Made by a program: the position numbers and the translations under genes | Shown here: positions 1 to 64,000 of the stretch, in pieces | How the letters are laid out: each line of letters starts with the position of its first letter | Numbering within the stretch: position 1 is the first letter of the stretch | Notes under the pieces: model-generated | What the model was told of the DNA's origin: nothing | Databases searched by the model: none | What the model saw: only the letters and a program-made list of their open reading frames with translations | NCBI GenBank assembly: GCA_043819945.1 | Contig: JBDREH010000036.1 | Coordinates: 82 to 64,081 of the forward strand | DNA from: Bacillota bacterium | GTDB taxonomy: Bacteria > Bacillota_I > Bacilli_A > Acholeplasmatales > Acholeplasmataceae | DNA length: 64,000 nt | Reading direction: 5' to 3'

Positions 1-374
1 GCTGTTGAAAACAAGGAATTTTAAATTATAAAAGTTGGGCTTTCTGTGCAGTCATAAAAATTATTGTAGGATATGTAAAAAACATTATTTTAATAACATT
101 ATTATAACACCTATTATATATAATATAAAGGTAATTTTTTAACAATGAAGACTTTATAAATAAGAGTTAGGAAATTAATTTCTCAATTGTGAAAAGAGTG
201 TTGAAATCTAAGTAAAGATACTTATGTTCGATAACTTAGAAAATAGCAAAAGTCAACCATCTCAATGATTTTTAAGTATTTTTGGTATAATATAATTAGA
301 AACAGATATCATTTGAACATATAACAGTAACAGTCGATAGAAAGCAATACAATACTTTTTCCTTGGAGAGAATA

Positions 375-665
375 ATGACAGACGATCCCATTTTATTAAG
401 TCTTACAGCCTTTTTCCTAATTGTGATTCCAGTATTTAGTTTTCAAATGGGAAAAGTAAGATCAAAAAGAGTGTTTCTACTTCCTGCTCTGGCAATGTGT
501 ATATCGTTTCCGATATTCATGTTTTTGATGGTTGTACCAGATACTCCCTATAGTATTTATTTTTTCTATGCATCGATGAGTTTATGGACAGGTGGATTTT
601 TTGGTATCTTTTTCTCACTGTATTTTTATTCGAAAAGAAATAGAAGCTTTAGAAGAAAAAGATAA
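375..665 (+). CDS. Small hypothetical membrane protein
   Basis: ORF 363-665; GGAG RBS at 365-368 favours ATG 375. Hydrophobic segments and basic C-terminus. Extended -10 (TGgTATAAT) near 283-291. Confidence 0.55.
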   Translation: MTDDPILLSLTAFFLIVIPVFSFQMGKVRSKRVFLLPALAMCISFPIFMFLMVVPDTPYSIYFFYASMSLWTGGFFGIFFSLYFYSKRNRSFRRKR

Positions 666-706
666 ATAATAATCTTAAATTCCAAATTTTAGGATATTAG
701 TAAAAA

Positions 707-752
707 ACAGGGACTGTCACGAAATGAAGATTTCATTCGTTACAGTTCCTGT
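707..752. terminator. Long hairpin, probable bidirectional terminator between convergent genes
   Basis: acagggactgt-c-acgaaatgaa / ttcattcgt-t-acagttcctgt inverted repeat, flanked by A- and T-rich runs. Confidence 0.75.
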
Positions 753-754
753 CT

Positions 755-1885
755 TTATATTTTATCAGTAGCCCAGTCTCCGATAAACTCAACCAGTTGA
801 TCAAAAGTAGGACTTTCAGCATGTCTTACGTAATATCCACTGGTTGCCATTCCAGTTAATAAAGCTTCCTCAGGTTCCAAGTCAAGCATTAAGCCTAAGA
901 CGAATCCTGCATTAAAATTATCACCTGCACCAGTGGTTAGTTTCGGCTTGGAAACATAAGGTCCTAATGCTTCATAGAATTTGTTTTTAACAAATGTGCA
1001 AGAACGATCCACAGGATGGATGACGACTGCATCGATACCAATTGTTTTGTACAAAGCTTCATTCAAATCCTCAAGAGATATCTGCATTTTTTCAAGACTG
1101 GAGTTATCGAATAGTTCTAAGACATTTGCAACATCATAGGCTTCTTTCTTATTAAGCCCCAACACAACCATAAAGTGACTTGAAAATGATTTCAATAGAC
1201 CTAGTGCTTCATGTATTTCTATAGCTTCACGCTTTTCAGGATCTGCAAGATCAATAAAGAAAATAGGCTTTTTTGCTTTTTTGGGTAGCAAAGGTACAAT
1301 TTCTTTCAATATTTTGTTCCACACATCTGTCATATGCGGCAGCATTGACCAATTGACGGTAGCAAACAGATCAGCTTCACTTAAGAATTGAACAAACTCT
1401 TTTTTACCAACCTTGTCAATTAGATTTTCATAAGTTACGTTATTGAGTGATGTCATTTTGCCTAATAGGATTTTACCGTCATTAAATTCAAGGGCATCCG
1501 TATGACCACCAGTAGCAATTGAATGCAATGTGACATTGCTTGCCATGCTACGGAAAACATCATCAATAGAAGGAACACCAAGTGCACCAATGTATTGAAT
1601 AGATGCATTATGCTTAGCCATTGCGTTACACATAATGGGTCCGTTTCCACCTATTTTCTTTTGAACAGCTACCAGTTCAATATTTGTTGATAGACCACTT
1701 GCTCTTTCGATTCTTTTCGCAAGATCTTCAATCGTTTCAATTCTAGAGAATTGTTCGCTATCCATCCGTTTATCGACAACATGAATGATTTCATCGATAA
1801 ATCCGTCAAAACCAATTACCATCTTTAGGTTTCCAGGATTTTTTGTTTTCAGTTTTTGTGCTAATGCTAACTTTGTTTGTTCCAT
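755..1885 (-). CDS. PfkB/ribokinase-family carbohydrate kinase-like protein
   Basis: C-terminal PfkB signature TTGAGDNFNAGF; N-terminal GGNG; GAGAGG RBS. Confidence 0.8.
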   Translation of the reverse strand: MEQTKLALAQKLKTKNPGNLKMVIGFDGFIDEIIHVVDKRMDSEQFSRIETIEDLAKRIERASGLSTNIELVAVQKKIGGNGPIMCNAMAKHNASIQYIGALGVPSIDDVFRSMASNVTLHSIATGGHTDALEFNDGKILLGKMTSLNNVTYENLIDKVGKKEFVQFLSEADLFATVNWSMLPHMTDVWNKILKEIVPLLPKKAKKPIFFIDLADPEKREAIEIHEALGLLKSFSSHFMVVLGLNKKEAYDVANVLELFDNSSLEKMQISLEDLNEALYKTIGIDAVVIHPVDRSCTFVKNKFYEALGPYVSKPKLTTGAGDNFNAGFVLGLMLDLEPEEALLTGMATSGYYVRHAESPTFDQLVEFIGDWATDKI

Positions 1886-2107
1886 TTGCGCTACCTCTCA
1901 CATGTTTCTTTTCACTACAAATAGTATAACAAAAAATCTTCATTATTGCATTTTATAATGCTAATTATTAAGTCTAGATGGCATCTATAAGTAACCATGC
2001 CATCCTTTTGGAAGTAAAGATCTGAAAATAGCTTAAATTTTCGATATATTTTAAGCATCTTTTCATCATACAACAATAAATATGGTATAATTCTTAGGTT
2101 GGTGAAA

Positions 2108-3514
2108 ATGATGAACAAAGATGAAAAAAAGCGTAACTTAATACTAAAAGACCCCAATATATATAAAGGATTGTTAATATTAGCAATTCCTTTGATGCTG
2201 AATAACTTCATTAAAACGATTCATGATGTCATCGATATGTACTTTGTAAGTGAAATTCAAGGCTTTGGCACAGACGCTATTAACTCAATTTCATTGACGT
2301 TCCCTGTCCTTTTTGCTTTTATTGCACTTGGTATTGGTTTAAGTGCAGCAGGAACGGCACTCATTAGTCAACAAGTTGGTTCTGGACAGATTGAAGAAGC
2401 AAGAAAATATGCAACGCATCTTGTCGTAATTGCACTTATCGCTGGTATAATTCTCAATGTTTTTTCTTATTTTTCAGCACCTTGGATTATGGACTTAATG
2501 GGTACGACAGGTTTTGTTTTTGAAAACAGTGTCAAATATTTGCAAATTCGTTCATTTGAATTACCTGTTGTATTCCTGTTTTTTGCCTTTACGGCAATTA
2601 GACAATCAAGTGGAGATACAGTAACACCTGTCATATATGGAGTGATAACCGTTATTGTAAATATCATATTTACACCACTTTTGGTTTCTTATTTTAACTT
2701 AGGAGTACCTGGTGCAGCTTATGCAACTCTGATTGCAAATATTGTTATCATTCCTTTTGGCTTGTTACAACTCTTTAGAGCCAAAACAGGCATTACAATT
2801 TCAAGAAAATATTTGGCACTAGAAAGTGAAATCACCAGAAAAATTGTAAAGACAGCAATTCCTGCATCCTTTGGTCAAGCATTTACAGCAATAGGATTCG
2901 GGATCATGAATGGCATCATCGTATCTTATGGCATACAAACTGTAGCTGCATTTAGTGTGGGTAACAGATTGAGTAGTTTGATTTTACATCCAGTTATGGC
3001 AATTGGCGGTGTGCTTGCAGCATACATGGGACAAAATATCGGAAACCAGAATATACCTAGAGCTAGGGAAACATTCAGAAAGGCAATGATACTTTCTATA
3101 GGCATCATGATCATTGGTAGTGCGATTGTGATGAATTTTAGAGAATTCTTTGCTAGCTTCTTTATAAAAGAAGATCCTGTAGCGCTAGCACTGACAAATG
3201 AATACATGTTTTATTTACTGATTGGACTTCCATTAATGGCTATATTTCAAACATTTATAGGTACATTTAATGGAACAGGAAACACAAAATATACATTTAT
3301 TATTAGCACGACAAGATTATGGTTACTTCGTATTCCAATCGTCTTTTTGTTTAAGTACTTCACGGATCTTGGAAGTAGTGGAATATGGTATGCAATGTTA
3401 CTCAGTAATATTTTGATTGCATTTCTGGGTATTTATCTTTATAAAAGAATTGATTTCAAACCTAAAATTATGATTGGTAAGGAAAAGAAACCATCATTGA
3501 GGGTTGCTGACTAA
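2108..3514 (+). CDS. MATE family efflux transporter
   Basis: About 12 TM segments in two repeats; LAIPLMLNN...D..FV and AAYATLIAN MATE-type motifs; extended -10 at 2083-2091. Confidence 0.9.
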   Translation: MMNKDEKKRNLILKDPNIYKGLLILAIPLMLNNFIKTIHDVIDMYFVSEIQGFGTDAINSISLTFPVLFAFIALGIGLSAAGTALISQQVGSGQIEEARKYATHLVVIALIAGIILNVFSYFSAPWIMDLMGTTGFVFENSVKYLQIRSFELPVVFLFFAFTAIRQSSGDTVTPVIYGVITVIVNIIFTPLLVSYFNLGVPGAAYATLIANIVIIPFGLLQLFRAKTGITISRKYLALESEITRKIVKTAIPASFGQAFTAIGFGIMNGIIVSYGIQTVAAFSVGNRLSSLILHPVMAIGGVLAAYMGQNIGNQNIPRARETFRKAMILSIGIMIIGSAIVMNFREFFASFFIKEDPVALALTNEYMFYLLIGLPLMAIFQTFIGTFNGTGNTKYTFIISTTRLWLLRIPIVFLFKYFTDLGSSGIWYAMLLSNILIAFLGIYLYKRIDFKPKIMIGKEKKPSLRVAD

Positions 3515-3558
3515 AAGTTTATTTTTTGCTAAATCTCATTTCATTAGTTTAGCGTATA

Positions 3559-3675
3559 TGGTAACATTAATCATCAAAATAGATTTGATCATCCATAAGA
3601 CAGCAAACATATCATCTAAAATTGTATTGCCTGCATTTTCAGATTGAAAAATCCAGATGGTATGGAATTATGAGG
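3559..3675 (+). promoter_or_regulatory. Extended -10 promoter and structured 5' leader of DEAD-box helicase
   Basis: TGgTAACAT at 3559-3567. Stems: atcaaa/tttgat (3573-3589), catatcatct/agatggtatg (3608-3617 with 3655-3664), ttttca/tgaaaa (3636-3650). Confidence 0.55.
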
Positions 3676-3705
3676 CAAAAATATAAAAGAAAACGGAGAA
3701 ACAAA

Positions 3706-5043
3706 TTGACATTCAAATCATTACAAATTATTGAACCAATCCTTAAGGCACTCGCAAGTGAAGGCTATATTGAACCCTCACCTATTCAAGAGCAAGCAAT
3801 TCCTGTTTTATTACAGGGTAACGATATATTAGGAAGTGCACAAACTGGAACAGGTAAGACAGCAGCTTTTGCTATTCCCATCATTCAGGCACTACACGAA
3901 TCGCAAAAGAAACATGAAGCAAGATATATCAAAGCGTTGGTGCTCGCACCAACAAGAGAACTCGCATCTCAGATTAAAGACAGCTTTGTGACCTATGGTA
4001 AGCATTTAGGATTAAAAACAGCAGTTATTTTTGGAGGAGTAGGACAAAAACCTCAAACTGATGCACTCGCAAGAGGCATTGATATATTAGTTGCAACACC
4101 AGGTAGACTACTTGACTTAGTAAATCAAGGATTTATTGATTTTACCAGACTTAAGTACTTTGTCTTAGATGAAGCTGATCGCATGCTAGATATGGGATTC
4201 ATTAAAGATGTTGATCGTATCATCAAGCTGATTCCAAAAGAAAGACAAACCATGCTATTTTCAGCTACAATGCCTAAGGAAATTATCGGTCTAGCAAGCA
4301 AAATATTGAATAATCCAGTCAGAATTGCAGTTCAACCTGTTGAATCTACTCTAGAGGTGATTGAACAATCAGTTTATAAAGTAGCAAAAAAGGATAAGGT
4401 TAGCCTTCTCGTTCATCTTCTTAAGCAAAACACGATTGATTCAGCATTGGTTTTTACAAGAACCAAACAATGGGCTAATAAAGTTACAAAAGCTTTGGTT
4501 GCTGTCGGCATTAACGCTGAAGCCATTCATGGAAATAAATCACAATCTGCTAGAGAAAAAGCTCTTATGAACTTTAAGACTAAACAAATAACTGTTTTAG
4601 TAGCAACTGATATTGCTGCACGTGGAATTGATATTGATGAATTATCACATGTCATCAACTATGATTTACCTGAAGTACCCGAAACCTATATTCACCGTAT
4701 TGGTAGAACAGGGAGAGCGGGATTTTCAGGCATTGCCATCAGTTTTTGCAGTCCAGAAGAATTAGGACTCCTCAAAGACATTGAAAAACACATTCACCTA
4801 GATTTACACGTAAAAAGAGACGTCAAGTTTGCAGATGTTGAAATTAAGCAAACTACACATGCTCCTAATGCTCAATTCAAATCAAATTCGAAGAATAAAA
4901 ATGCTTATCGTTCTCAATCTTTTAACAACAATCAAGCTTCTAGTACTACCGCAGAACCCAAACATCAGGATCCTTATCATGCAAAAAAGAAAAAGTATTG
5001 GGATAAACAACTTAAAGAAAAGTATAAATCAAAGAATAAATAA
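3706..5043 (+). CDS. DEAD-box ATP-dependent RNA helicase (RhlE-like)
   Basis: AQTGTGKT, LAPTRELA, DEAD, SAT and HRIGRTGRAG motifs. GGAGA RBS supports TTG start at 3706 rather than 3622. Confidence 0.95.
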   Translation: MTFKSLQIIEPILKALASEGYIEPSPIQEQAIPVLLQGNDILGSAQTGTGKTAAFAIPIIQALHESQKKHEARYIKALVLAPTRELASQIKDSFVTYGKHLGLKTAVIFGGVGQKPQTDALARGIDILVATPGRLLDLVNQGFIDFTRLKYFVLDEADRMLDMGFIKDVDRIIKLIPKERQTMLFSATMPKEIIGLASKILNNPVRIAVQPVESTLEVIEQSVYKVAKKDKVSLLVHLLKQNTIDSALVFTRTKQWANKVTKALVAVGINAEAIHGNKSQSAREKALMNFKTKQITVLVATDIAARGIDIDELSHVINYDLPEVPETYIHRIGRTGRAGFSGIAISFCSPEELGLLKDIEKHIHLDLHVKRDVKFADVEIKQTTHAPNAQFKSNSKNKNAYRSQSFNNNQASSTTAEPKHQDPYHAKKKKYWDKQLKEKYKSKNK

Positions 5044-5063
5044 AAGCACTCGTGCTTTTTTTT
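5042..5063 (+). terminator. Intrinsic terminator
   Basis: aaaagca-ctcg-tgctttt followed by T run, directly after helicase stop. Confidence 0.75.
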
Positions 5064-5120
5064 ATTTTGCACAAAAATAAAAAATGTTATATAAGATAGA
5101 GAATTAACGAAAATGCGAAT

Positions 5121-5164
5121 AAAAGCATGAAAAATCTCATCAACTCTTGAGTTTTCATGCTTTT
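5121..5164. terminator. Inverted repeat, terminator-like
   Basis: aaaagcatgaaaa...ttttcatgctttt 13-bp arms with inner ctca/tgag. Confidence 0.55.
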
Positions 5165-5238
5165 TATCGCATAATTAAACTAATAAACAAAATGTATGTT
5201 GACCATATTTGAATTCATTTGCGATTGGAGGTCATCTC

Positions 5239-6567
5239 GTGCGTACGAAAACTAAATTTAAAAAACAGTTTCAAAAGAAATCACGTCTAGAAATCTTAAA
5301 ATCATGGATGACGTCTTTTGTGATTACTGCAAGTGCTGTCATTGTTGCTGTTATCGCTATACCTACTAGCCCTAAAGCAGAAATAACTCAAATTCAAGTA
5401 TTTAGAAATCAAATTGTCTATCAGGTTGAGATTACTGATGCTGATAATGCAATACAACCTAATAGTCTCGAAATTGTTTTAGAAAATCAATTTGAGCATT
5501 ATTCAGTTCCCTTGGTTCTTGGTGTTAATGTTGGAGAATTCTCCGAACTCAATGATGGTACGATATATCAAATGCACGTAATGGGTGATAAGGGTTTTGG
5601 AAAAGAGAAATTAGCTTCTAAAAGCATAGTCACTGAACCTAACAGTGGAGGAGCAATTCTAAAGTATACTCAACTGGATGCCGTTGATCTCTATGACCTT
5701 AGCTATGAACTGGAGCTTATTGTCTATGATGAACTCAACGAGTATACTGATGTGCAACTGTTTTATGGAATCATTGGCATGGATGAAACTGAACCTTATG
5801 AATATTATAATTTTTCAGTTCCAGATGGGCGCTCTTCGCTGCTTTTAGAGAATATATATCAAATGAACGCAAATATTTATGTTTATTTAGAGGCTACGCT
5901 TGCCAATAGTGAAACCATCCTCTTGGATGAACTATATTTCCATACACCTTTAATGTTTGAAGCTTACTATTATTTAGAACAGGTTACAGATCATTCAATA
6001 ACCATATTAGTGTATCCAGATTTCTCCTTTTTAAAAGACACTATCTATGAGTATAAGCTCAAAAAAGATGGCATAACGGTTGATACGCAATATGTAACCA
6101 ATCAAGAGGAACCGGATTTTTCAATGTATGATGGTAGAAAGGTTACATTTGAAGGATTAAAGAGAAATACAAAATACGTGCTCGAGATTAAAGCCACCTA
6201 TACCAATCCCTTGACATTAGCAACTGAATCAAAGACATTTGAATCTCTTGAGATTAGAACGTTGAGTGCCTTCACTTACGAATATAGTTTTATTGAATAT
6301 GATACTTATTATGAAGTTACTATAACTGTGATCGACCCCAGTCACAACTACCAACTTGCATATTATTACATATATGAAATTCAAGATGAATTTGATATGT
6401 ATGTTACTGGGGGACAATACGGATTCACACCTATGGATGATTACAAAACAGTAACATTTATCATCAATAAGGTAGGTAATATTCCTCTAAGAATAGATAT
6501 TGGTTTAAGAAATGAAACGAATAGTTATTGTTATATATTAATTGATCAAAAATCGATTCTAGAATAA
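5239..6567 (+). CDS. Membrane-anchored surface protein, beta-rich (possible fibronectin type III-like modules)
   Basis: GGAGG RBS then GTG 5239. Basic N-tail, one TM helix, Tyr/beta-rich body with GLKRNTKYVLEIKATY resembling an FN3 strand motif. Confidence 0.6.
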   Translation: MRTKTKFKKQFQKKSRLEILKSWMTSFVITASAVIVAVIAIPTSPKAEITQIQVFRNQIVYQVEITDADNAIQPNSLEIVLENQFEHYSVPLVLGVNVGEFSELNDGTIYQMHVMGDKGFGKEKLASKSIVTEPNSGGAILKYTQLDAVDLYDLSYELELIVYDELNEYTDVQLFYGIIGMDETEPYEYYNFSVPDGRSSLLLENIYQMNANIYVYLEATLANSETILLDELYFHTPLMFEAYYYLEQVTDHSITILVYPDFSFLKDTIYEYKLKKDGITVDTQYVTNQEEPDFSMYDGRKVTFEGLKRNTKYVLEIKATYTNPLTLATESKTFESLEIRTLSAFTYEYSFIEYDTYYEVTITVIDPSHNYQLAYYYIYEIQDEFDMYVTGGQYGFTPMDDYKTVTFIINKVGNIPLRIDIGLRNETNSYCYILIDQKSILE

Positions 6568-6577
6568 GGAGAAGAAC

Positions 6578-7525
6578 ATGAAATTCAAAGAGAAGTCAAA
6601 GAAAGAAAAGTTTCAAATCATTATCGTAGCTAGTATCACTATCATTTTTCTGTTTCTTGGTATGTTTGCAGGTTTATTGTTTCCTGGAACAACTTTTGCA
6701 CAAGTCATAAACAATAGTATTGGGAAGTTCTTCAATTTGATTGATTTCTTTTCCAATAATTATGTTATTGTTTTAGAAAGTGTAACAATTGTCATCTTTG
6801 TATGGATTATTAACAAAATCTTACAGTTTCTTGTTCCGCTCTTAACTAAAAAGGGTCAACGAAGCGAAACGATAGGGAAACTGATGAGCAGTTTCATCAA
6901 ATACTTAATCGTTGTTGTTGCCATTTTCCTCATATTGAGTGCTTGGGGAGTACAAACACCCACACTTTTGGCTGGTGCAGGTATTTTAGGTTTGGCCATC
7001 AGCTTTGGTGCTCAAAGCTTGATTGAAGATATCTTTTGTGGGCTATTCATTATTTTCGAAAAACAATTTTCCGTTGGAGATGTTATTCAGATCAATGATA
7101 TGAGAGGCACGGTTACTGAAATCGGTCTTAGAATCACGAAAGTTGAAGACAAAAATGGTGATGTCTTGATTATCAATAACTCTGACATTAGAGGTGCTAT
7201 CAATACATCGAGTGCATTGTCTGTTTCAATTTGCTTACTTTCCATTAGTTATAGTGAAGATTTGGAAAAGGTAGAAAAACTCATCGAAGATCATTTAACT
7301 GAGGTTGGAGAGAAGATCTCAATGATTAAGCAAGGTCCTTATTATACAGGTGTGGAACAGCTTGGTGATTCATCTGTTGTCTTAAGAGTGCTTGCGAGAT
7401 GTAATGAGCTAGATAAATATAAAGTAGCAAGATCAATGAATCGCGAGTTCAAACTTTTATTTGATAAGAACCATATTGAAATTCCATTCCCTCAACTTGA
7501 TATTCATCAAAAAGAAAGAGAATAA
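6578..7525 (+). CDS. Small-conductance mechanosensitive channel (MscS family)
   Basis: LLAGAGILGLAISFGAQSLIED, FSVGDVIQI, GTVTEIGLRIT motifs. Confidence 0.9.
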   Translation: MKFKEKSKKEKFQIIIVASITIIFLFLGMFAGLLFPGTTFAQVINNSIGKFFNLIDFFSNNYVIVLESVTIVIFVWIINKILQFLVPLLTKKGQRSETIGKLMSSFIKYLIVVVAIFLILSAWGVQTPTLLAGAGILGLAISFGAQSLIEDIFCGLFIIFEKQFSVGDVIQINDMRGTVTEIGLRITKVEDKNGDVLIINNSDIRGAINTSSALSVSICLLSISYSEDLEKVEKLIEDHLTEVGEKISMIKQGPYYTGVEQLGDSSVVLRVLARCNELDKYKVARSMNREFKLLFDKNHIEIPFPQLDIHQKERE

Positions 7526-7530
7526 GATGA

Positions 7531-7565
7531 AAAAAATGCCTATCCTCGATGGAATAGGCATTTTT
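7531..7565. terminator. Bidirectional terminator
   Basis: aaaaaatgcctat...ataggcattttt between convergent genes. Confidence 0.8.
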
Positions 7566-7567
7566 AT

Positions 7568-8206
7568 TTATGCTAAGTAACTTGTGAGTATTGAATTAAC
7601 ATCAATAAGTGTTGCTTGGACAAACAACATATGATCATATCTCATTTCAAGAATATCAAGGATAGCTTCGAAGTTTTGAATAATCACATCCAAGTGATCA
7701 AGATCATAAAGTCCCTTAAGCTCCATTAACATCTCTTTAATATCTCCAACCGTTTCCATAACTTCTAAACGTCTAATACTAAATTCTGTTTTGTAAGTCA
7801 ATAGAATTGTTTGATCATCTTCAGTCAATGTAAGTTCTGCATCCCTAAAGGCTTGAACACATAATTTTAAAGCTGACCAACTATCTTTGTTCTCATATCT
7901 GATTAATATATTTTGAGCGTGAGCAATTTGAATATCTTCAAACAATGATCTGATATATGCAATCTTTTCCAAATTGGTCATATCGTCGGTACCCAATGTC
8001 ATACTGAGCTGCTGAATATTTTCAAAGCTTAACTGATCTAACGTTTGATTGTTCACATCTGTTTCTTCAATGGCTTCATAACTGGCCATTAAGCTAATTT
8101 CATCTGATGCCGCACGTTCGAATACGGATAAAGCATCCTGTGCTTGACATCCCACTAAACTGATCACTAACATTGCTATTGTAAATATTGATAGTACTTT
8201 TTTCAT
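7568..8206 (-). CDS. Lipoprotein, unknown function
   Basis: MKK-hydrophobic-LVGC lipobox; GGAGG RBS; helical mature part. Confidence 0.75.
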   Translation of the reverse strand: MKKVLSIFTIAMLVISLVGCQAQDALSVFERAASDEISLMASYEAIEETDVNNQTLDQLSFENIQQLSMTLGTDDMTNLEKIAYIRSLFEDIQIAHAQNILIRYENKDSWSALKLCVQAFRDAELTLTEDDQTILLTYKTEFSIRRLEVMETVGDIKEMLMELKGLYDLDHLDVIIQNFEAILDILEMRYDHMLFVQATLIDVNSILTSYLA

Positions 8207-8516
8207 TTCATTACCTCCATGGTATTTTTTTATTACGCCTTCACTATAACAAATTAACTTTTTGGAAACAATGAATAGTCAAGTAAGTTACGAATTAGAT
8301 AGGATATGTTGCAAAAAAAGGAACCCTAGAAAGATTCCAGACCTAAAGTATTTATTTGTTTTTGAATCGTTTGAATAATATTGCATTATTGACAAGATAC
8401 TTATTTTTGAGGTAATATAGAATTGATTTATCAAATGTATTGATATGGAATATGTTCTAAAAATGTATTTGATTTCCAGACTTCTTCATCAAATTGTTTT
8501 TAAGGGGAGATACTAA

Positions 8517-9278
8517 ATGGAATGGTTAGTTAATATTGCATTAGGCATATCAGGAATAGTTATTATTTTAGCTCTATATGCATTCATACGAAATATCATT
8601 AGACAACTTAGAGAACCACGGGTCATTGAAAAGGCTGAAGTAGCAAGAACAAATAGAGAAATAACATTTATTAGCTCAAGTGGAACTTCAACAATTGCTT
8701 CTAGTAACGGTTATGGAAAATCTACATATTTTGTTACATTTAAGATTGAAAGTGGGAAATTAGTCACTTTTAAAGTTAAAAAACAGTTTTTCTTAAGTAT
8801 ATCAGACCATCAAACAGGTATACTCACATATAAAGGATATAAATTGCTTAACTTTGACTATGAAGGATATCCGATTAACTCAATTCAATGGAAATCATTA
8901 AATATATCACCTTTTTTTGGTAGTAAGAAGCATAATGCACCTGTAGTACGTTTTTATGGTGAAGCAAAAGAACTTGATGTAAATTATCATTCGGATCAAG
9001 CAATTGATTGTGACCAAACAGAACTCAATCGTTTCATTGATCAATTAATTAATCAGGAATCTGACAATTTCTTCTGCTTACAAAACGAGAAAAACCAAAT
9101 TCTTGAAGTATCCAACAGTGGTAAGAATGAAGAATTTGAATTGGTCTATATGCATCCTACATCACAAGATCGCTTCTTGGGTAAAGTGACTGGAGCTGAA
9201 GCACTCAAATCAGTCATCGATGCCTATTTTAATGAGTTAGATGTAATCAAAGAATTCAATCTTTCTATTGAATCGTGA
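8517..9278 (+). CDS. DUF2500-like domain protein with extra C-terminal domain
   Basis: N-terminal TM then YFVTFKIESG...FKV...GILTYKG pattern typical of DUF2500; GGGGAG RBS; TTGACA-18-TAATAT at 8389-8418. Confidence 0.6.
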   Translation: MEWLVNIALGISGIVIILALYAFIRNIIRQLREPRVIEKAEVARTNREITFISSSGTSTIASSNGYGKSTYFVTFKIESGKLVTFKVKKQFFLSISDHQTGILTYKGYKLLNFDYEGYPINSIQWKSLNISPFFGSKKHNAPVVRFYGEAKELDVNYHSDQAIDCDQTELNRFIDQLINQESDNFFCLQNEKNQILEVSNSGKNEEFELVYMHPTSQDRFLGKVTGAEALKSVIDAYFNELDVIKEFNLSIES

Positions 9279-9363
9279 AAATACATCAAGTCTATAGATA
9301 GTTTGAACACTACATAAGGGCATAGCCCTTATTTTTTTACAATAAAAAATTAATATTAAATTA

Positions 9364-9393
9364 TTGACAATAGTGTATGACATACAGTATAAT
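9364..9393 (+). promoter_or_regulatory. Consensus sigma-70 promoter with palindromic operator in the spacer
   Basis: TTGACA (9364-9369), 18 nt, TATAAT (9388-9393). Perfect TGTATG-A-CATACA palindrome at 9374-9386. Confidence 0.8.
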
Positions 9394-9411
9394 ATTGTTG
9401 AGGTGATATTT

Positions 9412-9750
9412 ATGAGTGATGCATCATTATTTGCCAATCTTGTTGTTGAATTGCGTAGAGGAACACAAATTATTGCTGTGCTCAGTCAGCTTCAAGAAAA
9501 TCAATATGGATATTCATTGCTTCAAAGACTTAATGAAAAGAAAATAAACATAGAAGCTGGAACACTATATCCTTTGATGAGAAGACTTGAATCTCAAGGT
9601 GTACTTGTGAGTGAATGGGATACAAGTGAATCAAGACCTAGAAAGTATTATGTGTTAAGTGAGATGGGTCAAGATATATTAATAGAGCTGAAAAAAGAAT
9701 GGTATAGATTATCCAAAGAAATGGATGAATTATTTAAGGAGGAAAAATGA
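9412..9750 (+). CDS. PadR family transcriptional regulator
   Basis: YGYSLLQ...IEAGTLYPLMRRLE...RPRKYYVLSEMG; AGGTGA RBS gives ATG 9412. Confidence 0.92.
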   Translation: MSDASLFANLVVELRRGTQIIAVLSQLQENQYGYSLLQRLNEKKINIEAGTLYPLMRRLESQGVLVSEWDTSESRPRKYYVLSEMGQDILIELKKEWYRLSKEMDELFKEEK

Positions 9751-10745
9751 TGAAACAGATAATTGATCGTTACGTGTTTGACGTAATCAGAAGATTGCCA
9801 GATGATAGCAAAGAGGATGTTAAAAAGGAATTGCTGGCAAATATTGATGATATGCTAGCTGAGAATCGCAGTGAAGATCATATCGAAAAAGTGTTATTAG
9901 AGTTAGGCGAACCCAGACTTTTGGCAAATCGATATCGGTCAAAGGATCGTTATTTGATTTCTCCTGCATATTTTGACGATTATTTGCGTATTCTCAAGAT
10001 TGTCATGATTATTTTTCTTTCCGTCTCATTGGTTTTTGGATCTATTGACCTAATCCTTAATCTATCTACACAATCACCTTGGGAGATGATAGGAGAAGTG
10101 TTTTCAAAATTAATCGTTAATGCATTTACTTCACTACTATCTGCATTTGCTTGGGTGACTCTAATATTTTGGGGCATAGAAAAAGCAGAAGAAAAAACAA
10201 AGATCAAAGTTTGGAAGCTTTCAAATTTACCTGAACTACCAAAACAAAACTCAGCTAAAATCAATCGAACAGGTGCCGTATTTTTGCTAGTGATTGAAAC
10301 TATATTTGCAGTGATATTCATTAGTTTGCTCATCAACTATATAGATTATTTAGGTATATATGAGAACACAACGATGGTTGCTCCTATTTTTACAAAAGAA
10401 ATCGTTGCAGCCTTTATTCCATTACTTATATTGTCGGCATCACTTTCCATCATTGTCAGCGCGATTAAAGTATTTTATGCAGCATGGAATGTAAAATTGG
10501 TGTGTATCTATACATTGAGCAAAGTATTTTCTGTGATTGTTGCAATTATCTTTATTAATTATCCCAATCTATTCAATATTTTAATGTTTGATAAAATAGG
10601 GGAGTATTTATCTATTACTACCAATGAAGTTGCAGATGGGTTTGCTCGAGGTATTCGCATCTTCAGCATCTTCTTAGGTTTAGCTGTGACAGTTGATCTG
10701 ATTACTACTTGGTTGAAAACAATAAAAACTACAAAAAGCAATTAA
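9747..10745 (+). CDS. PadR-associated membrane protein with N-terminal HAAS-like domain
   Basis: IDRYV..V.RRLP...DV.KEL..NIDDML...LGEPRLLA.RY N-terminus followed by multiple TM helices; overlaps padR stop. Confidence 0.75.
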   Translation: MMKQIIDRYVFDVIRRLPDDSKEDVKKELLANIDDMLAENRSEDHIEKVLLELGEPRLLANRYRSKDRYLISPAYFDDYLRILKIVMIIFLSVSLVFGSIDLILNLSTQSPWEMIGEVFSKLIVNAFTSLLSAFAWVTLIFWGIEKAEEKTKIKVWKLSNLPELPKQNSAKINRTGAVFLLVIETIFAVIFISLLINYIDYLGIYENTTMVAPIFTKEIVAAFIPLLILSASLSIIVSAIKVFYAAWNVKLVCIYTLSKVFSVIVAIIFINYPNLFNILMFDKIGEYLSITTNEVADGFARGIRIFSIFLGLAVTVDLITTWLKTIKTTKSN

Positions 10746-10759
10746 CCTTAATACTCAAC

Positions 10760-10786
10760 AAATGCATTTCTAAATGGAATGCATTT
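10760..10786 (+). terminator. Intrinsic terminator
   Basis: aaatgcatt...aatgcattt followed by T-rich run. Confidence 0.65.
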
Positions 10787-10868
10787 TTATATTTTTTTTA
10801 CTTTGTACCAGTAAAATAGACTACTAAAATCGTTTATATGGTGATTAAAGAAAAGAGAGGGAAGAAAA

Positions 10869-11909
10869 ATGAAAAAAATTTTATTAAGTTTCACCATGTT
10901 AATGATTGTCGTTGGCTTATCTTCGTGTACTGGCTTATCTGCTTTTGTACAAGCTTTTGAATTTGCATCAGATGAAGAAGTATTTTCTTTTTCAGCAATT
11001 TCAACATCAGCATTGCTTAGTGATAAAGTAGTTGAACCTTTATCAGCAACACATGCTGTAAGTCGCTTAAGTAATGAAACCCCTAATATGACAATTGAAC
11101 AAATTGAGCCATTTCTTGAGATGTTTGAATCACTTTTAATGCAAAACAACGGGTTATCAGTAGTTACAGGTGAATCTGATCTTGAGCTATATGAAACAAA
11201 AAGTGAATTTACAGTTGTGGATTTACTCGGGACTCCAGTGGTTTACACAATGTACTATAATACTATTCTATTGAATGAGGAAATAGATGAACAAGAGTTA
11301 CAGTACGAAATCAATGGCATTTTATTGGTCGGTACAACTGAATATCAAATCACTGGAAGTAAAAAGATTGAGGATGGAGAAGAAAAAATGACTTTTAAAT
11401 CCTATTTTGATGAAAACAACTATGTTATTTCAAAATATCAAATTGAAGATGATGAAAAGAAATTTTCTATTCAAGTCGTTGAAAATGGGATTACCGTATT
11501 ATCAAGTAAGATTAAAGTTGAAATTGAAGATAATGAAACTACGATTAAACTTGAATATACCGAAGGCGTCAATCAAAGCATCTATTCTTTCAAAGTTGAA
11601 GTTGAAGGTGATATCAGTGTTTTGAAAATCAAATATCAAACAGTATTTGATGGTGTTGAAGACTCAGGAAAAATTACAGTACAGGTTGCAATCGATGAAT
11701 TAACTGGAGTAGCAAACTATCAAATATATATAGAACCAGATCATGAAGAGGCTTATGAACATGAGTCTGAACGTAAATCCAATGATGATGATGACGATCA
11801 GGATGATTACGAAGATCAAGATGATCAAGACGATCAGGACAATCAGGACGATTATGATGATCAAGATGATAATGATACAGAAGACATAGTTACAGGTGCA
11901 ACAGTGTAA
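10869..11909 (+). CDS. Lipoprotein with acidic C-tail, paralogous to the anti-sigma ectodomain at 12528-13691
   Basis: LSSC lipobox; shared blocks with 12528 ORF (IEPFLEM/IEPYLEM, DLLG, VENG, YQT, YEHESERK/YEYESDRK); Asp/Gln-rich tail. Confidence 0.8.
   Translation: MKKILLSFTMLMIVVGLSSCTGLSAFVQAFEFASDEEVFSFSAISTSALLSDKVVEPLSATHAVSRLSNETPNMTIEQIEPFLEMFESLLMQNNGLSVVTGESDLELYETKSEFTVVDLLGTPVVYTMYYNTILLNEEIDEQELQYEINGILLVGTTEYQITGSKKIEDGEEKMTFKSYFDENNYVISKYQIEDDEKKFSIQVVENGITVLSSKIKVEIEDNETTIKLEYTEGVNQSIYSFKVEVEGDISVLKIKYQTVFDGVEDSGKITVQVAIDELTGVANYQIYIEPDHEEAYEHESERKSNDDDDDQDDYEDQDDQDDQDNQDDYDDQDDNDTEDIVTGATV
11784..11876 (+). repeat. Imperfect 9-bp in-frame repeats encoding a DDQ acidic tract
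   Basis: gatgatcaa/gacgatcag-like units; protein DDDDDQDDYEDQDDQDDQDNQDDYDDQDDND. Confidence 0.8.
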
Positions 11910-11955
11910 AGATAAGTGTCTAGAAAGTAAATATACTCGTGAATTAATAATCTAG

Positions 11956-12002
11956 TGTAAAATAGTGATTAGAGAGTTGCATTCTTGAAATCACTATTTA
12001 CA
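11956..12002. promoter_or_regulatory. Long hairpin abutting the RBS of the ECF sigma gene
   Basis: tgtaaaatagtgatt (11956-11970) pairs with aatcactatttaca (11989-12002); no U-tract; GAGGAG RBS follows at 12004. Confidence 0.5.
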
Positions 12003-12016
12003 TGAGGAGTTTTCGA

Positions 12017-12556
12017 ATGGTAATCAATCAATCATATATCGATAGAATCAAAAACAAAGATGATGATGCATTTGAATATATTTACGAAGCTACCAAAAGA
12101 GCTGTGTATTCTGTGATTTTTGCTATCACTAAAAATTATTTTGTTTCTGAGGATTTAATGCAGGAAGTCTATATGAAAATGATTGCTTCCATTCATCAAT
12201 ACAAAGAAAACACGAATTTTTATAATTGGATTTTGCAAATCGCACATCATCTAGCAATTGATTATTACCGCAAAAATAAGAGAAAGATTAGTTTGGATAT
12301 CAATGACTATAACGAAATATTAGTTGGCAAAGAACTAAGACCCGATGAAGAAGAACAATTTATGCAGATGATTGAAGTACTAGATGAGGATGAACGTTTG
12401 GTAGTTATTTTAAAAGTTGTTGATGAAATGAAACACCGTGAAATAGCAAAACTGCTTGAAAAACCAATTGGAACAATCATATGGATATACCAAAAAGCGA
12501 TACACAAACTCAAGAAAGTAGGAGAATATGATGATGAAAAAACAGCAAATAATTAA
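12017..12556 (+). CDS. ECF-type RNA polymerase sigma factor
   Basis: Region 2 (AFEYIY...EDLMQEVYMK...FYNWILQIAHHLAIDYYRK) and region 4 (LDEDERLVVIL...HREIAKLLEKPIGTI); RBS supports ATG 12017. Confidence 0.92.
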   Translation: MVINQSYIDRIKNKDDDAFEYIYEATKRAVYSVIFAITKNYFVSEDLMQEVYMKMIASIHQYKENTNFYNWILQIAHHLAIDYYRKNKRKISLDINDYNEILVGKELRPDEEEQFMQMIEVLDEDERLVVILKVVDEMKHREIAKLLEKPIGTIIWIYQKAIHKLKKVGEYDDEKTANN

Positions 12557-13691
12557 CTTATTTAAACAAAATATTGAATCGCATATTCCAACTGCTATGC
12601 CTAGAATTGATTGGAGTCTTGTTCTTGTTGAACAAAGCGATTCCACCTTGTTAAACTTAAGAAAACCTCATTCCAACCTGTTTCCTGGTTTTAAAATGAT
12701 CTTAAGTGTGATGTTTGTTTTTGCAATGATTATCTTTGGAATCGGTTTATTAAACACAAATCCAGTTGAAGAATCTAAGAACCCATACACGAACATTGTC
12801 TATCAAAAGACATTATCAATTTCCGCTGTATCAACAGCAACATTAATCAGCAATTATACTGCGACATCAGTATCAACCAATCAAGCTCTCAGCTTAGCTT
12901 ACGAGCTTGCTGCGACTCAAACAGTTGATACAATAGAACCATATTTAGAAATGATTGAAACAATCACAGGTCAAAACCTAGGTATTGCGATAACAAATGA
13001 AATTTCAGAGAATCCTTTATATGAATCAAAAGTTGTCTTAACCACCTTAGATTTATTAGGAAATGTAATGACATATACACTATACTTCAATTCAATATCT
13101 TACCAAGAGAAAGATAATCAAGTTGAATTTACAATTGAAGGAATCTTCTTATTTAAGAATAGACAATATGAATTTCTTGGGAAAAAAGAGATTGATGGTG
13201 ATGAAGAGATTATTGCTTTTAAAACCATTTCCGATGCCAGTAATTATGTTGAATCAAGCTATAAAATAGAAGATGGAGAAAGCAAATATAATATCAAAAT
13301 TGTTGAAAATGGTGTAATTGTATCACAAAGTAAAATTAGGATAGAAGATGAAGATGGCCAGAAAAAAATTAATTTTGAATATATCGATGGGCAAAATAAC
13401 AGTCAATATGAATTTGAATACGATACTGAGGGTGGCAAAAATATTCTAAAGGTAGAATATCAAACAATAACAAATGGTTTTGAAGAGTCAGGTCAAATGC
13501 AGGTTGAAATTAAAATTGACAGCATTACAGGACAAACTTCATATCAAATATTTGTTAGACCTGATGGCGAAAACGAATATGAGTATGAATCAGACAGAAA
13601 AATAGATCATGATGATGATGACGATGAGCAAGAACCCGATGAGGAGAACGAACGAGACGAAGAAGATGAAGAAGATGAGTCTGAAGATTAA
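12528..13691 (+). CDS. Putative anti-sigma factor, single TM, large ectodomain
   Basis: Overlaps sigma gene end; short cytoplasmic N-terminus, one TM, ectodomain homologous to upstream lipoprotein, acidic tail. Confidence 0.7.
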   Translation: MMMKKQQIINLFKQNIESHIPTAMPRIDWSLVLVEQSDSTLLNLRKPHSNLFPGFKMILSVMFVFAMIIFGIGLLNTNPVEESKNPYTNIVYQKTLSISAVSTATLISNYTATSVSTNQALSLAYELAATQTVDTIEPYLEMIETITGQNLGIAITNEISENPLYESKVVLTTLDLLGNVMTYTLYFNSISYQEKDNQVEFTIEGIFLFKNRQYEFLGKKEIDGDEEIIAFKTISDASNYVESSYKIEDGESKYNIKIVENGVIVSQSKIRIEDEDGQKKINFEYIDGQNNSQYEFEYDTEGGKNILKVEYQTITNGFEESGQMQVEIKIDSITGQTSYQIFVRPDGENEYEYESDRKIDHDDDDDEQEPDEENERDEEDEEDESED

Positions 13692-13806
13692 AATCAGAGA
13701 AATTCAGACTTAATTTTGAGGAAATATCCAATCTATTTTCAATTTGATCTTTTAACGATTCGATTCGACGACATTAAAAAGATTATCATAGGAAATTAGT
13801 ATTGAT

Positions 13807-13837
13807 AAACGCAATGTGCTCAGCATTGCGTTTTTTT
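13807..13837 (+). terminator. Intrinsic terminator
   Basis: aaacgcaatg-tgctcag-cattgcgttttttt. Confidence 0.8.
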
Positions 13838-13997
13838 GACTGACTTTTCATCAATTGCATTTGATATGTAATCGATACGTATATATCACCTGTTTATATT
13901 TTTTCGTTATATTTGACTTATTTTAGCTAAAAATGAATTTAGATTTCTTTTATTTAATCCATTTGTCGTATAATATAACTAAATAAGAGGTGAAAGC

Positions 13998-15812
13998 ATG
14001 TGGAAAATTAAAGAAAGATTTGCTCGTGCCAAGAGCTTAATAAGCATTAAAACATATAAAAGACCTTTGATCTATATCATTTCACTCATGGTTATTCTCA
14101 ATCTCATTATTCTTTCAATAGCTGCAGTTATTGCTTTATTCATTGATGATGAATTCAGTAATTTTGTTGATGCATTTGCCAATGGCAGCTTGAAATGGAT
14201 GCTTGCACCTAATGCTATTTTGAGTATACAAAATCCAGATATGCTAGTTTTGGCAGTTATCGTATTAGTTACTGGGATCATTCTATTTTCAGGTACAATT
14301 ATTGCATTAACAACAAATGCAATTAAAGATTATGTTCAAAAGAAAAATAGTGGTTCAGGTAAAATTCATCTAGATCACCACATTGCCATCCTCAACTGGA
14401 ACAGCAAAGTTCCGGAACTCGTATCTGATTTACTCTATGTTGAAGATAAAGAAGTCACTGTGATGATTTTGGCTGATATCGACAAAAATTATGCTGAAAA
14501 ACAAATCATCAATGCAATACATAAGACAAATATTACGCAAAGTATCGTGAAAATGAACGTATTGGTGAAGCGCGGAGATCCATTGTTGAGAAGTGATCTT
14601 TTAGATATTTCAATTGAAAGAGCTAAGGCAATCCTCATCATGAATCCAGACCGTCATCAAACGGTTTATAAAAACATGTCCAAAAGTGATCTAGCAGTCA
14701 TTAAAGTTATTTTAGGACTTGGTCCGATTGAATTTCTCTATGAACCTCCTATCGTTGTAGAGATTAAACACATTGATAGCAGAGAAAAGATTATGACGCT
14801 TTCCAGAGTAGTTGATAAACTTCACGAGCATATCATTATGCCGATATGCTTCGATATGAGACTTGGGCAAATCATAGCACAAACCTTAATTGAAAATCAG
14901 ATTGAAGATGTATATTTAGCATTATTTTCATTTCAAGGTTCTGAAGTATATGCACTCGAACATACAACGTTTGATGAGTGTATAAGCAATAACTCACACG
15001 CTATTCCCCTTACTATTCAGGATGATCTACTTTTTGTATTATCGCTTAGTGACAACGTTAAATCGAAGAAATCCCCACATCTTCATCCTTTGATTAAAAT
15101 GAAAGCAAAACCAATGTCCAACCCATCGGATATTGAAATATTTATTATCGGTAAAAACAATAAGTTGCAATTTATTCTTGACTCACTCAATCAATATGAA
15201 AAGATTCAAAAAAGTAAATTTCAAGCTTCATGGGTTGATGATGAAGATATTTCTGAACTTGTTGCAAAATTGAACCAATCAAACCAATCAACCTCTATTC
15301 TTTTATTAAGTGATGAGAGCCAAGCTGAAGATGCACTTGATGCCAATGTTATTGATAATCTCATTTACCTAGAAGGCAATCTTACGAATAAAAATGTTCA
15401 TATAATCGTTGAACTATTAAATCCTAAAAACGACCCTATTGTTAAAGATTTTAATATCAAAAATACGATCATTTCCAACAAAATAATATCTCTTCTATTG
15501 AGCAAGCTTGCTTTATATAAAAATACAGCTCCATTTTATGAAGACTTGCTGACTATTGAACCCAATGAGAGTAATGTAGATAAGCTGGCAATAACCATCA
15601 AAACTGCCCATGAGTGTTTTGATGAAACCTTTCCTTTAGTTTTCAAATCAAAAAAACAGGCTATCCATTCGATATATGAAAGCTTGAATCAAGAATATAT
15701 AGTTCTTGGATATTTCCACGATAATCAACTCCTTATTTTTGAAAATGATTTACACAAATCAGAAACGATCACTATTCAAGGCGATGATCGAATCATTCTT
15801 ATTCGCATCTAG
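13998..15812 (+). CDS. CASTOR/POLLUX-like putative ion channel (2 TM plus RCK-like domains)
   Basis: Two N-terminal TM helices around a re-entrant segment, then HIAILNWNSK and RGDPL...L.DISIERAKAILIM RCK-type motifs, second RCK-like half. Confidence 0.6.
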   Translation: MWKIKERFARAKSLISIKTYKRPLIYIISLMVILNLIILSIAAVIALFIDDEFSNFVDAFANGSLKWMLAPNAILSIQNPDMLVLAVIVLVTGIILFSGTIIALTTNAIKDYVQKKNSGSGKIHLDHHIAILNWNSKVPELVSDLLYVEDKEVTVMILADIDKNYAEKQIINAIHKTNITQSIVKMNVLVKRGDPLLRSDLLDISIERAKAILIMNPDRHQTVYKNMSKSDLAVIKVILGLGPIEFLYEPPIVVEIKHIDSREKIMTLSRVVDKLHEHIIMPICFDMRLGQIIAQTLIENQIEDVYLALFSFQGSEVYALEHTTFDECISNNSHAIPLTIQDDLLFVLSLSDNVKSKKSPHLHPLIKMKAKPMSNPSDIEIFIIGKNNKLQFILDSLNQYEKIQKSKFQASWVDDEDISELVAKLNQSNQSTSILLLSDESQAEDALDANVIDNLIYLEGNLTNKNVHIIVELLNPKNDPIVKDFNIKNTIISNKIISLLLSKLALYKNTAPFYEDLLTIEPNESNVDKLAITIKTAHECFDETFPLVFKSKKQAIHSIYESLNQEYIVLGYFHDNQLLIFENDLHKSETITIQGDDRIILIRI

Positions 15813-15901
15813 GCAGGCTTGTTTTCAAAAAATAAATGCATCAATATTGAGTAATTCATTTATTTTGGTAAAATGAAGATGTAGTAAAAAGGAGGAAATC
15901 A

Positions 15902-16417
15902 ATGAATATCTATGATTTTAATATTAAGAATACTAAGCAACAAGATGTGTCACTTTCAATCTATAAAGACAAGGTGTTATTAGTTGTGAATACAGCAACT
16001 AAGTGTGGCTTTACTCCTCAGTATGCAGCTTTAGAAACCTTATATGAGAAGTACAAAGAAAAAGGATTTGAGATACTGGACTTCCCTTGTAACCAGTTTT
16101 TAAAGCAAGCACCAGGAACAGATGAAGAACTTAAATCATTTTGTACATTGAATTATGGCACTACTTTTGAGACATTTGCTAAACTTGATGTCAATGGGAA
16201 TCATGCTCACCCTGTTTATATCTATTTACGAAATGAGATTCAAAGGGACATTACCGGAGGAAGAAAACCAAGTATCCTCTCAAAACTCGCAACTTCAGAT
16301 CGAATCAAGTGGAATTTCACGAAATTTCTTATAGATAGAAAAGGCAAAGTCATCCATCGTTTCGCTCCCGGATATGAACCTGAGAATATTGCTAGATACA
16401 TAGATGAAGTCATCTAA
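15902..16417 (+). CDS. Glutathione peroxidase family protein (Cys type)
   Basis: VVNTATKCGFTPQY, FPCNQF, IKWNFTKFLID. Confidence 0.95.
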   Translation: MNIYDFNIKNTKQQDVSLSIYKDKVLLVVNTATKCGFTPQYAALETLYEKYKEKGFEILDFPCNQFLKQAPGTDEELKSFCTLNYGTTFETFAKLDVNGNHAHPVYIYLRNEIQRDITGGRKPSILSKLATSDRIKWNFTKFLIDRKGKVIHRFAPGYEPENIARYIDEVI

Positions 16418-16433
16418 TTCAATTAGAATAATT

Positions 16434-16460
16434 AAAACACGATAATTTCGTGTTTTTTTT
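16434..16460 (+). terminator. Intrinsic terminator
   Basis: aaaacacga-taatt-tcgtgtttttttt. Confidence 0.8.
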
Positions 16461-16518
16461 GGCAATTCTAACTATGTTTCCCATGAAGAAATTATAAATA
16501 TAATAAACATAAAAAAAA

Positions 16519-16592
16519 TGAAAGCGTTTTTCATGATAGTCTTTTATATCATATAAGAATATGATAAGATATAGGTACAATAACATATGATA
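16519..16592 (+). promoter_or_regulatory. Candidate operators upstream of dehydrogenase operon
   Basis: cre-like TGAAAGCGTTTT at 16519-16530; perfect TATCATAT-AAGA-ATATGATA at 16547-16566; extra ATATGATA half-site at 16585-16592. Confidence 0.45.
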
Positions 16593-16604
16593 AAGGTAAT
16601 AGCG

Positions 16605-16910
16605 ATGCGAATTGAAAGACATCCAATTTTAGATTTTCCGAAAAAGCAAGCGATTTTTTTTATGTTTGAAGGCGAAAAAGTGATGGGATTTCATGGGGAT
16701 ACGATTGCTTCAGCACTTCATGCTTTAGGCATAAAAACACTCAGCTATAGTATCAGTAAAAATCGTCCACGAGGCTTTTACTGTGCAATCGGAAATTGTG
16801 CTTCATGCAATATGATTGTCAATGGAGTTCCCAATGTTAGAACATGCATAACATCCCTTGAAGAAAATATGATTGTTGAAAGACAAATCAACAAGGGGGT
16901 AATCAAATGA
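16605..16910 (+). CDS. (2Fe-2S)-binding subunit of flavin amino-acid dehydrogenase complex
   Basis: GDTIASALHA...RPRGFYCAIGNCASC...VRTC; similar to the sarcosine oxidase alpha N-terminus / Fer2_4. Confidence 0.88.
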   Translation: MRIERHPILDFPKKQAIFFMFEGEKVMGFHGDTIASALHALGIKTLSYSISKNRPRGFYCAIGNCASCNMIVNGVPNVRTCITSLEENMIVERQINKGVIK

Positions 16911-17998
16911 CCTATAAAGACTTGATCATTATTGGTGGTGGGCCATCAGGTCTATGTGCAGCTAAAACTGCTTTGGAAGCTGGAATCTCTGTTTTGATTA
17001 TTGATCGCAGTGAAAAACTCGGTGGTCAACTTGTCAAGCAAACTCATAAATTCTTTGGTTCTAAGGATCAGTATGCAAAAACTAGAGGATTTGATATTGC
17101 AGAGAAATTAGTTAAAGATTTGAAAAATTATGAAAATTTGCAGATATTGATTAATGCTACTGTTGTTGGATTGTATAAAGATAAGGTTGTCACTGTTTTA
17201 AACAACGAAAAATATGTGAGATATCAAGCGAAATCAATCATTGTTGCTACTGGAGCAAGTGAAAAGTTTTTGGCTTTTGAAAATAATGATTTACCTGGAA
17301 TCTATGGAGCTGGAGCTACACAAACGCTCATGAATAATTATGGAGTTCTACCTGGAAAAGAAGTTGTCATGATAGGAAGTGGGAACATTGGTCTTATTGT
17401 TTCCTATCAGCTAATGCAAGCCGGAGTCAAGGTCAAAGCCATCATTGAAGCTTCACCTACCATCGGAGGGTATAAGGTTCACGCTTCAAAAATGACTAGA
17501 CTAGGTGTTCCAATCTTGACATCAACAACAGTCAAAAAGGCAATTGGAGAAACAGAAATTAAGGCAATTGAAATCGTATCTTTAGATGAGAAATGGCAAG
17601 AATTACCTAATACGAGTCGAATCATTGAAATTGATGCTCTTTGCATTTCAGTCGGGCTATCACCAATGCATCAACTTTTATCGATGGTTGGAGCTCGCAT
17701 GAAATTTGTTTTTGAACTAGGTGGATTTGTTCCTATTATCGATGATAACAACCAAACAACACAAGACTCCATATTTGTTTGTGGTGATGCTGTAGGTATT
17801 GAAGAGGCAAGCTCAGCAATGATGGAAGGTTATATGACTGGACTGTTTGTTGCCAAACACTTGAATCATCCCCATCCAAATCATGAAAAATTAATTCAAT
17901 ACTATGAAGAACAACTCAAATTGCTAAGAGATGGTCCATTTGGAGAAAAGACTAAAGTAGGACTCAGTAAATTAAAAGAAGGTGACACACATGCTTAA
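16907..17998 (+). CDS. FAD/NAD(P)-dependent oxidoreductase subunit
   Basis: IIGGGPSGL, LGGQL, VATGA, GSGNIGL, GDAVGIEEA motifs. Confidence 0.88.
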   Translation: MTYKDLIIIGGGPSGLCAAKTALEAGISVLIIDRSEKLGGQLVKQTHKFFGSKDQYAKTRGFDIAEKLVKDLKNYENLQILINATVVGLYKDKVVTVLNNEKYVRYQAKSIIVATGASEKFLAFENNDLPGIYGAGATQTLMNNYGVLPGKEVVMIGSGNIGLIVSYQLMQAGVKVKAIIEASPTIGGYKVHASKMTRLGVPILTSTTVKKAIGETEIKAIEIVSLDEKWQELPNTSRIIEIDALCISVGLSPMHQLLSMVGARMKFVFELGGFVPIIDDNNQTTQDSIFVCGDAVGIEEASSAMMEGYMTGLFVAKHLNHPHPNHEKLIQYYEEQLKLLRDGPFGEKTKVGLSKLKEGDTHA

Positions 17999-18473
17999 TC
18001 ATAGAGGTATACCGACAAAAGCACAAGTGCTGTCAAGATTTCCTGATGCAAAAGCATTATTGCGTCCAAAAGCAATTCTCGAGTGTTATGAAGATATTCC
18101 TTGTAATCCGTGTGAAACAAGCTGTCCTTTTGATGCAATTTCGATAGGATCTAATATAAATCTACAACCACAATTGATTGTTGAGGCATGTACAGGTTGC
18201 GGTATTTGTGTGACTAGCTGTCCTGGACTGGCAATTATTGTTGCACAGATCATAAAAGATCAAGCAATGTTCAAACTTCCTTATGAATTTTTACCTTATC
18301 CAAAAAAGGATGAAATATGGCATGGTATCAATCGCAGTGGTGATGTCATCTGTGATGCGAAAATCCAAAGTGTTTTATTCAATAAAAAACAAGATCATAC
18401 CTTGCAGGTTACAGTTTTAGTACCTATAGATTACCTTTATAATTTTGTTACCATAAGAGCTAAACATGAATAA
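17991..18473 (+). CDS. 4Fe-4S dicluster ferredoxin-like subunit
   Basis: C..DIPCNPCETSCP and CTGCGICVTSCP; RBS supports ATG 17991. Confidence 0.88.
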   Translation: MLNHRGIPTKAQVLSRFPDAKALLRPKAILECYEDIPCNPCETSCPFDAISIGSNINLQPQLIVEACTGCGICVTSCPGLAIIVAQIIKDQAMFKLPYEFLPYPKKDEIWHGINRSGDVICDAKIQSVLFNKKQDHTLQVTVLVPIDYLYNFVTIRAKHE

Positions 18474-18747
18474 GCATAATATCATTATTTGTCGTTGTGA
18501 AGACATCACTTTACAACAAGTTCATGATTTACTTGAAGAAGGATATACAACCTTTGAAGATCTAAAGCGACTTTTACGAGTTGGCATGGGACCATGCCAA
18601 GCAAATACATGTGGGCATCTCATTCAAAGAGAAATAAGCAAGTATTTACAGGTCCCGGTTGAAGATGTTGCTATCCAAAAAGTTAGACCTATGACAATGG
18701 GCGTGCTACTCAAGATGATTGCGGAGGATCAAGAAGATGAAAACTAA
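18466..18747 (+). CDS. BFD-like (2Fe-2S) subunit
   Basis: ICRCEDIT...GMGPCQANTC...RP motif. Confidence 0.88.
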   Translation: MNKHNIIICRCEDITLQQVHDLLEEGYTTFEDLKRLLRVGMGPCQANTCGHLIQREISKYLQVPVEDVAIQKVRPMTMGVLLKMIAEDQEDEN

Positions 18748-19882
18748 CGTATTGATCATCGGTGCAGGTATCAGTGGTGTTAGTATCGCTTATAATCTTG
18801 CTAAAAAGGGTGTAAAAGCCATTCATGTCATTGATAAGGGGTATTTCACAAATGGAGCTACAGGACGCTGTGGTGCTGGTGTTAGACAACAGTGGGCGAC
18901 TGAAATCAACTGTGTTCTAGCGAAAATGAGTATAGAATTCTTCTCAAATGCAAAGAAAATACTAAAATATGAAGGCGATCTGGAGTTCAAACAGGAAGGC
19001 TATCTAATTCTTGCTACGACTCAAGATGAGCATGATCAGTTTACTAAAAATATAATGCTACAAAATTCACTGGGCATCCCATCCAAACAATTGACGGTTG
19101 AAGAGGCATTAAAAATTGTGCCACATTTAAATCCCAATGCTTTTATAAGTGCTACATTTTGTCAGACAGATGGTCATTTGAATCCATTTAAGATAACAGA
19201 AGCATATTACTTGGCTGCAAAGCGACTGGGTGTCACATTTTCCTTTTTTGAAGAAGCAGTTACGATTAAAACTCTTGAACACAAAATCGTTGAGGTTGTA
19301 ACCAATAAAGAAGTTTATCAAACAGAAACTGTTGTCAATGCTGCAGGTGGATATGCAAAAGAAATCGGAGATCTTGCTGGTATAGAGATTCCTGTCTATT
19401 CAGAAAATCATGAAATACTTGCTACGGAACCTATTGAAAAAATGCAAGGACCTATGGTCATTTCATTTTCTAAAAACATTTATTGTCAGCAAGTACCACA
19501 CGGTTCATTTTTGATTGGTAGAGGCACACCAAATGTTCCTCAAGGACATGATACGGAATCTTCATGGCAATTTTTAGATGAAATAGCAAAAACTGTGGTT
19601 GATGTCGTACCACTCATTGGCAATCTTCGTGTGATTAGGCAATGGGGAGGATCTTATAATATGTCTCCTGACCGTCAACCTATCATCAGTGATACGGATC
19701 AACTTGAAGGTTTCTACATGGCATGTGGATTCAGCGGTCATGGATTCATGTTTGCACCGATGACAGGATTATTATTGAGTGAAATGATTTTAAACGAAAA
19801 GCCAACAGTTGATATGACTTCACTTCATTTAGATCGTTTTAAGAATATAGATGTAAATCATATTGAAAAATCAGTTGTATAG
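18737..19882 (+). CDS. DAO-family FAD oxidoreductase, probable L-proline dehydrogenase catalytic subunit
   Basis: IIGAGISG, GATGRCGAGVRQQW, MSPDRQPII, GFSGHGFM; sits next to P5C dehydrogenase. Substrate is inferred. Confidence 0.75.
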   Translation: MKTNVLIIGAGISGVSIAYNLAKKGVKAIHVIDKGYFTNGATGRCGAGVRQQWATEINCVLAKMSIEFFSNAKKILKYEGDLEFKQEGYLILATTQDEHDQFTKNIMLQNSLGIPSKQLTVEEALKIVPHLNPNAFISATFCQTDGHLNPFKITEAYYLAAKRLGVTFSFFEEAVTIKTLEHKIVEVVTNKEVYQTETVVNAAGGYAKEIGDLAGIEIPVYSENHEILATEPIEKMQGPMVISFSKNIYCQQVPHGSFLIGRGTPNVPQGHDTESSWQFLDEIAKTVVDVVPLIGNLRVIRQWGGSYNMSPDRQPIISDTDQLEGFYMACGFSGHGFMFAPMTGLLLSEMILNEKPTVDMTSLHLDRFKNIDVNHIEKSVV

Positions 19883-19897
19883 AAAGGGAGTAATCAT

Positions 19898-21454
19898 ATG
19901 GCGATTTATACTTATCAGACAGAACCACTAACAGATTTCACAAACAAAGAGAATATCAAGAAGTATGAACAAGGATTAGCGATTGTTCAAGGGTATTTAG
20001 GGAGACATTACGATCTCATCATTAATGGAGAACGCATTAAAACCACTAAATCAATGACATCCTTAAATCCATCTGATTTTAAGGAATTTGTTGGTACCAT
20101 CTCACAAGCATCAAGAATTGAAACAAATCTTGCGATTGAATCTGCTCTTCGAGCATTTGAAACTTGGAAATATACCAAACCAGAAATAAGAGCTGATGTT
20201 TTATTTAAATCTGCAGCGATCATCAGAAGAAGAAAATTTGAATTTAGTGCATTAATGACCAAAGAAGCAGGCAAACCATGGCCTGAAGCTGATGCGGATG
20301 TTGCAGAAGCGATTGATTTTCTTGAATATTATGGACGTCAAATGATTGTACTCAACCGAGTAGACGACGCTGTTTTGAGTAGAAGAAATATCGAGCGCAA
20401 TGAATATAAATATATTCCACTTGGTGTTGGTGCGATCATTTCACCCTGGAATTTTCCTTTAGCAATTCTTTCGGGGATGACTTCTGCAGCAATTGTATCA
20501 GGGAATACTGTACTGCTTAAACCAGCAAGCACGACTCAAGTCATCGCATATAAATTCATTGAAGTTCTCGAAGAAGCAGGATTGCCAAACGGTGTTGTCA
20601 ATTTCTTACCTGGAAGTGGTGCTGAAATTGGTGATTATATCGTTGAACATCCCAAAATTAGATTCATTTCCTTTACAGGTTCTAAACAGGTTGGTATGGG
20701 AATATATGAAAAAGCAGCAAAAGTAAATCCAGGTCAGATATGGTTGAAAAGAGTCATTGCTGAAATGGGTGGTAAAGATGCAATTGTTGTCGATCGTGAA
20801 GCTGATCTTGATTTAGCTGCGGAATCAATTGTCAAATCTGCCTTCGGCTTTTCCGGTCAAAAGTGCAGTGCATGTTCAAGAGCAATTATCCATGAGGATG
20901 TTTATGATGTCGTCATTGAAAAGATGGTTAAGCTCACTGAACAGATTAAAGTAGGAAACCCTGAAGAACAAAGTATCTTTATGGGACCCCTAAATGACAA
21001 GAAAGCTTTTGAAAAGGTGACTTCGTATTTTGATATCGGTCATCGTGAAGGCAAATGTGTTATTGGTGGTAAGGCTAATCAATCAGTTGGTTACTTTGTA
21101 GATCCAACCATTTTCATTGATTTAGATCCTAATTCCACTCTAATGCAAGAAGAAATATTTGGACCGATTTTAGCTGTCTCTAAAGTAAAATCTTTTGATG
21201 AAGCCATTAAGGTCGCCAATAATACCGAATACGGTCTCACTGGATCAGTGATATCTAAAAACCGGATGCATTTGGAACAAGCAAGAAGAGATTTCCATGT
21301 TGGTAATCTCTATTTAAACCGCAAATGTACAGGAGCAATCGTGGGTTACCAACCTTTTGGTGGTTTCAACATGAGTGGAACTGACTCAAAAGCTGGTGGT
21401 CCAGATTATTTGATATTACACATGCAAGGTAAATCCGTATCTGAAGCACTATAG
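19898..21454 (+). CDS. pruA: L-glutamate gamma-semialdehyde (P5C) dehydrogenase
   Basis: ALDH motifs [38 protein letters not shown], and the RocA/PruA-type end [20 protein letters not shown]. Confidence 0.93.
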
Positions 21455-21490
21455 AAAGACGAATATCAATATTTGACTAAAACAAAAGCA

Positions 21491-21535
21491 TTAAAAAAAG
21501 ACAAAGACTTGTTTACTCAGTTTTTGTCTTTTTAA
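21491..21535. terminator. Bidirectional terminator between the two catabolic operons
   Basis: ttaaaaaaagacaaagact...agtttttgtctttttaa. Confidence 0.75.
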
Positions 21536-22794
21536 TAGAATTCTTTTCGGATTAAGTTTAGAAAGATAGCAACAATAAGTAAATCAGCTGCTCCACCAAA
21601 GCTAATATGCTTTTGAATCATTTTTTTGTTAAAAGCTTTGAGTTGATTGATTTGAGTCACGTCAGTTTGTTTTAACTCTTCTTTAATCTCGTTATAATTT
21701 TCAATATTACCAGCTCGCTTGAGAAAGACAGTGTCTTCTGAAACTAAAATAAGGTATTTGAGCACATTCCTCAATGTTAAATCTTCATCATCAGTTAAGA
21801 GCTTCATGGCTGATTGGACTGATGAAATCCCCCGATAGGCTTCCCCACGTATACCTGTCATTTTATAGGTCTGATATGCTTTATGTCCTGCAGTTAATTG
21901 ATCTTTTTTGAAATCATCTAGGATCGTTTCAGAGATGATTTTGACGTTTGAATAAATACCATAAAAATCTTGTTGGTGACTTAAAGCATATCCTGTTGCA
22001 AGAAGCGCAAGTCCTAAAATGAAAATTAATCCTTTATATGCGTTAACCCCTTGAGTCATCTGTAACATTTCTTGCTCCGCAGCTATTCCTATGGGTCTTG
22101 TTTGCTCAAGAAGGTTACTTAGATGATCAGAAGTAAACCCAACTTCAAAAAGATCAACAAGATATGGCAGAATTGCTTTTTCAGCTTTCACCATCAATAG
22201 GTAATCCATATCCTGATGAGACCCTTGAGAACTCTTGCTAACAAGACCAAACTTGTCATCTAGATTTAATTCAGTAATGATTGCTTGATGAACGATTTTA
22301 GTGACGATATTTCTTAAATATGACCTAACCTGATTTTCAATAAAACCGATTAATGAATCCACAGGATGAGTTTGATTTCTCGAACAAAATAAAGCATCTT
22401 GATTACATAGATAACATTTACGATTTGGGATATGTAAATCAGTTCTTGATAAAGAAAATTGATTCAAATGAAAAACATCTAAATCGATAAAACGGCCTAA
22501 TGGATGGGTTTCTTCAATCATTACCATATGCTTTTTAATATCAAGCGAATTATTTGTATCCACTGCAAATAAACAATAAGGACCATCAGGACTTACTTTT
22601 ATTTCTGCTTTTTTCAGCGGATATAGATTTTGAATTTTCAGACAAAACAAGCGCACCAATAGATGCGCTTCACGGATATTTTTATTTGTACCAGGTATAT
22701 TGGCTTTGACAAGAATGATTGTATTATCTGGAGTCATTAGATGATTGATCTCATTGAGTCTATTTTCGCGTGCATCTAGCGGATCATTTTTCAT
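21532..22794 (-). CDS. citXG: CitX-CitG fusion (prosthetic-group synthase and holo-ACP synthase)
   Basis: N-terminal GRFIDLDV...RKCYLC (CitX) and C-terminal KGLIFILG, GIRGEA, SFGGAADLL (CitG); ATG 22794 overlaps citC stop. Confidence 0.85.
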   Translation of the reverse strand: MKNDPLDARENRLNEINHLMTPDNTIILVKANIPGTNKNIREAHLLVRLFCLKIQNLYPLKKAEIKVSPDGPYCLFAVDTNNSLDIKKHMVMIEETHPLGRFIDLDVFHLNQFSLSRTDLHIPNRKCYLCNQDALFCSRNQTHPVDSLIGFIENQVRSYLRNIVTKIVHQAIITELNLDDKFGLVSKSSQGSHQDMDYLLMVKAEKAILPYLVDLFEVGFTSDHLSNLLEQTRPIGIAAEQEMLQMTQGVNAYKGLIFILGLALLATGYALSHQQDFYGIYSNVKIISETILDDFKKDQLTAGHKAYQTYKMTGIRGEAYRGISSVQSAMKLLTDDEDLTLRNVLKYLILVSEDTVFLKRAGNIENYNEIKEELKQTDVTQINQLKAFNKKMIQKHISFGGAADLLIVAIFLNLIRKEFY

Positions 22795-23785
22795 CAAAAA
22801 TTGCCTTACCTTTAGATGATTTGAGATAGCGATATGTAACATTTGGAACATAGGATTTCAATACTTCATATTGATGATCTTTTGCTAGTTTTCTAACAAG
22901 TGAAGCACTGACTGTAACTGAATTCTTTTCTAAACGGTTGATGACAATCAACTGATCTTTCAGGATTTGTTTCATTGTTTCATTATAGGCATTTGTTGTA
23001 GGGTCTAGGGGTTCATCACCTACATATCTATAGTCAATTTCAAAGATTCTCATAAAGAAATGAAGGAAAATAGAAATATCAAGTTCCATAAAGAGTAAAG
23101 AAACCTCGTTTAATTCTTTTAGAAAGTAGGTTGGAAAAGTAGCTGAAGAAATGATATATTCCGTTGAGGGAAGTATATGAACATTAGTCATATGTTTTGT
23201 TGCTTTTTTCAAGAGCATCATCCGAGTTTCGAAAGAAAAAACAGATTTGTTTTCCTCAACTAAAAAGATGATAACATGATCATTACTTTTGGCACATGTT
23301 TCAATCAGATATAGATGTCCTAAAGTCACTGGATTACAGTTCATGACAATGGCAGCCTTTGTTCCATGAGATAAAGCTAAATCATTTTTCAGTTTCGTTA
23401 ATTTTTCTTCAATGGTATTGATATTGTTTTCAAACATAACAATCTTCTGATTCTCATAGATAAGTGAAAAAGCGAAATCAACAAAATAATGTTTACTTTC
23501 TTGTGTAGTAAAAAGAAAGTACTTTTCAATACCTTTTGCATTCAGTCTTTGGATTAAGGTTGTTAAAACAAGTGCCGTTAAATTTTCTCCTTGATAAAAA
23601 GAATCAATAGCAATCATTTTAATCACATTCTCATAAAGAGACCCAGTAGCTATCAATTGATTTTCATCATAGAATCCAATGGAAAGAGTAACCTTGTCTT
23701 CGAAACGAAGTCCTTGTTTTTCAAGTAACTGTTTCACATCTTCAAGTTCTTTTGGAGTGATACAATCTCTCATCTGATAATTCAT
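22784..23785 (-). CDS. citC: [citrate (pro-3S)-lyase] ligase homolog
   Basis: GNAT-like N-terminus; AIVMNCNPVTLGHLYL, YIISSATFPTYFLKE, RYVGDEP, VSASLVR. Confidence 0.92.
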   Translation of the reverse strand: MNYQMRDCITPKELEDVKQLLEKQGLRFEDKVTLSIGFYDENQLIATGSLYENVIKMIAIDSFYQGENLTALVLTTLIQRLNAKGIEKYFLFTTQESKHYFVDFAFSLIYENQKIVMFENNINTIEEKLTKLKNDLALSHGTKAAIVMNCNPVTLGHLYLIETCAKSNDHVIIFLVEENKSVFSFETRMMLLKKATKHMTNVHILPSTEYIISSATFPTYFLKELNEVSLLFMELDISIFLHFFMRIFEIDYRYVGDEPLDPTTNAYNETMKQILKDQLIVINRLEKNSVTVSASLVRKLAKDHQYEVLKSYVPNVTYRYLKSSKGKAIFDEK

Positions 23786-25308
23786 GAATGATCACTCCTA
23801 AGTTTATATATACTGTCGATGATTGTTCCATCCCGATAACGAACCACTCCTACCACTTGATCATCATGCAAAATAGATTGAGGATTACCAATCATTTGAT
23901 GTGCTTTGTTTAGCAAATCTTCAATCGTCAAAATTTTTAACTCCGAATGTTCAAGCTTCTTTAAAAGATCAGTTCTTTTAGGATTGATCGCAATACCTCT
24001 TTCAGTCACAAGACAATCGATAGACTCTCCAGGTGTTGTTACTGTTGTGACTTGCGCCTTAACCATGGAGGTTCTCGATTTCATCAAGTTGGTCGTGATG
24101 ATGGAAAGCTTTGCACCATAAGCGGTATCTGCATGACCGCCAGATCCACCAATTATTTTTCCTTTTGAATCGGTTGTAACATTGACGTTGAAATTTAAAT
24201 CAATTTCAGTTGCACCTAAAATAACAATATCTAAATCATTTACCATCGCTGATTTCTCCAGTGGATTTGCATACTTAGAAGCACTCATGAATTGATGATT
24301 TGGATTTCTTTTCAGTGAAGAAATAGCTTCATGATCAAAACACTGAACGTCGTATAATCGCTTAAATAAGCCAATTTCGTGCATCTCTACTAAGTAACTT
24401 GTAATACCACCAGAGGCAAATGATCCCTTGATGTTATGTTTAATCATGCTCTTTTTTAGTTCTTCAGCAACAGCTAGACTGGTACCGCCAGCTCCAGTTT
24501 GAAAACTCATATTTTGTTTTAAGTAACCCAGTTCTTCAATTAAGCGCGCTGTATCTTTGGCAATCTTGAGCTGAACTGGATCTCTTGTAGGTTTCGTAGT
24601 ACCAGAAACGATACCAGAAGCATCCCCAATCTTATCGACATTAATAATATAGTCAATATATTGGGCCTCAATTTCAATAGGGTCAATCTTGTTAACTAAA
24701 TGATCAGTGATGACTACTTTATGTTTTGCATAGAGCATATCAGCAATTGCATAACCTAATGTGCCACATGCATTTGGACCATCAATACCATTACCGTTAC
24801 CTTCATCATCACTATTTGGAACTGCGATAAATGCCACATCAATAATCAATTCTCCTGATTCGATCGCTCTTGGTCGTCCGCCATGTGTATCCATGACAAG
24901 TAAGTCCATTAAATATCCTTGACAGATAGCATCAGCAACCGGTCCGTTGATATAATTCGTATATATTTGAGTTACATTCTTATTTTTGATGAGTTCTACA
25001 AGAGGTTCATGAACCGGAAAAATGGCACTAGGAGCAAGTGTCATATTTGTTAAATTACGCTTTTTAATTTCTTCGAAAACCATATTCATGATACCATCAC
25101 CATTTCTCAAATGATGATGAAAAGAAAGAGTCATCCCATCATGAATGGGTATCATATCAAATAACTTTGATAGATTTTCGACTGATTTCTTGGTGTTTGT
25201 TGTCAACACTTTAGAAATTAAAGGTCTTTTTTTAATTTTAAGGAAATGATCAGCACCTTGATAAGGAATCATCCCTAAAGGTACATGACGATTCAAAGAG
25301 TTATTCAT
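23782..25308 (-). CDS. citF: Citrate/citramalate lyase alpha subunit (acyl-ACP transferase)
   Basis: SFHHHLRNGD, THGGRPRAIESG, FQTGAGG, FNVNVTTDS.G.IIGGSGGHADTA, VTTPGE. Confidence 0.92.
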   Translation of the reverse strand: MNNSLNRHVPLGMIPYQGADHFLKIKKRPLISKVLTTNTKKSVENLSKLFDMIPIHDGMTLSFHHHLRNGDGIMNMVFEEIKKRNLTNMTLAPSAIFPVHEPLVELIKNKNVTQIYTNYINGPVADAICQGYLMDLLVMDTHGGRPRAIESGELIIDVAFIAVPNSDDEGNGNGIDGPNACGTLGYAIADMLYAKHKVVITDHLVNKIDPIEIEAQYIDYIINVDKIGDASGIVSGTTKPTRDPVQLKIAKDTARLIEELGYLKQNMSFQTGAGGTSLAVAEELKKSMIKHNIKGSFASGGITSYLVEMHEIGLFKRLYDVQCFDHEAISSLKRNPNHQFMSASKYANPLEKSAMVNDLDIVILGATEIDLNFNVNVTTDSKGKIIGGSGGHADTAYGAKLSIITTNLMKSRTSMVKAQVTTVTTPGESIDCLVTERGIAINPKRTDLLKKLEHSELKILTIEDLLNKAHQMIGNPQSILHDDQVVGVVRYRDGTIIDSIYKLRSDHS

Positions 25309-25315
25309 GATTCAC

Positions 25316-26179
25316 CTATAGGAGATGCCACTTCTCAGCTTTTTCCAATAATTTTTTTGCGCGTTCAATAATTGGTTTGTCAATCATTTTACCGTCCACA
25401 GAAAAAGCACCTTTCTTTTCCTTTTCAGCTAAAAGGAGTGCCTGGAGTATTTTTTTAGCATGCTCTATTTCCTGTTGAGTGGGGACGAATACAGTATTCA
25501 CAATATCAATTTGGTTTGGATGAATACAAACCTTAGCAGTCATACCTAAACTTTTGGCGTTTATTGAATCCTTCATTAAGCCTTTCTCGTCTTGAGTATG
25601 CGTAAATGGTGTATCAATAGCATCGATTTGATGTGCTTTCGCAGCTAAAACAACGAGACTTCTCGATAGAAGAATCTCAAGACCAATCTCAGTCCGTTCA
25701 ATTTCCAAGTCTGTTGCAAGGTCTTCACCACCAAGTAAGAGGCCATTGACACGATTCACAGAAGCAATTTGTCCAACCTCTATAACAGACTGTGCATTTT
25801 CAATGATTGGCACAATTCCAATATTTTTGGTCATCTTTTTTTGTTTTTCAATTTTATCAAGTAGCTTTGATAAATAAAGGGTATCCTTATATGTAGCTTT
25901 TGGAAGCATAACTGTGTCAATTTTGTCATTGATTATCGTTTCAATATCATTTTTAGAAAAAGGGGTTTCCAAACTATTGATTCGAACGATAACTTCAAAA
26001 TTTTCTATTGGAAAAGTCTTGAGAAATTGCTCTAGTAAAAATAAAGCTGCATCCTTTTCAGAAAGCATGACTGCATCTTCAAGATCGAAGATAATTCCAT
26101 CAGCAGCAAAAATATCAGCATTTTGTAACATTGCTGGAGAATTTGCAGGTATAAATAATAGACTTCTACGCATGATCAT
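25316..26179 (-). CDS. citE: Citrate/citramalate lyase beta subunit
   Basis: RRSLLFIPANSP, FDLEDAV, VRIN, GGEDL, DTPF, CIHPNQI. Confidence 0.92.
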   Translation of the reverse strand: MIMRRSLLFIPANSPAMLQNADIFAADGIIFDLEDAVMLSEKDAALFLLEQFLKTFPIENFEVIVRINSLETPFSKNDIETIINDKIDTVMLPKATYKDTLYLSKLLDKIEKQKKMTKNIGIVPIIENAQSVIEVGQIASVNRVNGLLLGGEDLATDLEIERTEIGLEILLSRSLVVLAAKAHQIDAIDTPFTHTQDEKGLMKDSINAKSLGMTAKVCIHPNQIDIVNTVFVPTQQEIEHAKKILQALLLAEKEKKGAFSVDGKMIDKPIIERAKKLLEKAEKWHLL

Positions 26180-26426
26180 CACTCATCCTTCTTATAGCAG
26201 TCAATAATCTAGCTTTAATCGTATAATCTAGTGCTCCCTTGTCATTTATGGTTACATGGATATTTTTTATGTTGAGCTCTTTTAAAGTGTCTTGAATCAC
26301 TCTATTAATCTGATCTTTAAATTGATCATACACAATGCTTTTAATATCGATAGTCATGCCTGTTTGTTTTTTTACGGTAATTAAGCAATCATTTGATTCA
26401 AATGTACCAGCTGATGCTATTTTCAT
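26166..26426 (-). CDS. citD: Citrate/citramalate lyase acyl carrier protein
   Basis: AGTFESND (prosthetic-group Ser), DKGALD...KARL.TA. Confidence 0.92.
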   Translation of the reverse strand: MKIASAGTFESNDCLITVKKQTGMTIDIKSIVYDQFKDQINRVIQDTLKELNIKNIHVTINDKGALDYTIKARLLTAIRRMSDDHA

Positions 26427-26434
26427 CAAATCAC

Positions 26435-27679
26435 CTATTTTCTTGCGTTTGATCGTGCAATGACGCGTTCCATTTCATTTTTTACAATCATGAAACCACC
26501 GTCTACATCCATACCTGGCTTGGCTAAACATAGATCTGCTTGACAAGCAATGGCGACATTGGTTGTAGCGATTGCTGAAATATTAGTTTCATTGCATGTT
26601 CCACCACAATATGCACCAATATGATTTTCTTTACAATAGATGATTGCCTCAGCAATATTATTTAAACCACCTAAATCAGGTGTTTTTATTTGCAAAATGT
26701 GTCCTGCCTTATTGTCTGCAAAATACTTAATGTCATCTAGAGTATTGCACCATTCATCAGCAACAATTTCCACACCGATATTTTCGTCATCGATTCTTTT
26801 TCTGATGTCTCTTAGAGCAATCATTGTTCCTTCACGATCACCAGTATCGATAGGTCCTTCGAGTCTGATCTTAAATGGTTGTGCGACTTTTTCTAGTGAT
26901 TTGATGTAGCTTATGATTTTATCAAGATCATTATCAAAAGCAATACCAATCGTCCCATAAACATCAATATGCAAAATTGGCATATATTTATCATTTTGTC
27001 TATACTTGAGGATGCGTTCTTTCAACCACTTAACATAATCGAGTAACAATTCACCTCTATACCCCAATTTTTCCTTTACATTATTAATCAGTGCGTGAGG
27101 TAATGAATCTACTTCTTTGAGAATCATTTTATCAACATTGGTATAGCGGTCATCACCTGTTTGAGCAAAAATAGGAACTCTCTTTAGTTGTTTATATTCA
27201 GGATTATATTCATCTCTGATGACTTCTGCAAGAGTTCTTTTAGTAGATATGGCTACTGCACTGAGTAAAGCTTGTGTAATGCCATACCTGATTGCAGTAT
27301 GCATTCTTTGGCCATTGATTTGCATATGGTCGTATTTTTCTGAAAGCATCTTGAAGATAGATACATCTTCACCTATGAGTAGTGGCTTGATATGCTGCTC
27401 TATCCAAGGAAGATAATCTCCTGCTAAAAATAAAGGATCTCTTCCTCCAGCACCTGAATATTGAACAGCAGCACAATCGCCAATTCCAATATCACCATTT
27501 TCGAGAATGAGTTGGATGGAGATAGCTTCACCAGGAACTCTAATATTTGCAAAGCCAGATGTCATTGGACTTCCGACATATAGAAATCCATCATGATCTG
27601 CTCCGCGTTTGATTGCTTTTTGATCATCAAAGTAGAATCCTGTATAAGATTTGGTTAGAATTACGTCAATAATTTTCAT
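26435..27679 (-). CDS. mal: Methylaspartate ammonia-lyase
   Basis: [67 protein letters not shown]. Confidence 0.97.
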
Positions 27680-29148
27680 GTTCTATTTTTGTTTTTTGCT
27701 GGTCTGCCAATCAATTGACCTTGACTGACGGCATAAATGTCATCAACTGTCATCTGGAAGGTGATTGGTCTGCCTTCAACTCTTGACCTTTCTTTTAGTT
27801 TAGCCTTGTGAAATTCTCTAATTTCTTGATTCATTCCGAGATTGCCAAATTCTAAGATGCGAACGCAACCCTCATTATCTCTAGCGGGTAGAACTTTATT
27901 TGCATTTTGCTTGCTTGGAGCAAAGGGAACATCAAGAACTCCCATCTCGAATGCTTTGATTGTTCCTACAGCTAGGTCGTCATTGCCAAGTTTATAAACT
28001 TCTGTTAGAAGTGACTCAACTTCCTTGCGAATTTGTTTCATCTCATTTTTCAGTTTTGTTGTTGCTGGATATTTTTGATCTTGCAATAAGGAAACAACCA
28101 TTTTTGATGCACGAATGCCATATGCATTGATTTCTTTGGTGGGAATACCAATGGATTCATAAGGTGTTTTAGTAATCATCTTTGTCGCACCAGAAAGTGC
28201 TGCGACAGTTGATGCCATGGAAATCAAACCAGTTGCTGCCGCTTCATCTTGTGGAAATCCACCCATCCATTGATGGAAAACGGTTGTAACTGTCATATTT
28301 TCATAGCCATATTTTTTTAAATATTCTTCTGTGAGTTCTTGTAATATCCTAATAGAAGCAATATCTTGTATGACATTTCCACATTGCCCATAACCAACAG
28401 TAATGTTTTTTACTCCTTGCTCTGCTGCAAGAAGTGATTCAATAATGCCAATGGTTATTGAAATTGAAGGGGGAACGAGTGTTCCTGTCAAAGGTCCAAA
28501 TGGTTCACGGTTGATACTAATGCCATGATCCTCGTAATATCCAACTAAGCGATCACAATATTGCCAATAATAAAGAGAATCTGCAATCGATATGTTTTTT
28601 GCATAAGGTAAGTTGTAAGAAATGCCCCCTCCTTCATTGGAAGTCCAACCTGCTGCATGGATAATTTCTGCTAGTAATCTTCCATCAGGGGTACCATGTC
28701 TTGCTTGAAGAGGTACATTAACAGAGTCTAGTACTTGCTTACATGCGCGAACACCATGATTGACTGCAGGAAAACCATTGAGTAGTGACCTGCCCTCTTG
28801 AACGCTCATTTTGATACCTTCTTCAACTTCTTGATATCTGTTGTGTCGTGTATATGAATCAATAGTTGCAGGTAAAAAATCAGCCCCTGCTGCTTCTAGA
28901 TATTGCATCAATTCAATGTGCTCATTGAGTAATGCAACTCCGGCTCTTGGCTGTAAATAAGTTCTTTTCTGTTTTTTTGCTTCAATCAATTTTAATGCGA
29001 AATTTTTATGTGGGGGAACATTGCGTAGCGTTTCAACAGCAACATCCAAGTCTAATAATGGATCATTGCCTGTAGGCCATGATGATAAGACTTCCTTACG
29101 AACCTCTAAAAATTTTTCGAGCGGCCATTTCTTGTTAACGACTTGCAT
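27676..29148 (-). CDS. glmE: Glutamate mutase (methylaspartate mutase) E subunit
   Basis: [54 protein letters not shown]. Confidence 0.97.
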
Positions 29149-29158
29149 AATTTTTCTC

Positions 29159-30541
29159 CTAAATTTCAGTGATGTGTTTCTTCATAATTTTCAAAGCTAT
29201 TTCAGGATGATCCATGCTTAAAAGACCCATTGCTGACAAAATATAAGCTTTATCGAGTAAGAATTTTGGTGCTTTTGGTCTTAACTCCATGGATCTGCTT
29301 TCAATTTTTGTTGCTCTTTTCAGCATCTTAACAGGATCTTTACTGCTGATGACAACACCACCAGTTCCTATGAAGTAATTTGCCTTTGTTAAATCCTTGC
29401 CAACTTGATAATACATAATTCCCATAGGTGTATAAACACCTTTAAGTGTACCTACGTGTCTTGAGGTTGCTGTATCTATACATCTTGCAGCAAGGATGTC
29501 ATCAACGATATAATCATGATCAGATTCAGAAATAAAATCAATATGCTTAAATCTATTCGTTGCTTCCATGACTATATCAATGCCCTTTTTATTGAAATGG
29601 CTAATCTCAGAGGGGCTCATTGCACTTAAAACTCCAAGGGCAGAATAGCGCATACCCAAATCACCTTCAACTGTTCTTTTTGCAAATGGCTCTTCGAGTC
29701 CACTGAGTAGCGCATTCATCTGAGTAGGTAAACCAGCAGCCATTGAATAGATGTCTGTGGTTGCACCACCAACATCAGCAATCATTAAATCACCTAACCC
29801 TGATTCATTGTCAAAACCCGTCGAAAGTAGTTCTGCAGCCATTAATACGGCATTTGGAGTTGGCACAACCACTCTATCGATGGTTTTCTCTATTTTTTTG
29901 ATTCCTTTTGCTTCTATAATATTTTTAACAAATATTTCCTTGATTTTATCTTTAGCACTGTTAATGTTCAACACATTAAGACGTGGCATTACATTTTCAC
30001 AAATATAAAAATCCTTTTTTGCAGCTGATAGAATTTCTGTTATTTCATCTGCTGCATCTTTATTTCCAGCAAATACAATAGGTGCAATGACTGAAGAATT
30101 TGCCAGTTTTTTGGCATTATGAATGACACATTCAGAATTTCCTCCATTTGCTCCTCCAGCAAGTAGCACGATATCTATATTCTTATCTAGAATACTTTGA
30201 ACTTCGGCATTATTGATATTATGTGACAAAACAAGCTCAACCTTGGCTCCAGCACCTAGACAAACTCTAGTGGCAGCTTCGGTTGTCAGTTCTTCAACTA
30301 GACCAATTGCGACCATCTTTAAGCCGCCAGCAGCAGAAGAGCAAGCAATAATTCGATCAAAATCGATTTTTGATCCAATTTTCTCATATAGTCTTTCCAA
30401 AGCCTTTTCATACCCAATAACAATATTGGTATCTACAGTAGTTATCGCTTTAGAAGTAGCAATGATATCTTCACGATCCAAATCCACAGCTGTCAATTTC
30501 GTGAATGTTGATCCAAAATCAACCAATAAGTAATTAGGCAT
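29159..30541 (-). CDS. glmL: Glutamate mutase accessory/reactivating protein (MutL/GlmL)
   Basis: [41 protein letters not shown]; located between the S and E subunits. Confidence 0.93.
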
Positions 30542-30948
30542 TATGATTCTCCCAAATCTTCTTTAATCGTTTGCAAAACATCGTCAATTGTGACACCTGG
30601 TGGATAAATACGATCAAATCCCATATCCTTGAATCGCTTTTCAACTTCTATAAAATCTTGTTTGCCAACAACGATATTTCCTCCAACATACAATAAAACA
30701 CCATCAAGCCCAGCCTCATTACATTTATCTCTCATGCCACGGCAATCCAGTTCACCATGCCCGTATAAGGATGAGACTAAAATTAAATGAGCCGATGTTT
30801 CAATCGCTGCATTTATAAAATCCTCTTGAGACGCTAACACTCCAACGTTGACTACGTTGTATCCTTCTCGTGTTAACGTGTACTCAATGATTCTATTTCC
30901 GACAGCATGAACATCAGCTCCGATAACGCCAATAACTATGGATTTCAT
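30541..30948 (-). CDS. glmS: Glutamate mutase S (cobalamin-binding) subunit
   Basis: DVHAVG (DxHxxG), SSLYG, GG B12-binding motifs; GGAGGA RBS gives ATG 30948. Not glucosamine synthase. Confidence 0.97.
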
Positions 30949-30995
30949 TTTTCCTCCGGTCAAATTGCTCTTAATCTGGATTTTTTTCAAAAAAA

Positions 30996-31090
30996 ATAAA
31001 ACGTTTTCACACACTTGTATTTTAATACAAAGAGCAAAAAAAAACAACAGTTATCCGTTGTTTTGCGTTTAAGATTTTTAATGATATAAT
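30996..31090. promoter_or_regulatory. Divergent promoters of glm-mal-cit and fum operons, with cre-like site
   Basis: Minus strand: TTGTTT(31047-42)-17-TAAAAT(31024-19) then TGAAAACGTTTT (31009-30998). Plus strand: TTGCGT(31063-68)-16-TATAAT(31085-90) with TG. Confidence 0.6.
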
Positions 31091-31107
31091 ATGTGTAGGT
31101 GAAATGT

Positions 31108-31947
31108 ATGAGAAATGTGGATATTAAAGAGATAACAAACACGATCAAAGCCCTTGCTTTGGATGCGAATTGCAACATTGGAAAATCATTTATTGATGAG
31201 CTTAGAGAAGCAATAAAAAAAGAGAAATCCGAGATAGGGAGAAATGTTTTAGAGCAAATTATCGAAAATGATGAAATTGCTCTTGAAGCACATGAACCGA
31301 TGTGTCAAGATACGGGCATGGTGGTTGTTTTTTTAGAAGTTGGATATGATGTTCATTTCAACGGTGATGTCTATGATGCCGTCAATGAAGGTGTCAGACA
31401 AGCCTATCATGAAGGACTGCTTCGCAAGTCTGTTGCATTGCATCCCATTTCTCGTGGAAATACAAACGATAATACTCCTGCAATTATTCATATCAAATTG
31501 GTAGACGGCAACCAAATAAAAATCACACTCGCCCCTAAGGGTGGAGGAAGCGAAAATATGAGTCTCGTTAAAATGCTCATCCCATCTGATGGGATTGAGG
31601 GCATTAAAAAATTGGTGCTTCACACCATTTTTTATGCTGGAGGCAAACCTTGTCCACCGCTTGTTGTAGGGATTGGTATTGGGGGTAACCTAGAAAAATC
31701 AGCATTGATTGCAAAAGAAGCATTAATGCGTGATTTACATGACATTAATCCCGATCCTATTCTTGCTCAACTTGAGACGGAATTACTAGAAGAGATTAAT
31801 CGATTGGGAGTTGGTCCGATGGGATTTGGAGGCACAACAACGGCTTTAGCAGTTAAAATTGGTGCTTATCCTTGCCATTTCGCTTCTTTACCTATTGCGA
31901 TTAACATTCAATGCCATGCTTCAAGACATAAGTCAATCATGCTATAG
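31108..31947 (+). CDS. Class I Fe-S hydro-lyase alpha subunit (fumarase/tartrate dehydratase family; probable mesaconase)
   Basis: PMCQDTG, DNTPA, KGGGSEN, KPCPP, GPMGFGG, PCHFASLP...CHA. Confidence 0.9.
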   Translation: MRNVDIKEITNTIKALALDANCNIGKSFIDELREAIKKEKSEIGRNVLEQIIENDEIALEAHEPMCQDTGMVVVFLEVGYDVHFNGDVYDAVNEGVRQAYHEGLLRKSVALHPISRGNTNDNTPAIIHIKLVDGNQIKITLAPKGGGSENMSLVKMLIPSDGIEGIKKLVLHTIFYAGGKPCPPLVVGIGIGGNLEKSALIAKEALMRDLHDINPDPILAQLETELLEEINRLGVGPMGFGGTTTALAVKIGAYPCHFASLPIAINIQCHASRHKSIML

Positions 31948-31957
31948 GAGGTATGAA

Positions 31958-32509
31958 ATGAAACTAAAAACACCGATTACAAAACATGATATCCTAAATA
32001 TGAAAGTTGGAGATATTATCTATATAACTGGAACGCTTTATACTGGACGTGATGCTGCACATAAGCGTATGGTTGAAGCTCTTGAATCAGGATTTGAGCT
32101 TCCCATTGATTTTTCCGGTCAGGTCATTTACTATACAGGACCGACCCCGTCAAAACCGAATCGTCCAATTGGCTCATGTGGTCCAACTTCTAGTTATCGA
32201 ATGGATGCATACAGCCTACCTTTAATGAAAAAAGGGCTTAAGGTCATGATTGGCAAAGGTGACAGAAGTGATGCCTTTATTAAAGACATGATTGAACAAA
32301 AAGCTGTTTATTTACAAGCAGTTGGTGGAGCCGGAGCACTTTTATCAAGAAAAGTGGTCAAGAGTGAAGTGGTTGCCTATCCTGATTTGGGAGCTGAAGC
32401 AATTTATAAGCTTGAGGTTATCGATTTTCCTGCTATTGTTACCTACGATGTATATGGTGGTAATCTAATTGTTGATGAAGTTAAAAAATATCGAAATATT
32501 CAATTTTAA
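31958..32509 (+). CDS. Class I Fe-S hydro-lyase beta subunit (probable mesaconase)
   Basis: GRDAAHKR, GPTSSYRMD, IGKG, GGAGAL, DLGAEAI; GGAGG RBS gives ATG 31958. Confidence 0.9.
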   Translation: MKLKTPITKHDILNMKVGDIIYITGTLYTGRDAAHKRMVEALESGFELPIDFSGQVIYYTGPTPSKPNRPIGSCGPTSSYRMDAYSLPLMKKGLKVMIGKGDRSDAFIKDMIEQKAVYLQAVGGAGALLSRKVVKSEVVAYPDLGAEAIYKLEVIDFPAIVTYDVYGGNLIVDEVKKYRNIQF

Positions 32510-32555
32510 ATTTTTAATACATAGACAGTTAATAGATAAATGAACGAGGTTGACG

Positions 32556-33095
32556 ATGAAAGAAGAGACCAAAACAAGCAGAAAAGTATATGAATGTTCA
32601 TTCATGGAGATTTATGAAGATGAGGTTATTCTGCCTAATCAAAATTTAAGTCAAAGAGTCTATATTAAACACCCTGGAGCAGCTGCTATTTTACCTATAA
32701 CTAAAGATAATAAAATCATATTGATCAAACAATATCGATATCCGATTCATAGCATTAGTTTAGAAGTTCCAGCAGGCAAAAAAGATAATCTATCTGAAGA
32801 CAGCTATGCATGTGCAATGCGTGAATTAGAAGAAGAAACAGGACACATCTCTAGTGAAATGAAATTTCTAAATAGAATTTATCCCTGTGTTGGATATTCT
32901 AACGAATATATTGATTTATTTATTGCGGAAAATTGCATGAGAAAAATAGATCCAAAGTCAATGGACGAGGATGAAAGCATTGAAAGTGTTTTTTTCAGTC
33001 TTAGTGAAATCAAGCAAATGATAGCTACAAATCAAATCACCGATGGCAAGACATTAATTCTCTTGCAATCCTATTTATTGATGGTAAAACCATGA
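32556..33095 (+). CDS. NUDIX hydrolase (ADP-ribose pyrophosphatase-like)
   Basis: EVPAGK...AMRELEEETG Nudix box; HPGAAAI; QYRYP. Confidence 0.9.
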   Translation: MKEETKTSRKVYECSFMEIYEDEVILPNQNLSQRVYIKHPGAAAILPITKDNKIILIKQYRYPIHSISLEVPAGKKDNLSEDSYACAMRELEEETGHISSEMKFLNRIYPCVGYSNEYIDLFIAENCMRKIDPKSMDEDESIESVFFSLSEIKQMIATNQITDGKTLILLQSYLLMVKP

Positions 33096-34240
33096 AAAAA
33101 AGAAGAATTGATCGACAACAAGACCTAATAATGTCTATACTTAGACCGGTCGTTCGAATTTGGATGCGTATGGATGCTAAACGAATGGTTCATCTTGGAG
33201 ACGGTGTGAGTTTAAAGAGAAAAGAGCCCTACATCTTGCTAGCAAATCATACTTTTTTGTTTGATGTCATCCACGTGCCACTCAGATTAAAAAATGTTCC
33301 CTTTATCGTCGCTTCTCAGACATTATTTAAAAAACAACCCACAAAATTTTTAGTCACACAGGTTGCTCATGTCATTCCTAAATCAAAAGGGGCAAGCGAT
33401 ACATCAACCGTTAGAGATTTAATTGGTTCTATTCGTAGAGGCTACCCGATACTCATCTTCCCAGAAGGTGATACGACTTTCTATGGTGAGACTGGGTATA
33501 TCGAAGAGTCAACGATGAAACTCATCAAAAAACTTGGAGTAGATGTCGTAACATGTCACGTTAAAGGTGGATATTTATCAAAGCCTAGATGGGCAACTGG
33601 AAAAAGGAAAAATCGTCAAATAAGACTTGAATATGAACTTACCATACCTAAGGAAAAAATTACAGATTTGAGTCTTGCACAGATTAACGATATCATCAAA
33701 AATGCATTATTTCATAATGATTATCAATATCAAAGAACAGTCATGATTCCTCATCCAGGTAAGAAACTAGCTGAAGGTATTGAAAATGTTGTTTATGTCT
33801 GTCCTTTTTGTGAAGCCATCAATACGATTGAATCAAAAGGAAATACTTTAAAATGCAGTGCTTGCAGGCATGAAGGCAAAATGGATTCCTATGGTTTTAT
33901 TCAAGATTTTAGGTTTGACAATCTGATTGACTGGAACAACTATCAAAAAAAATTTTCAAGCAAACTTCGGGAAGCAACCATCAAATCGGTTGGCTTTCTA
34001 AACTATTTAAGTAAAGAAGACGATCATCTAGAACCTATCGGTCAAATTGAAATTGATTATCATGATTATCAATTTCACATATCAGGTGCGCTATCCTTAG
34101 AGATCCCTATCAATGAGATTACAAATGCAACGATAACCTTGAGAAGGGATTTTGGATTTGTCTGGAATCAGCGTCATTATTTAATCAAATTAGAACGATT
34201 TGGAGCATCACTTCTCCGTGTTGTCCAAGATAAATATTAA
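33092..34240 (+). CDS. Lysophospholipid acyltransferase family protein
   Basis: NHTFLFD (NHx4D) and IFPEG; CPFC zinc-ribbon-like C-terminal part. Confidence 0.85.
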   Translation: MKKRRIDRQQDLIMSILRPVVRIWMRMDAKRMVHLGDGVSLKRKEPYILLANHTFLFDVIHVPLRLKNVPFIVASQTLFKKQPTKFLVTQVAHVIPKSKGASDTSTVRDLIGSIRRGYPILIFPEGDTTFYGETGYIEESTMKLIKKLGVDVVTCHVKGGYLSKPRWATGKRKNRQIRLEYELTIPKEKITDLSLAQINDIIKNALFHNDYQYQRTVMIPHPGKKLAEGIENVVYVCPFCEAINTIESKGNTLKCSACRHEGKMDSYGFIQDFRFDNLIDWNNYQKKFSSKLREATIKSVGFLNYLSKEDDHLEPIGQIEIDYHDYQFHISGALSLEIPINEITNATITLRRDFGFVWNQRHYLIKLERFGASLLRVVQDKY

Positions 34241-34329
34241 ATTGTGATTATGACTAGACATTGTATATATATCTAGGCGTATAATAGAATTAAAGTTACG
34301 AAGAATTGAATAAAAGGAGCGCTTTAAAA

Positions 34330-35367
34330 ATGGAAATGACAGCAGTGATTAAAGAATCCAGAGAACCTGGTTTTAAGATTGTAAAAAAGCAGGTCCCAGA
34401 TGTTTTAGGTCCAAATGAAGTTTTGATTAAAGTACTAGCCACATCGATTTGTGGGACAGATGTCCATATCTATAAATGGGACCGATGGAGTCAAAATCGG
34501 ATCAAACCACCACTTACTGTCGGACATGAATTTAGTGGCAGAGTTTTAAAAATTGGAAGCAGTGTTAAACAAGTCAAGGTTGGAGATATTGTTTCAGCTG
34601 AGACGCACATCGTTTGTCACGAATGTGAGTTTTGCCGTAGAGGTGAATATCACATTTGCAAAAACACAAAAATTATCGGTGTGGATACAGATGGTTGTTT
34701 TGCAGAATATGCAAGAATGCCAGCTGAAAACTTGATTATCAATCATGCAGATGTGGATCCCAAGTATTTATCAATTCAGGAACCATTAGGCAATGCAGTT
34801 CACACCATGCTTCACTTTCCAATAACAGGTAAAACAGTGGCAATCGTTGGTTGTGGACCCATCGGAATGATGGGTGTTAACATTGCTAAAGTTGTTGGAG
34901 CCAGTAAGATTATTGCTATCGAAATCAATGATTATCGGATTAAGCTTGCAAAAGAACTTGGGGCCGATGTCATTATCAATCCACTCAAGGAAAATGTCAT
35001 TACTCGTGTGTTAGAAGAAACCGATGGCATGGGTGTAGATATTGTTGCAGAATTTTCAGGAAACAAACAGGCTATTGAGGATTCCTTTAAATATGTCAAG
35101 GCTGGCGGGAAAATGTCAATGCTTGGTATTACTCCACAAAATATCGAATTCGACTTATCTAACGATGTCGTTTTCAAAGGGATAACAATTTATGGTGTTG
35201 TAGGCCGTATATTACCCGAAACATGGCAACAGGTTACTGGCCTTGTTGAAAGTGGTAAATTGGATTTAGAAAAGATTGTTACACATACTTTTTCACTTAC
35301 ACAAATGGATGAAGCGATGCAAATCATGATTTCAGGAAATAGTGGGAAAGTTGTATTAATTCCATAA
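34330..35367 (+). CDS. tdh: L-threonine 3-dehydrogenase
   Basis: ICGTDVHIY.WD.W, GHEF, CHECEFC...C, QEPLGNAVHT, GCGPIG; adjacent to kbl. Confidence 0.95.
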   Translation: MEMTAVIKESREPGFKIVKKQVPDVLGPNEVLIKVLATSICGTDVHIYKWDRWSQNRIKPPLTVGHEFSGRVLKIGSSVKQVKVGDIVSAETHIVCHECEFCRRGEYHICKNTKIIGVDTDGCFAEYARMPAENLIINHADVDPKYLSIQEPLGNAVHTMLHFPITGKTVAIVGCGPIGMMGVNIAKVVGASKIIAIEINDYRIKLAKELGADVIINPLKENVITRVLEETDGMGVDIVAEFSGNKQAIEDSFKYVKAGGKMSMLGITPQNIEFDLSNDVVFKGITIYGVVGRILPETWQQVTGLVESGKLDLEKIVTHTFSLTQMDEAMQIMISGNSGKVVLIP

Positions 35368-35382
35368 ACAAAGGAGGATATT

Positions 35383-36555
35383 ATGTCATATCTACTATTA
35401 AGGGTTAATGAACTTAAAGCAGATGGTGTTTATCGCAAGTTGCCAATTAATGATGGTCCTTGTGATGCCGTAATCAAGCTTAACGGAAAACCAGTTATCA
35501 ACCTTTCGTCCAATAATTATTTAGGATTTGCAAATCATCCTAGAATCAAAAAAGCTGCAAAGGACGCAATCGATAAATTTGGTGTCGGATCCGGTGCAGT
35601 GCGCACGATTGTGGGGAATATGACGATTCATGAAGAACTTGATCGTTTAATAGCACGCTTTAAACATGAAGATGCTGCTGTAGTGTTTCAATCGGGATTC
35701 GCAACTAATGCAGGAGTGATTCAAGCAATAACCGATGAGCATGACTTGATTGTCTCAGATGAGCTGAATCACGCTTCAATTATCGATGGAATCAGGTTAT
35801 CTAAGGCTAGCAGAGCCGTATATAAGCATAGCGACATGGCAAGTCTCGAGACTGTATTAAAAGAAAGAAGAGAACATTATCACAATGTATTAATCATTAC
35901 TGACGGTGTTTTTTCGATGGATGGTGATATTGCAAAATTACCTGAAATTGTTAAATTAGCTAAAAAATATAAAGCATTGACGTATGTTGACGATGCACAT
36001 GGATCAGGTGTTCTTGGTCGTTCAGGCAGAGGCACTGTCGACCACTTTGGTCTCCACGGACAGGTCGACTTCATCGTAGGAACTTTGTCCAAGGCTATTG
36101 GTGTTGTTGGTGGTTATGTATGTGGATCTTTAGCCATGCGTGACTGGTTATTGCACAGAGGAAGACCATTATTGTTTTCAACAGCCATGATGCCTTCTGC
36201 AGTTGCAGCCATTATTGAAGCATTTCACATGCTTGAAGAATCTACAGATTATACCGACAGATTATGGGATAATGCTCGTTATTTCAAAAAAAAATTGGTT
36301 GAACATGGATTTGACATTGGTCAAAGTGAAACACCCATCACACCTATCATGATTGGCGATGAAAGTACAACGATGGAGTTTTCTAAGAATTTGCTTAAAT
36401 ATGGCGTGTTCGTCTCAGCCATTGTTTTCCCCACTGTACCCAAGGGTAAGGGAAGAATTCGTTGCATGGTATCAGCATTACATTCCAAAGAGCAATTGGA
36501 TAAAGCAGTTGAGATTATTTACAAGACTGCAAAGAAAATGGAATTAATTGCCTAG
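35383..36555 (+). CDS. kbl: Glycine C-acetyltransferase (2-amino-3-ketobutyrate CoA ligase)
   Basis: [39 protein letters not shown]. Confidence 0.92.
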
Positions 36556-36574
36556 TTAAGACTAGGCTTTTTTT
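36550..36574 (+). terminator. Intrinsic terminator
   Basis: gcctagt-taag-actaggc-ttttttt overlapping kbl stop. Confidence 0.8.
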
Positions 36575-36671
36575 CTATTTGAAAATATGAAAAGAATATC
36601 CTTAAAATAATGCTTTCAAAAACAATTTTATTTTATGGTAAGATTATTGTAGATATTGACATTAGAGGTAA

Positions 36672-38699
36672 ATGATGGGCGAAAACCAACATTTGAATGA
36701 AAATGTAAATCTCATATATAATTTGGGTCCCTTTCTTGTTGATTCAAAGCATGCACATAATAGCTATCTCATTCAATATGATAAACTAAATATACTTATT
36801 GATTTAACACCTATTCAGGTTTTTCCTCAACAAAAATCGGCAATTCAAAAAATTGTTGATTTTTCACAGCTCACATACATTATTATCCAAAATATTACCA
36901 TGTCAAGTATGGACGTTATCTTGCAACTCATTGAAGATGGATTTAAAGGGACTATTATCACTAACGTTTATTTTGCGCGACAAATTGTGAGTTTTAATCT
37001 CCCACTCAAAATTGAATTAATTGAGGAACTAAAGTATCAATTAATTAAGCAAAATCAAATTATTTTCAAATTTATTCCTATGGTTTTTTTACCTTATCCG
37101 GAAATGTTCATGACTTATATGCCTTCCTATTTCGCATTATTTTCATCAACACTTTTTAGTAGTTATTTTGACAAGGATACCTATCCAAGTATAGATCATC
37201 TCCAAAGATCAATATATGCGTATCATAAATATACAATGCCTAGTAGCCTATATATTCAACCCCCTCTGAAATTGCTACAGAAGCTTGATATTCATCACAT
37301 TTATCCAGGAATGGGCTATTTGATTTCAAAACAAATATTTAGTGCTATTTATGATTTCGAACAAAAGCTCGATTTTTATAATAATTATCAGGTTTTTACT
37401 TACGATGCAGAAGGTGAGAAATGCATCAATTACAGAGAAATCATCAATCACATGCTCAATCATCTTCAAAAATATTTTTCAAAAATTGAGATTCTAAATA
37501 CCTTCATAGGAACATCCTTTAATCTTCAACCAGATCCTTTGATGCTAATAAAGTCTTCTGTTGATGAATATAAACTTTGGCATGGTTTTTTCGAACATAT
37601 TTATGTGACAAAAGGATTACCTTGGATTACTATCTTAGAACCCTTAGTGAATCGATATTTTGAGAGTTATGGTGTAGCAAAACCAAACGTCTATATGTCA
37701 AAATTTATTGAAATGACTATGAAAGCTGAATCTCTACAAAAATTAAAGACTGAATTAGAAGAGCACATTGAACAGTTGAATGCTGAGATTGAAGATACAA
37801 AAGATCAATTTATGCGTTGCCCAATTACGCATTTGTATAATCAGGATTTCTTTAAACATTTACTTAAGATGGATTTAAACAAGCCTAAAGTAGAAGGCTT
37901 TACCAAAGGATTTTTACTGATACAAATTGATCAATTGACCGATCTTAACCGTCGCTACGGAAAAGAAACCGGAGATGAATCTTTAAGAAATTTAGCATAC
38001 CAAATACAACAGGTCAAACAACCTGACGCCTTGCTTTTTAAGCAAAATGGACCTGGTATCTTGATCTATCATGAGAAAGTTATATCACAAGGCATAGAAG
38101 ATTGTGCAGTTGCTGTCAGAAATGCAATCAATGAGTCAAATTTGTTTATTGAAAAGATTTCAACTTCAATTAGTACAGTTGATTTAGAGGAAATAAATCC
38201 AAAATTAGAAGTAGATGAACAAATAAGAGAAATCTTTAGACTGCTTGATCAACGTAATATAATAGCCAAAAGCAAAGGAATGGGTCTCATTATCGATCAT
38301 AAGACAAATTTACCCATATCTCAAGAAGGTATTGTGTTGCTAGTTGATGAAGATGAGGTCAATCTCAATATGTTAAATCGTATTTTCAAACGCATTCATT
38401 TTGATGTCAAAATAGCAAGGGGCGTCGAAGAAGCACTTGAGATTATTGATGAGGTTTTAATCGATGTCATCATTTCAGAGATTAATTTGTCTAAGATTGA
38501 TGGATTTACTTTAAAGCGTATGTTGAATGAGAGCAAGGATCATCAAAAAATACCATTCATTATGGTTTCGCATAATAAAACTCTCGAAAATATTAAAAGA
38601 GGTAACTCACTCAATGTCAATCTAATGCTGGAAAAACCAATTATTCCAGACGAATTGATCGGGCACGTTAAGCGCTATAAAACATGGGTACATCAATGA
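36672..38699 (+). CDS. Multidomain signalling protein: degenerate MBL-fold (ODP/flavodiiron-like), coiled coil, degenerate GGDEF, atypical receiver
   Basis: NSYLI...LID / FKFIP..FLPYP.MFMTY...LFSS MBL pattern; CPITHLYN...IDQL..LN.RYGKETGDE.L GGDEF scaffold with NGPGI at the signature; REC domain with IISE instead of IISD. Confidence 0.75.
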   Translation: MMGENQHLNENVNLIYNLGPFLVDSKHAHNSYLIQYDKLNILIDLTPIQVFPQQKSAIQKIVDFSQLTYIIIQNITMSSMDVILQLIEDGFKGTIITNVYFARQIVSFNLPLKIELIEELKYQLIKQNQIIFKFIPMVFLPYPEMFMTYMPSYFALFSSTLFSSYFDKDTYPSIDHLQRSIYAYHKYTMPSSLYIQPPLKLLQKLDIHHIYPGMGYLISKQIFSAIYDFEQKLDFYNNYQVFTYDAEGEKCINYREIINHMLNHLQKYFSKIEILNTFIGTSFNLQPDPLMLIKSSVDEYKLWHGFFEHIYVTKGLPWITILEPLVNRYFESYGVAKPNVYMSKFIEMTMKAESLQKLKTELEEHIEQLNAEIEDTKDQFMRCPITHLYNQDFFKHLLKMDLNKPKVEGFTKGFLLIQIDQLTDLNRRYGKETGDESLRNLAYQIQQVKQPDALLFKQNGPGILIYHEKVISQGIEDCAVAVRNAINESNLFIEKISTSISTVDLEEINPKLEVDEQIREIFRLLDQRNIIAKSKGMGLIIDHKTNLPISQEGIVLLVDEDEVNLNMLNRIFKRIHFDVKIARGVEEALEIIDEVLIDVIISEINLSKIDGFTLKRMLNESKDHQKIPFIMVSHNKTLENIKRGNSLNVNLMLEKPIIPDELIGHVKRYKTWVHQ

Positions 38700-41542
38700 T
38701 TACCATCGATTTCGCATGGATGATCTTTTATGGATTTGTCGCTATTACGGTGATTTTATTAGTTGCTATTGCAATTCAAAAGCGCATTAATTTTCGTGTT
38801 CTACGCTTAAAGGGACAGGCAAGAGATTACTTATTTAAGAAATACTTTGACCATGAGCAAACAGAAACTGGTTTGACCAGTCAGTTCTTTTTTGATGCCT
38901 ATATCGATATTGAAACACATGTAGAAATTGAACCTGAAGTCAGAAAGAAAGTAATTGAGGATCTAAGTTCAACGAAATTTGCACGAAAACAAATGCGAAG
39001 ATTGAATTCATGTAGTGTTATCAGAAGAAAGATCGCTATTTTTTATGTGAGCACCTTAGCTACGGATCGATCTTGGGCATTGCTGAATATGCGATTAAAT
39101 AAAGAAAGAAATGATAGTGTTCGCTTTTACTTAATCTATTCGATGATGAGCATCATCAATCCTGATATATTTGATAGAATAGTAAATAGTTTGATTGGTT
39201 CACACCCTAACTATCAAAGATGGATTCAAGCATTATTAAAAAATCATTACTCAAGTATTCAGACTTTTATACCTAACTATTATTCTGACCATCGTCCTGA
39301 AGTAATTAAGCTGCTGATTGCTTTAGCAGGAAATACATTTGACGAAGGTTTAAAAGAATACGCAATTAGAATTTTTCATGAATCAGTGTTAGATCTAGAC
39401 ATCAAATTGCTTGCAATAGAAGCGATTGCTAAAATGAATCCTCAAGAAATCGCAAACGATATCTTTTGCAAAAATGAAAATGATGCAATCAAGCGTGTAT
39501 CAATCCGTGCAGCTTCATCAATTGTCTCACAAGAAATGGTGGAGAATCTTGTTCAATCCATGGATGGATCACCATTAGATTTAGATCGCATCAATAGCCT
39601 GTCTAGAATAGTATATGAATCTACAGATTTACTCCTTTATGTACTTGAGTGGTATGATAGCACAAAAAATAGAAATCAACAATTAGCTATCGCTCATGTT
39701 TTATCGCATCGAATTGATTATTTGATGCTTAAAATTGATACTGAGGGGTATGAGCATATCATTGATATTTTAGAAGATATGCTAAATCTGCATATTATTG
39801 AGGATTTCATCGATTTTGTCAATGTCAACAAGAATTTGCCTATAGAAAATAAATTAGTTCCGCTCATTAGAAGTTGTGTTGCCAAGGATAAGTATCTTCT
39901 TGAAGAATTTTCTATATATTTAAAGGAAGATAAGCTAAAAAAAATAGGTATACCTAAGCTTAAGCAACCCGTTATCCCTCGAGATCCATCCCCTTTGGAA
40001 CGGTCAAAAATAATTTGGATTTCATCATGGATAGCCTTTGCTATTCTCGTGTTTCCATTGATATTTTTTATCACTCGATTTAAGATAATATTTAGTGGAA
40101 CAGTCAATGTTTTTGAATACTTAATCATAAGCATTAATAACTATCTTGTGATTTATTTTCTAGCAGCAAACCTTGTTTACCTGATTTTACTACTCATTTC
40201 AGTCAAAGGTTCTAAAGAACGACTTGATTTATGGAAGATTAAAAATCAGACCCTATTATTCGAACACGATGTGCTACCCAGCATTTCAATTGTTGCTCCA
40301 GCATATAATGAAGAAATTAGCATCATTGAAAGTGTTACATCCTTACTCAATTTGAAGTATCCTGTCTATGAAGTTATCGTTGTCAATGATGGATCGAAAG
40401 ATGATACCATCAATGTTTTAATCAAACACTTTAATCTTGAAAGAAAGCATCCATTCTTTAAGTTGAAACTTAAAACAAAAGCACTTCGAGGTGTTTATAT
40501 TAATAAAAACATCCCAAACTTGATTGTTATCGATAAGCAAAACGGGGGAAAAGCAGATGCTTTGAATCTTGGAATTAATGTAGCCAAAAATAACTATATT
40601 TGTGGGATAGATGCAGATTCATTACTTGAAGAAGATGCGCTTCTCAAACTCATGAGCATTACTTTGGATCATACAGTAGATCACATCGCATTAGGTGGGA
40701 ACATCGTTCCTGTTAATGGATGCATTGTTGATAAAGGAAAGATTGAACATAGTGGTTTAGGTAAAAACCAATTGGTTAGATTTCAAACCCTAGAGTATTT
40801 AAGAGCTTTTACAACTGGACGTATCGGTTGGTCAACAATCCATAGTCTTTTAATTATTTCAGGAGCATTTGGCTTATTTCAACGCAAAGCACTCCTTGAG
40901 ACAGGTGGTTATCTAACCATCAGTGGTGATTTAAAAAAAGACACAGTTGGGGAAGACATGGAGTTAGTCGTCAGATTAACTTATGAAGCTTTAAAAAAGA
41001 AGAATCCGTATAGAGTTGAATATGTTCATCATGCAAACTGCTTTACTGAACTTCCAAATGATTTACGTAGTCTTATGAAACAAAGAAACAGATGGCAAAG
41101 AGGCTTACTTGACATCTTGAGCTACCACCGCAAACTATTATTCAATCCCAGATATAAACAACCAGGAATGATTAGCTTTCCCTATTTTTTCATTTTTGAA
41201 ATGGTTGGTCCATTTCTAGAAATCATAGGCTATATCGCTTTAGTCATCGGATTATCATTTGGATTGTTAAACACTCCATTTGTCATTGTACTATTTGTTG
41301 CTACTATTGGATTTGGAATGGTTATCTCCCTATTTTCACTCTGGATTGCCGAAAAAAAGAATGTCTTTTATTCAAATAAAGAAACTGGTATACTAGTACT
41401 AACAGCTATTCTCGAAAACTTTGGATATAGACAATTAATGAGTTTGCAGCGTGTTTTCTCAACTTTTTCAGCTCTTAAAGAGAGTGGCTCTTGGGGAAGT
41501 CAAAAACGTCAAGGATTTATAAAAAATAATATTGAGGTATAA
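38696..41542 (+). CDS. HEAT-like repeat / processive GT2 glycosyltransferase fusion (PgaC/IcaA-like catalytic domain)
   Basis: N-terminal TM and long helical region; PAYNEE, VNDGSKD, GGKADALN, IDADS, EDMEL, QRNRW; C-terminal TMs. ATGA overlap with upstream stop. Confidence 0.85.
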   Translation: MITIDFAWMIFYGFVAITVILLVAIAIQKRINFRVLRLKGQARDYLFKKYFDHEQTETGLTSQFFFDAYIDIETHVEIEPEVRKKVIEDLSSTKFARKQMRRLNSCSVIRRKIAIFYVSTLATDRSWALLNMRLNKERNDSVRFYLIYSMMSIINPDIFDRIVNSLIGSHPNYQRWIQALLKNHYSSIQTFIPNYYSDHRPEVIKLLIALAGNTFDEGLKEYAIRIFHESVLDLDIKLLAIEAIAKMNPQEIANDIFCKNENDAIKRVSIRAASSIVSQEMVENLVQSMDGSPLDLDRINSLSRIVYESTDLLLYVLEWYDSTKNRNQQLAIAHVLSHRIDYLMLKIDTEGYEHIIDILEDMLNLHIIEDFIDFVNVNKNLPIENKLVPLIRSCVAKDKYLLEEFSIYLKEDKLKKIGIPKLKQPVIPRDPSPLERSKIIWISSWIAFAILVFPLIFFITRFKIIFSGTVNVFEYLIISINNYLVIYFLAANLVYLILLLISVKGSKERLDLWKIKNQTLLFEHDVLPSISIVAPAYNEEISIIESVTSLLNLKYPVYEVIVVNDGSKDDTINVLIKHFNLERKHPFFKLKLKTKALRGVYINKNIPNLIVIDKQNGGKADALNLGINVAKNNYICGIDADSLLEEDALLKLMSITLDHTVDHIALGGNIVPVNGCIVDKGKIEHSGLGKNQLVRFQTLEYLRAFTTGRIGWSTIHSLLIISGAFGLFQRKALLETGGYLTISGDLKKDTVGEDMELVVRLTYEALKKKNPYRVEYVHHANCFTELPNDLRSLMKQRNRWQRGLLDILSYHRKLLFNPRYKQPGMISFPYFFIFEMVGPFLEIIGYIALVIGLSFGLLNTPFVIVLFVATIGFGMVISLFSLWIAEKKNVFYSNKETGILVLTAILENFGYRQLMSLQRVFSTFSALKESGSWGSQKRQGFIKNNIEV

Positions 41543-41543
41543 A

Positions 41544-42449
41544 ATGAAAACGATTGATCAACTAAAAGTTCTATTTGAATCCTTTCATGAAGCGATTTAT
41601 ATAGTAGATAAAGAAAGAAAAATTCTCTATTTCAACCCAATTGCCTCGTTAATCAGTGGCTATAGCAAGGATGAAATGGTGAACTCTTTCTGTTTTGATC
41701 ATCGGCTAAACCACATAGATGATGAAGGAAACAAATTATGTCAAGCTGGTTGCCCACTTATTGAAAGTATAGCTGCAAACAAGGTTAGCGAGAATTTTAT
41801 TTTTCTTCATCATAAGAATGGGCATCGTGTTAGAGTTCATGTTAAAGCCATACCTTATGAGGAAAATGGTGAAGTCGTTGGAGCTATTGAAGTCTTCACA
41901 GATGTCACTGAAAAAAACTTATTACTTGAAGAAATAATGATTCAAAAGAGATTGACAATGTTAGACCCTTTAACTGGTCTTTTCAATCGTCGTTTCTTAA
42001 ATGAAGAATTTCCTAATATTGCAAAAGGTATTCATAAGGATGATAAGTTAGGTATCTTATTTATTGATATCGACGAGTTTAAACAAAAAAATGATCGCTT
42101 CGGACATTTGATTGGTGATGAGATTCTTAAAACAATTTCAAAAACAATTCAATATAATCTAAAGGCTAACGATTTTGTTATTCGATATGGCGGTGACGAG
42201 ATTTTAGTATTGCTTAGAAATATTGACCAGGAAAATGTTGAATTTATGGCAGAAAAATTAAGAATACTCGTTAAAAATTCAGGTTCAAGAGATTTAGATG
42301 AGCAGATCAAGATAACCATATCTGTTGGAGCTACCATCTTAGCTAGCAATGAAAGTCTTTTACAAGCCATCAATAGAGCAGATCATGCAATGTATCTTGC
42401 AAAAAGTCAAGGAAATAACCAAGTTGTTTTTATTGGTAAAGAATACTAA
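41544..42449 (+). CDS. PAS-domain diguanylate cyclase
   Basis: PAS N-terminus; DPLTGLFNRR, DIDEFK..ND.FGH.IGD, RYGGDE, ISVG, RADHAMY.AK. Confidence 0.92.
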   Translation: MKTIDQLKVLFESFHEAIYIVDKERKILYFNPIASLISGYSKDEMVNSFCFDHRLNHIDDEGNKLCQAGCPLIESIAANKVSENFIFLHHKNGHRVRVHVKAIPYEENGEVVGAIEVFTDVTEKNLLLEEIMIQKRLTMLDPLTGLFNRRFLNEEFPNIAKGIHKDDKLGILFIDIDEFKQKNDRFGHLIGDEILKTISKTIQYNLKANDFVIRYGGDEILVLLRNIDQENVEFMAEKLRILVKNSGSRDLDEQIKITISVGATILASNESLLQAINRADHAMYLAKSQGNNQVVFIGKEY

Positions 42450-42654
42450 ATTAATAAAAATTTGTAAAGGTGTTGCATAGATTTATCAATTGCATTGATA
42501 CATATTATATTTATCCACTAAATCAGAAATAAATGGTAACAAAGTGCACTTCGCTGTTGAAGAAATCTACAAAATTGAGCGATAGAAATTACCACAAAAA
42601 TAAATTTCACTATTCGTAATATCCAAAGTTGTTATAACATCAGAATTCTCATTT

Positions 42655-42679
42655 AAAGGGCTGCGCCCTTTTCTTTTTT
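42655..42679 (+). terminator. Intrinsic terminator upstream of rlmD promoter
   Basis: aaagggc-tgc-gcccttt then T run; TGtTATAAT follows at about 42682-42690. Confidence 0.7.
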
Positions 42680-42707
42680 GGTGTTATAATGAGAGTAGAG
42701 GTAACTT

Positions 42708-44003
42708 ATGGAAATCACATGTTTAAAGTTAAATGACTTAACCGAATCTGTTTGCGAAAACAATTTTAAGGTTCGCTATATGCTACCAAATGAAAAAGCA
42801 GAATTTATCAACAGGAAAAATAAAGTCATTCATGAACACGATATTATTGTTCCATCTATTCATCGAACAAGAGTCATTTGTCCGATTTTTTTTGAGTGTG
42901 GAGGATGTGATTTTCTACATATCAAATATGATGAGCAGCTAAGAATGAAGACTGATTTAATCTATAAACTATTTCTACGTAACAATATAAATATAAATAT
43001 ACAACCCATAGTAAAAAATGAAAAACCGCTTAATTATAGACATAAAGTTGTAGCAAGTGCTACGACTAAAAACAAGAAACTGAGATTAGGACTTTATCAG
43101 GAAAACAGTAAAATCATCCTTCCATTTTTGGATTGTTATATACAGGATAAAGATGCAAACGATGTCTTAAGGACGGTGGAAGGATTACTCAATAAGTACA
43201 AAATTCCTGCTTATGACCTTGACAAGGAAACTGGAATGATTAAGCATATCTTAATACGTAAATCATATAAGTCACAAAAAATACTAGTCGTTGTTGTTAC
43301 TCAAGGATATCTATTACCGAATGCAAAAAAAATTGCTTCAGAATTGGTAAATAGTCATCCCAGGATTCAAACAGTCATTCAAAATATTCACAATAAAAAG
43401 ACTAAACTAGTGCTTTTAGATGATGAAAAAATCATTTTTGGAAGAGGATACATCGAAGACGAAATTGATGGGATAAGCTTTAGATTATCATCAAAATCTT
43501 TCTATCAAGTCAATCCAATGCAAATGATAAAGCTTTATCATCTTACTTTAGATATGGCTGATATTAAACCTGATGATGTCGTTATGGACACATATTCCGG
43601 TATTGGTACTATCTCGTTACTTGCTGCAAAGAAGGCTAAGGAAGTCATCGCAATCGAATCAAATCTCTCATCACACCTGGATGCGATGAATAATAAAAAA
43701 AATAGCCAGATGACTAATATTTCATTTTTTAATGATGATGTTGAAAACTTCATAAGAAATTATCAAGGCAAGGTTGATTGTCTCATTATGGATCCTACAA
43801 GAGAAGGATCGTCTGAAGGCTTTCTCAATGCAGTACTAAAGCTTTGTCCTAAAAAAATTATCTATATTTCATGTGAACCAAGAACTCAAGTTAGAGATAT
43901 GTTAATCTTAATGAAATCATATGTTCCGATCTCTTTACAACCCGTTGATATGTTTTCGCAAACTGCTCACGTGGAAACTATATCATTGCTTTTACTAAAA
44001 TAG
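42708..44003 (+). CDS. rlmD: 23S rRNA (uracil-5)-methyltransferase RlmD/RumA
   Basis: CPIFFECGGCD Fe-S motif, NYRHK, SFYQVN, DTYSGIG, MDPTR, YISC, DMFSQTAHVE. Confidence 0.93.
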   Translation: MEITCLKLNDLTESVCENNFKVRYMLPNEKAEFINRKNKVIHEHDIIVPSIHRTRVICPIFFECGGCDFLHIKYDEQLRMKTDLIYKLFLRNNININIQPIVKNEKPLNYRHKVVASATTKNKKLRLGLYQENSKIILPFLDCYIQDKDANDVLRTVEGLLNKYKIPAYDLDKETGMIKHILIRKSYKSQKILVVVVTQGYLLPNAKKIASELVNSHPRIQTVIQNIHNKKTKLVLLDDEKIIFGRGYIEDEIDGISFRLSSKSFYQVNPMQMIKLYHLTLDMADIKPDDVVMDTYSGIGTISLLAAKKAKEVIAIESNLSSHLDAMNNKKNSQMTNISFFNDDVENFIRNYQGKVDCLIMDPTREGSSEGFLNAVLKLCPKKIIYISCEPRTQVRDMLILMKSYVPISLQPVDMFSQTAHVETISLLLLK

Positions 44004-44077
44004 CACTTGTTATATACTTGACACATACTTGGCAACGTTTTTTAAATCAACCCAAATATAACAAATCCAATAAAGAC

Positions 44078-44118
44078 AGCCATCAGATACCTTCAAAAAG
44101 GGTCCGATGGCTTTTTTT
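44078..44118 (+). terminator. Intrinsic terminator after rlmD
   Basis: agccatc...gatggct stem with inner cctt/aagg, then T7. Confidence 0.75.
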
Positions 44119-44144
44119 CTCTATATGAGCAAATTTTGTCTTTT

Positions 44145-44224
44145 GTGGAAACATATTTTAGCCTAAAAAAGCAACGAAAACAGAGGTTAACCTCGTGAGT
44201 GGAAACATATTTGCTTCTAAAAAA
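44145..44224 (+). repeat. Two 26-bp direct repeats resembling the rlmD 3' end (att-like)
   Basis: gtggaaacatattt-tagc-ctaaaaaa (44145-44170) and gtggaaacatattt-gctt-ctaaaaaa (44199-44224); rlmD has gtggaaactatatcattgcttttactaaaa from 43971. Confidence 0.75.
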
Positions 44225-44226
44225 AA

Positions 44227-45945
44227 TCAAATAATAACCACTCGATACTTCATGATTCTATCGTATTTTTCGCTTCTATAGGATCCTTCAGCAAGGGGTG
44301 TCAAGGCTTCAAATTCATGTCGTCTTTCGGAGAATTCTTTATCTCCATAATTCTTGCTACCAGCTATACAGAATACAACTTCATCAGGTTTTACGGAGAT
44401 CATCTTGAAGATGAATGATCGCAGTATATCGCCATCTACCTCTGTAATGGAATCATTGAGTTGATTCAATGTAGTTTCGATTTTTGCTAATCTTGAACGT
44501 GTATCATAGTTCGCAATGTAGTGTGCTTCAAGCTTCTGAATCTCTACTTGGTTTGTCTTTAGTTGATTCGTAAATCCCATGTACTTTTGATTGAAGTCTA
44601 ACTCGGATAAGTTTGGGTTTTTTATTTGCACATCTATCAAGTTTGATATCAATTTTTCAATGTTCTCATTTTCAGTTCGAAGCTCATCTATTCTCATCTC
44701 AACATCCGTTATTTTGATTGTTGATTGAATGATTTTTTGAATAGTTGGAATTATCATTCTATCTGCAAGAAAGACTTCATTAATCATTTCTATGGTTGCT
44801 CCTTCGAGAAGTTCTTGGTATGTGGCCTTAGCTTTACAATTTGCTTTGCCATCAATATAACCACCACATTGTTGCATGACTCGTTCAGCGGGAGTTCCGT
44901 AGTTCCAATATCTCCGTTTAAGTGTTCTACCACACTCTGAACAAATGATGAATGCCGAGAATGGATAAGTCGCATTGTATTTAGCTAAGTTTTTATCTTT
45001 GCCCACTCTAACTCGGCCACGATCCTTTCTGATCTGTTGAGCGATTAGGAAGGTTTCTTTATCGATGATAGCTTCGTGTGAATGCTCTGTATGAAATTTT
45101 GGTGCAATATCGTTATTTTGGACTTTACGATGTGTTAGGTAATCGATCGTAATTGTTTTTTGCTGAACAAGGTCACCAGTATACTTTTCGTTTTTAAGAA
45201 TACTAGCAACTGTCGACATACTCCATTTGGTTGCACCAGCACCAGTCTTAGCTCCGATGGATTCCATGTGTTTAGCAATATTTGCTGGACCCACTCCATT
45301 GATGTACATTTGAAAGACGATACGAACTGAATCTGCTTCATTCGGTTCAACAACCAGGTTACCGCCTTTTTTCTCTTTAGTGTACCCAAGAAACCTAGAA
45401 TGATTCACGATAGGGATTCCGTTATTAAAACGCTTCTGAACGTTCCATTTGACGTTCTCACTCACGTTTCTAGCTTCCTCTTGAGCAATCGATGACATGA
45501 TGGTAAGTGTAAAGTCTACTTTTGGGTCTGAGGAGTAGATGTTTTCTTTTTCAAAATAGATTTCTACATGGATTGCTCGCATTTCTCTAATATAGTTTAG
45601 GCAATCAACTGTGTTTCTTGCGAATCTTGAAATGGACTTTGTAATGACTAAATCAATCTCACCTCTACGTGCAGCATCCATCATATCGTTAAATTGTTTT
45701 CTATGCTTGGTGGAAGTGCCACTGATGCCCTCGTCTGCGTAGATTCCACAGAATATCCACTCTGGATTATTCTGAATTCTTGACGTGTATTCCTCGGTTT
45801 GGGCAATGTAACTTGTCTTCTGTTCCTCGTTGTCGGTTGAGACACGAACATAGGCACAGACGCGTTTTTTGAGCGGTTTGGGAATCAATCCTGTTGAATC
45901 GTAAGCTGGCTTTGGTTGTATAATTCTGACTTGTTTGTTTTGCAT
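44227..45945 (-). CDS. Large serine recombinase (integrase)
   Basis: AYVRVST, YADEGISGT, TKSISRFARN, recombinase domain (FLGY, ILKNEKYTG), zinc ribbon CSECG...CGG...C, coiled coil; AAGGAGG RBS. Confidence 0.95.
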   Translation of the reverse strand: MQNKQVRIIQPKPAYDSTGLIPKPLKKRVCAYVRVSTDNEEQKTSYIAQTEEYTSRIQNNPEWIFCGIYADEGISGTSTKHRKQFNDMMDAARRGEIDLVITKSISRFARNTVDCLNYIREMRAIHVEIYFEKENIYSSDPKVDFTLTIMSSIAQEEARNVSENVKWNVQKRFNNGIPIVNHSRFLGYTKEKKGGNLVVEPNEADSVRIVFQMYINGVGPANIAKHMESIGAKTGAGATKWSMSTVASILKNEKYTGDLVQQKTITIDYLTHRKVQNNDIAPKFHTEHSHEAIIDKETFLIAQQIRKDRGRVRVGKDKNLAKYNATYPFSAFIICSECGRTLKRRYWNYGTPAERVMQQCGGYIDGKANCKAKATYQELLEGATIEMINEVFLADRMIIPTIQKIIQSTIKITDVEMRIDELRTENENIEKLISNLIDVQIKNPNLSELDFNQKYMGFTNQLKTNQVEIQKLEAHYIANYDTRSRLAKIETTLNQLNDSITEVDGDILRSFIFKMISVKPDEVVFCIAGSKNYGDKEFSERRHEFEALTPLAEGSYRSEKYDRIMKYRVVII

Positions 45946-45968
45946 AATATTTCCTCCTTTGTTAGTAC

Positions 45969-46002
45969 ATATACATCACTCTAAAAGCAATGAATAGCAA
46001 GT
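45969..46002 (-). promoter_or_regulatory. Element-specific promoter-like motif upstream of integrase
   Basis: ACTTGCTATT-N8-TTAGAGTGATGTATAT; 25/34 identical to the plus-strand copy at 61981-62014. Confidence 0.6.
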
Positions 46003-46012
46003 GAATAAGCGA

Positions 46013-46171
46013 TTAATCGTTGCTTTGTATGATTTTGTAGTGAGCTTTCAATCGTGTCAGAACAATTCTGTATTCATCTTCAGTAATAAGTTTATCCATA
46101 TATAGATTAAAGACAACTTTTGCAGAGTATTCATATTTCATTTGATTGGTCACTATCTCTTTCTTTTTCAT
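46013..46171 (-). CDS. Small SHOCT-like protein (52 aa) upstream of integrase; absent from ORF track
   Basis: Translated by hand: MKKKEIVTNQMKYEYSAKVVFNLYMDKLITEDEYRIVLTRLKAHYKIIQSND; AAGGA RBS; LITEDEY..v SHOCT-like core. Confidence 0.7.
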   Translation of the reverse strand: MKKKEIVTNQMKYEYSAKVVFNLYMDKLITEDEYRIVLTRLKAHYKIIQSND

Positions 46172-46194
46172 CGTTTTCCTTTCCGAAGGATAAA

Positions 46195-46224
46195 AAGAAA
46201 AAAAGGAATTGCCAAAGCAATCCC
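46195..46224 (-). terminator. Intrinsic terminator downstream of repressor gene
   Basis: Minus strand GGGATTGC-TTTG-GCAATTCC followed by T run. Confidence 0.8.
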
Positions 46225-46341
46225 TAGGGAAAGTGCGTGCCTTATGAGCACTGAGTTTGTGACACCGCCTAACCTACCAAAAGTAGTTTATCACTATCTA
46301 AAAATTAAAACTACATGCCAGTGGCACAAACGTAATCTGTT

Positions 46342-46938
46342 TTAAAAGAAATTAGGTATTTGAAATTCTTTTGAAATGGTACCCGCACAGATTCCTGTTA
46401 TTATAATGTTTTCTGCTTGAGATTTTGTAAAGTTAAGTATTTCATCATTAATAAAGAAACTACCACTGCCATCTATGTTGTAAAATATCTTTGAGACATA
46501 TGGACGGCTGTAATATTCAAAGAGCATCACATGGTTTTTATGATACGTCTGTGTGCGCCAGAAGAAGTCTATCTTGTGCTCATTATATCTCACCAGAATG
46601 ACATCATCATATTCTGTATTGATACTGGAGGGTAATACACGCTTGAGTTCCTTCTCAATAATTTCATAGGTTCTAAAAGCGAGTTTGTTGTCACTTTTGT
46701 TTGAGAATGGATTACCAGTTATATGATCAACAGAAATACCGTAAAAGTTTGAGAGCTTGATTAAATCGTGAATCCCGATTTCCCTAGAGCCATTCTCATA
46801 ATTGAGATAACCCTGTCGGGATTTTTTTATGACGTTGGCTACATGAGTCGTAGTCAAGTTGTGAGCTAAGCGTAATCTTTTCAAATTCTCACAAATGAAC
46901 AAATTATTAAAATCATCTTCTGTATTCAATTTAACCAT
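46342..46938 (-). CDS. XRE-family HTH regulator, probable element repressor
   Basis: NLKRLR....LTTTHVA..I..SRQGY.NYENG.RE...DLIKLS.FYGISVD.ITG; divergent from a second XRE. Confidence 0.88.
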   Translation of the reverse strand: MVKLNTEDDFNNLFICENLKRLRLAHNLTTTHVANVIKKSRQGYLNYENGSREIGIHDLIKLSNFYGISVDHITGNPFSNKSDNKLAFRTYEIIEKELKRVLPSSINTEYDDVILVRYNEHKIDFFWRTQTYHKNHVMLFEYYSRPYVSKIFYNIDGSGSFFINDEILNFTKSQAENIIITGICAGTISKEFQIPNFF

Positions 46939-46975
46939 GGAGGGTACCTCTTCAAATTCTATATTTTTCGCGAGA

Positions 46976-47023
46976 ATGATACCACAACAAATGTTGACAA
47001 GTCAATGATAATGTCGACAATAA
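46976..47023. promoter_or_regulatory. Immunity-region promoter with paired ATGTYGACAA operators
   Basis: Minus strand: TTGACT(47005-47000)-18-TATCAT(46981-76) with TG. ATGTTGACAA at 46991-47000 and ATGTCGACAA at 47011-47020. Confidence 0.6.
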
Positions 47024-47173
47024 CTATCAATTCAATATTAAAAATAAGGGTTTTCTGCTATTTGGGAACTCTTTTTGTTGCTATAACGATATTGCTCTTG
47101 TAAGTTATTTTTTGAAAGAATCCTTTCTCATATAATCAAGTCACCATCGAAAATGATGAAAGGAGGACAATTC

Positions 47174-47467
47174 ATGCCTGTTAATGGAACAGGGAAAGTT
47201 CAGAACCGTGACCAAGCAACACCACTACCAAGGTTTTATCTGATTGAACATCGAAATAATCTCGGATTATCGGTTGAAGAAGTGTCAAGATTGCTTAACC
47301 TCTCTCACTATTATTACTACCAAATCGAAAGTGGTCGAAGAGGACAAAAATTACCGATTCCACTTGTTTTAGAACTCATTCGAGTGTTGCAAATCGATGC
47401 AATCAAATTTTTAGAATTAGAAAGTGAACATGTCAAGAAACATAACGAATTCAATCGGATGAAATAA
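47174..47467 (+). CDS. XRE/Cro-like HTH protein
   Basis: LIEHRNNLGLSVEEVSRLLNLS..YY.QIESG.R; AGGAGG RBS gives ATG 47174. Confidence 0.85.
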   Translation: MPVNGTGKVQNRDQATPLPRFYLIEHRNNLGLSVEEVSRLLNLSHYYYYQIESGRRGQKLPIPLVLELIRVLQIDAIKFLELESEHVKKHNEFNRMK

Positions 47468-47583
47468 AAAGACGCCAAGTTTGTACTTGGGATACAAACC
47501 TGGCCAGTAGAAAAGCGACCGCCCTTCTACAATTCCGATTATACAACTCATTACAAATTTAACATACCATTGAAAGGATAAAA

Positions 47584-48504
47584 ATGGACGATAAGGGCTT
47601 TTTTCGTGAGATTATCGAATATTATTTGCAAAGATTCGATATCAAAGAGAACACCAAGCGTTCCTACGGGAAGATGCTTGCCCAGTACGCTGATTATGTT
47701 GATCGCTTGCCTAACCTACCAACCAGGCAAGATGTCATGGCTTATCGTGAACATCTCAAGTCCAGATTAAGAGCTTCATCCGTTCAAAAACACATTGTAG
47801 TGATAAGAGGTTTTTATCGATGGTACTACATTGAGGGATTTGGACCAAATGCAGCTGAAGGTGTTAAGGGTATGAAGATTGAGTCTGACTTTAAGAGAGA
47901 ATCACTTTCGCTTGAAGCAGCTACAAAACTATTAAACAGAGCGAAACGTTATGCAAGTAAGAGCATCATCGGAAAAAGAGATCATGCTCTGATCGCACTA
48001 CTATTAACAACCGGATTAAGAACAATTGAAGTTGAAAGAGCAGATGTCACAGATATCAGCTTCGTGGATGAAACTAAGGTGTTATACATCATGGGTAAAG
48101 GACACGATGAAAAAGATGCGTATGTCAAACTCTCACCAGAAGTCTATGGTTTAATCGAGGATTACTTGATTGAGCGACAAGACGAGTATAAACCACTCTT
48201 TATCAATCATACTAAACCCTACCTGGGAACAAGACTTAGAACACGAATGATTAGTATGGTGGTTAAGGAAATGTTACGTGAAATCGGGATTGATGATCCC
48301 AAATATTCTGCCCATAGCCTAAGGCATACAGCAGCTTCTTTAGCGCTGGATTTAGGTGGAGATTTAGATGCAGCACAACAATTAATGCGCCATAAAGACA
48401 TATCTACCACTAAAATCTATGCTCACAGGTTGAGCAAAGCAAAGAATCATCTAGAATGGCAGATTAGTACTGCGCTGTTTGGAACTACCAAAAAGAAAAA
48501 GTGA
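47584..48504 (+). CDS. Tyrosine recombinase (XerC/D-like)
   Basis: Catalytic set R (TGLRTIEV), K (GKG), HxxR (HSLRH), H (MRH), Y (TTKIY); N-terminal SAM-like domain. Confidence 0.92.
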   Translation: MDDKGFFREIIEYYLQRFDIKENTKRSYGKMLAQYADYVDRLPNLPTRQDVMAYREHLKSRLRASSVQKHIVVIRGFYRWYYIEGFGPNAAEGVKGMKIESDFKRESLSLEAATKLLNRAKRYASKSIIGKRDHALIALLLTTGLRTIEVERADVTDISFVDETKVLYIMGKGHDEKDAYVKLSPEVYGLIEDYLIERQDEYKPLFINHTKPYLGTRLRTRMISMVVKEMLREIGIDDPKYSAHSLRHTAASLALDLGGDLDAAQQLMRHKDISTTKIYAHRLSKAKNHLEWQISTALFGTTKKKK

Positions 48505-48515
48505 AGGGATAACCT

Positions 48516-49259
48516 ATGATTAGAGAGTTTGAACACAATGCCTATGGTAAGGTACGTGCCACGATTGTGGATGATGAGCCTTGCTTCAACCTTAAGGATC
48601 TCTGTCGCATGTTTGAAATAAAAAGCGTATCAGAAATCCGAACCAAACTGAACGACACCAGTATAAAGCTAGTGAGCGTTCCCCACGATAAAACGAATCA
48701 AAATATGTTTTTTGTAACTGCAGACCACCTATCAACCATATTCTTCCAATCCAAGCGCAAAGACGCAGAAGTGATTGGGGATTGGTTGTATCGCACAATT
48801 TTGCCTCTCTTGATCCGCTATGGTACTTATCAAATAGAAGATTTTGAGAATCCGGATAAGGTCATAGAGTTTTTAGATGAATTCCAAGAGCTGAAGGTAA
48901 GAGCAAACATCCTGGAAACAACACTAAAGATGAACACACCAAAAATCAAAGCGATTGATAATCTACTTGGTACAACAAGCTGTGTGGATTTGGATATGGT
49001 CCATGATGTGATCAAGTATAAGAATATCGGTAAAGATGTCTTATTAAAACTACTTAGAGCAACTCATGTCTTGGATGAACAGAATATTCCATTTCAAGAT
49101 TTTTGTGATAAGAAATTATTCAGAGTTGTAGAAGCGAAAGTGGTGTCTGGTGGAACAGTCATCAAATCAACCAAAACATACGTCTATAGAGGCGGTATAT
49201 CATTCATCGAAAGGATACTAAAAGAATACGATGGAAACAAACAACGGAAAGAAAAATGA
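48516..49259 (+). CDS. Phage antirepressor (BRO-N plus KilAC-like C-terminus)
   Basis: GKVRA..VDDEPCFNLKDLC BRO-N start; W....ILP.L.RYGTY; PKI...D.L...K..L..LR C-terminal part. Confidence 0.82.
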   Translation: MIREFEHNAYGKVRATIVDDEPCFNLKDLCRMFEIKSVSEIRTKLNDTSIKLVSVPHDKTNQNMFFVTADHLSTIFFQSKRKDAEVIGDWLYRTILPLLIRYGTYQIEDFENPDKVIEFLDEFQELKVRANILETTLKMNTPKIKAIDNLLGTTSCVDLDMVHDVIKYKNIGKDVLLKLLRATHVLDEQNIPFQDFCDKKLFRVVEAKVVSGGTVIKSTKTYVYRGGISFIERILKEYDGNKQRKEK

Positions 49260-49422
49260 GAATATCTATAGCATTAATGAGCTACAAGAGATACTCCAAG
49301 TTAAAAGACCGACTTTGCTTAAGTACATAAAGACCAAAAGAATCAAAGCATTCAAGGTTGGAAACCAATGGCGAGTGACTCAAGAACACTTAGATGAATT
49401 CATTCAGAAGAACATGAAGTAA
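49231..49422 (+). CDS. Excisionase-type HTH DNA-binding protein
   Basis: YSINELQEILQV...TLLKYIK.KRIKAFKVGNQWRV. Confidence 0.85.
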   Translation: METNNGKKNENIYSINELQEILQVKRPTLLKYIKTKRIKAFKVGNQWRVTQEHLDEFIQKNMK

Positions 49423-49447
49423 AGACAATTGTTAAGCCACTCCACCT

Positions 49448-49515
49448 TTACCGATAATGCTTGTGAACAGTAATGTGAACTACACACGAATATACTGCGA
49501 ACTGTATATCAAGTA
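49448..49515 (+). repeat. Copy 1 of duplicated intergenic hairpin motif
   Basis: ttaccgataatgcttgtgaacagtaatgtgaacta, 31/35 identical to 59957-59991; second block 49500-49515 is 14/16 identical to 60031-60046. Confidence 0.8.
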
Positions 49516-49597
49516 TGCGTGAAGTGGCTTTCAAGTGTCATTTAATAAAAGCCCTTATTGGGCGATTTTTAACTATACCTAGGGAAAGGAATAACTC

Positions 49598-50512
49598 ATG
49601 GCACGACCATTCAAACAAGGCTTACAATACTTTCCTCTCGACGTGAATATTTTTGAAGATGAAAAGATACAGGATCTCAATCTCGCATTTGGTTATTTGG
49701 GTGAAATCATCTACATAAGGTTACTTTCGATGATATACGCCAATGGATACTATTTGGAAAAATCAATCGCTTCACTCGCAAGGACACTCATGAAAAGTAT
49801 TGGTGCCAACTGGACACCAAACCCAATCGACATCGAAGAGGTCATTGTCTATTGTGGGAAAGTGGGTTTATTTAACTACGATCTACTTAAAGAAGATGTG
49901 ATCACATCAAAATCAATTCAAAAACAGTTCATTTTATCTACCAGAAGAAGAAAGAATACCGGTCAGGATAAATACTGGTTACTGGATGAAAAAACGATGT
50001 TGGAACTCAGTATTTTTAACAAAACATCAAAAAACATTAATGTTGACAATAATGAGGTTATTGATAACACAAATGGCGTTATTGGTAGCAATAATCAAGT
50101 TAATGCAGACAATAACCGAGTTAATGTCGACAAAAGTACACAAAAAGAAAAAGAAAAGAAAAAAGAAAGAAAAATTGATAAAGAGGATAAAGAAGATAAA
50201 GGGCCGTACGGCCTCCCTAAATTACATTTTATTACCAATTCTTTAATCAAAAACAAATACATCGATGAGTCATCTCTAGACATCATCAAATTTAACATCT
50301 TGTTTGAAGATTTAATCCATGGGTATGGATTTGAAGATGTCTTATCAGCGGTAGATTATGTGGTTAAGTATTCTAAGAACCCTAATCCACCCATAGAAGA
50401 TAAGTTTGCTTTCATGAGAGAGTCAGTTCAAACAAATTTAAAGCAATTTGAACACAGGAGGAAAACAGCCAATGAGTCATTCGAATCGTGGATTAAACGA
50501 ACCCTTCTATAA
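49598..50512 (+). CDS. Phage replication initiator (DUF4373-like N-terminus)
   Basis: MARPFKQGLQYFPLDV...D.KI..L....G..G..IY..LL..IY..GYY...ITSKSIQKQF; low-complexity linker containing iterons. Confidence 0.85.
   Translation: MARPFKQGLQYFPLDVNIFEDEKIQDLNLAFGYLGEIIYIRLLSMIYANGYYLEKSIASLARTLMKSIGANWTPNPIDIEEVIVYCGKVGLFNYDLLKEDVITSKSIQKQFILSTRRRKNTGQDKYWLLDEKTMLELSIFNKTSKNINVDNNEVIDNTNGVIGSNNQVNADNNRVNVDKSTQKEKEKKKERKIDKEDKEDKGPYGLPKLHFITNSLIKNKYIDESSLDIIKFNILFEDLIHGYGFEDVLSAVDYVVKYSKNPNPPIEDKFAFMRESVQTNLKQFEHRRKTANESFESWIKRTLL
50038..50142 (+). repeat. Five 21-bp tandem iterons within the initiator gene (probable origin)
   Basis: taatgttgacaataatgaggt / tattgataacacaaatggcgt / tattggtagcaataatcaagt / taatgcagacaataaccgagt / taatgtcgacaaaagtacaca, followed by an A-rich tract. 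Confidence 0.8.
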
Positions 50513-50903
50513 GTGGATTGATGATGTTAGAAGAGCGATGAGAAAAGAAAAAGAACTCCAGGAAAAGTTGGGGTTCTATAATATGAAGCTTATTGGGTAT
50601 AAAGGTGTTTCATATGATCGTATTGGATCTTCTGGTTCACGTTCTTCTGGAGATAGTGAGTTGTTGTTTTGGATGGATAAAATAGATAAAACTGAAAAGC
50701 GAATTACACTTAATAATCATGTCATTAACGAGTTTAAGTCATTTGCTCAAAAATTGAATATTACAGAATCAGACATTATTAACGAGTTAGTTTTCAAAGG
50801 TATAATCAATATAGACTCACCCAAAATATCAAAATCAAATCGCTATCAAATCATCAATTCAATTTCGGTAAAACTGTTAAAAAAGAATCACATTACTCAA
50901 TAG
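50472..50903 (+). CDS. Hypothetical phage protein, possibly ArpU/RinA-like late regulator
   Basis: AGGAGG RBS gives ATG 50472; coiled coil with GVSYDRIGSSGS reminiscent of the ArpU linker; last early gene by position. Confidence 0.45.
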   Translation: MSHSNRGLNEPFYKWIDDVRRAMRKEKELQEKLGFYNMKLIGYKGVSYDRIGSSGSRSSGDSELLFWMDKIDKTEKRITLNNHVINEFKSFAQKLNITESDIINELVFKGIINIDSPKISKSNRYQIINSISVKLLKKNHITQ

Positions 50904-50926
50904 ATATAACTAAATCAGAAAACTCC

Positions 50927-50955
50927 TTCGAAAAATGCCAAAAAAATGGTAAAAT
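50927..50955 (+). promoter_or_regulatory. Own promoter of the defence cassette
   Basis: TTCGAA(50927-32)-17-TAAAAT(50950-55) with TG extension. Confidence 0.6.
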
Positions 50956-50990
50956 AAAAAAAGAGTTACTCGATTTTAGGAGGGAAATTT

Positions 50991-52874
50991 ATGATAAAAG
51001 ACATAATAGAGGCTAATAAGAGTCTGGATCCGATTAATGATAAAATAAAGCAATTAAAGGAAATTTTTCCTGGTGCTTTCCAAGGACAAATGATAGATCT
51101 GGAATATATTAAAAATCAACTGAAAGAAACCAGAGTGACAAAAGAAGGATATGAGCTGAATTTTTTAGGAAAATCATATGCTAAGTTGCTAGCTGCTTTA
51201 GAAACTGAAACTGTAATTGAACCAAATCAAACGCATAATAATTTAATTGAAAATAGTAACAGTCAAAACGTTTTTATTTCTGCAGATAATCTAGATGCCT
51301 TAAAGCATTTATTGAATTCATATTGGAGAACGATCAAAGCAATCTACATCGATCCACCATATAACACTGGATCTGATGGCTTTGTCTATAATGACTCATT
51401 CTCTTTTTCAAAAGAAATGTTAATAGAGAAATTAGGGATAAGTGATGAGGAAGCTGAAAGAGTGGTTGAATTAACAAATTCAGGGAGTTCATCACATTCT
51501 GCATGGTTAACATTTATGTATCCAAGGCTTTATTTAGCGAGACAACTTCTTCGTGACGATGGTATTATTTTCATATCAATAGATGACCATGAACAAGCAA
51601 ATTTACGTATTCTTTGTGATGACATATTTGGTGATACAAACTTTCTAGCAAATATAACTCGCGCAACTGGAACACCAACTGGTGGAGGATTTGAAGCATT
51701 TGTAAATGAAGTAGATTATTGCTTAGTCTATGCAAAGGACATTAACCAAATACGTATATCTGGGCTTGCAATGAGCGATGAAGATGCAAAAATATATAAT
51801 CAACAAGATGAAAAAGGCAGATATCTAACCAGAACACTTCGACGAACTGGCGGGGAAGATAGACGTGAAGACCGACCAACTATGTATTATGCTATTAAAT
51901 CTCCGGAGGGAACTGATATTTATCCTATTGGACCAAGTGGATATGAAAGCAGATGGATTTGTGGATCAGATAAGTACAATGAGCTTCTTGAAGATGGATT
52001 AATAGAGTGGAAAAAAGTTGATGATCAGTGGAGTGTGTATCAAAAGTTCTATTTAGAAGGTAGACAAAAGCAACCAGGTAACTTATGGACTGATATTGAA
52101 GGTAATAAGAAAGCCACAAGACAAATTAGAACTCTTTTTGATTCCATGAAAGTATTTGAAACAGCAAAACCACTTGAGTTTATAACTAAAATAATAGAGC
52201 TTAGTTGCCAAGATGGTGATTATATTTTGGATTTTTTTGCTGGATCAGCAACTACTGCACATGCTGTTATGAAAACAAATTCAGAAAAGAATTGGAACTT
52301 AAAATATATACTTGTTCAACTTGATGAAACTGTTAGACAAGGTAGCGATGCTGAAAGAGCTGGATATTCTACAATAGATCAAATTGGTTTTGATAGAATC
52401 ATTAAATCATCAAAACTTGTATCTCAAGAAAACTTGCTTTCCGTAGCTGATTATGGATTTAAGCATTTTAAGGTAAAAAATGTTACATCTAATCAACTTT
52501 CGAAACTTGATTCATTTGTACCCATTGATCTTTTTGATGAAAGAGGTGTACTTGGTGAGTTTGGACTAGATACAGTACTTACAACTTGGGTAAATCTTGA
52601 TGGTTATGGACTTTCAAAAACATGGACTAAAATCGATTTATCGAGTTACGAAGCTTACCAAATGGAAAATACTATTTACCTTCTTAATTCTAATTTAACA
52701 AATAAAGCAGTTAAAACATTGCTGGAGAAATTTGAAGATGAAAATTTCACCTGCAACAAAATTATACTTTTTGGATATTCGTTTGGTATGAGTGAAATAC
52801 AGTCTGTTAAGGATAACTTAAAGCAAGTTGAAGGTATAAAACATATCACACTTGATATTATAGTTAGGTACTGA
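50991..52874 (+). CDS. mod: Type III restriction-modification methyltransferase (Mod)
   Basis: ELNFLGKSYA, DNLDALKHL, IYIDPPYNTG, WLTFMYPRL, DFFAGSATTAHA. Confidence 0.93.
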   Translation: MIKDIIEANKSLDPINDKIKQLKEIFPGAFQGQMIDLEYIKNQLKETRVTKEGYELNFLGKSYAKLLAALETETVIEPNQTHNNLIENSNSQNVFISADNLDALKHLLNSYWRTIKAIYIDPPYNTGSDGFVYNDSFSFSKEMLIEKLGISDEEAERVVELTNSGSSSHSAWLTFMYPRLYLARQLLRDDGIIFISIDDHEQANLRILCDDIFGDTNFLANITRATGTPTGGGFEAFVNEVDYCLVYAKDINQIRISGLAMSDEDAKIYNQQDEKGRYLTRTLRRTGGEDRREDRPTMYYAIKSPEGTDIYPIGPSGYESRWICGSDKYNELLEDGLIEWKKVDDQWSVYQKFYLEGRQKQPGNLWTDIEGNKKATRQIRTLFDSMKVFETAKPLEFITKIIELSCQDGDYILDFFAGSATTAHAVMKTNSEKNWNLKYILVQLDETVRQGSDAERAGYSTIDQIGFDRIIKSSKLVSQENLLSVADYGFKHFKVKNVTSNQLSKLDSFVPIDLFDERGVLGEFGLDTVLTTWVNLDGYGLSKTWTKIDLSSYEAYQMENTIYLLNSNLTNKAVKTLLEKFEDENFTCNKIILFGYSFGMSEIQSVKDNLKQVEGIKHITLDIIVRY

Positions 52875-52876
52875 TT

Positions 52877-55780
52877 ATGGGGTTAATTTTAGAAAAAGGA
52901 TTAAAACATCAAGTAAATGCATTAATTGCCCTTAACAGGGTTTTTCGTGATGTAGATATAAAAAAAGGATCTAAATCCTTCGCAAATCCTTTAATTGACA
53001 TTGAATCTGTAAATCTGAGAAGGAATTTACTGGATTTGAAAAAAGGGCTTCCTTATCAAAATGAGAATAGCAACATAATTGATGATTATTTAAATATTGA
53101 TATAAAAATGGAAACTGGAACTGGGAAAACTTATGTATATACACAATCCGTTTTTGAGTTACATCGAAATTATGGTATAACTAAGTTTATTATTCTTGTA
53201 CCATCTGTTGCTATTAAATTAGGAACAATCAATTTTATTAATTCAAGTGAGACTAGACGGCACTTTAGAGAAATGTATGGAACAGAGATTGATCTTTCTA
53301 TACTCGATGCTAAGAAAAATAAGAAAGAAATTTTTCCCAATGCAATTCGAGAATTTGTCTCTGCATCAGGTTTAATTAAGAATCAGATTAGTGTTCTTGT
53401 CATAAATAATGTTGTGTCACAAAGTTCGTTAACAAAAAACTATTCAAGTGGAGTTGAGGGATTTTATAACCCAATTGATGCTTTAAAAGCTACTAAGCCA
53501 TTTATCATCATTGATGAACCACACAGATTTGGCAAAGATCAAAAAACATTCAACTTTCTACAGGACAGAATAAAACCACAATGTATTATTCGTTTTGGTG
53601 CTACTTTTCCAGAACTTAAAGGTGGGAAGAAAGATTATCATAATCTAGTATATAATCTGAGTAGTTGTGATTCATTCAATCAAAACCTAATCAAAGGTGT
53701 AAGTGTCACACCTTTGGAAACACCTAATGGAACCAATGTTAAGTTAAAACTTAAGTCTGTTGTTAGTAAAACTTCAGCATCTTTTGAAATCAATAACACC
53801 GGTAGAAAACGCGATATTAGTATCGAGTTTAAAAAAGGTGATTCATTAGGTCTAGCCTTTGATGCATTTGCTGGACTGAATATTGATGGTATTGGTAAGA
53901 ATTTTATTGAATTATCAAATGGTCTTTTATTAAATGTCGGGCAAGAGATATTTGCTGACATTTATGATAAGTCATATCAGGAAAGCATGATTGATGTTGC
54001 ACTAGATTCACATTTTTCAACTGAAAAAAAGAATTTTTGCAGACGAGATCAAATTAAAACAATCGCGTTATTTTTTATTGATGATATTTCATCTTATCGA
54101 GGATCGACCGATCGAACACCGTACTTAAGAGAGTATTTTGAAAGTGCATTAATAGCGAAAACCAAAGAAGAAATCGCAATAATCGATAATGGCATACCTA
54201 GAGAAGTAGAATACAAAAAATTCCTTGAAGATTCATTAAAAGACATTTCAGCTACACATGGAGGATATTTCTCACAAGACAACAGTGATAAAGAGTTTGA
54301 AGAAGAAATTGAAAAAATCCTCAAAAAGAAGGAAGAAACTATTTCATTGAAATATGCTAATGGGAAATATAATACTTTTAGATTCATATTTTCTAAGTGG
54401 ACCCTAAAAGAAGGTTGGGATAATCCTAATGTATTTACAATAGCAAAAATCAGGTCAAGTGGAAGCGAAATTTCTAAAATACAGGAAGTTGGACGAGGTC
54501 TAAGATTACCAGTAAACAGTTCATTTTCTCGTGTTTCAAATGAGCAGTTCTATCTGAATTATATCGTTGATTTTACTGAAAAGAACTTTGCACAAAGACT
54601 TATAGATGAAATTAATGGAGATCTTCTTGAGCAACTGACACTTATGGAAGATGTTGTCAAAAAAGTTGCTAAAGATTCAGGCATGTCTTACTTTGGTTTC
54701 ATGGATTTTCTTGTCAAAAATAATTTTATTAATGAGGATCGGGTTGTTAATACAGAAAAAAGAGACGATCTTTTCGCATTATATCCTGATCTTATGATTG
54801 GACTAGCAAGTGGTAAGATTGTAACAACTCCGCCAAAGGCTATTATGCATGAAGTTAAAATTGATAAGACCAACTATCTGAAACTAAAAGATTTATGGAA
54901 GTCTCTTAATTCTAAATACTTTATAACATATCTACCATTAAAAGATGATGAGATAGTTAAGGCGTTATTAGGCATCCTTAAGGACGGTATTGAGAAAAAA
55001 GTTGAAGTTGTTGCAACCACTAAAACAGTTATGTTCAACTTGCTTGATGCAAACCTTGAAGATGGAGCGCAACGAACATATTCGTCAGAAGAAACTATGA
55101 AATATAATGAATTTTTAATGAGAGTAAATAAGTCAACTAGCATACCTCTTAAGTTAATTCATCACTCATTTGTCGAGTATTACAAATTATATCCTTTCAA
55201 GGGTACGCTATTCAATAGAGCATCACTGACATTTTTTGTTATGAAGATTATTGAGTGGAAAAAGGGTACATTGTTTGGTAAGTTTAAGTATGAAAAAATG
55301 GGATTAGAACCAAGTGATACAAGCATTAACGATAAGAACTGGAATTCGCACAAAACTATTACACAAGGTTTACTCGGACGTTTATATGATAAAAATAGTA
55401 AGCCACCCATAAATTATCTATATGATTTATGTGTATATGATTCAAAGATTGAGAAAGACAATATACAATCAGATGTTCAAGGAGTTGAAGTTTTCGGGAA
55501 AATTCCAAAAGGTAGTATTCGTATACCTGTAATTAATGGAGGTTCTTATAGTCCCGATTTTATGTATGTAGTTAAAAGAAATGGTGAAGTATCTGAGCTA
55601 AACTTAGTTATAGAATCTAAAGGTTACGATAAGGCAGAAGATATACCCGTAGACGAACTATTTAAAATCAAATGTGCAGAGGTGTTTTTTAAGCAACTTG
55701 AAAGTGATGGGGTAAAAGTTGAATTTAAAACTCAAATAAATGCAGATAAAATGTATAATATTATTAGGGGGTTGATGTGA
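52877..55780 (+). CDS. res: Type III restriction endonuclease (Res)
   Basis: IKMETGTGKT, DEPH, FSKWTLKEGWDNPNVF, QEVGRGLRLPV, C-terminal YSPDF...VIESKG nuclease. Confidence 0.93.
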   Translation: MGLILEKGLKHQVNALIALNRVFRDVDIKKGSKSFANPLIDIESVNLRRNLLDLKKGLPYQNENSNIIDDYLNIDIKMETGTGKTYVYTQSVFELHRNYGITKFIILVPSVAIKLGTINFINSSETRRHFREMYGTEIDLSILDAKKNKKEIFPNAIREFVSASGLIKNQISVLVINNVVSQSSLTKNYSSGVEGFYNPIDALKATKPFIIIDEPHRFGKDQKTFNFLQDRIKPQCIIRFGATFPELKGGKKDYHNLVYNLSSCDSFNQNLIKGVSVTPLETPNGTNVKLKLKSVVSKTSASFEINNTGRKRDISIEFKKGDSLGLAFDAFAGLNIDGIGKNFIELSNGLLLNVGQEIFADIYDKSYQESMIDVALDSHFSTEKKNFCRRDQIKTIALFFIDDISSYRGSTDRTPYLREYFESALIAKTKEEIAIIDNGIPREVEYKKFLEDSLKDISATHGGYFSQDNSDKEFEEEIEKILKKKEETISLKYANGKYNTFRFIFSKWTLKEGWDNPNVFTIAKIRSSGSEISKIQEVGRGLRLPVNSSFSRVSNEQFYLNYIVDFTEKNFAQRLIDEINGDLLEQLTLMEDVVKKVAKDSGMSYFGFMDFLVKNNFINEDRVVNTEKRDDLFALYPDLMIGLASGKIVTTPPKAIMHEVKIDKTNYLKLKDLWKSLNSKYFITYLPLKDDEIVKALLGILKDGIEKKVEVVATTKTVMFNLLDANLEDGAQRTYSSEETMKYNEFLMRVNKSTSIPLKLIHHSFVEYYKLYPFKGTLFNRASLTFFVMKIIEWKKGTLFGKFKYEKMGLEPSDTSINDKNWNSHKTITQGLLGRLYDKNSKPPINYLYDLCVYDSKIEKDNIQSDVQGVEVFGKIPKGSIRIPVINGGSYSPDFMYVVKRNGEVSELNLVIESKGYDKAEDIPVDELFKIKCAEVFFKQLESDGVKVEFKTQINADKMYNIIRGLM

Positions 55781-58659
55781 TGAAGTCGATTGAAGAGTAT
55801 TTATTATATCTTGATGAGCAAAAGTTTACTCCTGATCAAAAAAGAGCCATTGTAACTTCAAGTAAAAATGTTCAAATTATAGCTTGCGCTGGATCAGGTA
55901 AGACTAGTACTATTGTATCTCGTATCATTTTTCTCATTGTCTCAGGAGTCAGTCCTTCAGAAATTGTCGCTATCACATATACTGAGAAAGCAGCAGCTTC
56001 ACTTAAACAGAAGATATATCAGGAATACGAAAAGGCTATGGGAACATTAGAAGGCTTATCCGATTTATATGTTGGCACAATTCATGGTTATTGTTTGTTC
56101 ATGCTTCAGGAATTTACAGTAGATTTCAAAAATTATGATATTCTTACTGAGATTCAAGCTAAACTACATATTAAGGCAAAACGTTGGGAAAATGGGCTTA
56201 ATGACTGCATGTACTATGTAAAAGAAAATCCGATTCCAAAAAAACTTGTTGGTAAATCTTATTCTAACTGGGAACAATTTAGTGACAGAGTTTCCGCATA
56301 TAAACAATTTCTCGATATTTCTCGCGAGTATGGAATCAAAAAACTTAACGATCCGCACTTAGAAGAATTGATTGCAAAATATGAATTTTCTCTAGCTAGA
56401 GACAAGTACTTTGATTTCACATCAATTCAAATTACTGCACTTGAATATTTCAAGAAACAGTATTTTGATGAGTATCTAAAAAAAATAAAACATTTGATTG
56501 TTGATGAATACCAAGACGTTAATGAAACGCAAGAAGAGATTATTAGATATTTTTATGACCATGGAATTACTGTTTGTGTAGTTGGTGACGATGATCAAAC
56601 TATTTATGAATGGCGTGGAAGTCGATTGAAATATATTAAGGATTTTTCAACTAGGTATTCGAATGTTGAATCTGTTGAACTATCATTGAATTTTAGAAGC
56701 AGCGTAGGTATTACCTCTACAGCTGAGACCTTAATAACAAATAATAATAATCGTCTTTTGAAGACAATGGACAGTGCCAATAACCAGAGTTATGTTAAAG
56801 GTGATATTTTAGGTATATCCTTTAATTCTAGGGAAGATGAAGTCCAATTCATAATTGACAAAATAAATCAAGTAACTGGAAGTAAGTTCTCTCAAAAAGG
56901 TAATGAGTGGGGACTAGGTTATGATGACATTGTAATATTAGTCAGTTCAGTAAAAAAAGTAAATCAACTTATAGAAAAGTTAAATGACTCTAAATTACCA
57001 TTCATTGTCGAAGGAACGCAAAATCTTTTTGAAACCCCCGAAATTATAGCTATTACCGAAACTTTTGAGATGTTGATTTTTCACTATATGCAAATGCTAA
57101 GAACTGGTGTTGAAAATGCAGATAAAATTAAAGCAGCAATAAAGAAAGCACAACAAGAAGTTGTTGATCGATGGAAAGTAGTTGTTTCAGCAGACGAAAA
57201 CCAAATTAACAACGCACTTATTAGTTTTAGAGACGAGTTTCTTGATGCTGTAACTAACCCAAATAAAGGTTATGAATACACGATTCAAAAGAATCTTCAT
57301 GATTTACTATTTGGACTCGGCGCGATGTCAGATAAATTGGATGATAAAGTTTACTATAATATTGGAAAATTCACAGAAATGATTAATGATTTTGAGAAGA
57401 TATTTCTAAAAACCTTTCCAATTGAGCGAATGGAAAAATTTCAAGAATTCCTTATTCAAGATGCGAAGAACATGTATCCTGAAGGATGGATGTCACCCCG
57501 TTTTAATCTAGTAAAAACTTTGCGAGTTATGACTTATCACCAAGCAAAAGGATTAGAGTTTCCCGTGGTATTCCTTCCGTTCTTAACGAAGGATTCTACT
57601 TTTCCTCTTACCCGCGGTGGTGGTGGTATCACAGCATGGTCAATAATTCATAACGATGCAATTAAACAAGAGTTTAATGATAAAGAATCACACCATAGAG
57701 TATTCTACGTAGGAATGACAAGAGCAGAAAAGTTTTTATTTATGACCCGTTCTCCTGGATTCTCAGATAGTGGGAAAACTCAGTATTTGACAGAAGCGAA
57801 ACAATTTATTCAAGCATCTCACTCTGAGTATGTTACTCCAGCTACATGTCTGGACATCAGTTATGAAAAATCGTCAATTGCAAAGTATTCTAATGACGAA
57901 GTCATTACTTTAAATTTTAGCTTGCTTAAGGATCTCTTTGAATGCGGATATAAATTTAAACTATCTAATGTGTTTGGTTTGTACCAACCATTGAATATTC
58001 GTATGGGGTATGGTCAATCAATTCATAGCATGTTAGATTACGTTCACAAGAATTGGCAAAAACTGAATCTTGATGATGAAAGCGTAATATGGGGAATAGT
58101 GAAACGGTTCATGCACTTACCTTATGCATCACCTAAATTGATTCAAGCAGAAACCAATAAAGCATTTGACAGATTACAAAAATACATTATCAATAATAAG
58201 CAAAGATTTAAAAACATTGTTTTTTCCGAGAAGAGAATCGATTTCAAGTTCTCAGATTACTTTTTTATTGATGGAAGAATTGACTTGATAAGAGATGATG
58301 TCAATAAAGAACTGACTATAGTTGATTTCAAATCAGAGTCTGCTTCATTGAGCGCTGATCAAATTAAGAATCAACTCATGATTTATGTTTTAGGTTATGA
58401 AAACATGAAAAGCGAGAAAATATCTTACATTGAATCATATGATATCAATGAAACAAAACCAACGAGAATACCAATATTTGATGAAGATAGAGATGGATTT
58501 CTCAAGGAACTCTCCAAGTGTGAAACAACAATTAAAACAGGTAAGTATTTACGTCACTGTGATTTAGATCCAAATCATAAAAATAGACATTGCAAAGATT
58601 GTTTTTTAAAGAATGTATGCTTAACAGGGAAAAATCCTCCATTAGCTACTTCTAGATAA
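55777..58659 (+). CDS. UvrD/REP SF1 helicase fused to C-terminal PD-(D/E)XK nuclease with Cys motif
   Basis: AGSGKT, DEYQD, GDDDQTIY.WRG, NFRS, TYHQAKGLEF, YVGMTRA; then ECG..., GRIDL...VDFKS, QL.IY, CKDC....C. Confidence 0.9.
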   Translation: MMKSIEEYLLYLDEQKFTPDQKRAIVTSSKNVQIIACAGSGKTSTIVSRIIFLIVSGVSPSEIVAITYTEKAAASLKQKIYQEYEKAMGTLEGLSDLYVGTIHGYCLFMLQEFTVDFKNYDILTEIQAKLHIKAKRWENGLNDCMYYVKENPIPKKLVGKSYSNWEQFSDRVSAYKQFLDISREYGIKKLNDPHLEELIAKYEFSLARDKYFDFTSIQITALEYFKKQYFDEYLKKIKHLIVDEYQDVNETQEEIIRYFYDHGITVCVVGDDDQTIYEWRGSRLKYIKDFSTRYSNVESVELSLNFRSSVGITSTAETLITNNNNRLLKTMDSANNQSYVKGDILGISFNSREDEVQFIIDKINQVTGSKFSQKGNEWGLGYDDIVILVSSVKKVNQLIEKLNDSKLPFIVEGTQNLFETPEIIAITETFEMLIFHYMQMLRTGVENADKIKAAIKKAQQEVVDRWKVVVSADENQINNALISFRDEFLDAVTNPNKGYEYTIQKNLHDLLFGLGAMSDKLDDKVYYNIGKFTEMINDFEKIFLKTFPIERMEKFQEFLIQDAKNMYPEGWMSPRFNLVKTLRVMTYHQAKGLEFPVVFLPFLTKDSTFPLTRGGGGITAWSIIHNDAIKQEFNDKESHHRVFYVGMTRAEKFLFMTRSPGFSDSGKTQYLTEAKQFIQASHSEYVTPATCLDISYEKSSIAKYSNDEVITLNFSLLKDLFECGYKFKLSNVFGLYQPLNIRMGYGQSIHSMLDYVHKNWQKLNLDDESVIWGIVKRFMHLPYASPKLIQAETNKAFDRLQKYIINNKQRFKNIVFSEKRIDFKFSDYFFIDGRIDLIRDDVNKELTIVDFKSESASLSADQIKNQLMIYVLGYENMKSEKISYIESYDINETKPTRIPIFDEDRDGFLKELSKCETTIKTGKYLRHCDLDPNHKNRHCKDCFLKNVCLTGKNPPLATSR

Positions 58660-58672
58660 GTAGGTGACATTA

Positions 58673-59905
58673 ATGAATTTAAACATCCAATATAGTGATT
58701 ATAAGAAGAGTATCGACATACATGGTACTGTTCTTTATCCTGCAGTAATGGTTGCACCGGTGCAAAAAGATGTTTTAAACTGGTTAATTGATGGAAGAAA
58801 AAATCTAAAGATATTTGACCCTTTCCACGGATCAGGTACAGCATTATATGAAGCAGCTAGTATCGAACCAGAAATAGAATTGTTTGGATATGACATAAAT
58901 CCTCTTGCATCACTAATAACGCAGACTAAATTACAAGGAATTGAGATTGCTACGATCGATTCAGATATCAAGTCATTGGAACTTATGTTGCAGTCAGAGT
59001 ATAAATATCCGACACTATCTTTCTACAAGTCTGAAAAATGGTTCAGAAAAGATATTTTAGAAACTTTATCAGAGATCCGTTATGCAATTATGGAAGTTAC
59101 AAGCAAGAGAAATAGACAATATTTCTGGGTAATGCTTTGTGATATCATTCGCTATTATAGCAATACCAGAAGTAGTACTTTTAAACTTCATATGAAAGAA
59201 AATAAGAAGATTGAAGCATTAAAAAACTTGATTATAAAGGATTTCCTAAAGAAAATTAAATCTTCTTTAAAATTCTACAAGAAAAACCTCACTAATTTTG
59301 ACTTAAAAAAAGGGAATTCATTGGAGTTAATTAAAGACCTTGATGATAAATCAATGGATATTATTGTTACGTCACCTCCATATGGAGACAATGCAACAAC
59401 TGTAACATATGGGCAATTTTCATATTTGGCTTTGTCAATAATCGATAAAAATGACATACCTTTTGAAGGTTGGGAGTTATACAACTGTCAGATACTTGAT
59501 TCATCTAGCATGGGGGGAACCCAATCTTTGTCATTAAGTAATGAAAATAGAAAATATATTCAATGGTATTTAAATAGAATTAAACAATCAAAAAGGAAGA
59601 AAGTAGAAAGATTCTTTGCTGATTATTTTGATTTTCTTGATAGTGCTGCACGTGTTTCTAAAGAATATATTGTAATGACTTTGGGGAATAGAACTGTTGA
59701 TAGAGTGAGGATTAATTTGGCAAAAATAACAGTCAAATATCTTCAGGATAAGGGTTTTAACTTTAAGAAAATCTTATCACGCTCAATAGTATCTAAAAGA
59801 ACGCCTGATTACATATTGGTTAACAATTTAAAAACGACGACTATGACGAAAGAATACATAGTTATAATGGAAAAACCCCTACAAACGATTGTAGCAAATG
59901 CTTAA
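58673..59905 (+). CDS. DNA amino-methyltransferase (SPPY type, probably N4-cytosine)
   Basis: H...YPA.M, FDPFHGSGT (motif I), TSPPY (motif IV); AGGTGA RBS gives ATG 58673. Confidence 0.85.
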   Translation: MNLNIQYSDYKKSIDIHGTVLYPAVMVAPVQKDVLNWLIDGRKNLKIFDPFHGSGTALYEAASIEPEIELFGYDINPLASLITQTKLQGIEIATIDSDIKSLELMLQSEYKYPTLSFYKSEKWFRKDILETLSEIRYAIMEVTSKRNRQYFWVMLCDIIRYYSNTRSSTFKLHMKENKKIEALKNLIIKDFLKKIKSSLKFYKKNLTNFDLKKGNSLELIKDLDDKSMDIIVTSPPYGDNATTVTYGQFSYLALSIIDKNDIPFEGWELYNCQILDSSSMGGTQSLSLSNENRKYIQWYLNRIKQSKRKKVERFFADYFDFLDSAARVSKEYIVMTLGNRTVDRVRINLAKITVKYLQDKGFNFKKILSRSIVSKRTPDYILVNNLKTTTMTKEYIVIMEKPLQTIVANA

Positions 59906-59956
59906 GTTGCGATTAAAGTAGCAATTCTACATTGTTGAATATTCATATTGTCTTAG

Positions 59957-60046
59957 TTACCGGTAATACTTGTGAACAGTAATGCCAACTATGAGACAAC
60001 ATATCAACAATTATCGATTAAGTAGTTGTCAACTATATAACAAGTA
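59957..60046 (+). repeat. Copy 2 of duplicated intergenic hairpin motif
   Basis: ttaccggtaatacttgtgaacagtaatgccaacta; enclosed by ttgtctta/tgagacaa. Confidence 0.8.
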
Positions 60047-60103
60047 CTATAGCCTAAAACATAAAAATAGCGATGCTTCATAAATTATTGTGCCGCTGGC
60101 ATG

Positions 60104-60270
60104 TAGACAAAAGTTGACATATTTCATATACTACAATTAGCGTGGAATACTGGCTTTAGTTGAAGCCTAGAAGTGAGAGACTCTCAAATTTGAGGGTTTC
60201 TTTTCTTTTGCAGAAAGAGTTGTAGTATTCAACCCTTGGATAACTTCAGTTTTTGATAAATTAACTGAAC
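60104..60270 (+). promoter_or_regulatory. Late-operon promoter and structured leader with premature terminator
   Basis: TAGACA(60104-09)-17-TATACT(60127-32); hairpins 60152-60167, 60177-60200 plus U-tract, 60245-60269; gaatact/agtattc pairing (60145-51 with 60224-30). Confidence 0.55.
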
Positions 60271-60290
60271 CCTGAAAGGTTGGAATCGAT

Positions 60291-60809
60291 GTGCCAAAGG
60301 TACTGGATACATATCAGCAATGGGAGGCTGATGGAGTACTTGACGAAAGAATAAAGAGTGTTCAAGACATGGTTGCTAGGCGGATTATCCAAAAGGATAT
60401 CGCAAAAGCTCTAAATATAAGTGAAAACACAATGATTAAATTGAAGCGATCTCATCCCAGATTAAATCAAGCATTCATCAATGGCGATGATGAACTGAAG
60501 TATAAACTCATGGATGCATTGTTCCAACGAGCTGTTGGGATGGAGTATGAGGAAGTACAAACCATCATTGAAGAAACCTCATCGGGAACAAAGAAACGAC
60601 TTGTTAAAACCAAGAAGAAATCTCTACCCGATTTTAATGCACTCAAATACTTACTGATAATCAAGTTCGGACGTGAATACAACGAACGCAAAGAAGAAAT
60701 AGACATCATGCTCAAACGCATAGAAAAAGGCGAGGAAACTTGGATTAATGAACATAGTGATGAAGAAACCCTCGGAGTTGTCAATATACGAAAACAACCC
60801 AAGAAATAA
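60291..60809 (+). CDS. Terminase small subunit-like / DNA packaging HTH protein
   Basis: N-terminal HTH (QKDIAKALNIS), ALFQRAVG.EYEEV...K.TKK...PD..AL.YLL pattern of phage TerS-like proteins. Confidence 0.6.
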   Translation: MPKVLDTYQQWEADGVLDERIKSVQDMVARRIIQKDIAKALNISENTMIKLKRSHPRLNQAFINGDDELKYKLMDALFQRAVGMEYEEVQTIIEETSSGTKKRLVKTKKKSLPDFNALKYLLIIKFGREYNERKEEIDIMLKRIEKGEETWINEHSDEETLGVVNIRKQPKK

Positions 60810-61959
60810 CGACGCTGCAGTTGATGCTGTAGCTAATAGTATTAAAGAGTTCGGATTCAAGGTTCCGATAGTGATCACTAAGGATCTAGTTATCATTGCA
60901 GGCCACACTAGGCTCAAAGCAAGCCTTAAACTTGGATTGGTAACTGTTCCTTGCATTATTGCTGATGACCTCACAGAAGGGCAAATCAAGGCCTTTCGTT
61001 TGGCAGATAACAAGACCGCAGAACTTGCTACTTGGGACTTTAGTAAACTTGAAGATGAACTATCTCATATCGATATGGATATGTTACAGTTTGGTTTTGA
61101 AGAGTTAGAATCAAGTGTTCCAGATAATGCAAGTGATGATGACTTCGACCCTTCAGATGAAATCAGTGAAAAACCATATTCTGAAATGGGTGATATTTAT
61201 CTATTAGGCAATCACAGAGTCATGTGTGGTGATTCTACGATAAAAAAGGATGTTCACAAACTCCTGGATGGTCAAAAGATAGATATGATCTTCACGGATC
61301 CTCCTTACAATGTGGATTATGAAGGAACAGCTGGAAAGATTAAGAATGACAAGATGGAAGACAATAACTTCTATCTTTTTTTATATGATGCATTTACGAA
61401 TATGTTTGAAGCAACCAAAGCTGGTGGAGCCATCTATGTTTGCCATGCGGATACAGAAGGTATTAACTTTAGAAATGCATACAAAAATGCTGGATTCAAA
61501 CTTGCAGAGTGTCTAGTCTGGGTTAAGAATGCACTCGTACTCGGTAGACAAGATTACCACTGGCGACATGAACCCATTCTTTATGGATGGAAAGAAGGTG
61601 CTGCCCATTACTTTATCGATGACCGTACACAAGATACTATCTGGGAATATAACAAACCTAAAAGAAATGATGAACATCCAACAATGAAACCACTTGAGCT
61701 TTGTGGCAGAGCGATTGCAAACTCCTCTAGAGTGAATGAATATGTACTAGACTTATTTGGTGGTTCAGGATCAACGATGATCGCATCTGATCAGCTTCAA
61801 AGAAAATCATTGTTGATGGAACTCGATGAACGATATGTTGACGTGATTGTTAAAAGGTATATCCGATACAAAGGATCAAGTGACAATTGCTATCTGATCC
61901 GAAAAGGTAAGAAGCTATCACTCAATACGATTGATGACTTTCAAAATTTATCACTATAG
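60748..61959 (+). CDS. ParB-like N-terminal domain fused to N6/N4 DNA methyltransferase
   Basis: NPRNND...SIKEFGF..PI...AGHTR, RLADNK; TDPPYNV, HEPILYGWK, HPTMKP, DLFGGSGST. Confidence 0.92.
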   Translation: MNIVMKKPSELSIYENNPRNNDAAVDAVANSIKEFGFKVPIVITKDLVIIAGHTRLKASLKLGLVTVPCIIADDLTEGQIKAFRLADNKTAELATWDFSKLEDELSHIDMDMLQFGFEELESSVPDNASDDDFDPSDEISEKPYSEMGDIYLLGNHRVMCGDSTIKKDVHKLLDGQKIDMIFTDPPYNVDYEGTAGKIKNDKMEDNNFYLFLYDAFTNMFEATKAGGAIYVCHADTEGINFRNAYKNAGFKLAECLVWVKNALVLGRQDYHWRHEPILYGWKEGAAHYFIDDRTQDTIWEYNKPKRNDEHPTMKPLELCGRAIANSSRVNEYVLDLFGGSGSTMIASDQLQRKSLLMELDERYVDVIVKRYIRYKGSSDNCYLIRKGKKLSLNTIDDFQNLSL

Positions 61960-61980
61960 TAAGCATTTAGTGTCGAATTG

Positions 61981-62014
61981 ACTTGATATAAAAGGTCATT
62001 AGAGTGATATATAT
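61981..62014 (+). promoter_or_regulatory. Second copy of element-specific promoter-like motif
   Basis: ACTTGATATA-N8-TTAGAGTGATATATAT upstream of ORF 62043. Confidence 0.6.
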
Positions 62015-62042
62015 ACATACCAAAAGGTAGAAAGTAGGTCAT

Positions 62043-62474
62043 ATGATGGATAAACAAATCAAGTTATCTGAATGGATTCAAAGATTTAAATCTGGTGAGT
62101 TCGACAAACCTGATTCAACGACTCAAATCAAAGCAGGATGGTTCGACTGGTTTTGTAGAGATTCAAGTTTAGCTAATAAAACCATTAAGATGGGAAACAT
62201 CATCAAACAAATTAAAGTAGGGGGTAAGGTTGACCTTGAAACAAGTTATGTGTGGTTCAAGAATAACTGCCCACTCAATGGTCCACTTTATGATGATTTC
62301 AGAATTGCAGACATCGAAAACAACAATAATTTATTCGTTGTTCAAATCGATTGTGTGTGGAACGATTCCAAATACACAGTCTTTGAAAGACTTGATGGAT
62401 TTGAAAAACCAGTATTTCAAACTGAATCATCAAGAGAACTTGTGAAATGGTTTAACAAAGGATGGACAAAGTAA
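62043..62474 (+). CDS. Hypothetical phage protein
   Basis: ORF with RBS; aromatic-rich (GWFDWFC, YVWFKNNCP...LYDDFR). Confidence 0.7.
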   Translation: MMDKQIKLSEWIQRFKSGEFDKPDSTTQIKAGWFDWFCRDSSLANKTIKMGNIIKQIKVGGKVDLETSYVWFKNNCPLNGPLYDDFRIADIENNNNLFVVQIDCVWNDSKYTVFERLDGFEKPVFQTESSRELVKWFNKGWTK

Positions 62475-62848
62475 TGTTTAAAGAATACAACGCTCATCCA
62501 AAAGGTACCAAAACAACCGATTGTGTTGTAAGAGCTATCAGTACCGCAATGAATAAAGACTACATGGAATGCAGACGAGAACTGAATCAACTTAAACGAG
62601 ATTGGAAGTTCACAAGCTATAAAGACACAGAGTTCTTATACAAATACTTCGAAGGCAAACCTAGACTCATTTTCAAAGCAATTAAAGGTGAACCACGAAT
62701 TAAAGGTTCCGACTTCACTTTACTACATCCAAAAGGAACTTATGTTCTAAAGATGGTAGGACATGTCACAGTATGTAAAGATGGATTAATTCTTGATACT
62801 TGGGACTGTACCTATAGAAGCGTTTATACTGCTTGGAAAATTGACTAG
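62474..62848 (+). CDS. Hypothetical phage protein
   Basis: TAATG stop/start overlap; NAHPKG...DCVVRAIS...GHVTVCKDG.ILDTWD. Confidence 0.7.
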   Translation: MFKEYNAHPKGTKTTDCVVRAISTAMNKDYMECRRELNQLKRDWKFTSYKDTEFLYKYFEGKPRLIFKAIKGEPRIKGSDFTLLHPKGTYVLKMVGHVTVCKDGLILDTWDCTYRSVYTAWKID

Positions 62849-62860
62849 AAGGATAAAGAC

Positions 62861-63157
62861 ATGAAAACTAATTTTATACGAAAAGCAACATCAACAGAAC
62901 TCATTCCACATGATGAGTTCGTTATCGAAAAACAAGTAGTTATTGATAAAGACTTATTCGAGTGCTTTATCAAGGATCCACTGAACGACTACGATTTCAT
63001 CAAAGAAAATCTAGAGCATATGTTTTGTGACCAAGATGAGGTGTTCCACTGTATCTTCGTTACATCCGATTCACACGACTTTGGAATCCTAGTTGAAAGT
63101 GAAGGATATCATTATGCGAGGTACACTGCATACCTACCAAAAACAGCTATCAAATAA
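62861..63157 (+). CDS. Hypothetical phage protein (DUF6329-like, from recall)
   Basis: DYDFIKEN...MFCD.D.VFHC....GILVESEGY.YARY; AAGGA RBS. Confidence 0.6.
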   Translation: MKTNFIRKATSTELIPHDEFVIEKQVVIDKDLFECFIKDPLNDYDFIKENLEHMFCDQDEVFHCIFVTSDSHDFGILVESEGYHYARYTAYLPKTAIK

Positions 63158-63180
63158 CACATTTAATTCAAAGCAAATCA

Positions 63181-63203
63181 GGGAAGTTCAGGCTTCCTTT
63201 TTC
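63181..63203 (+). terminator. Weak terminator before metK
   Basis: ggaag-ttcagg-cttcc followed by T run. Confidence 0.5.
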
Positions 63204-63222
63204 TTGCTAGAAAGAGGACAAC

Positions 63223-64000
63223 ATGAAAATCATAACAAGCGAATCTGTCTTTAGTGGACATCCGGATAAAATATGTGACCAAATCAGTGATGCGATACTT
63301 GACGCAATCCTGGAACAAGACCAATCTGCACGAGTAGCAGTTGAGACAGCCATCAAGGACGATTTAGTAGTTATCTTTGGTGAGGTTACAACCACCGCTT
63401 CAGTTCAATATTCTGAAATCGCAAAACAAGTACTTAAAGAAATAGGATATACTGATGAGTTCTACGTGCTTGAAAAGATATCTAAACAATCACCAGATAT
63501 AGCACAAGGAGTAAATGAAACAGTCGATCATCAACAAGGTGCAGGTGATCAGGGCATGATGTATGGTTTTGCTTGTAGTGAAACACCAGAGTTCATGCCA
63601 CTGCCTATTATGGTTGCACACGAAATATCTAAAGAAATAGATTCAATTAGAAAAGCTAAGTATAATCATATCTTTGGTCCAGATGGTAAGTGCCAAGTAT
63701 CTGTGAGATATGTAGATGGCCAACCTTTTGCATATGACTCAATAATTGTTTCTGCTCAAACAAGACCAGAAGCAAGTCTGTCACTCGCAAAAGAAATCAT
63801 TATTGAAGAAGTACTCAAACCATTGATCAGTAAAGATCTGACTGGAATCAACATTTTAATTAATCCAACAGGTGCGTTTATTATCGGTGGACCCTATGGA
63901 GATTCAGGCTTAACTGGTAGAAAGATTATCGTAGACACGTATGGTGGTTATGCAAAACATGGTGGTGGAGCTTTCTCAGGTAAGGACGTAAGCAAGGTTG
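63223..64000 (+). CDS. metK: S-adenosylmethionine synthetase, 3' end outside window (absent from ORF track)
   Basis: Hand translation MKIITSESVFSGHPDKICDQISDA...GAGDQG...PDGK.QV...GDSGLTGRKIIVDTYGG...HGGGAFSGKD; GAGG RBS. Confidence 0.95.
   Translation, partial: MKIITSESVFSGHPDKICDQISDAILDAILEQDQSARVAVETAIKDDLVVIFGEVTTTASVQYSEIAKQVLKEIGYTDEFYVLEKISKQSPDIAQGVNETVDHQQGAGDQGMMYGFACSETPEFMPLPIMVAHEISKEIDSIRKAKYNHIFGPDGKCQVSVRYVDGQPFAYDSIIVSAQTRPEASLSLAKEIIIEEVLKPLISKDLTGINILINPTGAFIIGGPYGDSGLTGRKIIVDTYGGYAKHGGGAFSGKDVSKV

Follow-up and report, generated by a model that had tools for sequence, protein, structure and literature searches.

The window, the whole 64,000-nucleotide stretch of Acholeplasmataceae DNA that was analysed, carries on its forward strand an open reading frame (36672-38699) for a 675-residue protein, P0001, followed by the genes of a membrane polysaccharide synthase, P0002, and a diguanylate cyclase, P0003. 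The features of the operon and its flanks are:

36550..36567, + strand: terminator-like hairpin and T-run at the end of the upstream tdh-kbl genes
36579..36608, + strand: promoter-like site TTGAAA-18-TAAAAT ahead of the operon, a consensus match only
36672..38699, + strand: regulator gene P0001, 675 aa, in the order degenerate ODP, middle domain, coiled coil, degenerate GGDEF, degenerate receiver
36756..37367, + strand: ODP-like metallo-beta-lactamase fold, aa 29-232, with substitutions at each of the six di-iron ligand positions
36888..36911, + strand: QNITMSSM in place of the ODP ligand motif H-x-D-x-D
37368..37691, + strand: middle alpha/beta domain, aa 233-340, without a Pfam family
37692..37820, + strand: long helix, aa 344-381 in the model, preceding the degenerate GGDEF domain
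37821..38291, + strand: degenerate GGDEF domain, aa 384-540, signature NGPGI, with D420, N426 and D435 kept and no RxxD
38046..38060, + strand: NGPGI in place of GG[D/E]EF
38331..38675, + strand: pseudo-receiver, aa 554-668, Glu603 in place of the acceptor Asp, with Ser633 and Lys655-Pro656 retained
38478..38480, + strand: GAG codon of Glu603, the phospho-acceptor position
38684..41542, + strand: partner synthase P0002, 952 aa, alpha-solenoid plus GT2, overlapping the regulator gene
41532..42449, + strand: PAS-GGDEF diguanylate cyclase P0003, likely start ATG 41544, present only in a sub-clade
42655..42671, + strand: terminator-like hairpin after the operon

Ribosome-binding-site spacing and a 674-aa database entry suggest that the real start of P0001 is the second ATG, at 36675. 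At the other end of the gene, an in-frame ATG of the synthase gene at 38696 overlaps the regulator stop codon (ATGA).

A sequence-only reading had described P0001 as a chain of three degenerate signalling domains, and had proposed alignment to the ODP, GGDEF and receiver families as a check. Profile searches place all three domains above their Pfam gathering cut-offs (ODP, PF19583, 27.2 bits; GGDEF, 23.8; Response_reg, 30.2), and an AlphaFold2 model (pLDDT 86) matches ODP structures, flavodiiron proteins and GGDEF domains. The motif readings hold residue by residue in alignments to solved structures, with catalytic or ligand residues missing from all three domains. The architecture recurs in about 80 homologues (36-65% identity) with GPG460-462, ISEINL..K.DGF, S633 and K655-P656 invariant, and 53 columns are invariant in all; because architecture and invariant residues are shared so widely, P0001 is under selection. 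The family extends to at least 568 loci in Clostridia, Negativicutes, Spirochaetota and Fibrobacterota, where its members measure about 650-700 aa, keep the same domain order and carry the Glu pseudo-receiver. No description of this architecture or of the two-gene module was found in the literature searched, and a census review of c-di-GMP sensory domains leaves ODP unmentioned.

The N-terminal domain scores 58.4 bits against PF19583 (aa 29-212). Foldseek matches the model to the ODP structures 6qwo, 6qrq and 6r9n with TM-scores normalised to the target (TMt) of 0.70-0.78, and the metallo-beta-lactamase fold assigned to it earlier is thereby upheld. Alignment to 6qrq pairs YTHQDPD with IQNITMS, FLHSTG with FLPYPE, LFSGD with LFSST and APQHG with YPGMG, and none of the six di-iron ligands (H-x-D-x-D, His, Asp, His) is present in P0001 (0/6), the positions being occupied by N74, T76, S78, P141, T160 and M214. 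QNITMSSM does fall in the ligand region, as had been claimed; the motif cited for that region, H-x-x-x-D-H, was mistaken, ODP having H-x-D-x-D and flavodiiron proteins H-x-E-x-D-H. Of 89 family sequences in an aligned motif table, 72-74 retain intact iron ligands, and those without them are almost all from the Acholeplasma clade. Homologues with an intact site include the L087-type protein and those of Acetobacterium malicum DSM 4132 and Clostridium grantii DSM 8605. The tree places P0001 in a 25-member clade lacking the ligands (support 99), whose sister, L087, retains each of the four ligand motifs (support 98). Family-wide, the ODP is the most conserved domain; in the Acholeplasma clade it is the least conserved folded domain (0.49), the receiver being the most conserved (0.76), a pattern of relaxed constraint.

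The long helix that follows the middle alpha/beta domain, itself conserved across the whole family, is likely a dimeric coiled-coil stalk, judging from Foldseek matches of the model to coiled-coil-GGDEF structures. The GGDEF domain beyond it retains its fold (51.3 bits, aa 384-494; TIGR00254 spanning aa 381-537; Foldseek TMt about 0.8 to GGDEF domains). NGPGI aligns with the GGEEF/GGDEF signatures of DgcR and DosC, as the earlier reading had it, and no family member carries GG[DE]EF (0/89). The clade has an invariant GPG460-462 and retains D420, N426 and D435, through which active cyclases contact Mg2+ and guanine; a nucleotide ligand for this domain of P0001 is therefore possible. The guanine contacts are missing in many members of the family, such as those of Acetobacterium, which read IEYL/EVEE. 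At the inhibitory site the sequence QPDA aligns with RKSD of DgcR; an in-register [RK]xxD, five residues before the signature, occurs in 0/36 clade members and 0/89 family members, and a K-x-x-D shifted by one residue, found in 12 of the 36, is not conserved. On these counts the proposal that the dead GGDEF domain receives c-di-GMP by the usual route is not supported, and a canonical c-di-GMP receptor was rejected as the main reading.

The receiver (61.2 bits, aa 555-666) aligns over its full length with PleD and CheY-type receivers. The motif DVIISE (nt 38463-38480) ends in Glu603, which aligns with the acceptor Asp of PleD, as Ser633 does with its Thr and Lys655 with its Lys; the earlier call of E at the acceptor position is thus correct. 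Pseudo-receivers are recognisable as receivers yet lack a residue required for phosphotransfer, commonly with Glu for the Asp, and the domain of P0001, which keeps Ser633 and Lys655-Pro656, is one of them. The acceptor is Glu in 36/36 clade members and in 88/89 family members, and across the same 89 sequences the Ser633 position is Ser in 88 and the Lys655 position Lys or Arg in 87, whereas the second Mg2+-binding acidic position is not near-invariant. Glu at the acceptor is recognised as mimicking phosphorylation and replaces Asp more often than any other residue in pseudo-receivers (PMC12632262), and the idea that the exchange locks the domain in an 'on-like' state is plausible given this near-invariance. 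The host genome encodes kinases and seven other receivers; phosphotransfer from a histidine kinase to P0001 is not expected, because its acceptor position is Glu.

Since the GGDEF signature is never intact in the family and the acceptor Glu is present in 88/89 members, the inactive cyclase and the Glu-bearing receiver date from the family's ancestor. As judged from the aligned sequences, two of the three dead domains of P0001 are therefore inherited from a large family whose di-iron sensor is normally intact, and the iron-site loss is the only one of the three specific to the Acholeplasma clade.

The partner protein P0002 has an N-terminal transmembrane helix, a cytoplasmic alpha-solenoid (aa 66-421), two transmembrane helices, a GT-A domain (aa 530-790) with a QxxRW motif and a C-terminal transmembrane bundle. 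Its model (pLDDT 88, pTM 0.85) places the 350-aa solenoid on the cytoplasmic side, and among solved structures its fold comes closest to hyaluronan, cellulose and chitin synthases; against the PgaC/IcaA equivalog it scores 116 bits (cut-off 422). Among 301 Acholeplasmatales genomes the regulator occurs in 48 and the synthase N-domain in 49, with both in 47, and the two genes are adjacent on the same strand except at contig ends or in pseudogene remnants. Both are also present in the cultured Paracholeplasma vituli. Across phyla, each of the 71 loci with 3 kb or more of downstream DNA has the synthase directly 3' of the regulator; these synthases are about 950 aa long, with catalytic domains 30-57% identical, mostly about 50-55%. 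A synthase profile search for distant alpha-solenoid-GT2 synthases with other partners returned only Acholeplasma-type proteins.

The domain of P0001 that would dock on the synthase may be the receiver or the ODP. Pairwise distances of each regulator domain were correlated with those of the synthase N-domain after correction for the catalytic domain, and the ranking depends on the method: the receiver comes first by Kimura/Pearson (partial r 0.72), the ODP by p-distance/Spearman (0.60 vs 0.54), and the ODP leads again when the comparison is confined to members whose iron site is intact.

The cyclase gene has a narrower distribution. Directly after the synthase it is present in the window, at L001/L002 (two records of a single protein) and at 9 of 20 further Acholeplasmatales loci; the other 11 lack it, as does every locus whose iron site is intact. 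By this distribution it is a late addition in the sub-clade and, for that reason, not a core partner of the regulator. The host genome encodes 11 GGDEF and 4 EAL domains, and no PilZ domain was found in it. With a cyclase in the operon and no PilZ, a c-di-GMP link of the regulator is possible in the window's sub-clade. An earlier proposal had made P0001 an inert adaptor between the downstream cyclase and the glycosyltransferase; the tie to the glycosyltransferase is supported by the ATGA overlap, the 47 genomes with both genes and the constant adjacency, and the role given to the cyclase is not.

Dead-domain regulators of synthase-dependent exopolysaccharides are already known, as in PelD and BcsE, and to our knowledge all those characterised read c-di-GMP through an I-site. 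The family of P0001 has no I-site, no GG[DE]EF and no acceptor Asp, yet its pairing with one synthase holds in three or more phyla, mostly of anaerobes. We know of no Glu pseudo-receiver coupled to a polysaccharide synthase, whether among plant PRRs, fungal Rim15p or bacterial PsRs. Like P0001, PelD, BcsE, PssE and YdaK belong to synthase-dependent exopolysaccharide systems, P0001 being encoded with a processive GT2 synthase; their RxxD stands five residues before the signature, where P0001 reads QPDA. BcsE, from E. coli-type cellulose secretion, combines an N-terminal domain, a receiver and a GGDEF domain, all degenerate, and binds c-di-GMP through I-site residues R415 and D418 (PMC7439463). 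It too is a soluble three-part regulator built from repurposed dead modules, but the likeness established is one of domain classes. The I-site is conserved in BcsE and no RxxD exists in P0001; the order is N-domain, receiver, GGDEF instead of ODP, GGDEF, receiver; the BcsE N-domain has no ODP/MBL fold; and BcsE acts through BcsRQ/BcsF, whereas the presumed partner of P0001 is an alpha-solenoid fused to the synthase.

The ODPs of Treponema denticola and Thermotoga maritima (6qrq, 6qwo, 6r9n) are single-domain di-iron O2 sensors that feed a chemoreceptor (PMC7666581). The N-domain of P0001 shares their fold and Pfam family, and the ligands are intact in nearly all family members outside the Acholeplasma clade; in contrast to these sensors, P0001 lacks all six aligned ligands and is fused to dead GGDEF and receiver domains. 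ODP-GGDEF, ODP-PAS-GGDEF(-EAL) and ODP-histidine kinase proteins (P0191-P0217) likewise begin with an ODP sensor, with a linker and a GGDEF domain after it. These proteins differ in their intact enzyme outputs (P0191 and P0196 have GGEEF, P0191 also RxxD) and in having no C-terminal pseudo-receiver, and none was found paired with the synthase; their architecture likely resembles that ancestral to the regulator family. The Glu pseudo-receivers of plant PRRs, Rim15p and PsRs share with P0001 the Asp-to-Glu exchange, the kept Ser/Thr and Lys and independence from phosphorylation, though the proteins and their outputs are unrelated (PMC12632262). P0002 is, like PgaCD/IcaAD, BcsA and the hyaluronan synthases, a processive GT2 enzyme embedded in the membrane and bearing the D, DxD and QxxRW motifs; it differs in carrying the 350-aa cytoplasmic solenoid, and it has no PilZ domain. 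No PgaD-like, IcaD-like or export gene lies near it.

P0001 is most likely a regulatory subunit of its synthase. It is probably a soluble, non-catalytic partner that contacts the membrane-bound processive enzyme directly and senses neither O2 nor iron, ODP-based sensing not being expected because the iron site is lost. The widespread module pairs two genes, one for a regulator, in which a di-iron ODP sensor is followed by the middle domain, the coiled coil, a dead GGDEF domain and the Glu pseudo-receiver, and one for a synthase of alpha-solenoid and GT2. In most lineages the intact ODP presumably passes an O2 or Fe(II) signal on to the synthase through protein-protein contact, with neither c-di-GMP synthesis nor phosphorylation. 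As a tentative generalisation, the family might be a messenger-free, phosphorylation-free switch in which the di-iron sensor gates the synthase and the dead GGDEF and Glu-locked receiver relay the signal to the solenoid, the Acholeplasma clade being sensor-dead. In the main reading, P0001 is probably a constitutive 'on-like' subunit, Glu603, Ser633 and Lys655 holding the receiver in an active-like state, and control would move to gene expression or other inputs. On the tentative view the clade would be a natural 'sensor-dead' variant, which in the window's sub-clade may have been rewired to a new input by recruiting the PAS-GGDEF cyclase. If the model is true, anaerobes could tie the making of slime or capsule straight to oxygen or iron, pseudo-receivers and pseudo-cyclases would have a concrete, testable job, and the Acholeplasma version would be a natural loss-of-sensor control in wall-less bacteria with poorly understood surface polysaccharides.

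The strongest competitor, which we consider improbable though worth weighing, is essentially the earlier adaptor model: the GGDEF domain would bind c-di-GMP or GTP at a non-canonical site and relay the signal of the operon cyclase to the synthase, in the manner of PelD, BcsE, PssE and YdaK. Degenerate GGDEF receptors are established synthase activators (PMC7439463), and the position of the cyclase gene, the missing PilZ domain and the kept D420, N426 and D435 all accord with it. The absence of an in-register RxxD, the loci without a cyclase (all those with an intact iron site among them) and the many family members devoid of guanine-contact residues argue against it. It is less likely still that a remodelled ODP-like pocket, or the middle domain, binds another small molecule or metal and still switches the synthase. 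For such a sensor speak the kept fold, the clade-wide invariance of P141, P190, P212 and G215, the retention of His185 in 32/36 members and the scattered His and Asp residues of the deepest clade members, P0085 and P0086. The former ligand positions nevertheless vary freely (74 is N/H/Y/S/G/Q; 76, T/H/N/D/M; 214, M/Y/F), and the pocket of this domain, the least conserved folded one in the clade, holds no conserved polar residue.

That P0001 is a decaying relic, kept only through translational coupling to the synthase gene, is very improbable. All three active sites are lost and copies with stop codons occur in some genomes (G022, G263), but full-length open frames persist in about 48 sampled genomes, down to 36% identity, and the invariant columns and very strongly conserved receiver do not suit a relic.

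Cys and His residues form a conserved cluster in the PAS domain of P0003, possibly a site for redox chemistry or metal binding.

The regulator P0001, a 675-aa soluble protein encoded by an ORF at 36672-38699 (+), contains three Pfam domains that all score above the gathering threshold:

ODP domain, P0001 aa 29-212, 58.4 bits
GGDEF domain, P0001 aa 384-494, 51.3 bits
Response_reg (receiver) domain, P0001 aa 555-666, 61.2 bits

The NCBIfam GGDEF model spans aa 381-537, and the cyclase fold is therefore complete. An AlphaFold2 model derived from 36 homologues (mean pLDDT 86) places two further elements between the ODP and GGDEF domains: an alpha/beta domain at ~aa 233-340 and, at aa 344-381, a helix of 38 residues. 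Foldseek aligns this model with the ODP structures 6qwo, 6qrq and 6r9n (TM-score normalised to the target, TMt, 0.70-0.78), with flavodiiron proteins and with many GGDEF domains (TMt ~0.8). The ODP and flavodiiron matches identify the N-terminus as a true ODP-type metallo-beta-lactamase fold. The gene begins with two adjacent ATG codons (window 36672-36677), preceded by a GAGG ribosome-binding site (36665-36668) with a spacing of only 3 nt to the first ATG and 6 nt to the second. The database entry for the protein is 674 aa long, and translation probably starts at the second ATG (36675).

All three domains are degenerate, with motif coordinates checked by translation. The ligand motif YTHQDPD of ODP 6qrq aligns with IQNITMS in P0001, FLHSTG with FLPYPE, LFSGD with LFSST, and APQHG with YPGMG, such that the six di-iron ligand positions are all occupied by non-ligands (N74, T76, S78, P141, T160 and M214). 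The GGEEF/GGDEF signatures of DgcR and DosC correspond to NGPGI, and the DgcR I-site RKSD to QPDA. In the receiver, compared with PleD, the phospho-acceptor Asp is Glu603, the conserved Thr is Ser633, and the conserved Lys remains as Lys655. A sequence-only reading had described an ODP-like N-terminus lacking its ligand motif, an NGPGI signature and a glutamate acceptor, and these observations are confirmed in every particular.

P0001 belongs to a large family. Scored against 1.84 billion representatives, a profile built on regulator residues 1-345 retrieved 101 clusters at E < 1e-30, most of 650-700 aa, and the motifs HHQDPD, YLH, SGD and PQHG are intact in distant members. A genome-collection scan yielded at least 568 regulator loci, the best 79 of which come from Clostridia (Acetobacterium, Clostridium grantii, Anaerobium acetethylicum, Syntrophomonadaceae, Oscillospiraceae, Lachnospiraceae), Negativicutes, Spirochaetota (Sphaerochaeta, Treponemataceae, Rectinemataceae) and Fibrobacterota. 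In one Nitrospirae MAG locus (L097), only query residues 12-346, the ODP part, were matched, within a different architecture. Among 89 distinct full-length regulators, neither GG[DE]EF nor an in-register RxxD was found (0/89 for each). The acceptor position is Glu in 88/89 and Ala in one, Ser633 is retained in 88/89, and Lys/Arg655 in 87/89. At the second acidic position of the Mg2+ pocket, residues vary across the family (E/T/S/D/P); since this position is not conserved, phosphotransfer chemistry has been abandoned, with the Glu-Ser-Lys trio retained. The iron-ligand positions read H/D/D/H/D/H in 72-74 of the 89 regulators, and those without ligands fall almost entirely in the Acholeplasma clade, the branch that includes P0001.

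The gene of the partner synthase P0002 (38684-41542, +) has an in-frame ATG within an ATGA overlap with the regulator stop codon. Its 952-aa product, a GT2 enzyme, carries D, DxD and QxxRW motifs, and the top NCBIfam match of this protein is PgaC/IcaA, at a score far below the cut-off. Its AlphaFold2 model (pLDDT 88, pTM 0.85) predicts one N-terminal TM helix, basic residues and a ~350-aa all-helical solenoid (aa 66-421), after which come a pair of TM helices, the GT-A domain and a TM bundle at the C-terminus. Among solved structures, its fold is nearest to those of hyaluronan, cellulose and chitin synthases, and P0002 is therefore a synthase that works processively and translocates its polymer, with a large arm in the cytoplasm. 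The pairing of regulator and synthase is obligatory. Wherever the regulator has at least ~3 kb of DNA after it (71 loci), the very next gene encodes a synthase, which shares 30-57% identity with P0002 in the catalytic domain (mostly ~50-55%) and ~18-27% in the N-domain. Within the order, the regulator N-terminal profile matches strongly in 48 of 301 sampled genomes and the synthase N-domain in 49, while 47 genomes have both genes, always adjacent on one strand; the exceptions lie where a contig ends or are remnants carrying stop codons. In the same order, in-frame stop codons occur in regulator copies of G022:C39 and G263:C22 and in synthase copies of G014:C4, G045:C10 and G205:C2 (genome:contig), which may be decaying modules or assembly errors. 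The cytoplasmic C-terminal tail of P0002 (window 41450-41542) has R923, W937, R942 and G944 invariant across phyla, with the consensus W-G-x3-R-K-G-F, and is not a PilZ domain. A 413-416-aa protein without a Pfam hit follows the module in some relatives, at loci L001 (13832-15073) and L018 (11920-13170), and is absent from the window.

The same three-domain layout is found in ~80 homologues with 36-65% identity to P0001, whose named sources are Acholeplasmataceae or 'Tenericutes' assemblies. In a 36-sequence alignment, GPG460-462, I601-S-E-I-N-L606, K608, D610-G-F612, S633 and K655-P656 are invariant, which marks P0001 as a conserved protein and not a wreck. Within the clade, conservation is highest by a wide margin in the pseudo-receiver (mean majority frequency 0.76) and, among the folded domains, lowest in the ODP-like domain (0.49). 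Residues at the one-time ligand positions differ freely among members, consistent with relaxed constraint on a disused pocket.

In a 107-sequence tree, P0001 lies within a 25-member clade (support 99) whose members all lack iron ligands in the aligned motif table. Sister to this clade (support 98) is L087, found on a 4297-base contig of a Bacilli bacterium MAG; it combines the Acholeplasma-type KQNGPGL, IDEDE and IISEIN with all four ligand motifs (SHPDVD, FLH, SGD, PQHG) and, judged by these motifs, represents an intermediate form. It follows that the family inherited its dead cyclase and Glu pseudo-receiver from its ancestor, and that the iron site was lost later, secondarily, at the base of the Acholeplasma clade. 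In other organisms, ODP is also fused N-terminally to intact GGDEF, GGDEF-EAL, PAS-GGDEF-EAL, histidine kinase and hybrid kinase outputs (P0191-P0217), with GGEEF in P0191 and P0196 and RxxD also in P0191. These varied fusions confirm ODP as a general signalling input domain, and constitute a broad class of signalling proteins that likely respond to O2/Fe. The family may plausibly have descended from an ODP-GGDEF cyclase.

P0001 is most likely a regulator of a synthase-dependent polysaccharide system, of the pseudo-enzyme/pseudo-receiver kind already known. Functionally, its nearest counterpart is BcsE, a three-part regulator of cellulose secretion with a degenerate N-domain, receiver and GGDEF domain (PMC7439463). 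However, BcsE reads c-di-GMP through R415/D418 (PMC7439463), a site absent from P0001. ODP proper consists of one domain and senses O2 for chemotaxis (PMC7666581), whereas in P0001 the domain is one part of three. A literature search found no paper on the combination of ODP with degenerate GGDEF and receiver domains or on its gene pair with a synthase. In the lineage of P0001, the iron-sensing site native to the family has disappeared as well. The regulator, probably dimeric through its long helix, would bind the cytoplasmic solenoid of the synthase and control or support polymerisation. In a distance-correlation test of regulator domains against the synthase, the top-ranked domain depended on the measure: the pseudo-receiver under one, ODP under another. 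Glu603, Ser633 and Lys655 may keep the receiver active-like in shape, a role of Glu documented in pseudo-receivers and D-to-E response-regulator mutants (PMC12632262). In most lineages the di-iron centre would take O2 or Fe(II) as the input; with that input gone in this genome, P0001 would act constitutively or under another input.

The earlier interpretation of P0001 as an inert adaptor linking the downstream cyclase to the glycosyltransferase is supported only in part, as the cyclase is not a core partner. The PAS-GGDEF gene P0003 (41532/41544-42449; GGDEF score 136 bits, signature GGDEI) is a sub-clade-specific third gene: besides the window, an orthologue comes after the synthase in L001/L002 (a single protein with two records) and in 9/20 further Acholeplasmatales loci, but at none of the loci where the iron site is intact. 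A non-canonical c-di-GMP link in the sub-clade of P0001 is nonetheless conceivable. The 1.58 Mb genome of this wall-less bacterium encodes 11 GGDEF and 4 EAL domains, along with 8 receivers and several histidine kinases, without any PilZ domain, and P0001 retains D420, N426 and D435 of the cyclase half-site. P0003-type proteins have the signature GG[D/E]E[I/L/M], not ending in F, and KxxD at the I-site position. The PAS domain of P0003 and its orthologues (L099-L105, L118, L001) has an invariant F-C-[FY]-D-N-x-L-N-H ... C-x3-G-C-P-L, plus LHH..GHRV, a Cys/His cluster that may form a metal, Fe-S or redox site.

Follow-up and report, generated by a model that had tools for sequence, protein, structure and literature searches.

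The 10-mer ATGTNGACAA, which recurs in the immunity switch, the replication origin and the late promoter of a phage element lying in the window (the whole 64,000-nucleotide stretch of DNA analysed here), is the core of a longer, 18-bp imperfect inverted repeat, GTTAWTG-N4-CAWTAAC. From its distribution among related and distant phages, this repeat is probably the recognition site (iteron) of phage replication initiators of the Lin1244_N type; five copies lie within the initiator gene and a single further copy, designated P2, lies beside the promoter of the repressor gene. We regard the link between origin and switch as real, and consider that it is probably read by the initiator.

Distribution of the motif

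The exact 10-mer occurs five times in the window, at 46991, 47011, 50040, 50124 and 60101 and always on the + strand, against an expectation of 1.09, and in none of 100 shuffles was a count of five reached. A sixth copy listed in the first-pass annotation of this DNA, at 50103, is ATGCAGACAA, with one mismatch to the 10-mer. The whole 1.58-Mb genome has 24 copies, five of them within 13 kb and 19 in the remaining 1.56 Mb (approximately one per 82 kb), an enrichment in the element relative to the chromosome of the kind that had been proposed as a check on the motif. This enrichment rests on two loci only, the origin array and 47007–47024, and within the 20 kb of the element that lie inside the window these were also the only places where matches to the 18-bp consensus with two or fewer mismatches were found. 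The copies at 46991 and 60101 are each wrong at seven of the 14 specified positions of the consensus (hand count); they are −35 hexamers (TTGACA and TAGACA, respectively) with chance flanks, which vary in relatives, and they lie outside the iteron system.

The origin array and its initiator

The features of this region are as follows.

49598–50512, + strand: replication initiator (replisome-organiser) gene, 304 aa, with a Lin1244_N N-terminal domain (Pfam, PHROG, AF2)
50036–50137, + strand: origin iterons, five 18-bp imperfect palindromes GTTAWTG-N4-CAWTAAC with 21-bp phasing
50142–50201, + strand: A-rich tract, probable DNA-unwinding element, directly after the last iteron and encoding a K/E-rich linker

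The initiator matches Pfam PF14297 with 65.2 bits (gathering cut-off 25) and phrog_2562 at 4.5e-41. Its AF2 model has an N-terminal domain (residues 17–118, pLDDT 80–90), a disordered segment (residues 138–207) and a helical C-terminal domain; no solved relative of the structure was found, and a Foldseek search with the model gave no significant match (all E ≥2, mostly winged-helix proteins) and did not identify the DNA-binding fold. A megablast search against cultured phages gave no match.

The iterons start at 50036, 50057, 50078, 50099 and 50120. The array had been correctly placed inside the initiator gene, with the motif assigned to three of its units; when it is read as five 21-bp units from 50037, the two units that lack the 10-mer also fit the 18-bp palindrome. 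The iterons encode VNVDNN-like heptads in the initiator linker, and relatives carry the same array with a phasing of 21 or 33 bp. Because the peptide encoded by the array is a linker predicted to be disordered, the constraint is on the DNA, and the palindrome is kept in initiators that are only 26–47 % identical and come from several phyla. The DNA of the A-rich tract (ACACAAAAAGAAAAAGAAAAG...) is nearly identical between initiators with just 50 % protein identity, and an analogous AAAGTAAAG tract is found in phiFL1A, bIL286, iLp84 and B054. With five iterons spaced two helical turns apart and an A-rich tract after them, the middle of the initiator gene has the architecture of a lambda-style origin, and would be expected to function as one.

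Among 78 distant phage loci, with an initiator N-terminal domain in the same identity range, 39 carry the palindrome at the equivalent place in the initiator gene; the equivalent gene segment, 46 kb in all, has 75 matches, compared to seven in 597 kb elsewhere and one in 297 kb upstream. The phages that bear it include the cultured phages phiFL1A of Enterococcus, bIL286 of Lactococcus, B054 of Listeria and iLp84, and also Bacteroidota prophages. By tblastn, none of the distant loci tested from IMG/VR and GTDB encodes the repressor or the Cro protein of the window, and the annotated region of phiFL1A contains an ImmA/XRE immunity module. The palindrome is thus shared by phages with unrelated immunity genes, and therefore tracks the initiator. 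In distant phages that share these iterons, no upstream copy of it was found.

A literature search found no description of the GTTAWTG-N4-CAWTAAC iteron consensus for PF14297/DUF4373 initiators. The consensus and the A-rich tract are now available for this widespread and experimentally little-studied family, which includes initiators of cultured Enterococcus, Lactococcus, Lactobacillus and Listeria phages, and the consensus makes the origins of many prophages predictable.

The immunity switch

The switch region contains the following features.

46342–46938, − strand: cI-like repressor, 198 aa, with an HTH_3 N-terminal domain
46976–47005, − strand: repressor promoter, −35 TTGACT (47005–47000), 18-nt spacer, TG-extended −10 TATCAT (46981–46976)
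46985–46996, no strand: P1, palindrome CAACA-AA-TGTTG in the repressor-promoter spacer, likely XRE repressor operator
46994–47021, + strand: predicted rightward promoter TTGACA-N16-GACAAT, with its −10 inside P2
47007–47024, no strand: P2, an isolated iteron-type palindrome, GATAATGTCGACAATAAC, whose start is 1 nt from the repressor-promoter −35 and which includes the 47011 motif
47108–47136, + strand: Cro-proximal early promoter, conserved −10 TATAAT (47131–47136), weak T-rich −35
47174–47467, + strand: Cro-like XRE protein, with the RBS AAAGGAGG 7 nt upstream of the ATG at 47174

The first-pass annotation had reported the motif twice in the switch. The copy at 47011 belongs to a real iteron-type site in the repressor/Cro intergenic region, namely P2, but that at 46991 is the right arm of P1 plus a TTGACA box, back-to-back −35 boxes being fused to P1, and in relatives its hexamer is TTTACA or absent. 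The longer matches previously noted at 47009–47023 (12 of 12 positions to iteron 5, 14 of 15 to iteron 1) were reproduced. P2 has one mismatch to the 18-bp consensus, with only four such matches in the rest of the genome, corresponding to a chance p of ~5e-4 for the 215-bp intergenic region, and is the fourth-best non-iteron PWM match genome-wide. It shares the non-palindromic asymmetry of the iterons at positions 5 and 14 and is in inverted orientation in most lineages. No second iteron-like site was found, the 130 nt beside the repressor gene holding only one with four or fewer mismatches, and the other conserved dyads of the switch (P1 and 47046–47081) differ from P2 in sequence. Unlike the origin iterons, which are followed by a purine-rich tract, P2 is a single site without an AT-rich tract, next to a conserved dyad/hairpin.

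The position of P2 is kept in ~18 sequence variants from a syntenic clade of Tenericutes-type prophages, and in 14 of 16 lineages it starts 1–2 nt from a conserved TTGACN-18-TATAAT repressor promoter, which itself keeps its place in 14 of 16 lineages and is often a perfect TTGACA-18-TATAAT. P2 adjoins this divergent promoter in all lineages; in this phage and L159, the only two with the predicted rightward promoter, it overlaps that promoter as well. The conserved early promoter lies ~100 bp to the right of P2 and in other lineages reads TTTTCA-17-TATAAT/TACAAT at the same place. Between P2 and the initiator gene are 2.6 kb with four other genes and a terminator-like hairpin; the whole early module (serine integrase, repressor, Cro, tyrosine recombinase, Ant, HTH_17, initiator) is syntenic in every relative.

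P2 was seen in no lineage without canonical iterons, and the lineages with non-canonical iterons (L204, L019/L076) are also without it. It has been lost in L145 and L031/L190, which keep canonical iterons, and is therefore dispensable. P2 co-segregates with the repressor allele and not with the initiator: between the window and L163/L166 the initiators are 99 % identical and the iterons near-identical, the repressors are 80 % identical and P2 differs at six positions. Within that group P2 does not vary, although the iterons do. The co-segregation is explained by linkage over 70 bp, but is also compatible with a pairing of repressor and P2. Natural mosaics of repressor and initiator were found by protein alignment in none of IMG/VR, the GTDB genomes and the JGI metagenomes; L181, a candidate, was rejected because it simply has an extra ~4.2 kb inserted between its repressor and cro genes. 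The central 4 bp of P2 covary only marginally with those of the iterons of the same phage under unbiased site picking (p 0.04–0.06), a value of p = 0.0015 from a hand-picked set being rejected as biased. Information-content profiles of P2 and the iterons were not used, as they are partly circular when the sites are selected by consensus.

Discussion

The lambda ori and its Stx-phage variants lie in the middle of the initiator gene O, where imperfect inverted-repeat iterons of ~19 bp, read by a dimeric initiator, are flanked by an AT-rich tract (PMC7466680). The origin described here is alike in having five 18-bp imperfect palindromes and an A-rich tract in the initiator linker, and unlike in its 21- or 33-bp phasing and in its Lin1244_N/PF14297 initiator, which is unrelated to lambda O. 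An origin within the initiator gene is in itself routine. The lambda operators, however, are unrelated in sequence to the lambda iterons, and we know of no O-binding site described in the lambda immunity region, whereas here a copy of the iteron lies in the switch.

As a dyad beside the −35 of a maintenance-repressor promoter in a divergent cI/cro-type region, P2 is reminiscent of lambda OR2 at PRM; it differs in its centre (approximately −45.5 as against −42), in being a single copy, in adjoining a near-consensus promoter that should need no activation, and in a sequence that belongs to the site family of a replication initiator. In iteron plasmids (RepE of F, RepA of pSC101 and pPS10, pi of R6K) an iteron-derived inverted repeat at a promoter allows the initiator to regulate transcription as well as replication. 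P2, an inverted repeat with one mismatch to the iteron consensus, resembles these autoregulatory operators but adjoins the divergent repressor-gene promoter and not one directly before the initiator gene; the origin iterons here, unlike those of the plasmids, are themselves palindromic, with no visible distinction between monomer and dimer sites. A second site far from the origin for an origin-binding protein, as predicted for P2, is found also for G38P at SPP1 oriR and the alpha protein at P4 crr. Those are multi-site clusters acting in replication, whereas P2 is single, lacks an AT-rich tract and is in register with a promoter −35; a secondary origin or initiator roadblock of their type was set aside as P2 has no origin-like context. 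For SPP1, one study indicates that G38P at oriR may stall the fork (PMC3485210).

Production of the initiator would be confined to times when the early lytic operon is active, and the protein most likely binds P2 as it would the iterons, so that the state of the replication module would be fed back onto the switch. On P2 it would probably hinder RNA polymerase at the repressor promoter, and in this phage occupancy of P2 would also occlude the rightward TTGACA-N16-GACAAT promoter. Our working hypothesis, which we offer as possible and not yet as probable, is that the initiator is wired into the lysis–lysogeny switch, a single, usually inverted iteron serving to shut off or tune repressor synthesis as replication proteins accumulate. 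It forms part of the same tentative reading that the site recognized by Lin1244_N has stayed nearly unchanged from Bacillota/Tenericutes to Bacteroidota while the protein has diverged to ~30 % identity. The fixed register of an iteron and the repressor promoter points to a replication protein as a reader of the immunity switch, possibly a new wiring of such switches; if true, it would amount to a commitment device of a kind that is not known to have been described in lambdoid switches.

It is unlikely, although there is evidence in its favour, that P2 is instead an operator of the phage's own XRE protein (Cro or the cI-like repressor), and that it resembles the iterons either by inherited coincidence or because the repressor also binds the iterons and directly blocks the origin in lysogens. 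An 18-bp dyad is of the type read by HTH dimers, its place beside the repressor-promoter −35 is somewhat like that of OR2, P2 follows the repressor allele when repressor and initiator have recombined, and neither the repressor recognition helix nor the P2 consensus changes from lineage to lineage. That helix, however, does not differ between lineages that have P2 and those that do not: L145, L190, L204 and L207 have lost P2 with the helix unchanged and P1 retained, as P1 (GCAACA-N2/3-TGTTGC) is in all lineages. The Cro helix, for its part, differs greatly between lineages with a common P2 consensus, and P2 thus tracks the DNA-reading helix of neither protein. The single copy in the switch also does not fit a cI/Cro-type operator set of at least two related dyads over both divergent promoters, and the repressor promoter, so often a perfect consensus, should need no activator. 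Furthermore, the palindrome follows the initiator family into phages of other phyla without these XRE genes, which makes an XRE protein, one of the two binders suggested in the first-pass annotation, unlikely as the common one. Stoperator-like dispersed repressor sites (as in mycobacteriophage L5) were rejected because the sites are too few and dyad-symmetric, not asymmetric, and a tyrosine-recombinase core site was rejected on anatomy (7-bp arms, 4-bp spacer, dyad symmetry, too few sites).

We prefer the initiator as the reader of P2, and consider it improbable that no shared factor is involved, P2 resembling the iterons by chance in AT-rich DNA or being a UP-like element, and the 10-mer clustering through TTGACA-like −35 boxes. 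The copies at 46991 and 60101 are exactly such look-alikes, ATGTAGACAA is the commonest variant of the 10-mer elsewhere in the genome, and P2, at −37 to −54 of its promoter, lies in UP-element territory. Sites with one or no mismatch to the 18-bp consensus are nevertheless rare (2.6e-6 per bp genome-wide), and the dyad G/C positions of P2 (TG-N4-CA) and its TAA flank are held through the ~18 variants while neighbouring bases drift; fixed G/C positions would not be expected of an A/T-rich UP element. Most doubtful of all is the original proposal that one protein binds switch, origin and late promoter, coupling lysogeny, replication and late transcription; its pairing of origin and switch is plausible, given the fit of P2 to the iteron consensus, but its extension to the late promoter is unsupported.

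60101–60132, + strand: late (packaging-operon) promoter, −35 TAGACA (60104–60109), N17, −10 TATACT (60127–60132)

The motif at 60101 does overlap the predicted late −35, as had been observed, every copy of the motif is on the transcribed strand, and ATGTAGACAAAAGT at 60101 is the only match in the 1.58 Mb genome with one or no mismatch to the 14-nt core of iteron 5. With the five iteron cores as queries, however, ~0.1 chance matches are expected in the element anyway, half of the specified palindrome positions are missed, and the ATG of this copy belongs to a separate dyad, TGCC-N3-GGCA. Relatives keep only TAGACA-N17-TATACT, the ATGT part having become TTAT in L217 (CTTATAGACAAAAAT) and ATAT in L016 (CATATAGATAAAAAT). 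Control regions can appear falsely linked when they share a short motif with TTGACA-like hexamers.

Origin iterons and their copy at the repressor promoter

The window (contig C36, 82-64081) belongs to a genome of 1.58 Mb (35 % G+C, 36 contigs) and carries, from approximately 44.1 kb onward, a prophage whose closest public relatives are found in MAGs labelled Tenericutes (HGW-Tenericutes-2 and RIFOXYA12_FULL_35_10).

Features of the prophage (window coordinates)
44227-45945, minus strand: large serine integrase, at the element's end
46342-46938, minus strand: cI-like HTH_3 repressor
46985-46996: palindrome P1, CAACA-AA-TGTTG, within the repressor promoter's spacer
47007-47024: palindrome P2, GATAATGTCGACAATAAC, one mismatch to GTTAWTG-N4-CAWTAAC
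47174-47467: Cro-like XRE protein
47584-48504: tyrosine recombinase, second gene of the early operon
between tyrosine recombinase and initiator: Ant and HTH_17 protein
49598-50512: Lin1244_N initiator
50036, 50057, 50078, 50099, 50120: iteron palindromes, 0-3 mismatches to GTTAWTG-N4-CAWTAAC
50142-50201: A-rich tract, directly after the array
50991-59905: cargo block (type III R-M, UvrD-nuclease, methyltransferase)
60291: small terminase; a ParB-methyltransferase is also present

The array within the initiator gene comprises five 21-bp units, the first at 50037, each containing an 18-bp imperfect palindrome (GTTAWTG-N4-CAWTAAC). It codes for VNVDNN-type heptads, and in an AlphaFold2 model the encoded segment (residues 138-207) is a disordered linker flanked by a confidently modelled N-terminal and a helical C-terminal domain. 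The lambda origin likewise occupies the central part of the initiator gene, where a dimeric initiator binds iterons that are imperfect inverted repeats beside an AT-rich region (PMC7466680). The window's predicted origin has this architecture, with five dyad iterons and a probable unwinding tract, and by itself it is ordinary.

P2 carries the same palindrome into the repressor/Cro intergenic region. Only four sites as good (one mismatch) occur in the other 1.55 Mb, the chance of one in a 215-bp intergenic region is p ~5e-4, and a position weight matrix built from the iterons only gave an estimate of the same order of magnitude. In the relatives, approximately 18 distinct variants of P2 all occupy the same position, and in 14 of 16 lineages 1-2 nt separate the start of P2 from the -35 box of the leftward promoter driving the repressor gene (TTGACN-18-TATAAT), which is conserved and often a perfect consensus. 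On sequence comparison, the iteron-type P2 and the repressor promoter stand in a fixed register to each other. At positions 5 and 14 the iterons lack symmetry (A,A in 37/61, T,T never) and P2 has T,T in 9/18; most lineages carry P2 as an inverted iteron. A predicted rightward promoter, TTGACA-N16-GACAAT, has its -10 box under P2 in this phage and in the related locus L159 and is not conserved.

The palindrome across the initiator family

Relatives with initiators only ~50 % identical have the same palindrome, phased at 21 or 33 bp, and an almost identical A-rich tract. A more distant set of 78 loci, whose initiators are 26-47 % identical in the N-terminal domain, was drawn from IMG/VR, GTDB genomes and cultured phages and searched allowing ≤2 mismatches. 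The palindrome was found in the equivalent gene segment of 39 loci, with 75 matches in 46 kb of segment against 7 in 597 kb elsewhere; the upstream regions gave a single match in 297 kb. Bacteroidota prophages are also among the carriers, as are four cultured elements that could act as experimental proxies.

Iterons of cultured carriers (palindromes followed by a AAAGTAAAG-rich tract, inside initiator genes)
L156:6373-6423: Enterococcus phage phiFL1A, gp18
L226:1912-1971: Lactococcus prophage bIL286, orf16
L227:1873-1923: Lactobacillus phage iLp84
L228:1699-1985: Listeria phage B054, gp52

The distant IMG/VR and GTDB loci tested by tblastn encode neither the window's repressor nor its Cro. The palindrome thus goes with the initiator family, not with these immunity genes; by inference, it is the site that the initiator binds. 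A literature search found no description of it as the site of this family. An iteron consensus shared across the family and an iteron copy beside the repressor promoter vary known themes (Rep operators, SPP1 oriR) in a new way.

Which protein reads P2

We lean towards the initiator as the protein that binds P2, since the site belongs to the initiator's family of sites. L204 and L019/L076 have non-canonical iterons and no P2, and no lineage among those compared has P2 without canonical iterons. P2 may instead be paired with the repressor, and it does go with the repressor allele when initiators are alike: between the window and L163/L166 the initiators are 99 % identical with the same iterons, the repressors are 80 % identical and P2 differs at six positions. 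However, linkage over 70 bp suffices to explain this co-segregation, and lineages without P2 retain the same repressor recognition helix (KSRQGY[L/V]NYENG). Every lineage found moreover has P1, a palindrome distinct from P2, in the form GCAACA-N2/3-TGTTGC (GCAACA-N3-TGTTGC in L204); P1 is probably the operator of the cI-like repressor. Cro fits P2 poorly, its helix varying strongly across lineages that share the P2 consensus.

The whole early module is common to all relatives and syntenic among them, and no natural mosaic among those compared separates repressor/Cro from the initiator module, so that the argument on P2's reader is indirect. Covariation of the central 4 bp of P2 with those of the phage's own iterons was marginal in an unbiased test (p 0.04-0.06), and a hand-picked version was discounted. 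P2 is dispensable, having been lost in L145 and L031/L190.

Our working model is that the initiator, made from the early operon, would fill the origin and occupy P2 alongside. Since P2 covers roughly positions -37 to -54 of a promoter close to consensus, bound initiator would more likely hinder RNA polymerase at the repressor promoter than activate it, favouring lytic commitment. In this phage and L159, occupancy would also cover the rightward -10 box, giving plasmid-like autorepression.

The shared 10-mer and the late promoter

The first-pass annotation had proposed that one motif, ATGTNGACAA, joins switch, origin and late promoter through a shared protein. Exact copies lie at 46991, 47011, 50040, 50124 and 60101, all on the plus strand (1.09 expected; 0/100 shuffles reach five), and the one reported at 50103 has one mismatch. 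The motif is enriched in the element, with 19 of the 24 genome-wide copies spread over the remaining 1.56 Mb, and the longer matches described between switch site and iterons are correct. Of the proposed coupling, the origin-to-switch link holds and the late-promoter link does not.

The late copy overlaps TAGACA-N17-TATACT, and its ATGTAGACAAAAGT is the sole match in the genome with ≤1 mismatch to the iteron-5 core (~0.1 such matches expected in the element with all five cores as queries). It misses 7 of 14 specified consensus positions (hand count), and its flanks are not kept in L217 (CTTATAGACAAAAAT) or L016 (CATATAGATAAAAAT), where conservation is limited to the pair of promoter hexamers and a CGTGGAATACTGGCT block downstream of them. 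The 46991 copy, which also misses 7/14 by hand count, was rejected as an iteron: it consists of the P1 right arm plus a TTGACAAGTCAA palindrome yielding back-to-back -35 boxes, and relatives have ATGTTTACAA, ATGTAGCG or ATGTGGCT there, or lack it.

Other features of the element

Between the divergent promoters lies a conserved dyad or hairpin (47046-47081), followed by TTTTTGTTGC; the left arm of P1 recurs here as its reverse complement, TTTGTTGC. Because its arms show compensatory change between lineages and the L008-type lineage has a loopless 16-bp palindrome (GAAAGTTATAACTCTC), a protein-binding site of varying specificity, possibly for Cro, would fit better than a terminator. In a metagenomic relative (L181:540-5000), the repressor gene and cro are separated by an insertion of ~4.2 kb, which splits the switch region.

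Terminator-like hairpins precede the initiator gene (~49549-49575) and the small-terminase gene (60175-60202), the latter within a region (60139-60202) where the late promoter is followed by the highly conserved leader CGTGGAATACTGGCT; this suggests antitermination-type control of both the replication and packaging operons. Unlike the 10-mer, a 35-nt direct repeat (89 % identical; 49448-49482 and 59957-59991, with weaker similarity over ~100 nt) does join the two control regions: the first copy precedes the initiator gene, the second the late promoter.

The cargo, which separates the replication module from the packaging genes, comprises a type III R-M pair (Mod 50991, Res 52877), a UvrD-helicase/PD-(D/E)XK nuclease fusion (55777) and a further methyltransferase (58664); relatives have other cargo at the equivalent position. 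The pairing of serine and tyrosine recombinases is kept in all relatives. A 26-nt direct repeat (85 % identical; 44145-44170 and 44199-44224) at the element's left edge, immediately beyond the integrase gene, may be connected with the attachment site.

Follow-up and report, generated by a model that had tools for sequence, protein, structure and literature searches.

Phased direct-repeat arrays at two operon boundaries of an Acholeplasma-type prophage: possible docking sites for an excisionase-like protein

Introduction

Why does an Acholeplasma-type prophage carry nearly the same 35-nt sequence twice, once before its replication gene and once before its late operon? An initial annotation of the window (the whole stretch of DNA analysed here, 64 kb in length) read the two copies as an undescribed cis-acting RNA and considered recombination sites as the alternative. 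Comparison with related prophages bears out that the copies are a conserved cis element at two operon boundaries, one before rep and one before the late operon. This element is the front end of a DNA array of ∼90 bp, which most likely docks a small excisionase-like protein and so belongs to a kind of phage control site that is already known, not to a new RNA.

The genes around the element keep a conserved layout: cro, Xer, Ant, an excisionase-like gene, array A, rep, variable defence cargo, array B, and a leader with the late promoter and a terminator. Relatives carry other cargo at the same place between the arrays. The prophage family concerned is one of the Mollicutes and has hardly been studied.

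Results

Both copies open an array of seven phased repeats

The two copies, 49448–49482 and 59957–59991, agree at 31 of 35 positions, as first described, and the agreement is not due to chance: a degenerate 28-nt version of the repeat has two sites only in the 64-kb window, with 0 expected from 100 shuffles. A third copy was sought across the 1.58-Mb genome and not found, and BLAST of both intergenic regions against a phage collection gave no match. The initial annotation overlooked the seven 11-nt phased repeats into which each copy runs on, and also a third array, of three repeats, at 44003–44035 on the minus strand.

49448–49538, plus strand: array A, with its head at 49448–49460 and repeats starting at 49461, 49473, 49484, 49495, 49506, 49517 and 49528
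59957–60047, plus strand: array B, with its head at 59957–59969 and repeats starting at 59970, 59982, 59993, 60004, 60015, 60026 and 60037

The composite element consists of a head, yTACCGrTAATnC, followed by seven gapless direct repeats, one of 12 nt and six of 11 nt, with the core word (C/G)AA(G/C)T. The alignment of 40 distinct arrays from related prophages is free of gaps, and the AA dinucleotide is retained in 278 of the 280 repeats. Information content along this alignment has an autocorrelation of 0.52 at lag 11 and 0.39 at lag 22, and pairwise identity is 0.81 in the repeat core as against 0.54 in the spacers. The arrays thus hold at least three adjacent direct repeats at one helical turn, with the autocorrelation peak at lag 11, as is required of RDF-type winged-helix operator arrays, the pattern of Apl, Cox, Xis, TorI and BldC. 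When 3.16 million windows of the genome were scored for phased triples with a position weight matrix trained on other genomes, array A received the top score of the genome (31.6). The prophage has three phased arrays only, all of them co-oriented with local transcription.

The repeats also account for a second block of similarity reported between the copies. The identity of 14 in 16 positions between 49500–49515 and 60031–60046 is correct, but the block lies at an offset of 52 in copy 1 and of 74 in copy 2; because this 22-nt shift equals two 11-nt repeat units, the block is a likeness of repeat to repeat and not colinear homology.

The head is conserved across a wider phage group than the phased words, and clean 11-nt AA phasing is absent from lineages II and III. 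In lineages I, II and III, one head position systematically distinguishes copy 1 from copy 2. The head does not fit a sigma-70 promoter on sequence inspection, as the −11 A is missing from the GGTAAT and AGTAAT variants, the −7 T is missing from those of the form TAATxC, and a consistent −35 is missing too; nor does it fit a dif- or lox-like core, as no dyad is conserved across lineages.

A small excisionase-family protein is encoded next to array A

The same gene stands directly upstream of array A in this prophage and in all relatives; here it ends 25 nt before the array.

49231–49422, plus strand: gene for a 63-aa excisionase-family winged-helix protein (Pfam HTH_17, E = 2.5e-15), the candidate array binder

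The 63-aa protein scores 38.5 bits against TIGR01764 ‘excise’ (cutoff 28.8), so the prophage also encodes a small excisionase-family protein of the kind that an RDF-type array needs as its cognate partner. A homologue search returned only relatives of at least 89% identity, so that the alignment used for folding was shallow; the AF2 model has a pLDDT of 82. The best Foldseek matches to the model are BldC, Pukovnik Xis and RdfS, and it superimposes on Pukovnik Xis with an rmsd of 1.2 Å over 47 residues. A PDB sequence search with the 63-aa protein and with the TerS-like protein described below gave nothing useful. The AlpA-type antiterminator of P. aeruginosa was set aside as a model for the 63-aa protein: AlpA is larger and Q-like, and its N-terminal segment makes a ring within the RNA exit channel (PMC9371919).

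Lineages I and IV have the reading residues TLLKYIK and GNQWRV in common and each show the 11-nt sAA phasing; lineages II and III have other residues there, and clean phasing is absent. Since conservation of the head extends to lineages with different HTH17 reading residues, the head is probably read by something other than the HTH17 protein. It may serve for nucleation or be where a second factor binds, and of all parts of the element it is the likeliest to hold something new.

A mini-array lies in the att arm

The third array stands at the left end of the prophage, where phage-derived DNA begins around 43968–43996.

44003–44035, minus strand: mini-array of three phased repeats, TTGCCAAGTAT GTGTCAAGTAT ATAACAAGTGC, found as an inverted repeat; it occupies the P′ arm of attL, on the downstream side of the serine integrase gene
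44227–45945, minus strand: large serine integrase, at the prophage left end

Its phased-triple score of 31.6 is the joint best among the 3.16 million windows of the 1.58-Mb genome. The mini-array is identical in a second genome (G078:C66) and is absent beside a 77% identical integrase (G084), so that it has been seen with one integrase allele only. A search of the assembly for attR or a second att core found none, and the prophage runs off the contig end.

RDFs known for serine integrases mostly act through protein contacts and not through DNA arrays, and an excisionase-type DNA array beside a serine integrase would be unusual if this reading is true. The mini-array resembles the end of array B, spacer included. 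Because of this apparent homology, it could instead be a relic of recombination.

A proposed DNA-docking model for the arrays

The strict, indel-free 11-nt phasing, the co-located excisionase-family gene and the mini-array in the att arm argue for protein recognition on one face of duplex DNA. The reading that we favour, at a probability of about one half, is that the arrays are DNA docking sites of the Apl/Cox/Xis type for the 63-aa excisionase-like protein, placed at the two operon boundaries and at att. The early lytic operon would supply the winged-helix protein, which would bind the words cooperatively and head to tail, bending or coating the DNA, as phage 186 Apl, P2 Cox, the Xis proteins, RdfS and BldC do; words one helical turn apart would present the same DNA face. 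It would act at array A just before a weak terminator and rep, at array B upstream of the late promoter and of a short leader that ends in a strong terminator, and at the three words of the P′ arm beside the integrase gene. Replication, late transcription and excision would in this way be tied to induction. The comparison establishes the anatomy of the arrays with its conservation and phasing, the order of the genes and the fold class of the protein. We infer that the 63-aa protein is the array binder and that its effect is one of repression, activation or roadblock. Adjacency is the one direct link between the protein and the arrays.

Could the element act as RNA?

The initial annotation pointed to terminator-like hairpins just downstream of both copies, and these are indeed present.

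49547–49570, plus strand: weak terminator-like hairpin, GCCC-TTATT-GGGC followed by a T-run (GCCC/GGGC and T-run at 49551–49570), in the gap from array A to the ribosome-binding site of rep
60088–60106, plus strand: conserved box TTGTGCCGCTGGCATGTAG, just before the late promoter, with the hairpin TGTGCC-GCT-GGCATG at 60089–60103
60104–60132, plus strand: late promoter-like site, TAGACA-17-TATACT, conserved in relatives
60175–60212, plus strand: strong late-leader intrinsic terminator (hairpin at 60175–60202)

The hairpin after array A keeps its stem in relatives while the loop changes (TTAT to AAAA), and lineages II and III have a terminator-like hairpin of different sequence at the same place. 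The arms of the late-leader terminator vary yet still pair through G-U wobble (CTCTC/GAGGG vs CTCTC/GGGAG). The conserved box has an inverted copy at 46311–46329. Copy A stands between the early genes and a weak terminator; the terminator after copy B is strong, but a promoter-like site intervenes, with array B ∼57 bp upstream of it. B-type arrays lie ∼35–60 bp upstream of promoter-like sequences in three contexts, namely the late leader and two cargo genes.

Such a setting could suit a cis-acting RNA whose head and words are read on the plus-strand transcript, in the manner of a nut or put site or of a TRAP-type attenuator, so that polymerase passes both the terminator ahead of rep and that of the late leader. 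The words may then be read by a multimeric protein that overrides both terminators. The orientation of every array follows transcription, and the late leader is laid out like λ PR′-tR′. The hairpin on which the RNA proposal was built does not survive comparison. All four differences between the copies do fall on the stem that the initial annotation drew, and they were read there as structure-preserving; among 22 distinct heads, however, the ‘compensatory’ pair 7-29 is unpaired in 13, pairs 12-24 and 9-27 are each broken in 6, and covariation scores 0.046, with shuffles averaging 0.045. The covariation-supported hairpin that defines nut and put sites is thus missing, and the four substitutions are best taken as a coincidence. 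Rfam holds no family for the element, as had been supposed, with 0 matches at E ≤ 1 over 40000–64000.

The outer stems proposed around each copy fare differently from one another: both exist in the window as 8-bp complements, but no conserved outer helix was found around copy 2.

49434–49445, plus strand: 5′ arm of the outer helix that encloses array A, pairing with 49519–49530
49519–49530, plus strand: 3′ arm of the outer helix, overlapping repeat 6 of array A

Around copy 1 the pairing is kept by unrelated sequences in three lineages (the present one, lineage IV and L070), and in lineage I one-sided changes yield G-U pairs on the plus strand. As this enclosing helix is conserved as pairing, an RNA-level role for copy 1 is possible. 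The DNA-docking model has no need for a helix enclosing array A.

As an account of the whole element the RNA reading is unlikely. Array B lies upstream of the late promoter and would hence be absent from that promoter's transcript, the exact, indel-free 11-nt spacing of 40 arrays is a signature of duplex DNA, unlike known RNA-binding repeats, and the mini-array in the att arm has no rationale in RNA. Studies that contain the phage include a single metatranscriptome, and none of the sampled words occur in it.

Repeats on both sides of rep

Tandem direct repeats stand immediately 5′ of rep in every relative, rep is flanked by both clusters, and AT-rich DNA lies 3′ of the arrays. The repeats could therefore be Rep iterons, with array A as origin or rep operator and array B as a second Rep-binding cluster, comparable with incC/incA of P1 or oriL/oriR of SPP1.

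49598–50512, plus strand: replication initiator rep, Lin1244_N family

A better candidate for the origin lies inside the gene: five 21-nt repeats and an A-rich tract at 50030–50200, with matching in-gene repeats and A-rich tract in lineages II and III. Lineages I, II and III all retain this architecture of 21- or 33-nt repeats with an A-rich tract; it appears to fit the usual origin of this initiator class better than array A does, and is the likelier replication origin. Typical Rep iterons are longer than 11-bp repeats, and those here have ∼5 informative positions. In some phages a further B-type array precedes a cargo cassette, and one prophage has three arrays (G078 assembly, A and B copies on separate contigs); there is also the three-repeat copy in the att arm. 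With these counts against them, Rep iterons are a rather unlikely explanation, and docking by the excisionase-like protein remains the preferred one.

Recombination at the cargo border

The copies, as the initial annotation pointed out for its recombination alternative, flank rep and the variable defence cargo.

47584–48504, plus strand: Xer-like tyrosine recombinase, in the early operon shared with the 63-aa gene, with catalytic R, K, H, R, H and Y present
50991–59905, plus strand: variable cargo between the arrays, namely type III Mod, type III Res, a UvrD-PD-(D/E)XK helicase-nuclease and a methyltransferase

The heads might then be sites for the Xer-like recombinase, with the excisionase-like protein assisting, at which cargo is loaded or exchanged or rep and cargo are excised. 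The intact recombinase is encoded in one operon with an excisionase-family gene, the variable cargo is bracketed by the copies in direct orientation, and the right-hand junction of the cargo falls at the start of head B: the match to a related prophage sets in again at 59958, one base into the head that begins at 59957, and a contig joint lies at 59963. The same upstream cassettes pair with different array subtypes, and single cassettes are flanked by extra arrays.

The sites themselves do not look like those of a tyrosine recombinase. Inverted arms and an identical overlap are missing, as the head has no dyad-symmetric core conserved across lineages and strand exchange would be blocked by the copy 1/copy 2 head difference seen in lineages I, II and III, were that position to lie in the overlap. 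Recombinant junctions are missing as well: none of 41 arrays is an A/B hybrid, and the 10.5-kb deletion junction that the initial annotation proposed to look for, joining array A to array B (49475 to 59985), does not occur in the metagenome contigs of four runs, a test of low power, as contigs hide rare forms. A search of public metagenome contigs for a deletion or circle joint from A to B found none; the one relevant joint, from 50684 to 59963, comes from relatives that carry different cargo. Ordinary homologous recombination plus selection would also be expected to place a junction at the border of a constrained element. Recombination sites as the explanation of the arrays are accordingly judged quite unlikely. 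That the heads are working junctions of a cassette system, at which the Xer-like recombinase and the excisionase-like protein load, swap or excise defence cargo and perhaps rep too, is improbable.

The first late gene

The gene that always comes first after the late leader encodes another potential DNA-binding partner.

60291–60809, plus strand: first late gene, for a TerS-like helix-turn-helix protein; its conservative start is the ATG at 60369 (146 aa)

The homologue in G084 has 146 aa, and the GTG start codon is GTC in L019. The protein matches phrog_309, small terminase, and small terminases wrap phased repeats, so the arrays could be its docking site, as a pac-like or regulatory wrap. The HNH, phrog_1066 and TerL packaging module, however, is separate and lies 6 kb downstream, and packaging logic is missing for array A and for the att mini-array, which leaves this explanation highly improbable.

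Discussion

If the favoured docking of the 63-aa protein is true, excision, entry into replication and the expression of late genes are all connected through one small protein and one short word. In addition, the element sits exactly at the right-hand border of a hotspot whose restriction and defence systems differ from relative to relative, and so offers a practical landmark when such cargo is sought in Acholeplasma-type genomes and metagenomes. Were the cassette reading true, the defence hotspot would be an integron-like locus, serviced site-specifically.

Comparison with known systems

That a small winged-helix protein docks on direct repeats spaced by one turn is a general principle already well established for Apl, Cox, Xis and BldC. 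The closest likeness is to Apl of phage 186 and Cox of P2, which have short direct-repeat words 10–11 bp apart, seven at a transcription control region and fewer at att. In phage 186 the Apl operators number seven at pR-pL and five at attP, set as direct repeats at a spacing of 10–11 bp, and the reader of the Apl/Cox words is one small HTH protein of the early lytic operon that serves as both excision factor and regulator (PMC7498355). The present arrays differ in standing before rep and upstream of the late promoter and not between face-to-face switch promoters, in having a conserved head of ∼28 bp ahead of the repeats, and in the serine recombinase at att; the candidate protein is of the MerR-like ‘excise’ class and not of the Cox/Apl class, and its binding is the predicted part of the comparison.

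Structurally, the best matches to the predicted 63-aa protein are Pukovnik Xis (4J2N), RdfS (8DGL) and BldC bound to DNA (6AMA), at an identity of only 13–26%. On direct repeats, Xis, RdfS and BldC line up head to tail, each protomer taking up one turn of DNA, and RdfS, BldC and Cox form filaments on DNA (PMC11963761). Unlike the situation here, Xis, RdfS and BldC are partners of tyrosine integrases or developmental regulators, and none is known with a conserved head beside its array.

Two further systems share the arrangement of the copies. Like nutL/nutR of λ and putL/putR of HK022, two near-identical copies precede terminators at the entries to replication and to late or delayed-early genes; nut and put are RNA elements with a defined hairpin, whereas the present hairpin lacks conservation, copy B precedes its promoter and the repeats have the helical phasing of DNA. 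Like the iteron clusters of P1 and F (incC-repA-incA), the direct-repeat clusters stand on both sides of the initiator gene; those iterons are 17–22 bp long and Rep-bound, whereas here the repeats are of 11 bp, a separate origin candidate lies within the gene and a copy is found at att.

Prophage context and gene layout

The window sits on a 71.7-kb contig of a 1.58-Mb genome (35% G+C). A prophage occupies everything from ∼43970 onward; its insertion site is the 3′ end of a TrmA/RumA-like methyltransferase gene. Among relatives, Acholeplasmataceae MAGs and Acholeplasma oculi carry the element. All close relatives share the order cro–Xer–Ant–HTH17–array A–rep–unk151–variable cargo–array B–late leader–TerS-like.

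Features of the prophage, in order
44227-45945, minus strand: serine integrase
then: cI-like repressor, cro-like gene, Xer-like tyrosine recombinase, antirepressor
49231-49422: 63-aa HTH_17 protein (HTH17)
49448-49538, plus strand: array A (copy 1)
49598-50512: replication initiator (rep), followed by a 151-aa protein with no assigned function (unk151)
then, cargo: type III restriction-modification system, UvrD-nuclease, methyltransferase
59957-60047, plus strand: array B (copy 2)
then: TerS-like protein, ParB-methylase, MetK, HNH protein, TerL, portal, protease

The Xer-like recombinase (47584-48504) belongs to the early lytic operon, has all catalytic residues intact and is kept in all four lineages of related prophages (46-100% identity); the large serine integrase lies at the end of the same prophage. 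The prophage also encodes an S-adenosylmethionine synthetase (63223-64000, L004) and three or four DNA methyltransferases, one a ParB-N fusion.

Array anatomy and conservation

The initial annotation described a duplicated 35-nt element, proposed to be a cis-acting RNA, and the 31/35 identity of the pair (49448-49482 and 59957-59991) is borne out. A 28-nt degenerate form has only two sites in the window, where shuffles expect none, and no third copy of the 35 nt was found in the whole 1.58-Mb genome. The 16-nt core is present in prophage contigs of ∼10 other species of the genus, mostly at least twice per assembly, and in viral and metagenome contigs. Across 41 distinct arrays collected from these three sources, every aligned array has the same layout: a yTACCGrTAATnC head and then seven direct repeats (one of 12 nt, then six of 11 nt), with zero indels. 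The original 35 nt are the head plus repeats 1 and 2. A second block (49500-49515 and 60031-60046) is indeed 14/16 identical but not in the same register: it begins 52 nt after the start of the first block in copy 1 but 74 nt after it in copy 2. This 22-nt shift arises because repeats 4-5 of copy 1 match repeats 6-7 of copy 2.

The repeats follow the consensus tGt(C/G)AA(G/C)T(a/g), and 278/280 of them retain the AA. Information content is autocorrelated at lags 11 (0.52) and 22 (0.39), and pairwise identity is 0.92 for the head, 0.81 for five core positions and 0.54 for spacers. Type A arrays follow the stop codon of the 63-aa gene, ahead of rep; type B arrays stand ahead of the late leader or of a cargo promoter, and in three contexts a promoter-like sequence follows ∼35-60 bp downstream. 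None of the 41 is an A/B hybrid. In a wider phage group (Rep 51-56% identical) the gene order is kept together with two head copies, core CCGrTAATn(0-2)TGTG. In lineages I, II and III, copy 1 has G at the variable head base where copy 2 has C or A; clean 11-nt phasing was not found in lineages II and III. Two matches to a 22-nt head pattern in an archaeal Nitrosopumilus MAG (L049) lie in a repetitive coding region with no array after them and were taken as chance.

The arrays are read here as a protein-binding array on duplex DNA, with a probability of about 0.8.

RNA structure

The four mismatches of the 35-nt pair do fall on the inner stem originally drawn, yet its proposed compensatory pairing is unsupported, pair 7-29 being open in 13 of 22 distinct heads. 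The inner hairpin as a whole is likewise unsupported: 6/22 heads break pair 12-24 and 6/22 break pair 9-27, the covariation score equals the shuffle level (0.046 against a mean of 0.045) and Rfam gives no match at E ≤ 1, the last in agreement with the annotation's inference that the element is undescribed.

A helix encloses array A (49434-49445 with 49519-49530) and has same-place counterparts of unrelated sequence in two other lineages. As a null, the upstream arm was shuffled 1000 times and equally long stems were counted.

Outer helices around type A arrays (5′ arm; 3′ arm; shuffles per 1000 with an equally long stem)
Lineage I (relatives): AGCTGCTTCAC; GTGAAGTGGCT; 8-26 for 3/5 sequences, 176 for the copy in the window, 353 for L076 (only 6 bp of pairing in its homologous arm)
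Lineage IV: AAACCGACATTTC; GAAATGTCGGTTT; 2-4
L070 (a further relative): TCATATACCAC; GTGGTATATGA; 48

This conserved helix makes an RNA role for copy 1 possible; no conserved outer helix was found around type B arrays.

Cargo hotspot and its border

Homology to the G084 prophage ends at 50685 and restarts at 59958, one base within the array B head, and the break at a joint in a groundwater metagenome contig matches this cargo border. The cargo varies between phages (type III, type I/IIG-like and other systems), and some carry an additional B-type array before a single cargo cassette. An attractive alternative is that the arrays are recombination sites for the Xer-like enzyme, which shares an operon with an excisionase-type gene, while the two copies bracket the cargo. 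Against this, the head has no conserved dyad, copies 1 and 2 differ systematically at one head position, and no recombinant was seen among the 41 arrays or in the contigs of four public metagenome runs.

The hotspot spans unk151 to array B (2.7-9 kb; window 50685-59957, L058, L060-L068, L123, L125, L138), with a distinct restriction-modification or defence-like gene set per relative, in the window type III Mod and Res, a UvrD-PD-(D/E)XK protein and a methyltransferase. A relic in the A. oculi isolate genome (L056, 14400-15650) adjoins the same rumA-like gene as the window prophage. It holds a single cargo gene along with that gene's promoter, an entire B array, a late leader cut inside the terminator, and two GTGGAAAC repeats, a repeat also found near the window integrase gene (44145-44224).

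Late leader and rep repeats

The late leader (60085-60368) is more conserved than the arrays and has no Rfam match. Its layout resembles lambda PR′-6S-tR′: a small hairpin (TGTGCCGCTGGCATG), a promoter-like site (60104-60132) and a short stem-loop lead to a strong terminator (60175-60202), whose arms vary while pairing is kept through G-U wobble. Then come ∼160 nearly invariant untranslated nucleotides, among them a mini-ORF of seven codons (MEYLTKE) preceded by a perfect GGGAGG.

A 19-nt box, TTGTGCCrCTGGCATGTAG, occurs downstream of the cI-like gene (46311-46329) and just ahead of the late promoter (60088-60106), 18/19 identical and in inverted orientation, following local transcription at both sites. 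ATGTNGACAA has five occurrences where 1.1 are expected: at the cI/cro switch (46991, 47011), the rep repeats (50040, 50124) and the late promoter (60101). At the switch it forms part of the palindromes TTGACAAGTCAA and TTGTCGACAA, candidate repressor operators that may serve again at the late promoter.

The rep interior (50030-50200) contains five 21-nt repeats (GTTAATGyNGACAATAA) and an A-rich tract, likely an in-gene origin; rep genes 52-55% identical have the same architecture with other repeat units. The notion that the arrays themselves are Rep iterons is weakened accordingly, as these repeats fit the in-gene origin usual for such initiators and the architecture recurs in lineages II and III.

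Candidate reader and a third array

The 63-aa protein scores 38.5 bits against the NCBI curated excisionase-family model (cutoff 28.8), and its AlphaFold model (pLDDT 82) has the topology β-α-α-β-β-α. The closest structures are BldC bound to the smeA-ssfA promoter, mycobacteriophage Pukovnik Xis (rmsd 1.2 Å over 47 residues) and RdfS, proteins that align head-to-tail along direct repeats with a spacing of one DNA turn (PMC11963761). Lineages I and IV have in common the putative reading residues (TLLKYIK, GNQWRV) as well as sAA phasing, and lineages II and III differ in both. Conservation of the head reaches past the lineages sharing these residues, so the head probably has its own reader, separate from that of the repeats.

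The whole genome was scanned on both strands for phased triples with a PWM built from other genomes' repeats only. Array A (31.6), a minus-strand site at 44003-44035 (31.6) and array B (23.3) rank highest, the best non-phage triple reaching 22.1; the 28 kb of prophage present contain no further phased arrays. This mini-array belongs to the P′ arm of attL, on phage-derived DNA and a few tens of bp away from the crossover; a second species carrying the same prophage end allows that crossover to be placed at ∼43968-43996. The mini-array matches the final repeats of array B in this phage at 27/31, and the shared spacer indicates homology; none was found beside the G084 integrase (77% identical). 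The 63-aa protein would then dock at three places: before rep, upstream of the late promoter and in the att arm. This complete model, predicted binder included, stands at about even odds, and the att-arm role is more tentative still.

Comparison with known systems

In function, the nearest precedent is Apl of phage 186. Its six-bp operators are direct repeats spaced 10-11 bp, seven of them at a promoter region and five at attP, and at least three adjacent sites are required for binding (PMC7498355). The principle of such docking arrays is already known; what appears new is the composite of a head and seven repeats, its placement bordering the module of replication and defence-cargo genes, its association with a serine integrase, and the host group.

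Follow-up and report, generated by a model that had tools for sequence, protein, structure and literature searches.

A candidate RM-like gene pair of a UvrD-Cas4-like helicase-nuclease and an SPPY methyltransferase, stacked on a type III system in a prophage cargo slot

The window, that is the 64,000-nucleotide stretch of DNA analysed here, carries a single four-gene operon (50991-59905) that encodes a type III methyltransferase (Mod), its restriction partner Res, a helicase-nuclease fusion protein and an amino-methyltransferase (MTase) with an SPPY motif, in this order (Table 1). Gene ends across the operon overlap or nearly abut. A first-pass annotation had described the last two genes as a coupled pair with ORFs at 55777..58659 and 58664..59905, and both exist on the plus strand as described, yielding 960 amino acids (aa) from GTG 55777 and 413 aa from GTG 58664, respectively. 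The likelier starts are ATG 55780 and ATG 58673, giving proteins of 959 aa and 410 aa, the same lengths as in the database relatives P0005 and P0125. ATG 55780 overlaps the Res stop codon as TGATG and is preceded by an AGGGGG ribosome-binding site 8-13 nt upstream. According to a consensus scan, the hairpin listed in Table 1 is the only terminator-like site on the plus strand between the MTase gene and the terminase gene. The GC content of the cassette is 0.30-0.34 as compared to 0.36-0.40 in the flanks.

Table 1. Genes, protein motifs and borders of the four-gene cassette (positions in the window)
Feature	Residues	Position	Strand	Basis
Cargo-slot left border: replication-initiation gene (49598-50512) and 151-aa ORF (50448-50903)		49598..50903	+	phrog_2562, 4.5e-41
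Type III Mod methyltransferase, 627 aa		50991..52874	+	Pfam, PADLOC, DPPY motif
Type III Res, 967 aa		52877..55780	+	NF012027, Pfam, motifs
UvrD-type SF1 helicase fused to Cas4/AddB-type four-cysteine PD-(D/E)XK nuclease		55780..58659	+	Pfam, motifs, alignment
Walker A AGSGKT of helicase-nuclease	38-43	55888-55905	+	motif search
DEYQD of helicase-nuclease	243-247	56503-56517	+	motif search
Cys723 of helicase-nuclease	723	57943-57945	+	motif search
GRIDL of helicase-nuclease	833-837	58273-58287	+	motif search
VDFKS of helicase-nuclease	849-853	58321-58335	+	motif search
C939-x2-C942-x5-C948 of helicase-nuclease	939-948	58591-58620	+	motif search
SPPY amino-methyltransferase		58673..59905	+	PADLOC, PDB match, motifs, AF2 model
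FxGxG of MTase	54-58	58823-58837	+	
SPPY of MTase	237-240	59372-59383	+	
Terminator-like hairpin 3' of operon		60175..60202	+	consensus scan only
Cargo-slot right border: terminase small subunit (60291-60809) and ParB-N6_N4 methyltransferase (60748-61959)		60291..61959	+	

With Mod and Res, the segment 50991-55780 encodes a complete, ordinary EcoP15I-like type III restriction-modification (RM) system. Mod matches the Pfam families N6_N4_Mtase (PF01555, 8.7e-36) and T3RM_EcoP15I_C (PF18273, 1.9e-27) as well as the PADLOC model MTase_III (561 bits), and is probably an N6-adenine enzyme because it carries DPPY at aa 121-124. Res scores 991 bits with NF012027 (cut-off 564), matches ResIII (PF04851) and RE_endonuc (PF19778, 5e-25), and, as revealed by motif search, joins an SF2 motor (GTGKT, DEPH) to a PD...ESK nuclease at its C-terminus.

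In the product of the third gene, Pfam recognizes UvrD-helicase (PF00580, 2e-52), UvrD_C (PF13361, 1.3e-30) and, over residues 712-948, PDDEXK_1 (PF12705, 1e-15), besides a weak match to Cas_Cas4. These domains and the motifs agree with the first-pass description of an SF1 helicase with a C-terminal GRIDL...VDFKS nuclease, one cysteine before and CxxC...C after the nuclease core. Across 20 aligned sequences that share 50-78% of their residues with the window protein, D836, D850, K852 and C723 never vary, and conservation of C939, C942 and C948 is at least 90%; catalytic residues are conserved in the MTase as well. PHROGs assigns the two halves of the long protein to families named "DNA helicase" and "exonuclease". 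Among the best 25 of 48 PADLOC matches only generic GajB/RTasHel helicase and Cas4 models were found, the GajB model reaching 192 bits on the helicase part.

Like AddAB, RecBCD and AdnAB, this protein carries a RecB-type nuclease behind a UvrD-like SF1A motor, and its four-cysteine pattern is as in AddB and Cas4. However, it is a single 960-aa polypeptide with no partner subunit, is sporadic and mobile, and as a rule adjoins RM genes. Membership in AddAB/RecBCD is ruled out by scores far under the equivalog cut-offs (131.6 bits versus 707.65 for addA_Gpos; 98.8 versus 696 for recB) and by the lack of AddB in the genome. Gabija is likewise ruled out, despite the GajB matches, since there is no adjacent GajA/OLD-TOPRIM gene, the neighbours being Res, the MTase and phage genes; moreover, GajB has no nuclease domain and Gabija no MTase. 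Genuine CRISPR Cas4 is a stand-alone protein of about 180-220 aa encoded in a cas operon, whereas the domain studied here is fused to a helicase, has no adjacent cas genes and scores 37 bits with TIGR00372 (cut-off 65), which rules out this assignment, too. No Drm model, as expected for DISARM, is among the PADLOC matches listed for the four proteins, a list that covers the best 25 of 48 helicase-nuclease matches and 25 of 37 Mod matches. The earlier view that no partner of a known system such as GajA/OLD or Drm is adjacent holds, and PADLOC v2 contains no model for the fusion or for the pair.

The fourth gene product displays the order motif I, helical insert, motif IV; in its AF2 model (pLDDT 81.5) the insert spans approximately residues 98-205. 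Pfam matches are weak, but PADLOC assigns the protein to MTase_II (PDLC03322, 189 bits; PDLC03360, 167 bits), and the top match in a PDB sequence search is a DNA cytosine-N4 MTase (7e-5). JGI names of relatives also hint at an N4-cytosine product. Together with the SPPY motif, these matches suggest that the enzyme is probably an N4-cytosine MTase. Although an MTase of a type II family is present, a type II RM system is ruled out, as no stand-alone cognate endonuclease gene lies beside it. The next gene is that of the terminase, which starts at 60291, and the stretch from 59905 up to it is free of ORFs; the first-pass annotation had likewise noted no separate endonuclease. Nor do 13 related loci have a conserved gene after the MTase.

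Within a prophage, the cassette occupies a cargo slot that is flanked by replication genes on one side and packaging genes on the other. The left-border genes are conserved in sibling phages with other cargo, and the right-border genes, the terminase small subunit (phrog_309, 1.9e-19) and a ParB-N6_N4 methyltransferase (Pfam N6_N4_Mtase, 3.1e-29, plus ParB_N), in at least 14 sibling phage contigs. In sibling phages the same slot holds type I, type II or type IIG RM systems, and an abundant sibling phage in run X2 lacks the cassette. Judged by its gene content, the slot is a prophage hotspot for defence cargo, RM included.

Sampling of 41 full-length helicase-nuclease homologues from many phyla and from viral contigs revealed an adjacent MTase in 36, usually directly downstream and overlapping. 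Complete type III-like Mod+Res genes lie beside 31 of the 41, their Res keeping its own PD..ExK nuclease, and some members adjoin complete type II systems, i.e. an MspI or MvaI/BcnI REase plus Dcm. Four members have no MTase nearby. Within the clade of the window protein, the MTase gene is located 4-80 nt downstream on the same strand in 12 of 13 distinct lineages, and in five of these 12 (L004, L005, L256, L260 and L262) type III genes are absent within 7-8 kb. The pair is hence co-conserved both with and without a type III system. It is sporadic (1/399 and 3/351 genomes) and mobile, being found also on elements with integrases or serine recombinases and commonly outside phages, in defence islands; for instance, it resides beside a type I RM system plus Septu (L260) or beside an OLD/AriA-like ATPase (L004). 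In a maximum-likelihood tree of 44 sequences the window clade (support 100/100) is placed among type III-associated members; the tree has long branches and no housekeeping outgroup, and the sister grouping of the clade reaches 86/70 only.

The MTase has relatives with other partners. A GHKL/HATPase_c_3 protein of ~700 aa accompanies MTases that share 41-53% identity with the window enzyme, an arrangement that recurs at more than 55 metagenome loci. Of two such GHKL proteins scanned, both matched PD-Lambda-5_A and one matched a PADLOC REase_II model as well. The window-type MTases nest inside these GHKL-partnered enzymes. More distant members adjoin MvaI/BcnI-type enzymes or an unnamed ATP-binding protein, and in the sister helicase-nuclease subclade the MTases are only ~30% identical. 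On these sequence relationships, the window MTase belongs to an RM methylase family with changing partners. Alleles are also swapped beside a nearly constant helicase-nuclease: in loci L094 and L096 the helicase-nucleases are 98.3% identical and the MTases 62.9%, and precisely where one gene gives way to the other, nucleotide identity drops from 94-99% to 62-64%. Such a pattern would be expected if specificity resided in the methylase and the motor-nuclease were blind to sequence. In L099, a phage ERF/NinB recombination module contains an orphan, 62%-identical MTase with no helicase-nuclease, an observation that counts against reading the two genes as one RM unit.

The first-pass annotation had called the pair undescribed, which overstates its novelty, since the type III link was reported by Hudaiberdiev et al. 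in 2017. According to passages of that paper (Hudaiberdiev, Shmakov, Wolf, Terns, Makarova and Koonin 2017, BMC Evol Biol 17:232, PMC5704561), the UvrD-Cas4-like fusion is monophyletic and was predicted by computer analysis to have an ancillary defence role; type III Mod+Res genes are its commonest neighbours, followed by Dcm/Vsr. The window protein shares the SF1 UvrD helicase and the C-terminal pfam12705 four-cysteine nuclease and adjoins RM genes, with Res overlapping upstream and the MTase downstream, and the Mod+Res link is reproduced by our 31 of 41 loci. In contrast to the family as presented in those passages, the window clade keeps a dedicated downstream SPPY amino-MTase, often with no other RM gene, and the gene order in the window is Mod-Res-helicase/nuclease-MTase rather than helicase/nuclease-Mod-Res. 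The window thereby combines both layouts, the Mod+Res context and the dedicated MTase. The pairing with this SPPY MTase family is absent from the same passages and from the other literature searched; our literature search retrieved no experimental paper on the fusion or the pair. The pair resembles type III RM of the EcoP15I type (Mod2Res) in its tandem arrangement of an MTase and a helicase motor joined to a PD-(D/E)XK nuclease in one polypeptide, but its motor is SF1 (UvrD/PcrA-like) instead of SF2, its nuclease is of the Cas4/AddB Fe-S type, and its MTase is of another family without the EcoP15I C-terminal domain. Modules of a GHKL/MORC-type ATPase and a methyltransferase have been predicted to be RM-like (Iyer, Abhiman and Aravind 2008, as cited in 10.64898/2026.09.30.754977), and that preprint, on Tiamat, itself notes that GHL ATPases neighbour MTases and fusions of an SF1 helicase with a nuclease. 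These modules share with the window the MTase family, the tight two-gene layout and an NTPase-type partner, and in loci L094 and L095 a helicase-nuclease, an MTase and a GHKL protein are encoded in a row; however, there is no GHKL protein in the window, where the partner is the helicase-nuclease.

Our favoured reading, to which we give an even chance of being correct, is that genes three and four form a modular ATP-dependent RM-like two-gene unit that is stacked on the type III system as defence cargo of a prophage hotspot. It is favoured by conservation of the pair, the family-wide link to MTases, the partner-changing methylase family and the allele swap as well as by the defence context, the RM hotspot and the conserved catalytic residues. 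The SPPY MTase would modify a short motif of its own in the DNA of host and prophage, probably to N4-methylcytosine, and would probably also be the site-recognizing partner, in the way Mod is for Res. The "R" position would fall to the UvrD-Cas4-like protein, its SF1 motor unwinding unmarked DNA and feeding it to the Fe-S PD-(D/E)XK nuclease. Methylation would thus gate the helicase-nuclease, the two proteins may interact, and the unit is predicted to protect against phage. With the unit stacked in the same operon and translationally coupled to Res, both systems together would demand two independent marks of incoming DNA. Several findings argue against this RM-like unit: no domain for reading DNA sequence or methylation is recognisable in the helicase-nuclease; beside complete type III-like or type II systems it is an extra component rather than the sole nuclease; some members lack a nearby MTase; and no helicase-nuclease/MTase fusion occurs among 130 matches to a concatenated query. 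It is also hard to see how a single protein could dock on a beta-class Mod, an alpha-like MTase and a C5 Dcm alike.

The main rival, a possible but in our view doubtful explanation, holds that the helicase-nuclease is a methylation-blind accessory, which loads on double-strand ends or nicks made by a neighbouring restriction enzyme, here Res, and degrades DNA processively like RecBCD/AddAB. Like MTase-gated degradation, end-processing behind Res had already been proposed in the first-pass annotation. Restriction would become irreversible, and the SPPY MTase would provide a second independent protective mark, either as an RM remnant or as a phage anti-restriction methylase. Such a role fits the many family members beside Mod+Res with an intact Res nuclease motif or beside complete type II systems, the position of the MTase-only clade inside type III-associated clades, the overlap of the helicase-nuclease start with the Res stop codon and the orphan occurrence of a close MTase relative in a phage (L099). 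In domain organization and by PDB/NCBIfam comparison, the helicase-nuclease resembles AddA, RecB and PcrA, and no AddA, AddB or RecB-type enzyme is found in the host genome (99.97% complete) or in three same-genus genomes, so that a broken phage genome would otherwise meet no dedicated shredder. However, at least five independent lineages have the helicase-nuclease plus MTase only, with no endonuclease conserved nearby, and the directly downstream MTase slot is kept even where the allele was replaced. Moreover, Lachnospiraceae hosts carrying the pair do have AddB, which argues that the pair is not generally a substitute for missing AddAB.

That neither gene serves defence appears improbable. 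In this case the helicase-nuclease would help the prophage to replicate or recombine, comparable to RecB/Cas4-type exonucleases of phages and to PcrA-like helicases, and the MTase would be an orphan phage methylase shielding the phage genome from host restriction. The location between replication and packaging modules, the PHROGs families, the L099 recombination module, the prophage's additional ParB-MTase and MetK, and one family member without MTase among phage replication genes (L218) are compatible with it. Yet both genes are missing from sibling phages of the same backbone, whose slot is filled by RM systems, indicating that the two genes do not belong to the phage core; outside phages the pair is common, and no full-length relative turned up among 50,697 deposited phage genomes. 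Even less credible is a chance accumulation in one hotspot of functionally unlinked cargo, namely the type III system, the helicase-nuclease and the MTase, as the variable slot content and the deviating GC of the cassette might suggest. The co-occurrence counts largely refute it: order and tight spacing of the two genes recur in nearly all lineages of the clade, an MTase is adjacent in most family members across phyla, and the four window genes overlap or nearly abut ahead of one terminator-like site.

If the pair restricts DNA alone, it would add an SF1-helicase-based class to the ATP-dependent restriction enzymes and give a function to the widespread helicase-nuclease family predicted in 2017. 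The four-gene prophage cassette is a natural stacking test of whether a helicase-nuclease boosts type III restriction, e.g. in hosts that, like the present one, lack AddAB/RecBCD, and the phage hotspot, with its alternative RM cargoes, is a compact and clearly delimited example of how sibling phages exchange defence genes. Tentatively, the RM-like reading may be extended: the UvrD-Cas4-like protein might be an exchangeable, sequence-blind, "Res-like" SF1 motor-nuclease recruited by any MTase whose gene directly follows, be it the long Mod of the three-gene systems or the MvaI-like SPPY enzyme of the window. This would define a separate ATP-dependent RM class with the methylase as hub and specificity subunit and with SF1 UvrD-Cas4, SF2 Res and GHKL ATPases as interchangeable effectors, and the window's cassette would be a natural two-hub, two-mark system. 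One MTase family serving helicase-nuclease, GHKL-ATPase and classical endonuclease partners offers a convenient system for studying specificity hand-over to unrelated effectors.

Judged by its sequence, the cassette is a real, well-formed four-gene candidate defence cassette. Its genes are coupled as an operon (see table), and Mod and Res constitute an ordinary type III RM system. The helicase-nuclease more likely starts at ATG 55780, preceded by AGGGGG and overlapping the Res stop as TGATG, an overlap from which translational coupling to Res is predicted, and the most likely start of the SPPY methyltransferase (MTase) is ATG 58673, 13 nt past the helicase-nuclease stop. The genes of the first-pass annotation thus stand with both start codons moved, and all motifs that it had named for the helicase-nuclease were located (AGSGKT, DEYQD, GRIDL, VDFKS, C723 and C939-x2-C942-x5-C948). 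D836, D850, K852 and the four cysteines are invariant or at least 90% kept among 20 relatives. Domain matches comprise UvrD-helicase (2e-52), UvrD_C (1.3e-30) and PDDEXK_1 (1e-15, residues 712–948), and the only PADLOC matches of the nuclease part are Cas4 models. The AF2 model of this protein has a pLDDT of 68, mostly below 50 in the nuclease domain. The MTase carries FxGxG at 54–58 and SPPY at 237–240 and scores 189 bits against the PADLOC type II MTase models. Its top PDB sequence match is a cytosine-N4 MTase, and its mark may accordingly be N4-cytosine. Foldseek comparison of its AF2 model (pLDDT 81.5) with the PDB returned generic Rossmann methyltransferases (TM at most 0.33), which assign neither a class nor a target base. 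A single metatranscriptome was recorded, with 3% of the words.

Features of the cassette and of the prophage around it (window positions)
Feature	Position	Orientation	Matches and remarks
Serine recombinase, HTH repressor, tyrosine recombinase, Bro-N/KilAC antirepressor, replication initiator			prophage genes 5' of the cassette
Cargo slot	50903–60291
Mod	50991–52874	co-directional	N6_N4_Mtase, EcoP15I C-terminal domain
Res	52877–55780	co-directional	NF012027, 991 bits (cut-off 564); ResIII, RE_endonuc
Helicase-nuclease, 960-aa ORF	55777–58659	co-directional	UvrD-helicase, UvrD_C, PDDEXK_1
SPPY MTase, 413-aa ORF	58664–59905	co-directional	FxGxG, SPPY, PADLOC type II MTase
Terminator-like hairpin (one)	60175–60202		3' of the SPPY MTase
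Terminase small subunit			3' of the cassette
ParB-N6_N4 methyltransferase (ParB-MTase)	60748–61959		3' of the cassette
MetK, 5' part	63223–63999		SAM synthetase, 3' of the cassette

With regard to known systems, genes 1 and 2 are members of type III RM and gene 3 is one of the UvrD-Cas4-like fusion family. Gene 3 is no CRISPR Cas4, and it scores far below the AddA/RecB cut-offs, the partner subunit of that complex being missing. The partners of Gabija and DISARM are missing, as had been noted initially: the cassette has no GajA, and GajB, unlike gene 3, is without a nuclease; no Drm protein occurs among the PADLOC matches listed (best 25 of 48 for the helicase-nuclease, best 25 of 37 for Mod). 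PADLOC v2 holds no model of the fusion or of the pair formed by genes 3 and 4. The description of this pair as a candidate undescribed RM-like system nevertheless has to be narrowed. In the excerpted text of Hudaiberdiev et al. 2017 (PMC5704561), the UvrD-Cas4 fusion is already catalogued as a monophyletic family in the context of type III Mod/Res or Dcm/Vsr, with a predicted ancillary role in defence. What is new here is the pairing of the helicase-nuclease with this MTase family, together with the exchange of MTase alleles. Our literature search brought up no experiments on either the fusion or the pair, and a 2025 EcoSal review of RM does not mention UvrD, Cas4 or MORC.

The cassette lies within a prophage, in a slot that is an RM cargo hotspot of this phage family. 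In 14 sibling contigs from IMG/VR (L271–L284), terminase and ParB-MTase are 91–97% identical, and 11 of them also keep the replication-module genes upstream of the slot; not one of the four cassette genes occurs in them. Their slots carry type I HsdM/S/R, a type II REase with MTase, a lone MTase, a type IIG enzyme accompanied by an MTase plus a Ppl-like protein, or another type IIG enzyme. In addition, assembler depth in a groundwater metagenome run (X2) was 140–237 for the flanks vs 16–57 for Mod/Res and 1–10 for genes 3 and 4, the flanks being ~10–50 times deeper than the cassette, and a contig of this run joins 50684 to 59963, as in a sibling without the cassette. Together with the cargo of the siblings, these depths and this joint indicate that the four genes are exchangeable cargo. 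A second joint, present in X2 and another run (X3), connects 50810 to 56277 through an insert of 37 other letters; Mod, Res and ~500 nt at the start of the helicase-nuclease gene would be absent from such a variant. The element encodes three DNA MTases (Mod, the SPPY enzyme and the ParB-MTase) as well as its own SAM supply. In a 78%-identical relative, an IS21-type element (rve and IstB; L001:10663-12757) separates the cassette from the terminase gene, and at its end the MTase gene overlaps an unannotated ORF of 354 aa.

Genes 3 and 4 are a conserved, mobile and sporadic helicase-nuclease/methylase pair, which is co-conserved both with and without type III genes. The order Res, helicase-nuclease, MTase is common to relatives 62–94% identical (L001–L003, L093–L096, L146); at a 69%-identical locus (L004) the pair stands alone, followed by an OLD/AriA-like ATPase. 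In a ~50%-identical subclade, including Anaerolentibacter hominis and metagenome contigs L256–L264, a 438–457-aa MTase always directly follows the helicase-nuclease and type III genes are absent; contexts include integrases, a serine recombinase and an island of type I RM and Septu. Across the clade of the window protein, which includes this subclade, 12 of 13 distinct lineages have an MTase beside the helicase-nuclease. The exception (L174) has a 272-aa ORF without Pfam match after it, on a contig that continues for only ~1.3 kb. The helicase-nuclease occurs in 1/399 genomes of the host's class (the host itself) and in 3/351 of the Lachnospiraceae-type family to which the Anaerolentibacter genome belongs, matches too sparse for statistics. 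Deposited phage genomes contained neither a full-length relative of the helicase-nuclease nor a relative of the MTase. No fusion of the two proteins was found among 130 matches to a concatenated query scored over residues 600–1370, all of which are 775–963 aa long and cover at most 47% of the scored region. A hidden conserved endonuclease 3' of the MTase was rejected, as downstream genes vary among loci. In unrelated loci, RadC/JAB genes adjoin or just precede helicase-nuclease genes (L008:7248-7985; L262:5101-5730; L263:1039-1668).

The MTase family, in turn, also has partners other than this helicase-nuclease. Among 80 metagenome loci surveyed for their neighbours, MTases that share at least 62% identity with the window enzyme follow the helicase-nuclease, and in more than 55 loci MTases 41–53% identical adjoin a ~700-aa GHKL/HATPase_c_3 protein (L101–L171, L090–L092). 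Both GHKL proteins scanned (L090, L091) match PADLOC PD-Lambda-5_A at their C-termini, and one of the two matches a REase_II model at its N-terminus. By its gene content, GHKL plus MTase is a widespread two-gene module of putative RM-like nature. More distant MTase relatives have MvaI/BcnI-type endonucleases or an unnamed ATP-binding protein as their neighbours. A tree of the MTases has the window type nested inside the GHKL-partnered type, and the MTases of the ~50%-identical helicase-nuclease subclade, only ~30% identical, form a separate branch. The MTase exchanges partners. The clearest single result comes from two related loci, L094 and L096, whose helicase-nucleases are 98.3% and Res proteins 91.5% identical vs 62.9% for the MTases. 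Nucleotide identity falls from 94–99% to 62–64% exactly at the gene boundary, i.e. the slot 3' of the helicase-nuclease was kept and the MTase allele replaced. By analogy, this would be the behaviour of an RM system whose methylase carries specificity. A 62%-identical MTase without helicase-nuclease (L099:1037-4513) looks like an orphan phage methylase; it lies in a phage recombination module with ERF, a small PD-(D/E)XK protein, DUF1351 and NinB.

The wider helicase-nuclease family was surveyed through 41 full-length homologues, 22–33% identical, taken from species genomes as well as viral contigs; the profile search of genome contigs with the family alignment worked with generic helicase patterns, and the matches that it listed were relatives at most 33% identical, with closer ones missed, which nevertheless served this deeper survey. 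Type III-like Mod and Res adjoin 31 of the 41, mostly arranged as helicase-nuclease, Mod, Res in genes whose ends overlap, an association that is part of the 2017 account as excerpted (PMC5704561). Mod stands at the contig end in three more, and four are without a nearby MTase. Plasmid-borne helicase-nucleases adjoin an MspI-family REase together with Dcm and Vsr (Priestia) or an MvaI/BcnI REase together with Dcm (Vibrio), or occur in the three-gene layout (Athalassotoga). The idea that it stands in for a lost Res nuclease in three-gene systems was rejected, since most Res partners retain PD..E.K. In two distant family members, the Res partner has a C-terminal Peptidase_S24 (LexA-like) domain after this motif (L007:9987-13283; L014:8575-12186). 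In the helicase-nuclease tree, the MTase-only clade (100/100) falls among type III-associated clades, which makes the type III link look the older one and the dedicated SPPY-type MTase a later partner.

What the pair does may be explained in several ways. MTase-only loci, conserved gene order and coupling, partner swapping and allele replacement argue for a modular ATP-dependent RM-like unit, the reading that we favour and to which we give an even chance. The MTase, probably site-recognising, would mark self DNA, and an SF1 motor with an Fe-S nuclease would occupy the R position, which in the same MTase family would otherwise be filled by GHKL ATPases or classical endonucleases. Such a unit would confer a defence phenotype, its nuclease would be gated by methylation, possibly through contact between the two proteins, and it may act in synergy with the type III system. 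Phage housekeeping, which we regard as improbable, sits uneasily with the hotspot data and with the counts of co-occurrence, and so does chance adjacency of the cassette genes, which is more improbable still.

Alternatively, the helicase-nuclease may be a methylation-blind RecBCD-like shredder of ends that a restriction enzyme encoded next to it has cut. Among the neighbours, complete type III or type II systems predominate, the gene appears translationally coupled to Res in the window, and the protein is without a recognisable sequence-reading domain. Moreover, whole-genome searches gave no AddB match in the host (G000) or in three genomes of the same genus (G095, G107, G151), and the host likewise yielded no helicase-nuclease of AddA or RecB type, just a PcrA-like gene plus a second UvrD-like ORF on contig C27. 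However, AddB is present in three Lachnospiraceae carriers of the pair, so that the argument from missing AddAB is not general, and the pair as a general substitute for absent AddAB was rejected. We consider end-shredding possible but rather unlikely; it need not exclude the RM-like unit, as both are compatible within the four-gene cassette.

The GHKL proteins connect the candidate RM-like pair to recent work. According to the 2026 Tiamat preprint (10.64898/2026.09.30.754977), GHL ATPases adjoin SF1 helicase-nucleases and MTases, and its excerpted text recalls a 2008 prediction that MORC/paraMORC proteins are RM-like. At two of our loci, a 774-aa GHKL ATPase and a ~590-aa protein without family match lie directly 3' of Res, helicase-nuclease and MTase (L094:7253-11321; L095:4416-8486). 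Having helicase-nuclease, MTase and GHKL ATPase in a row, these loci link the GHL/MORC theme with that of the helicase-nuclease and its methylase.
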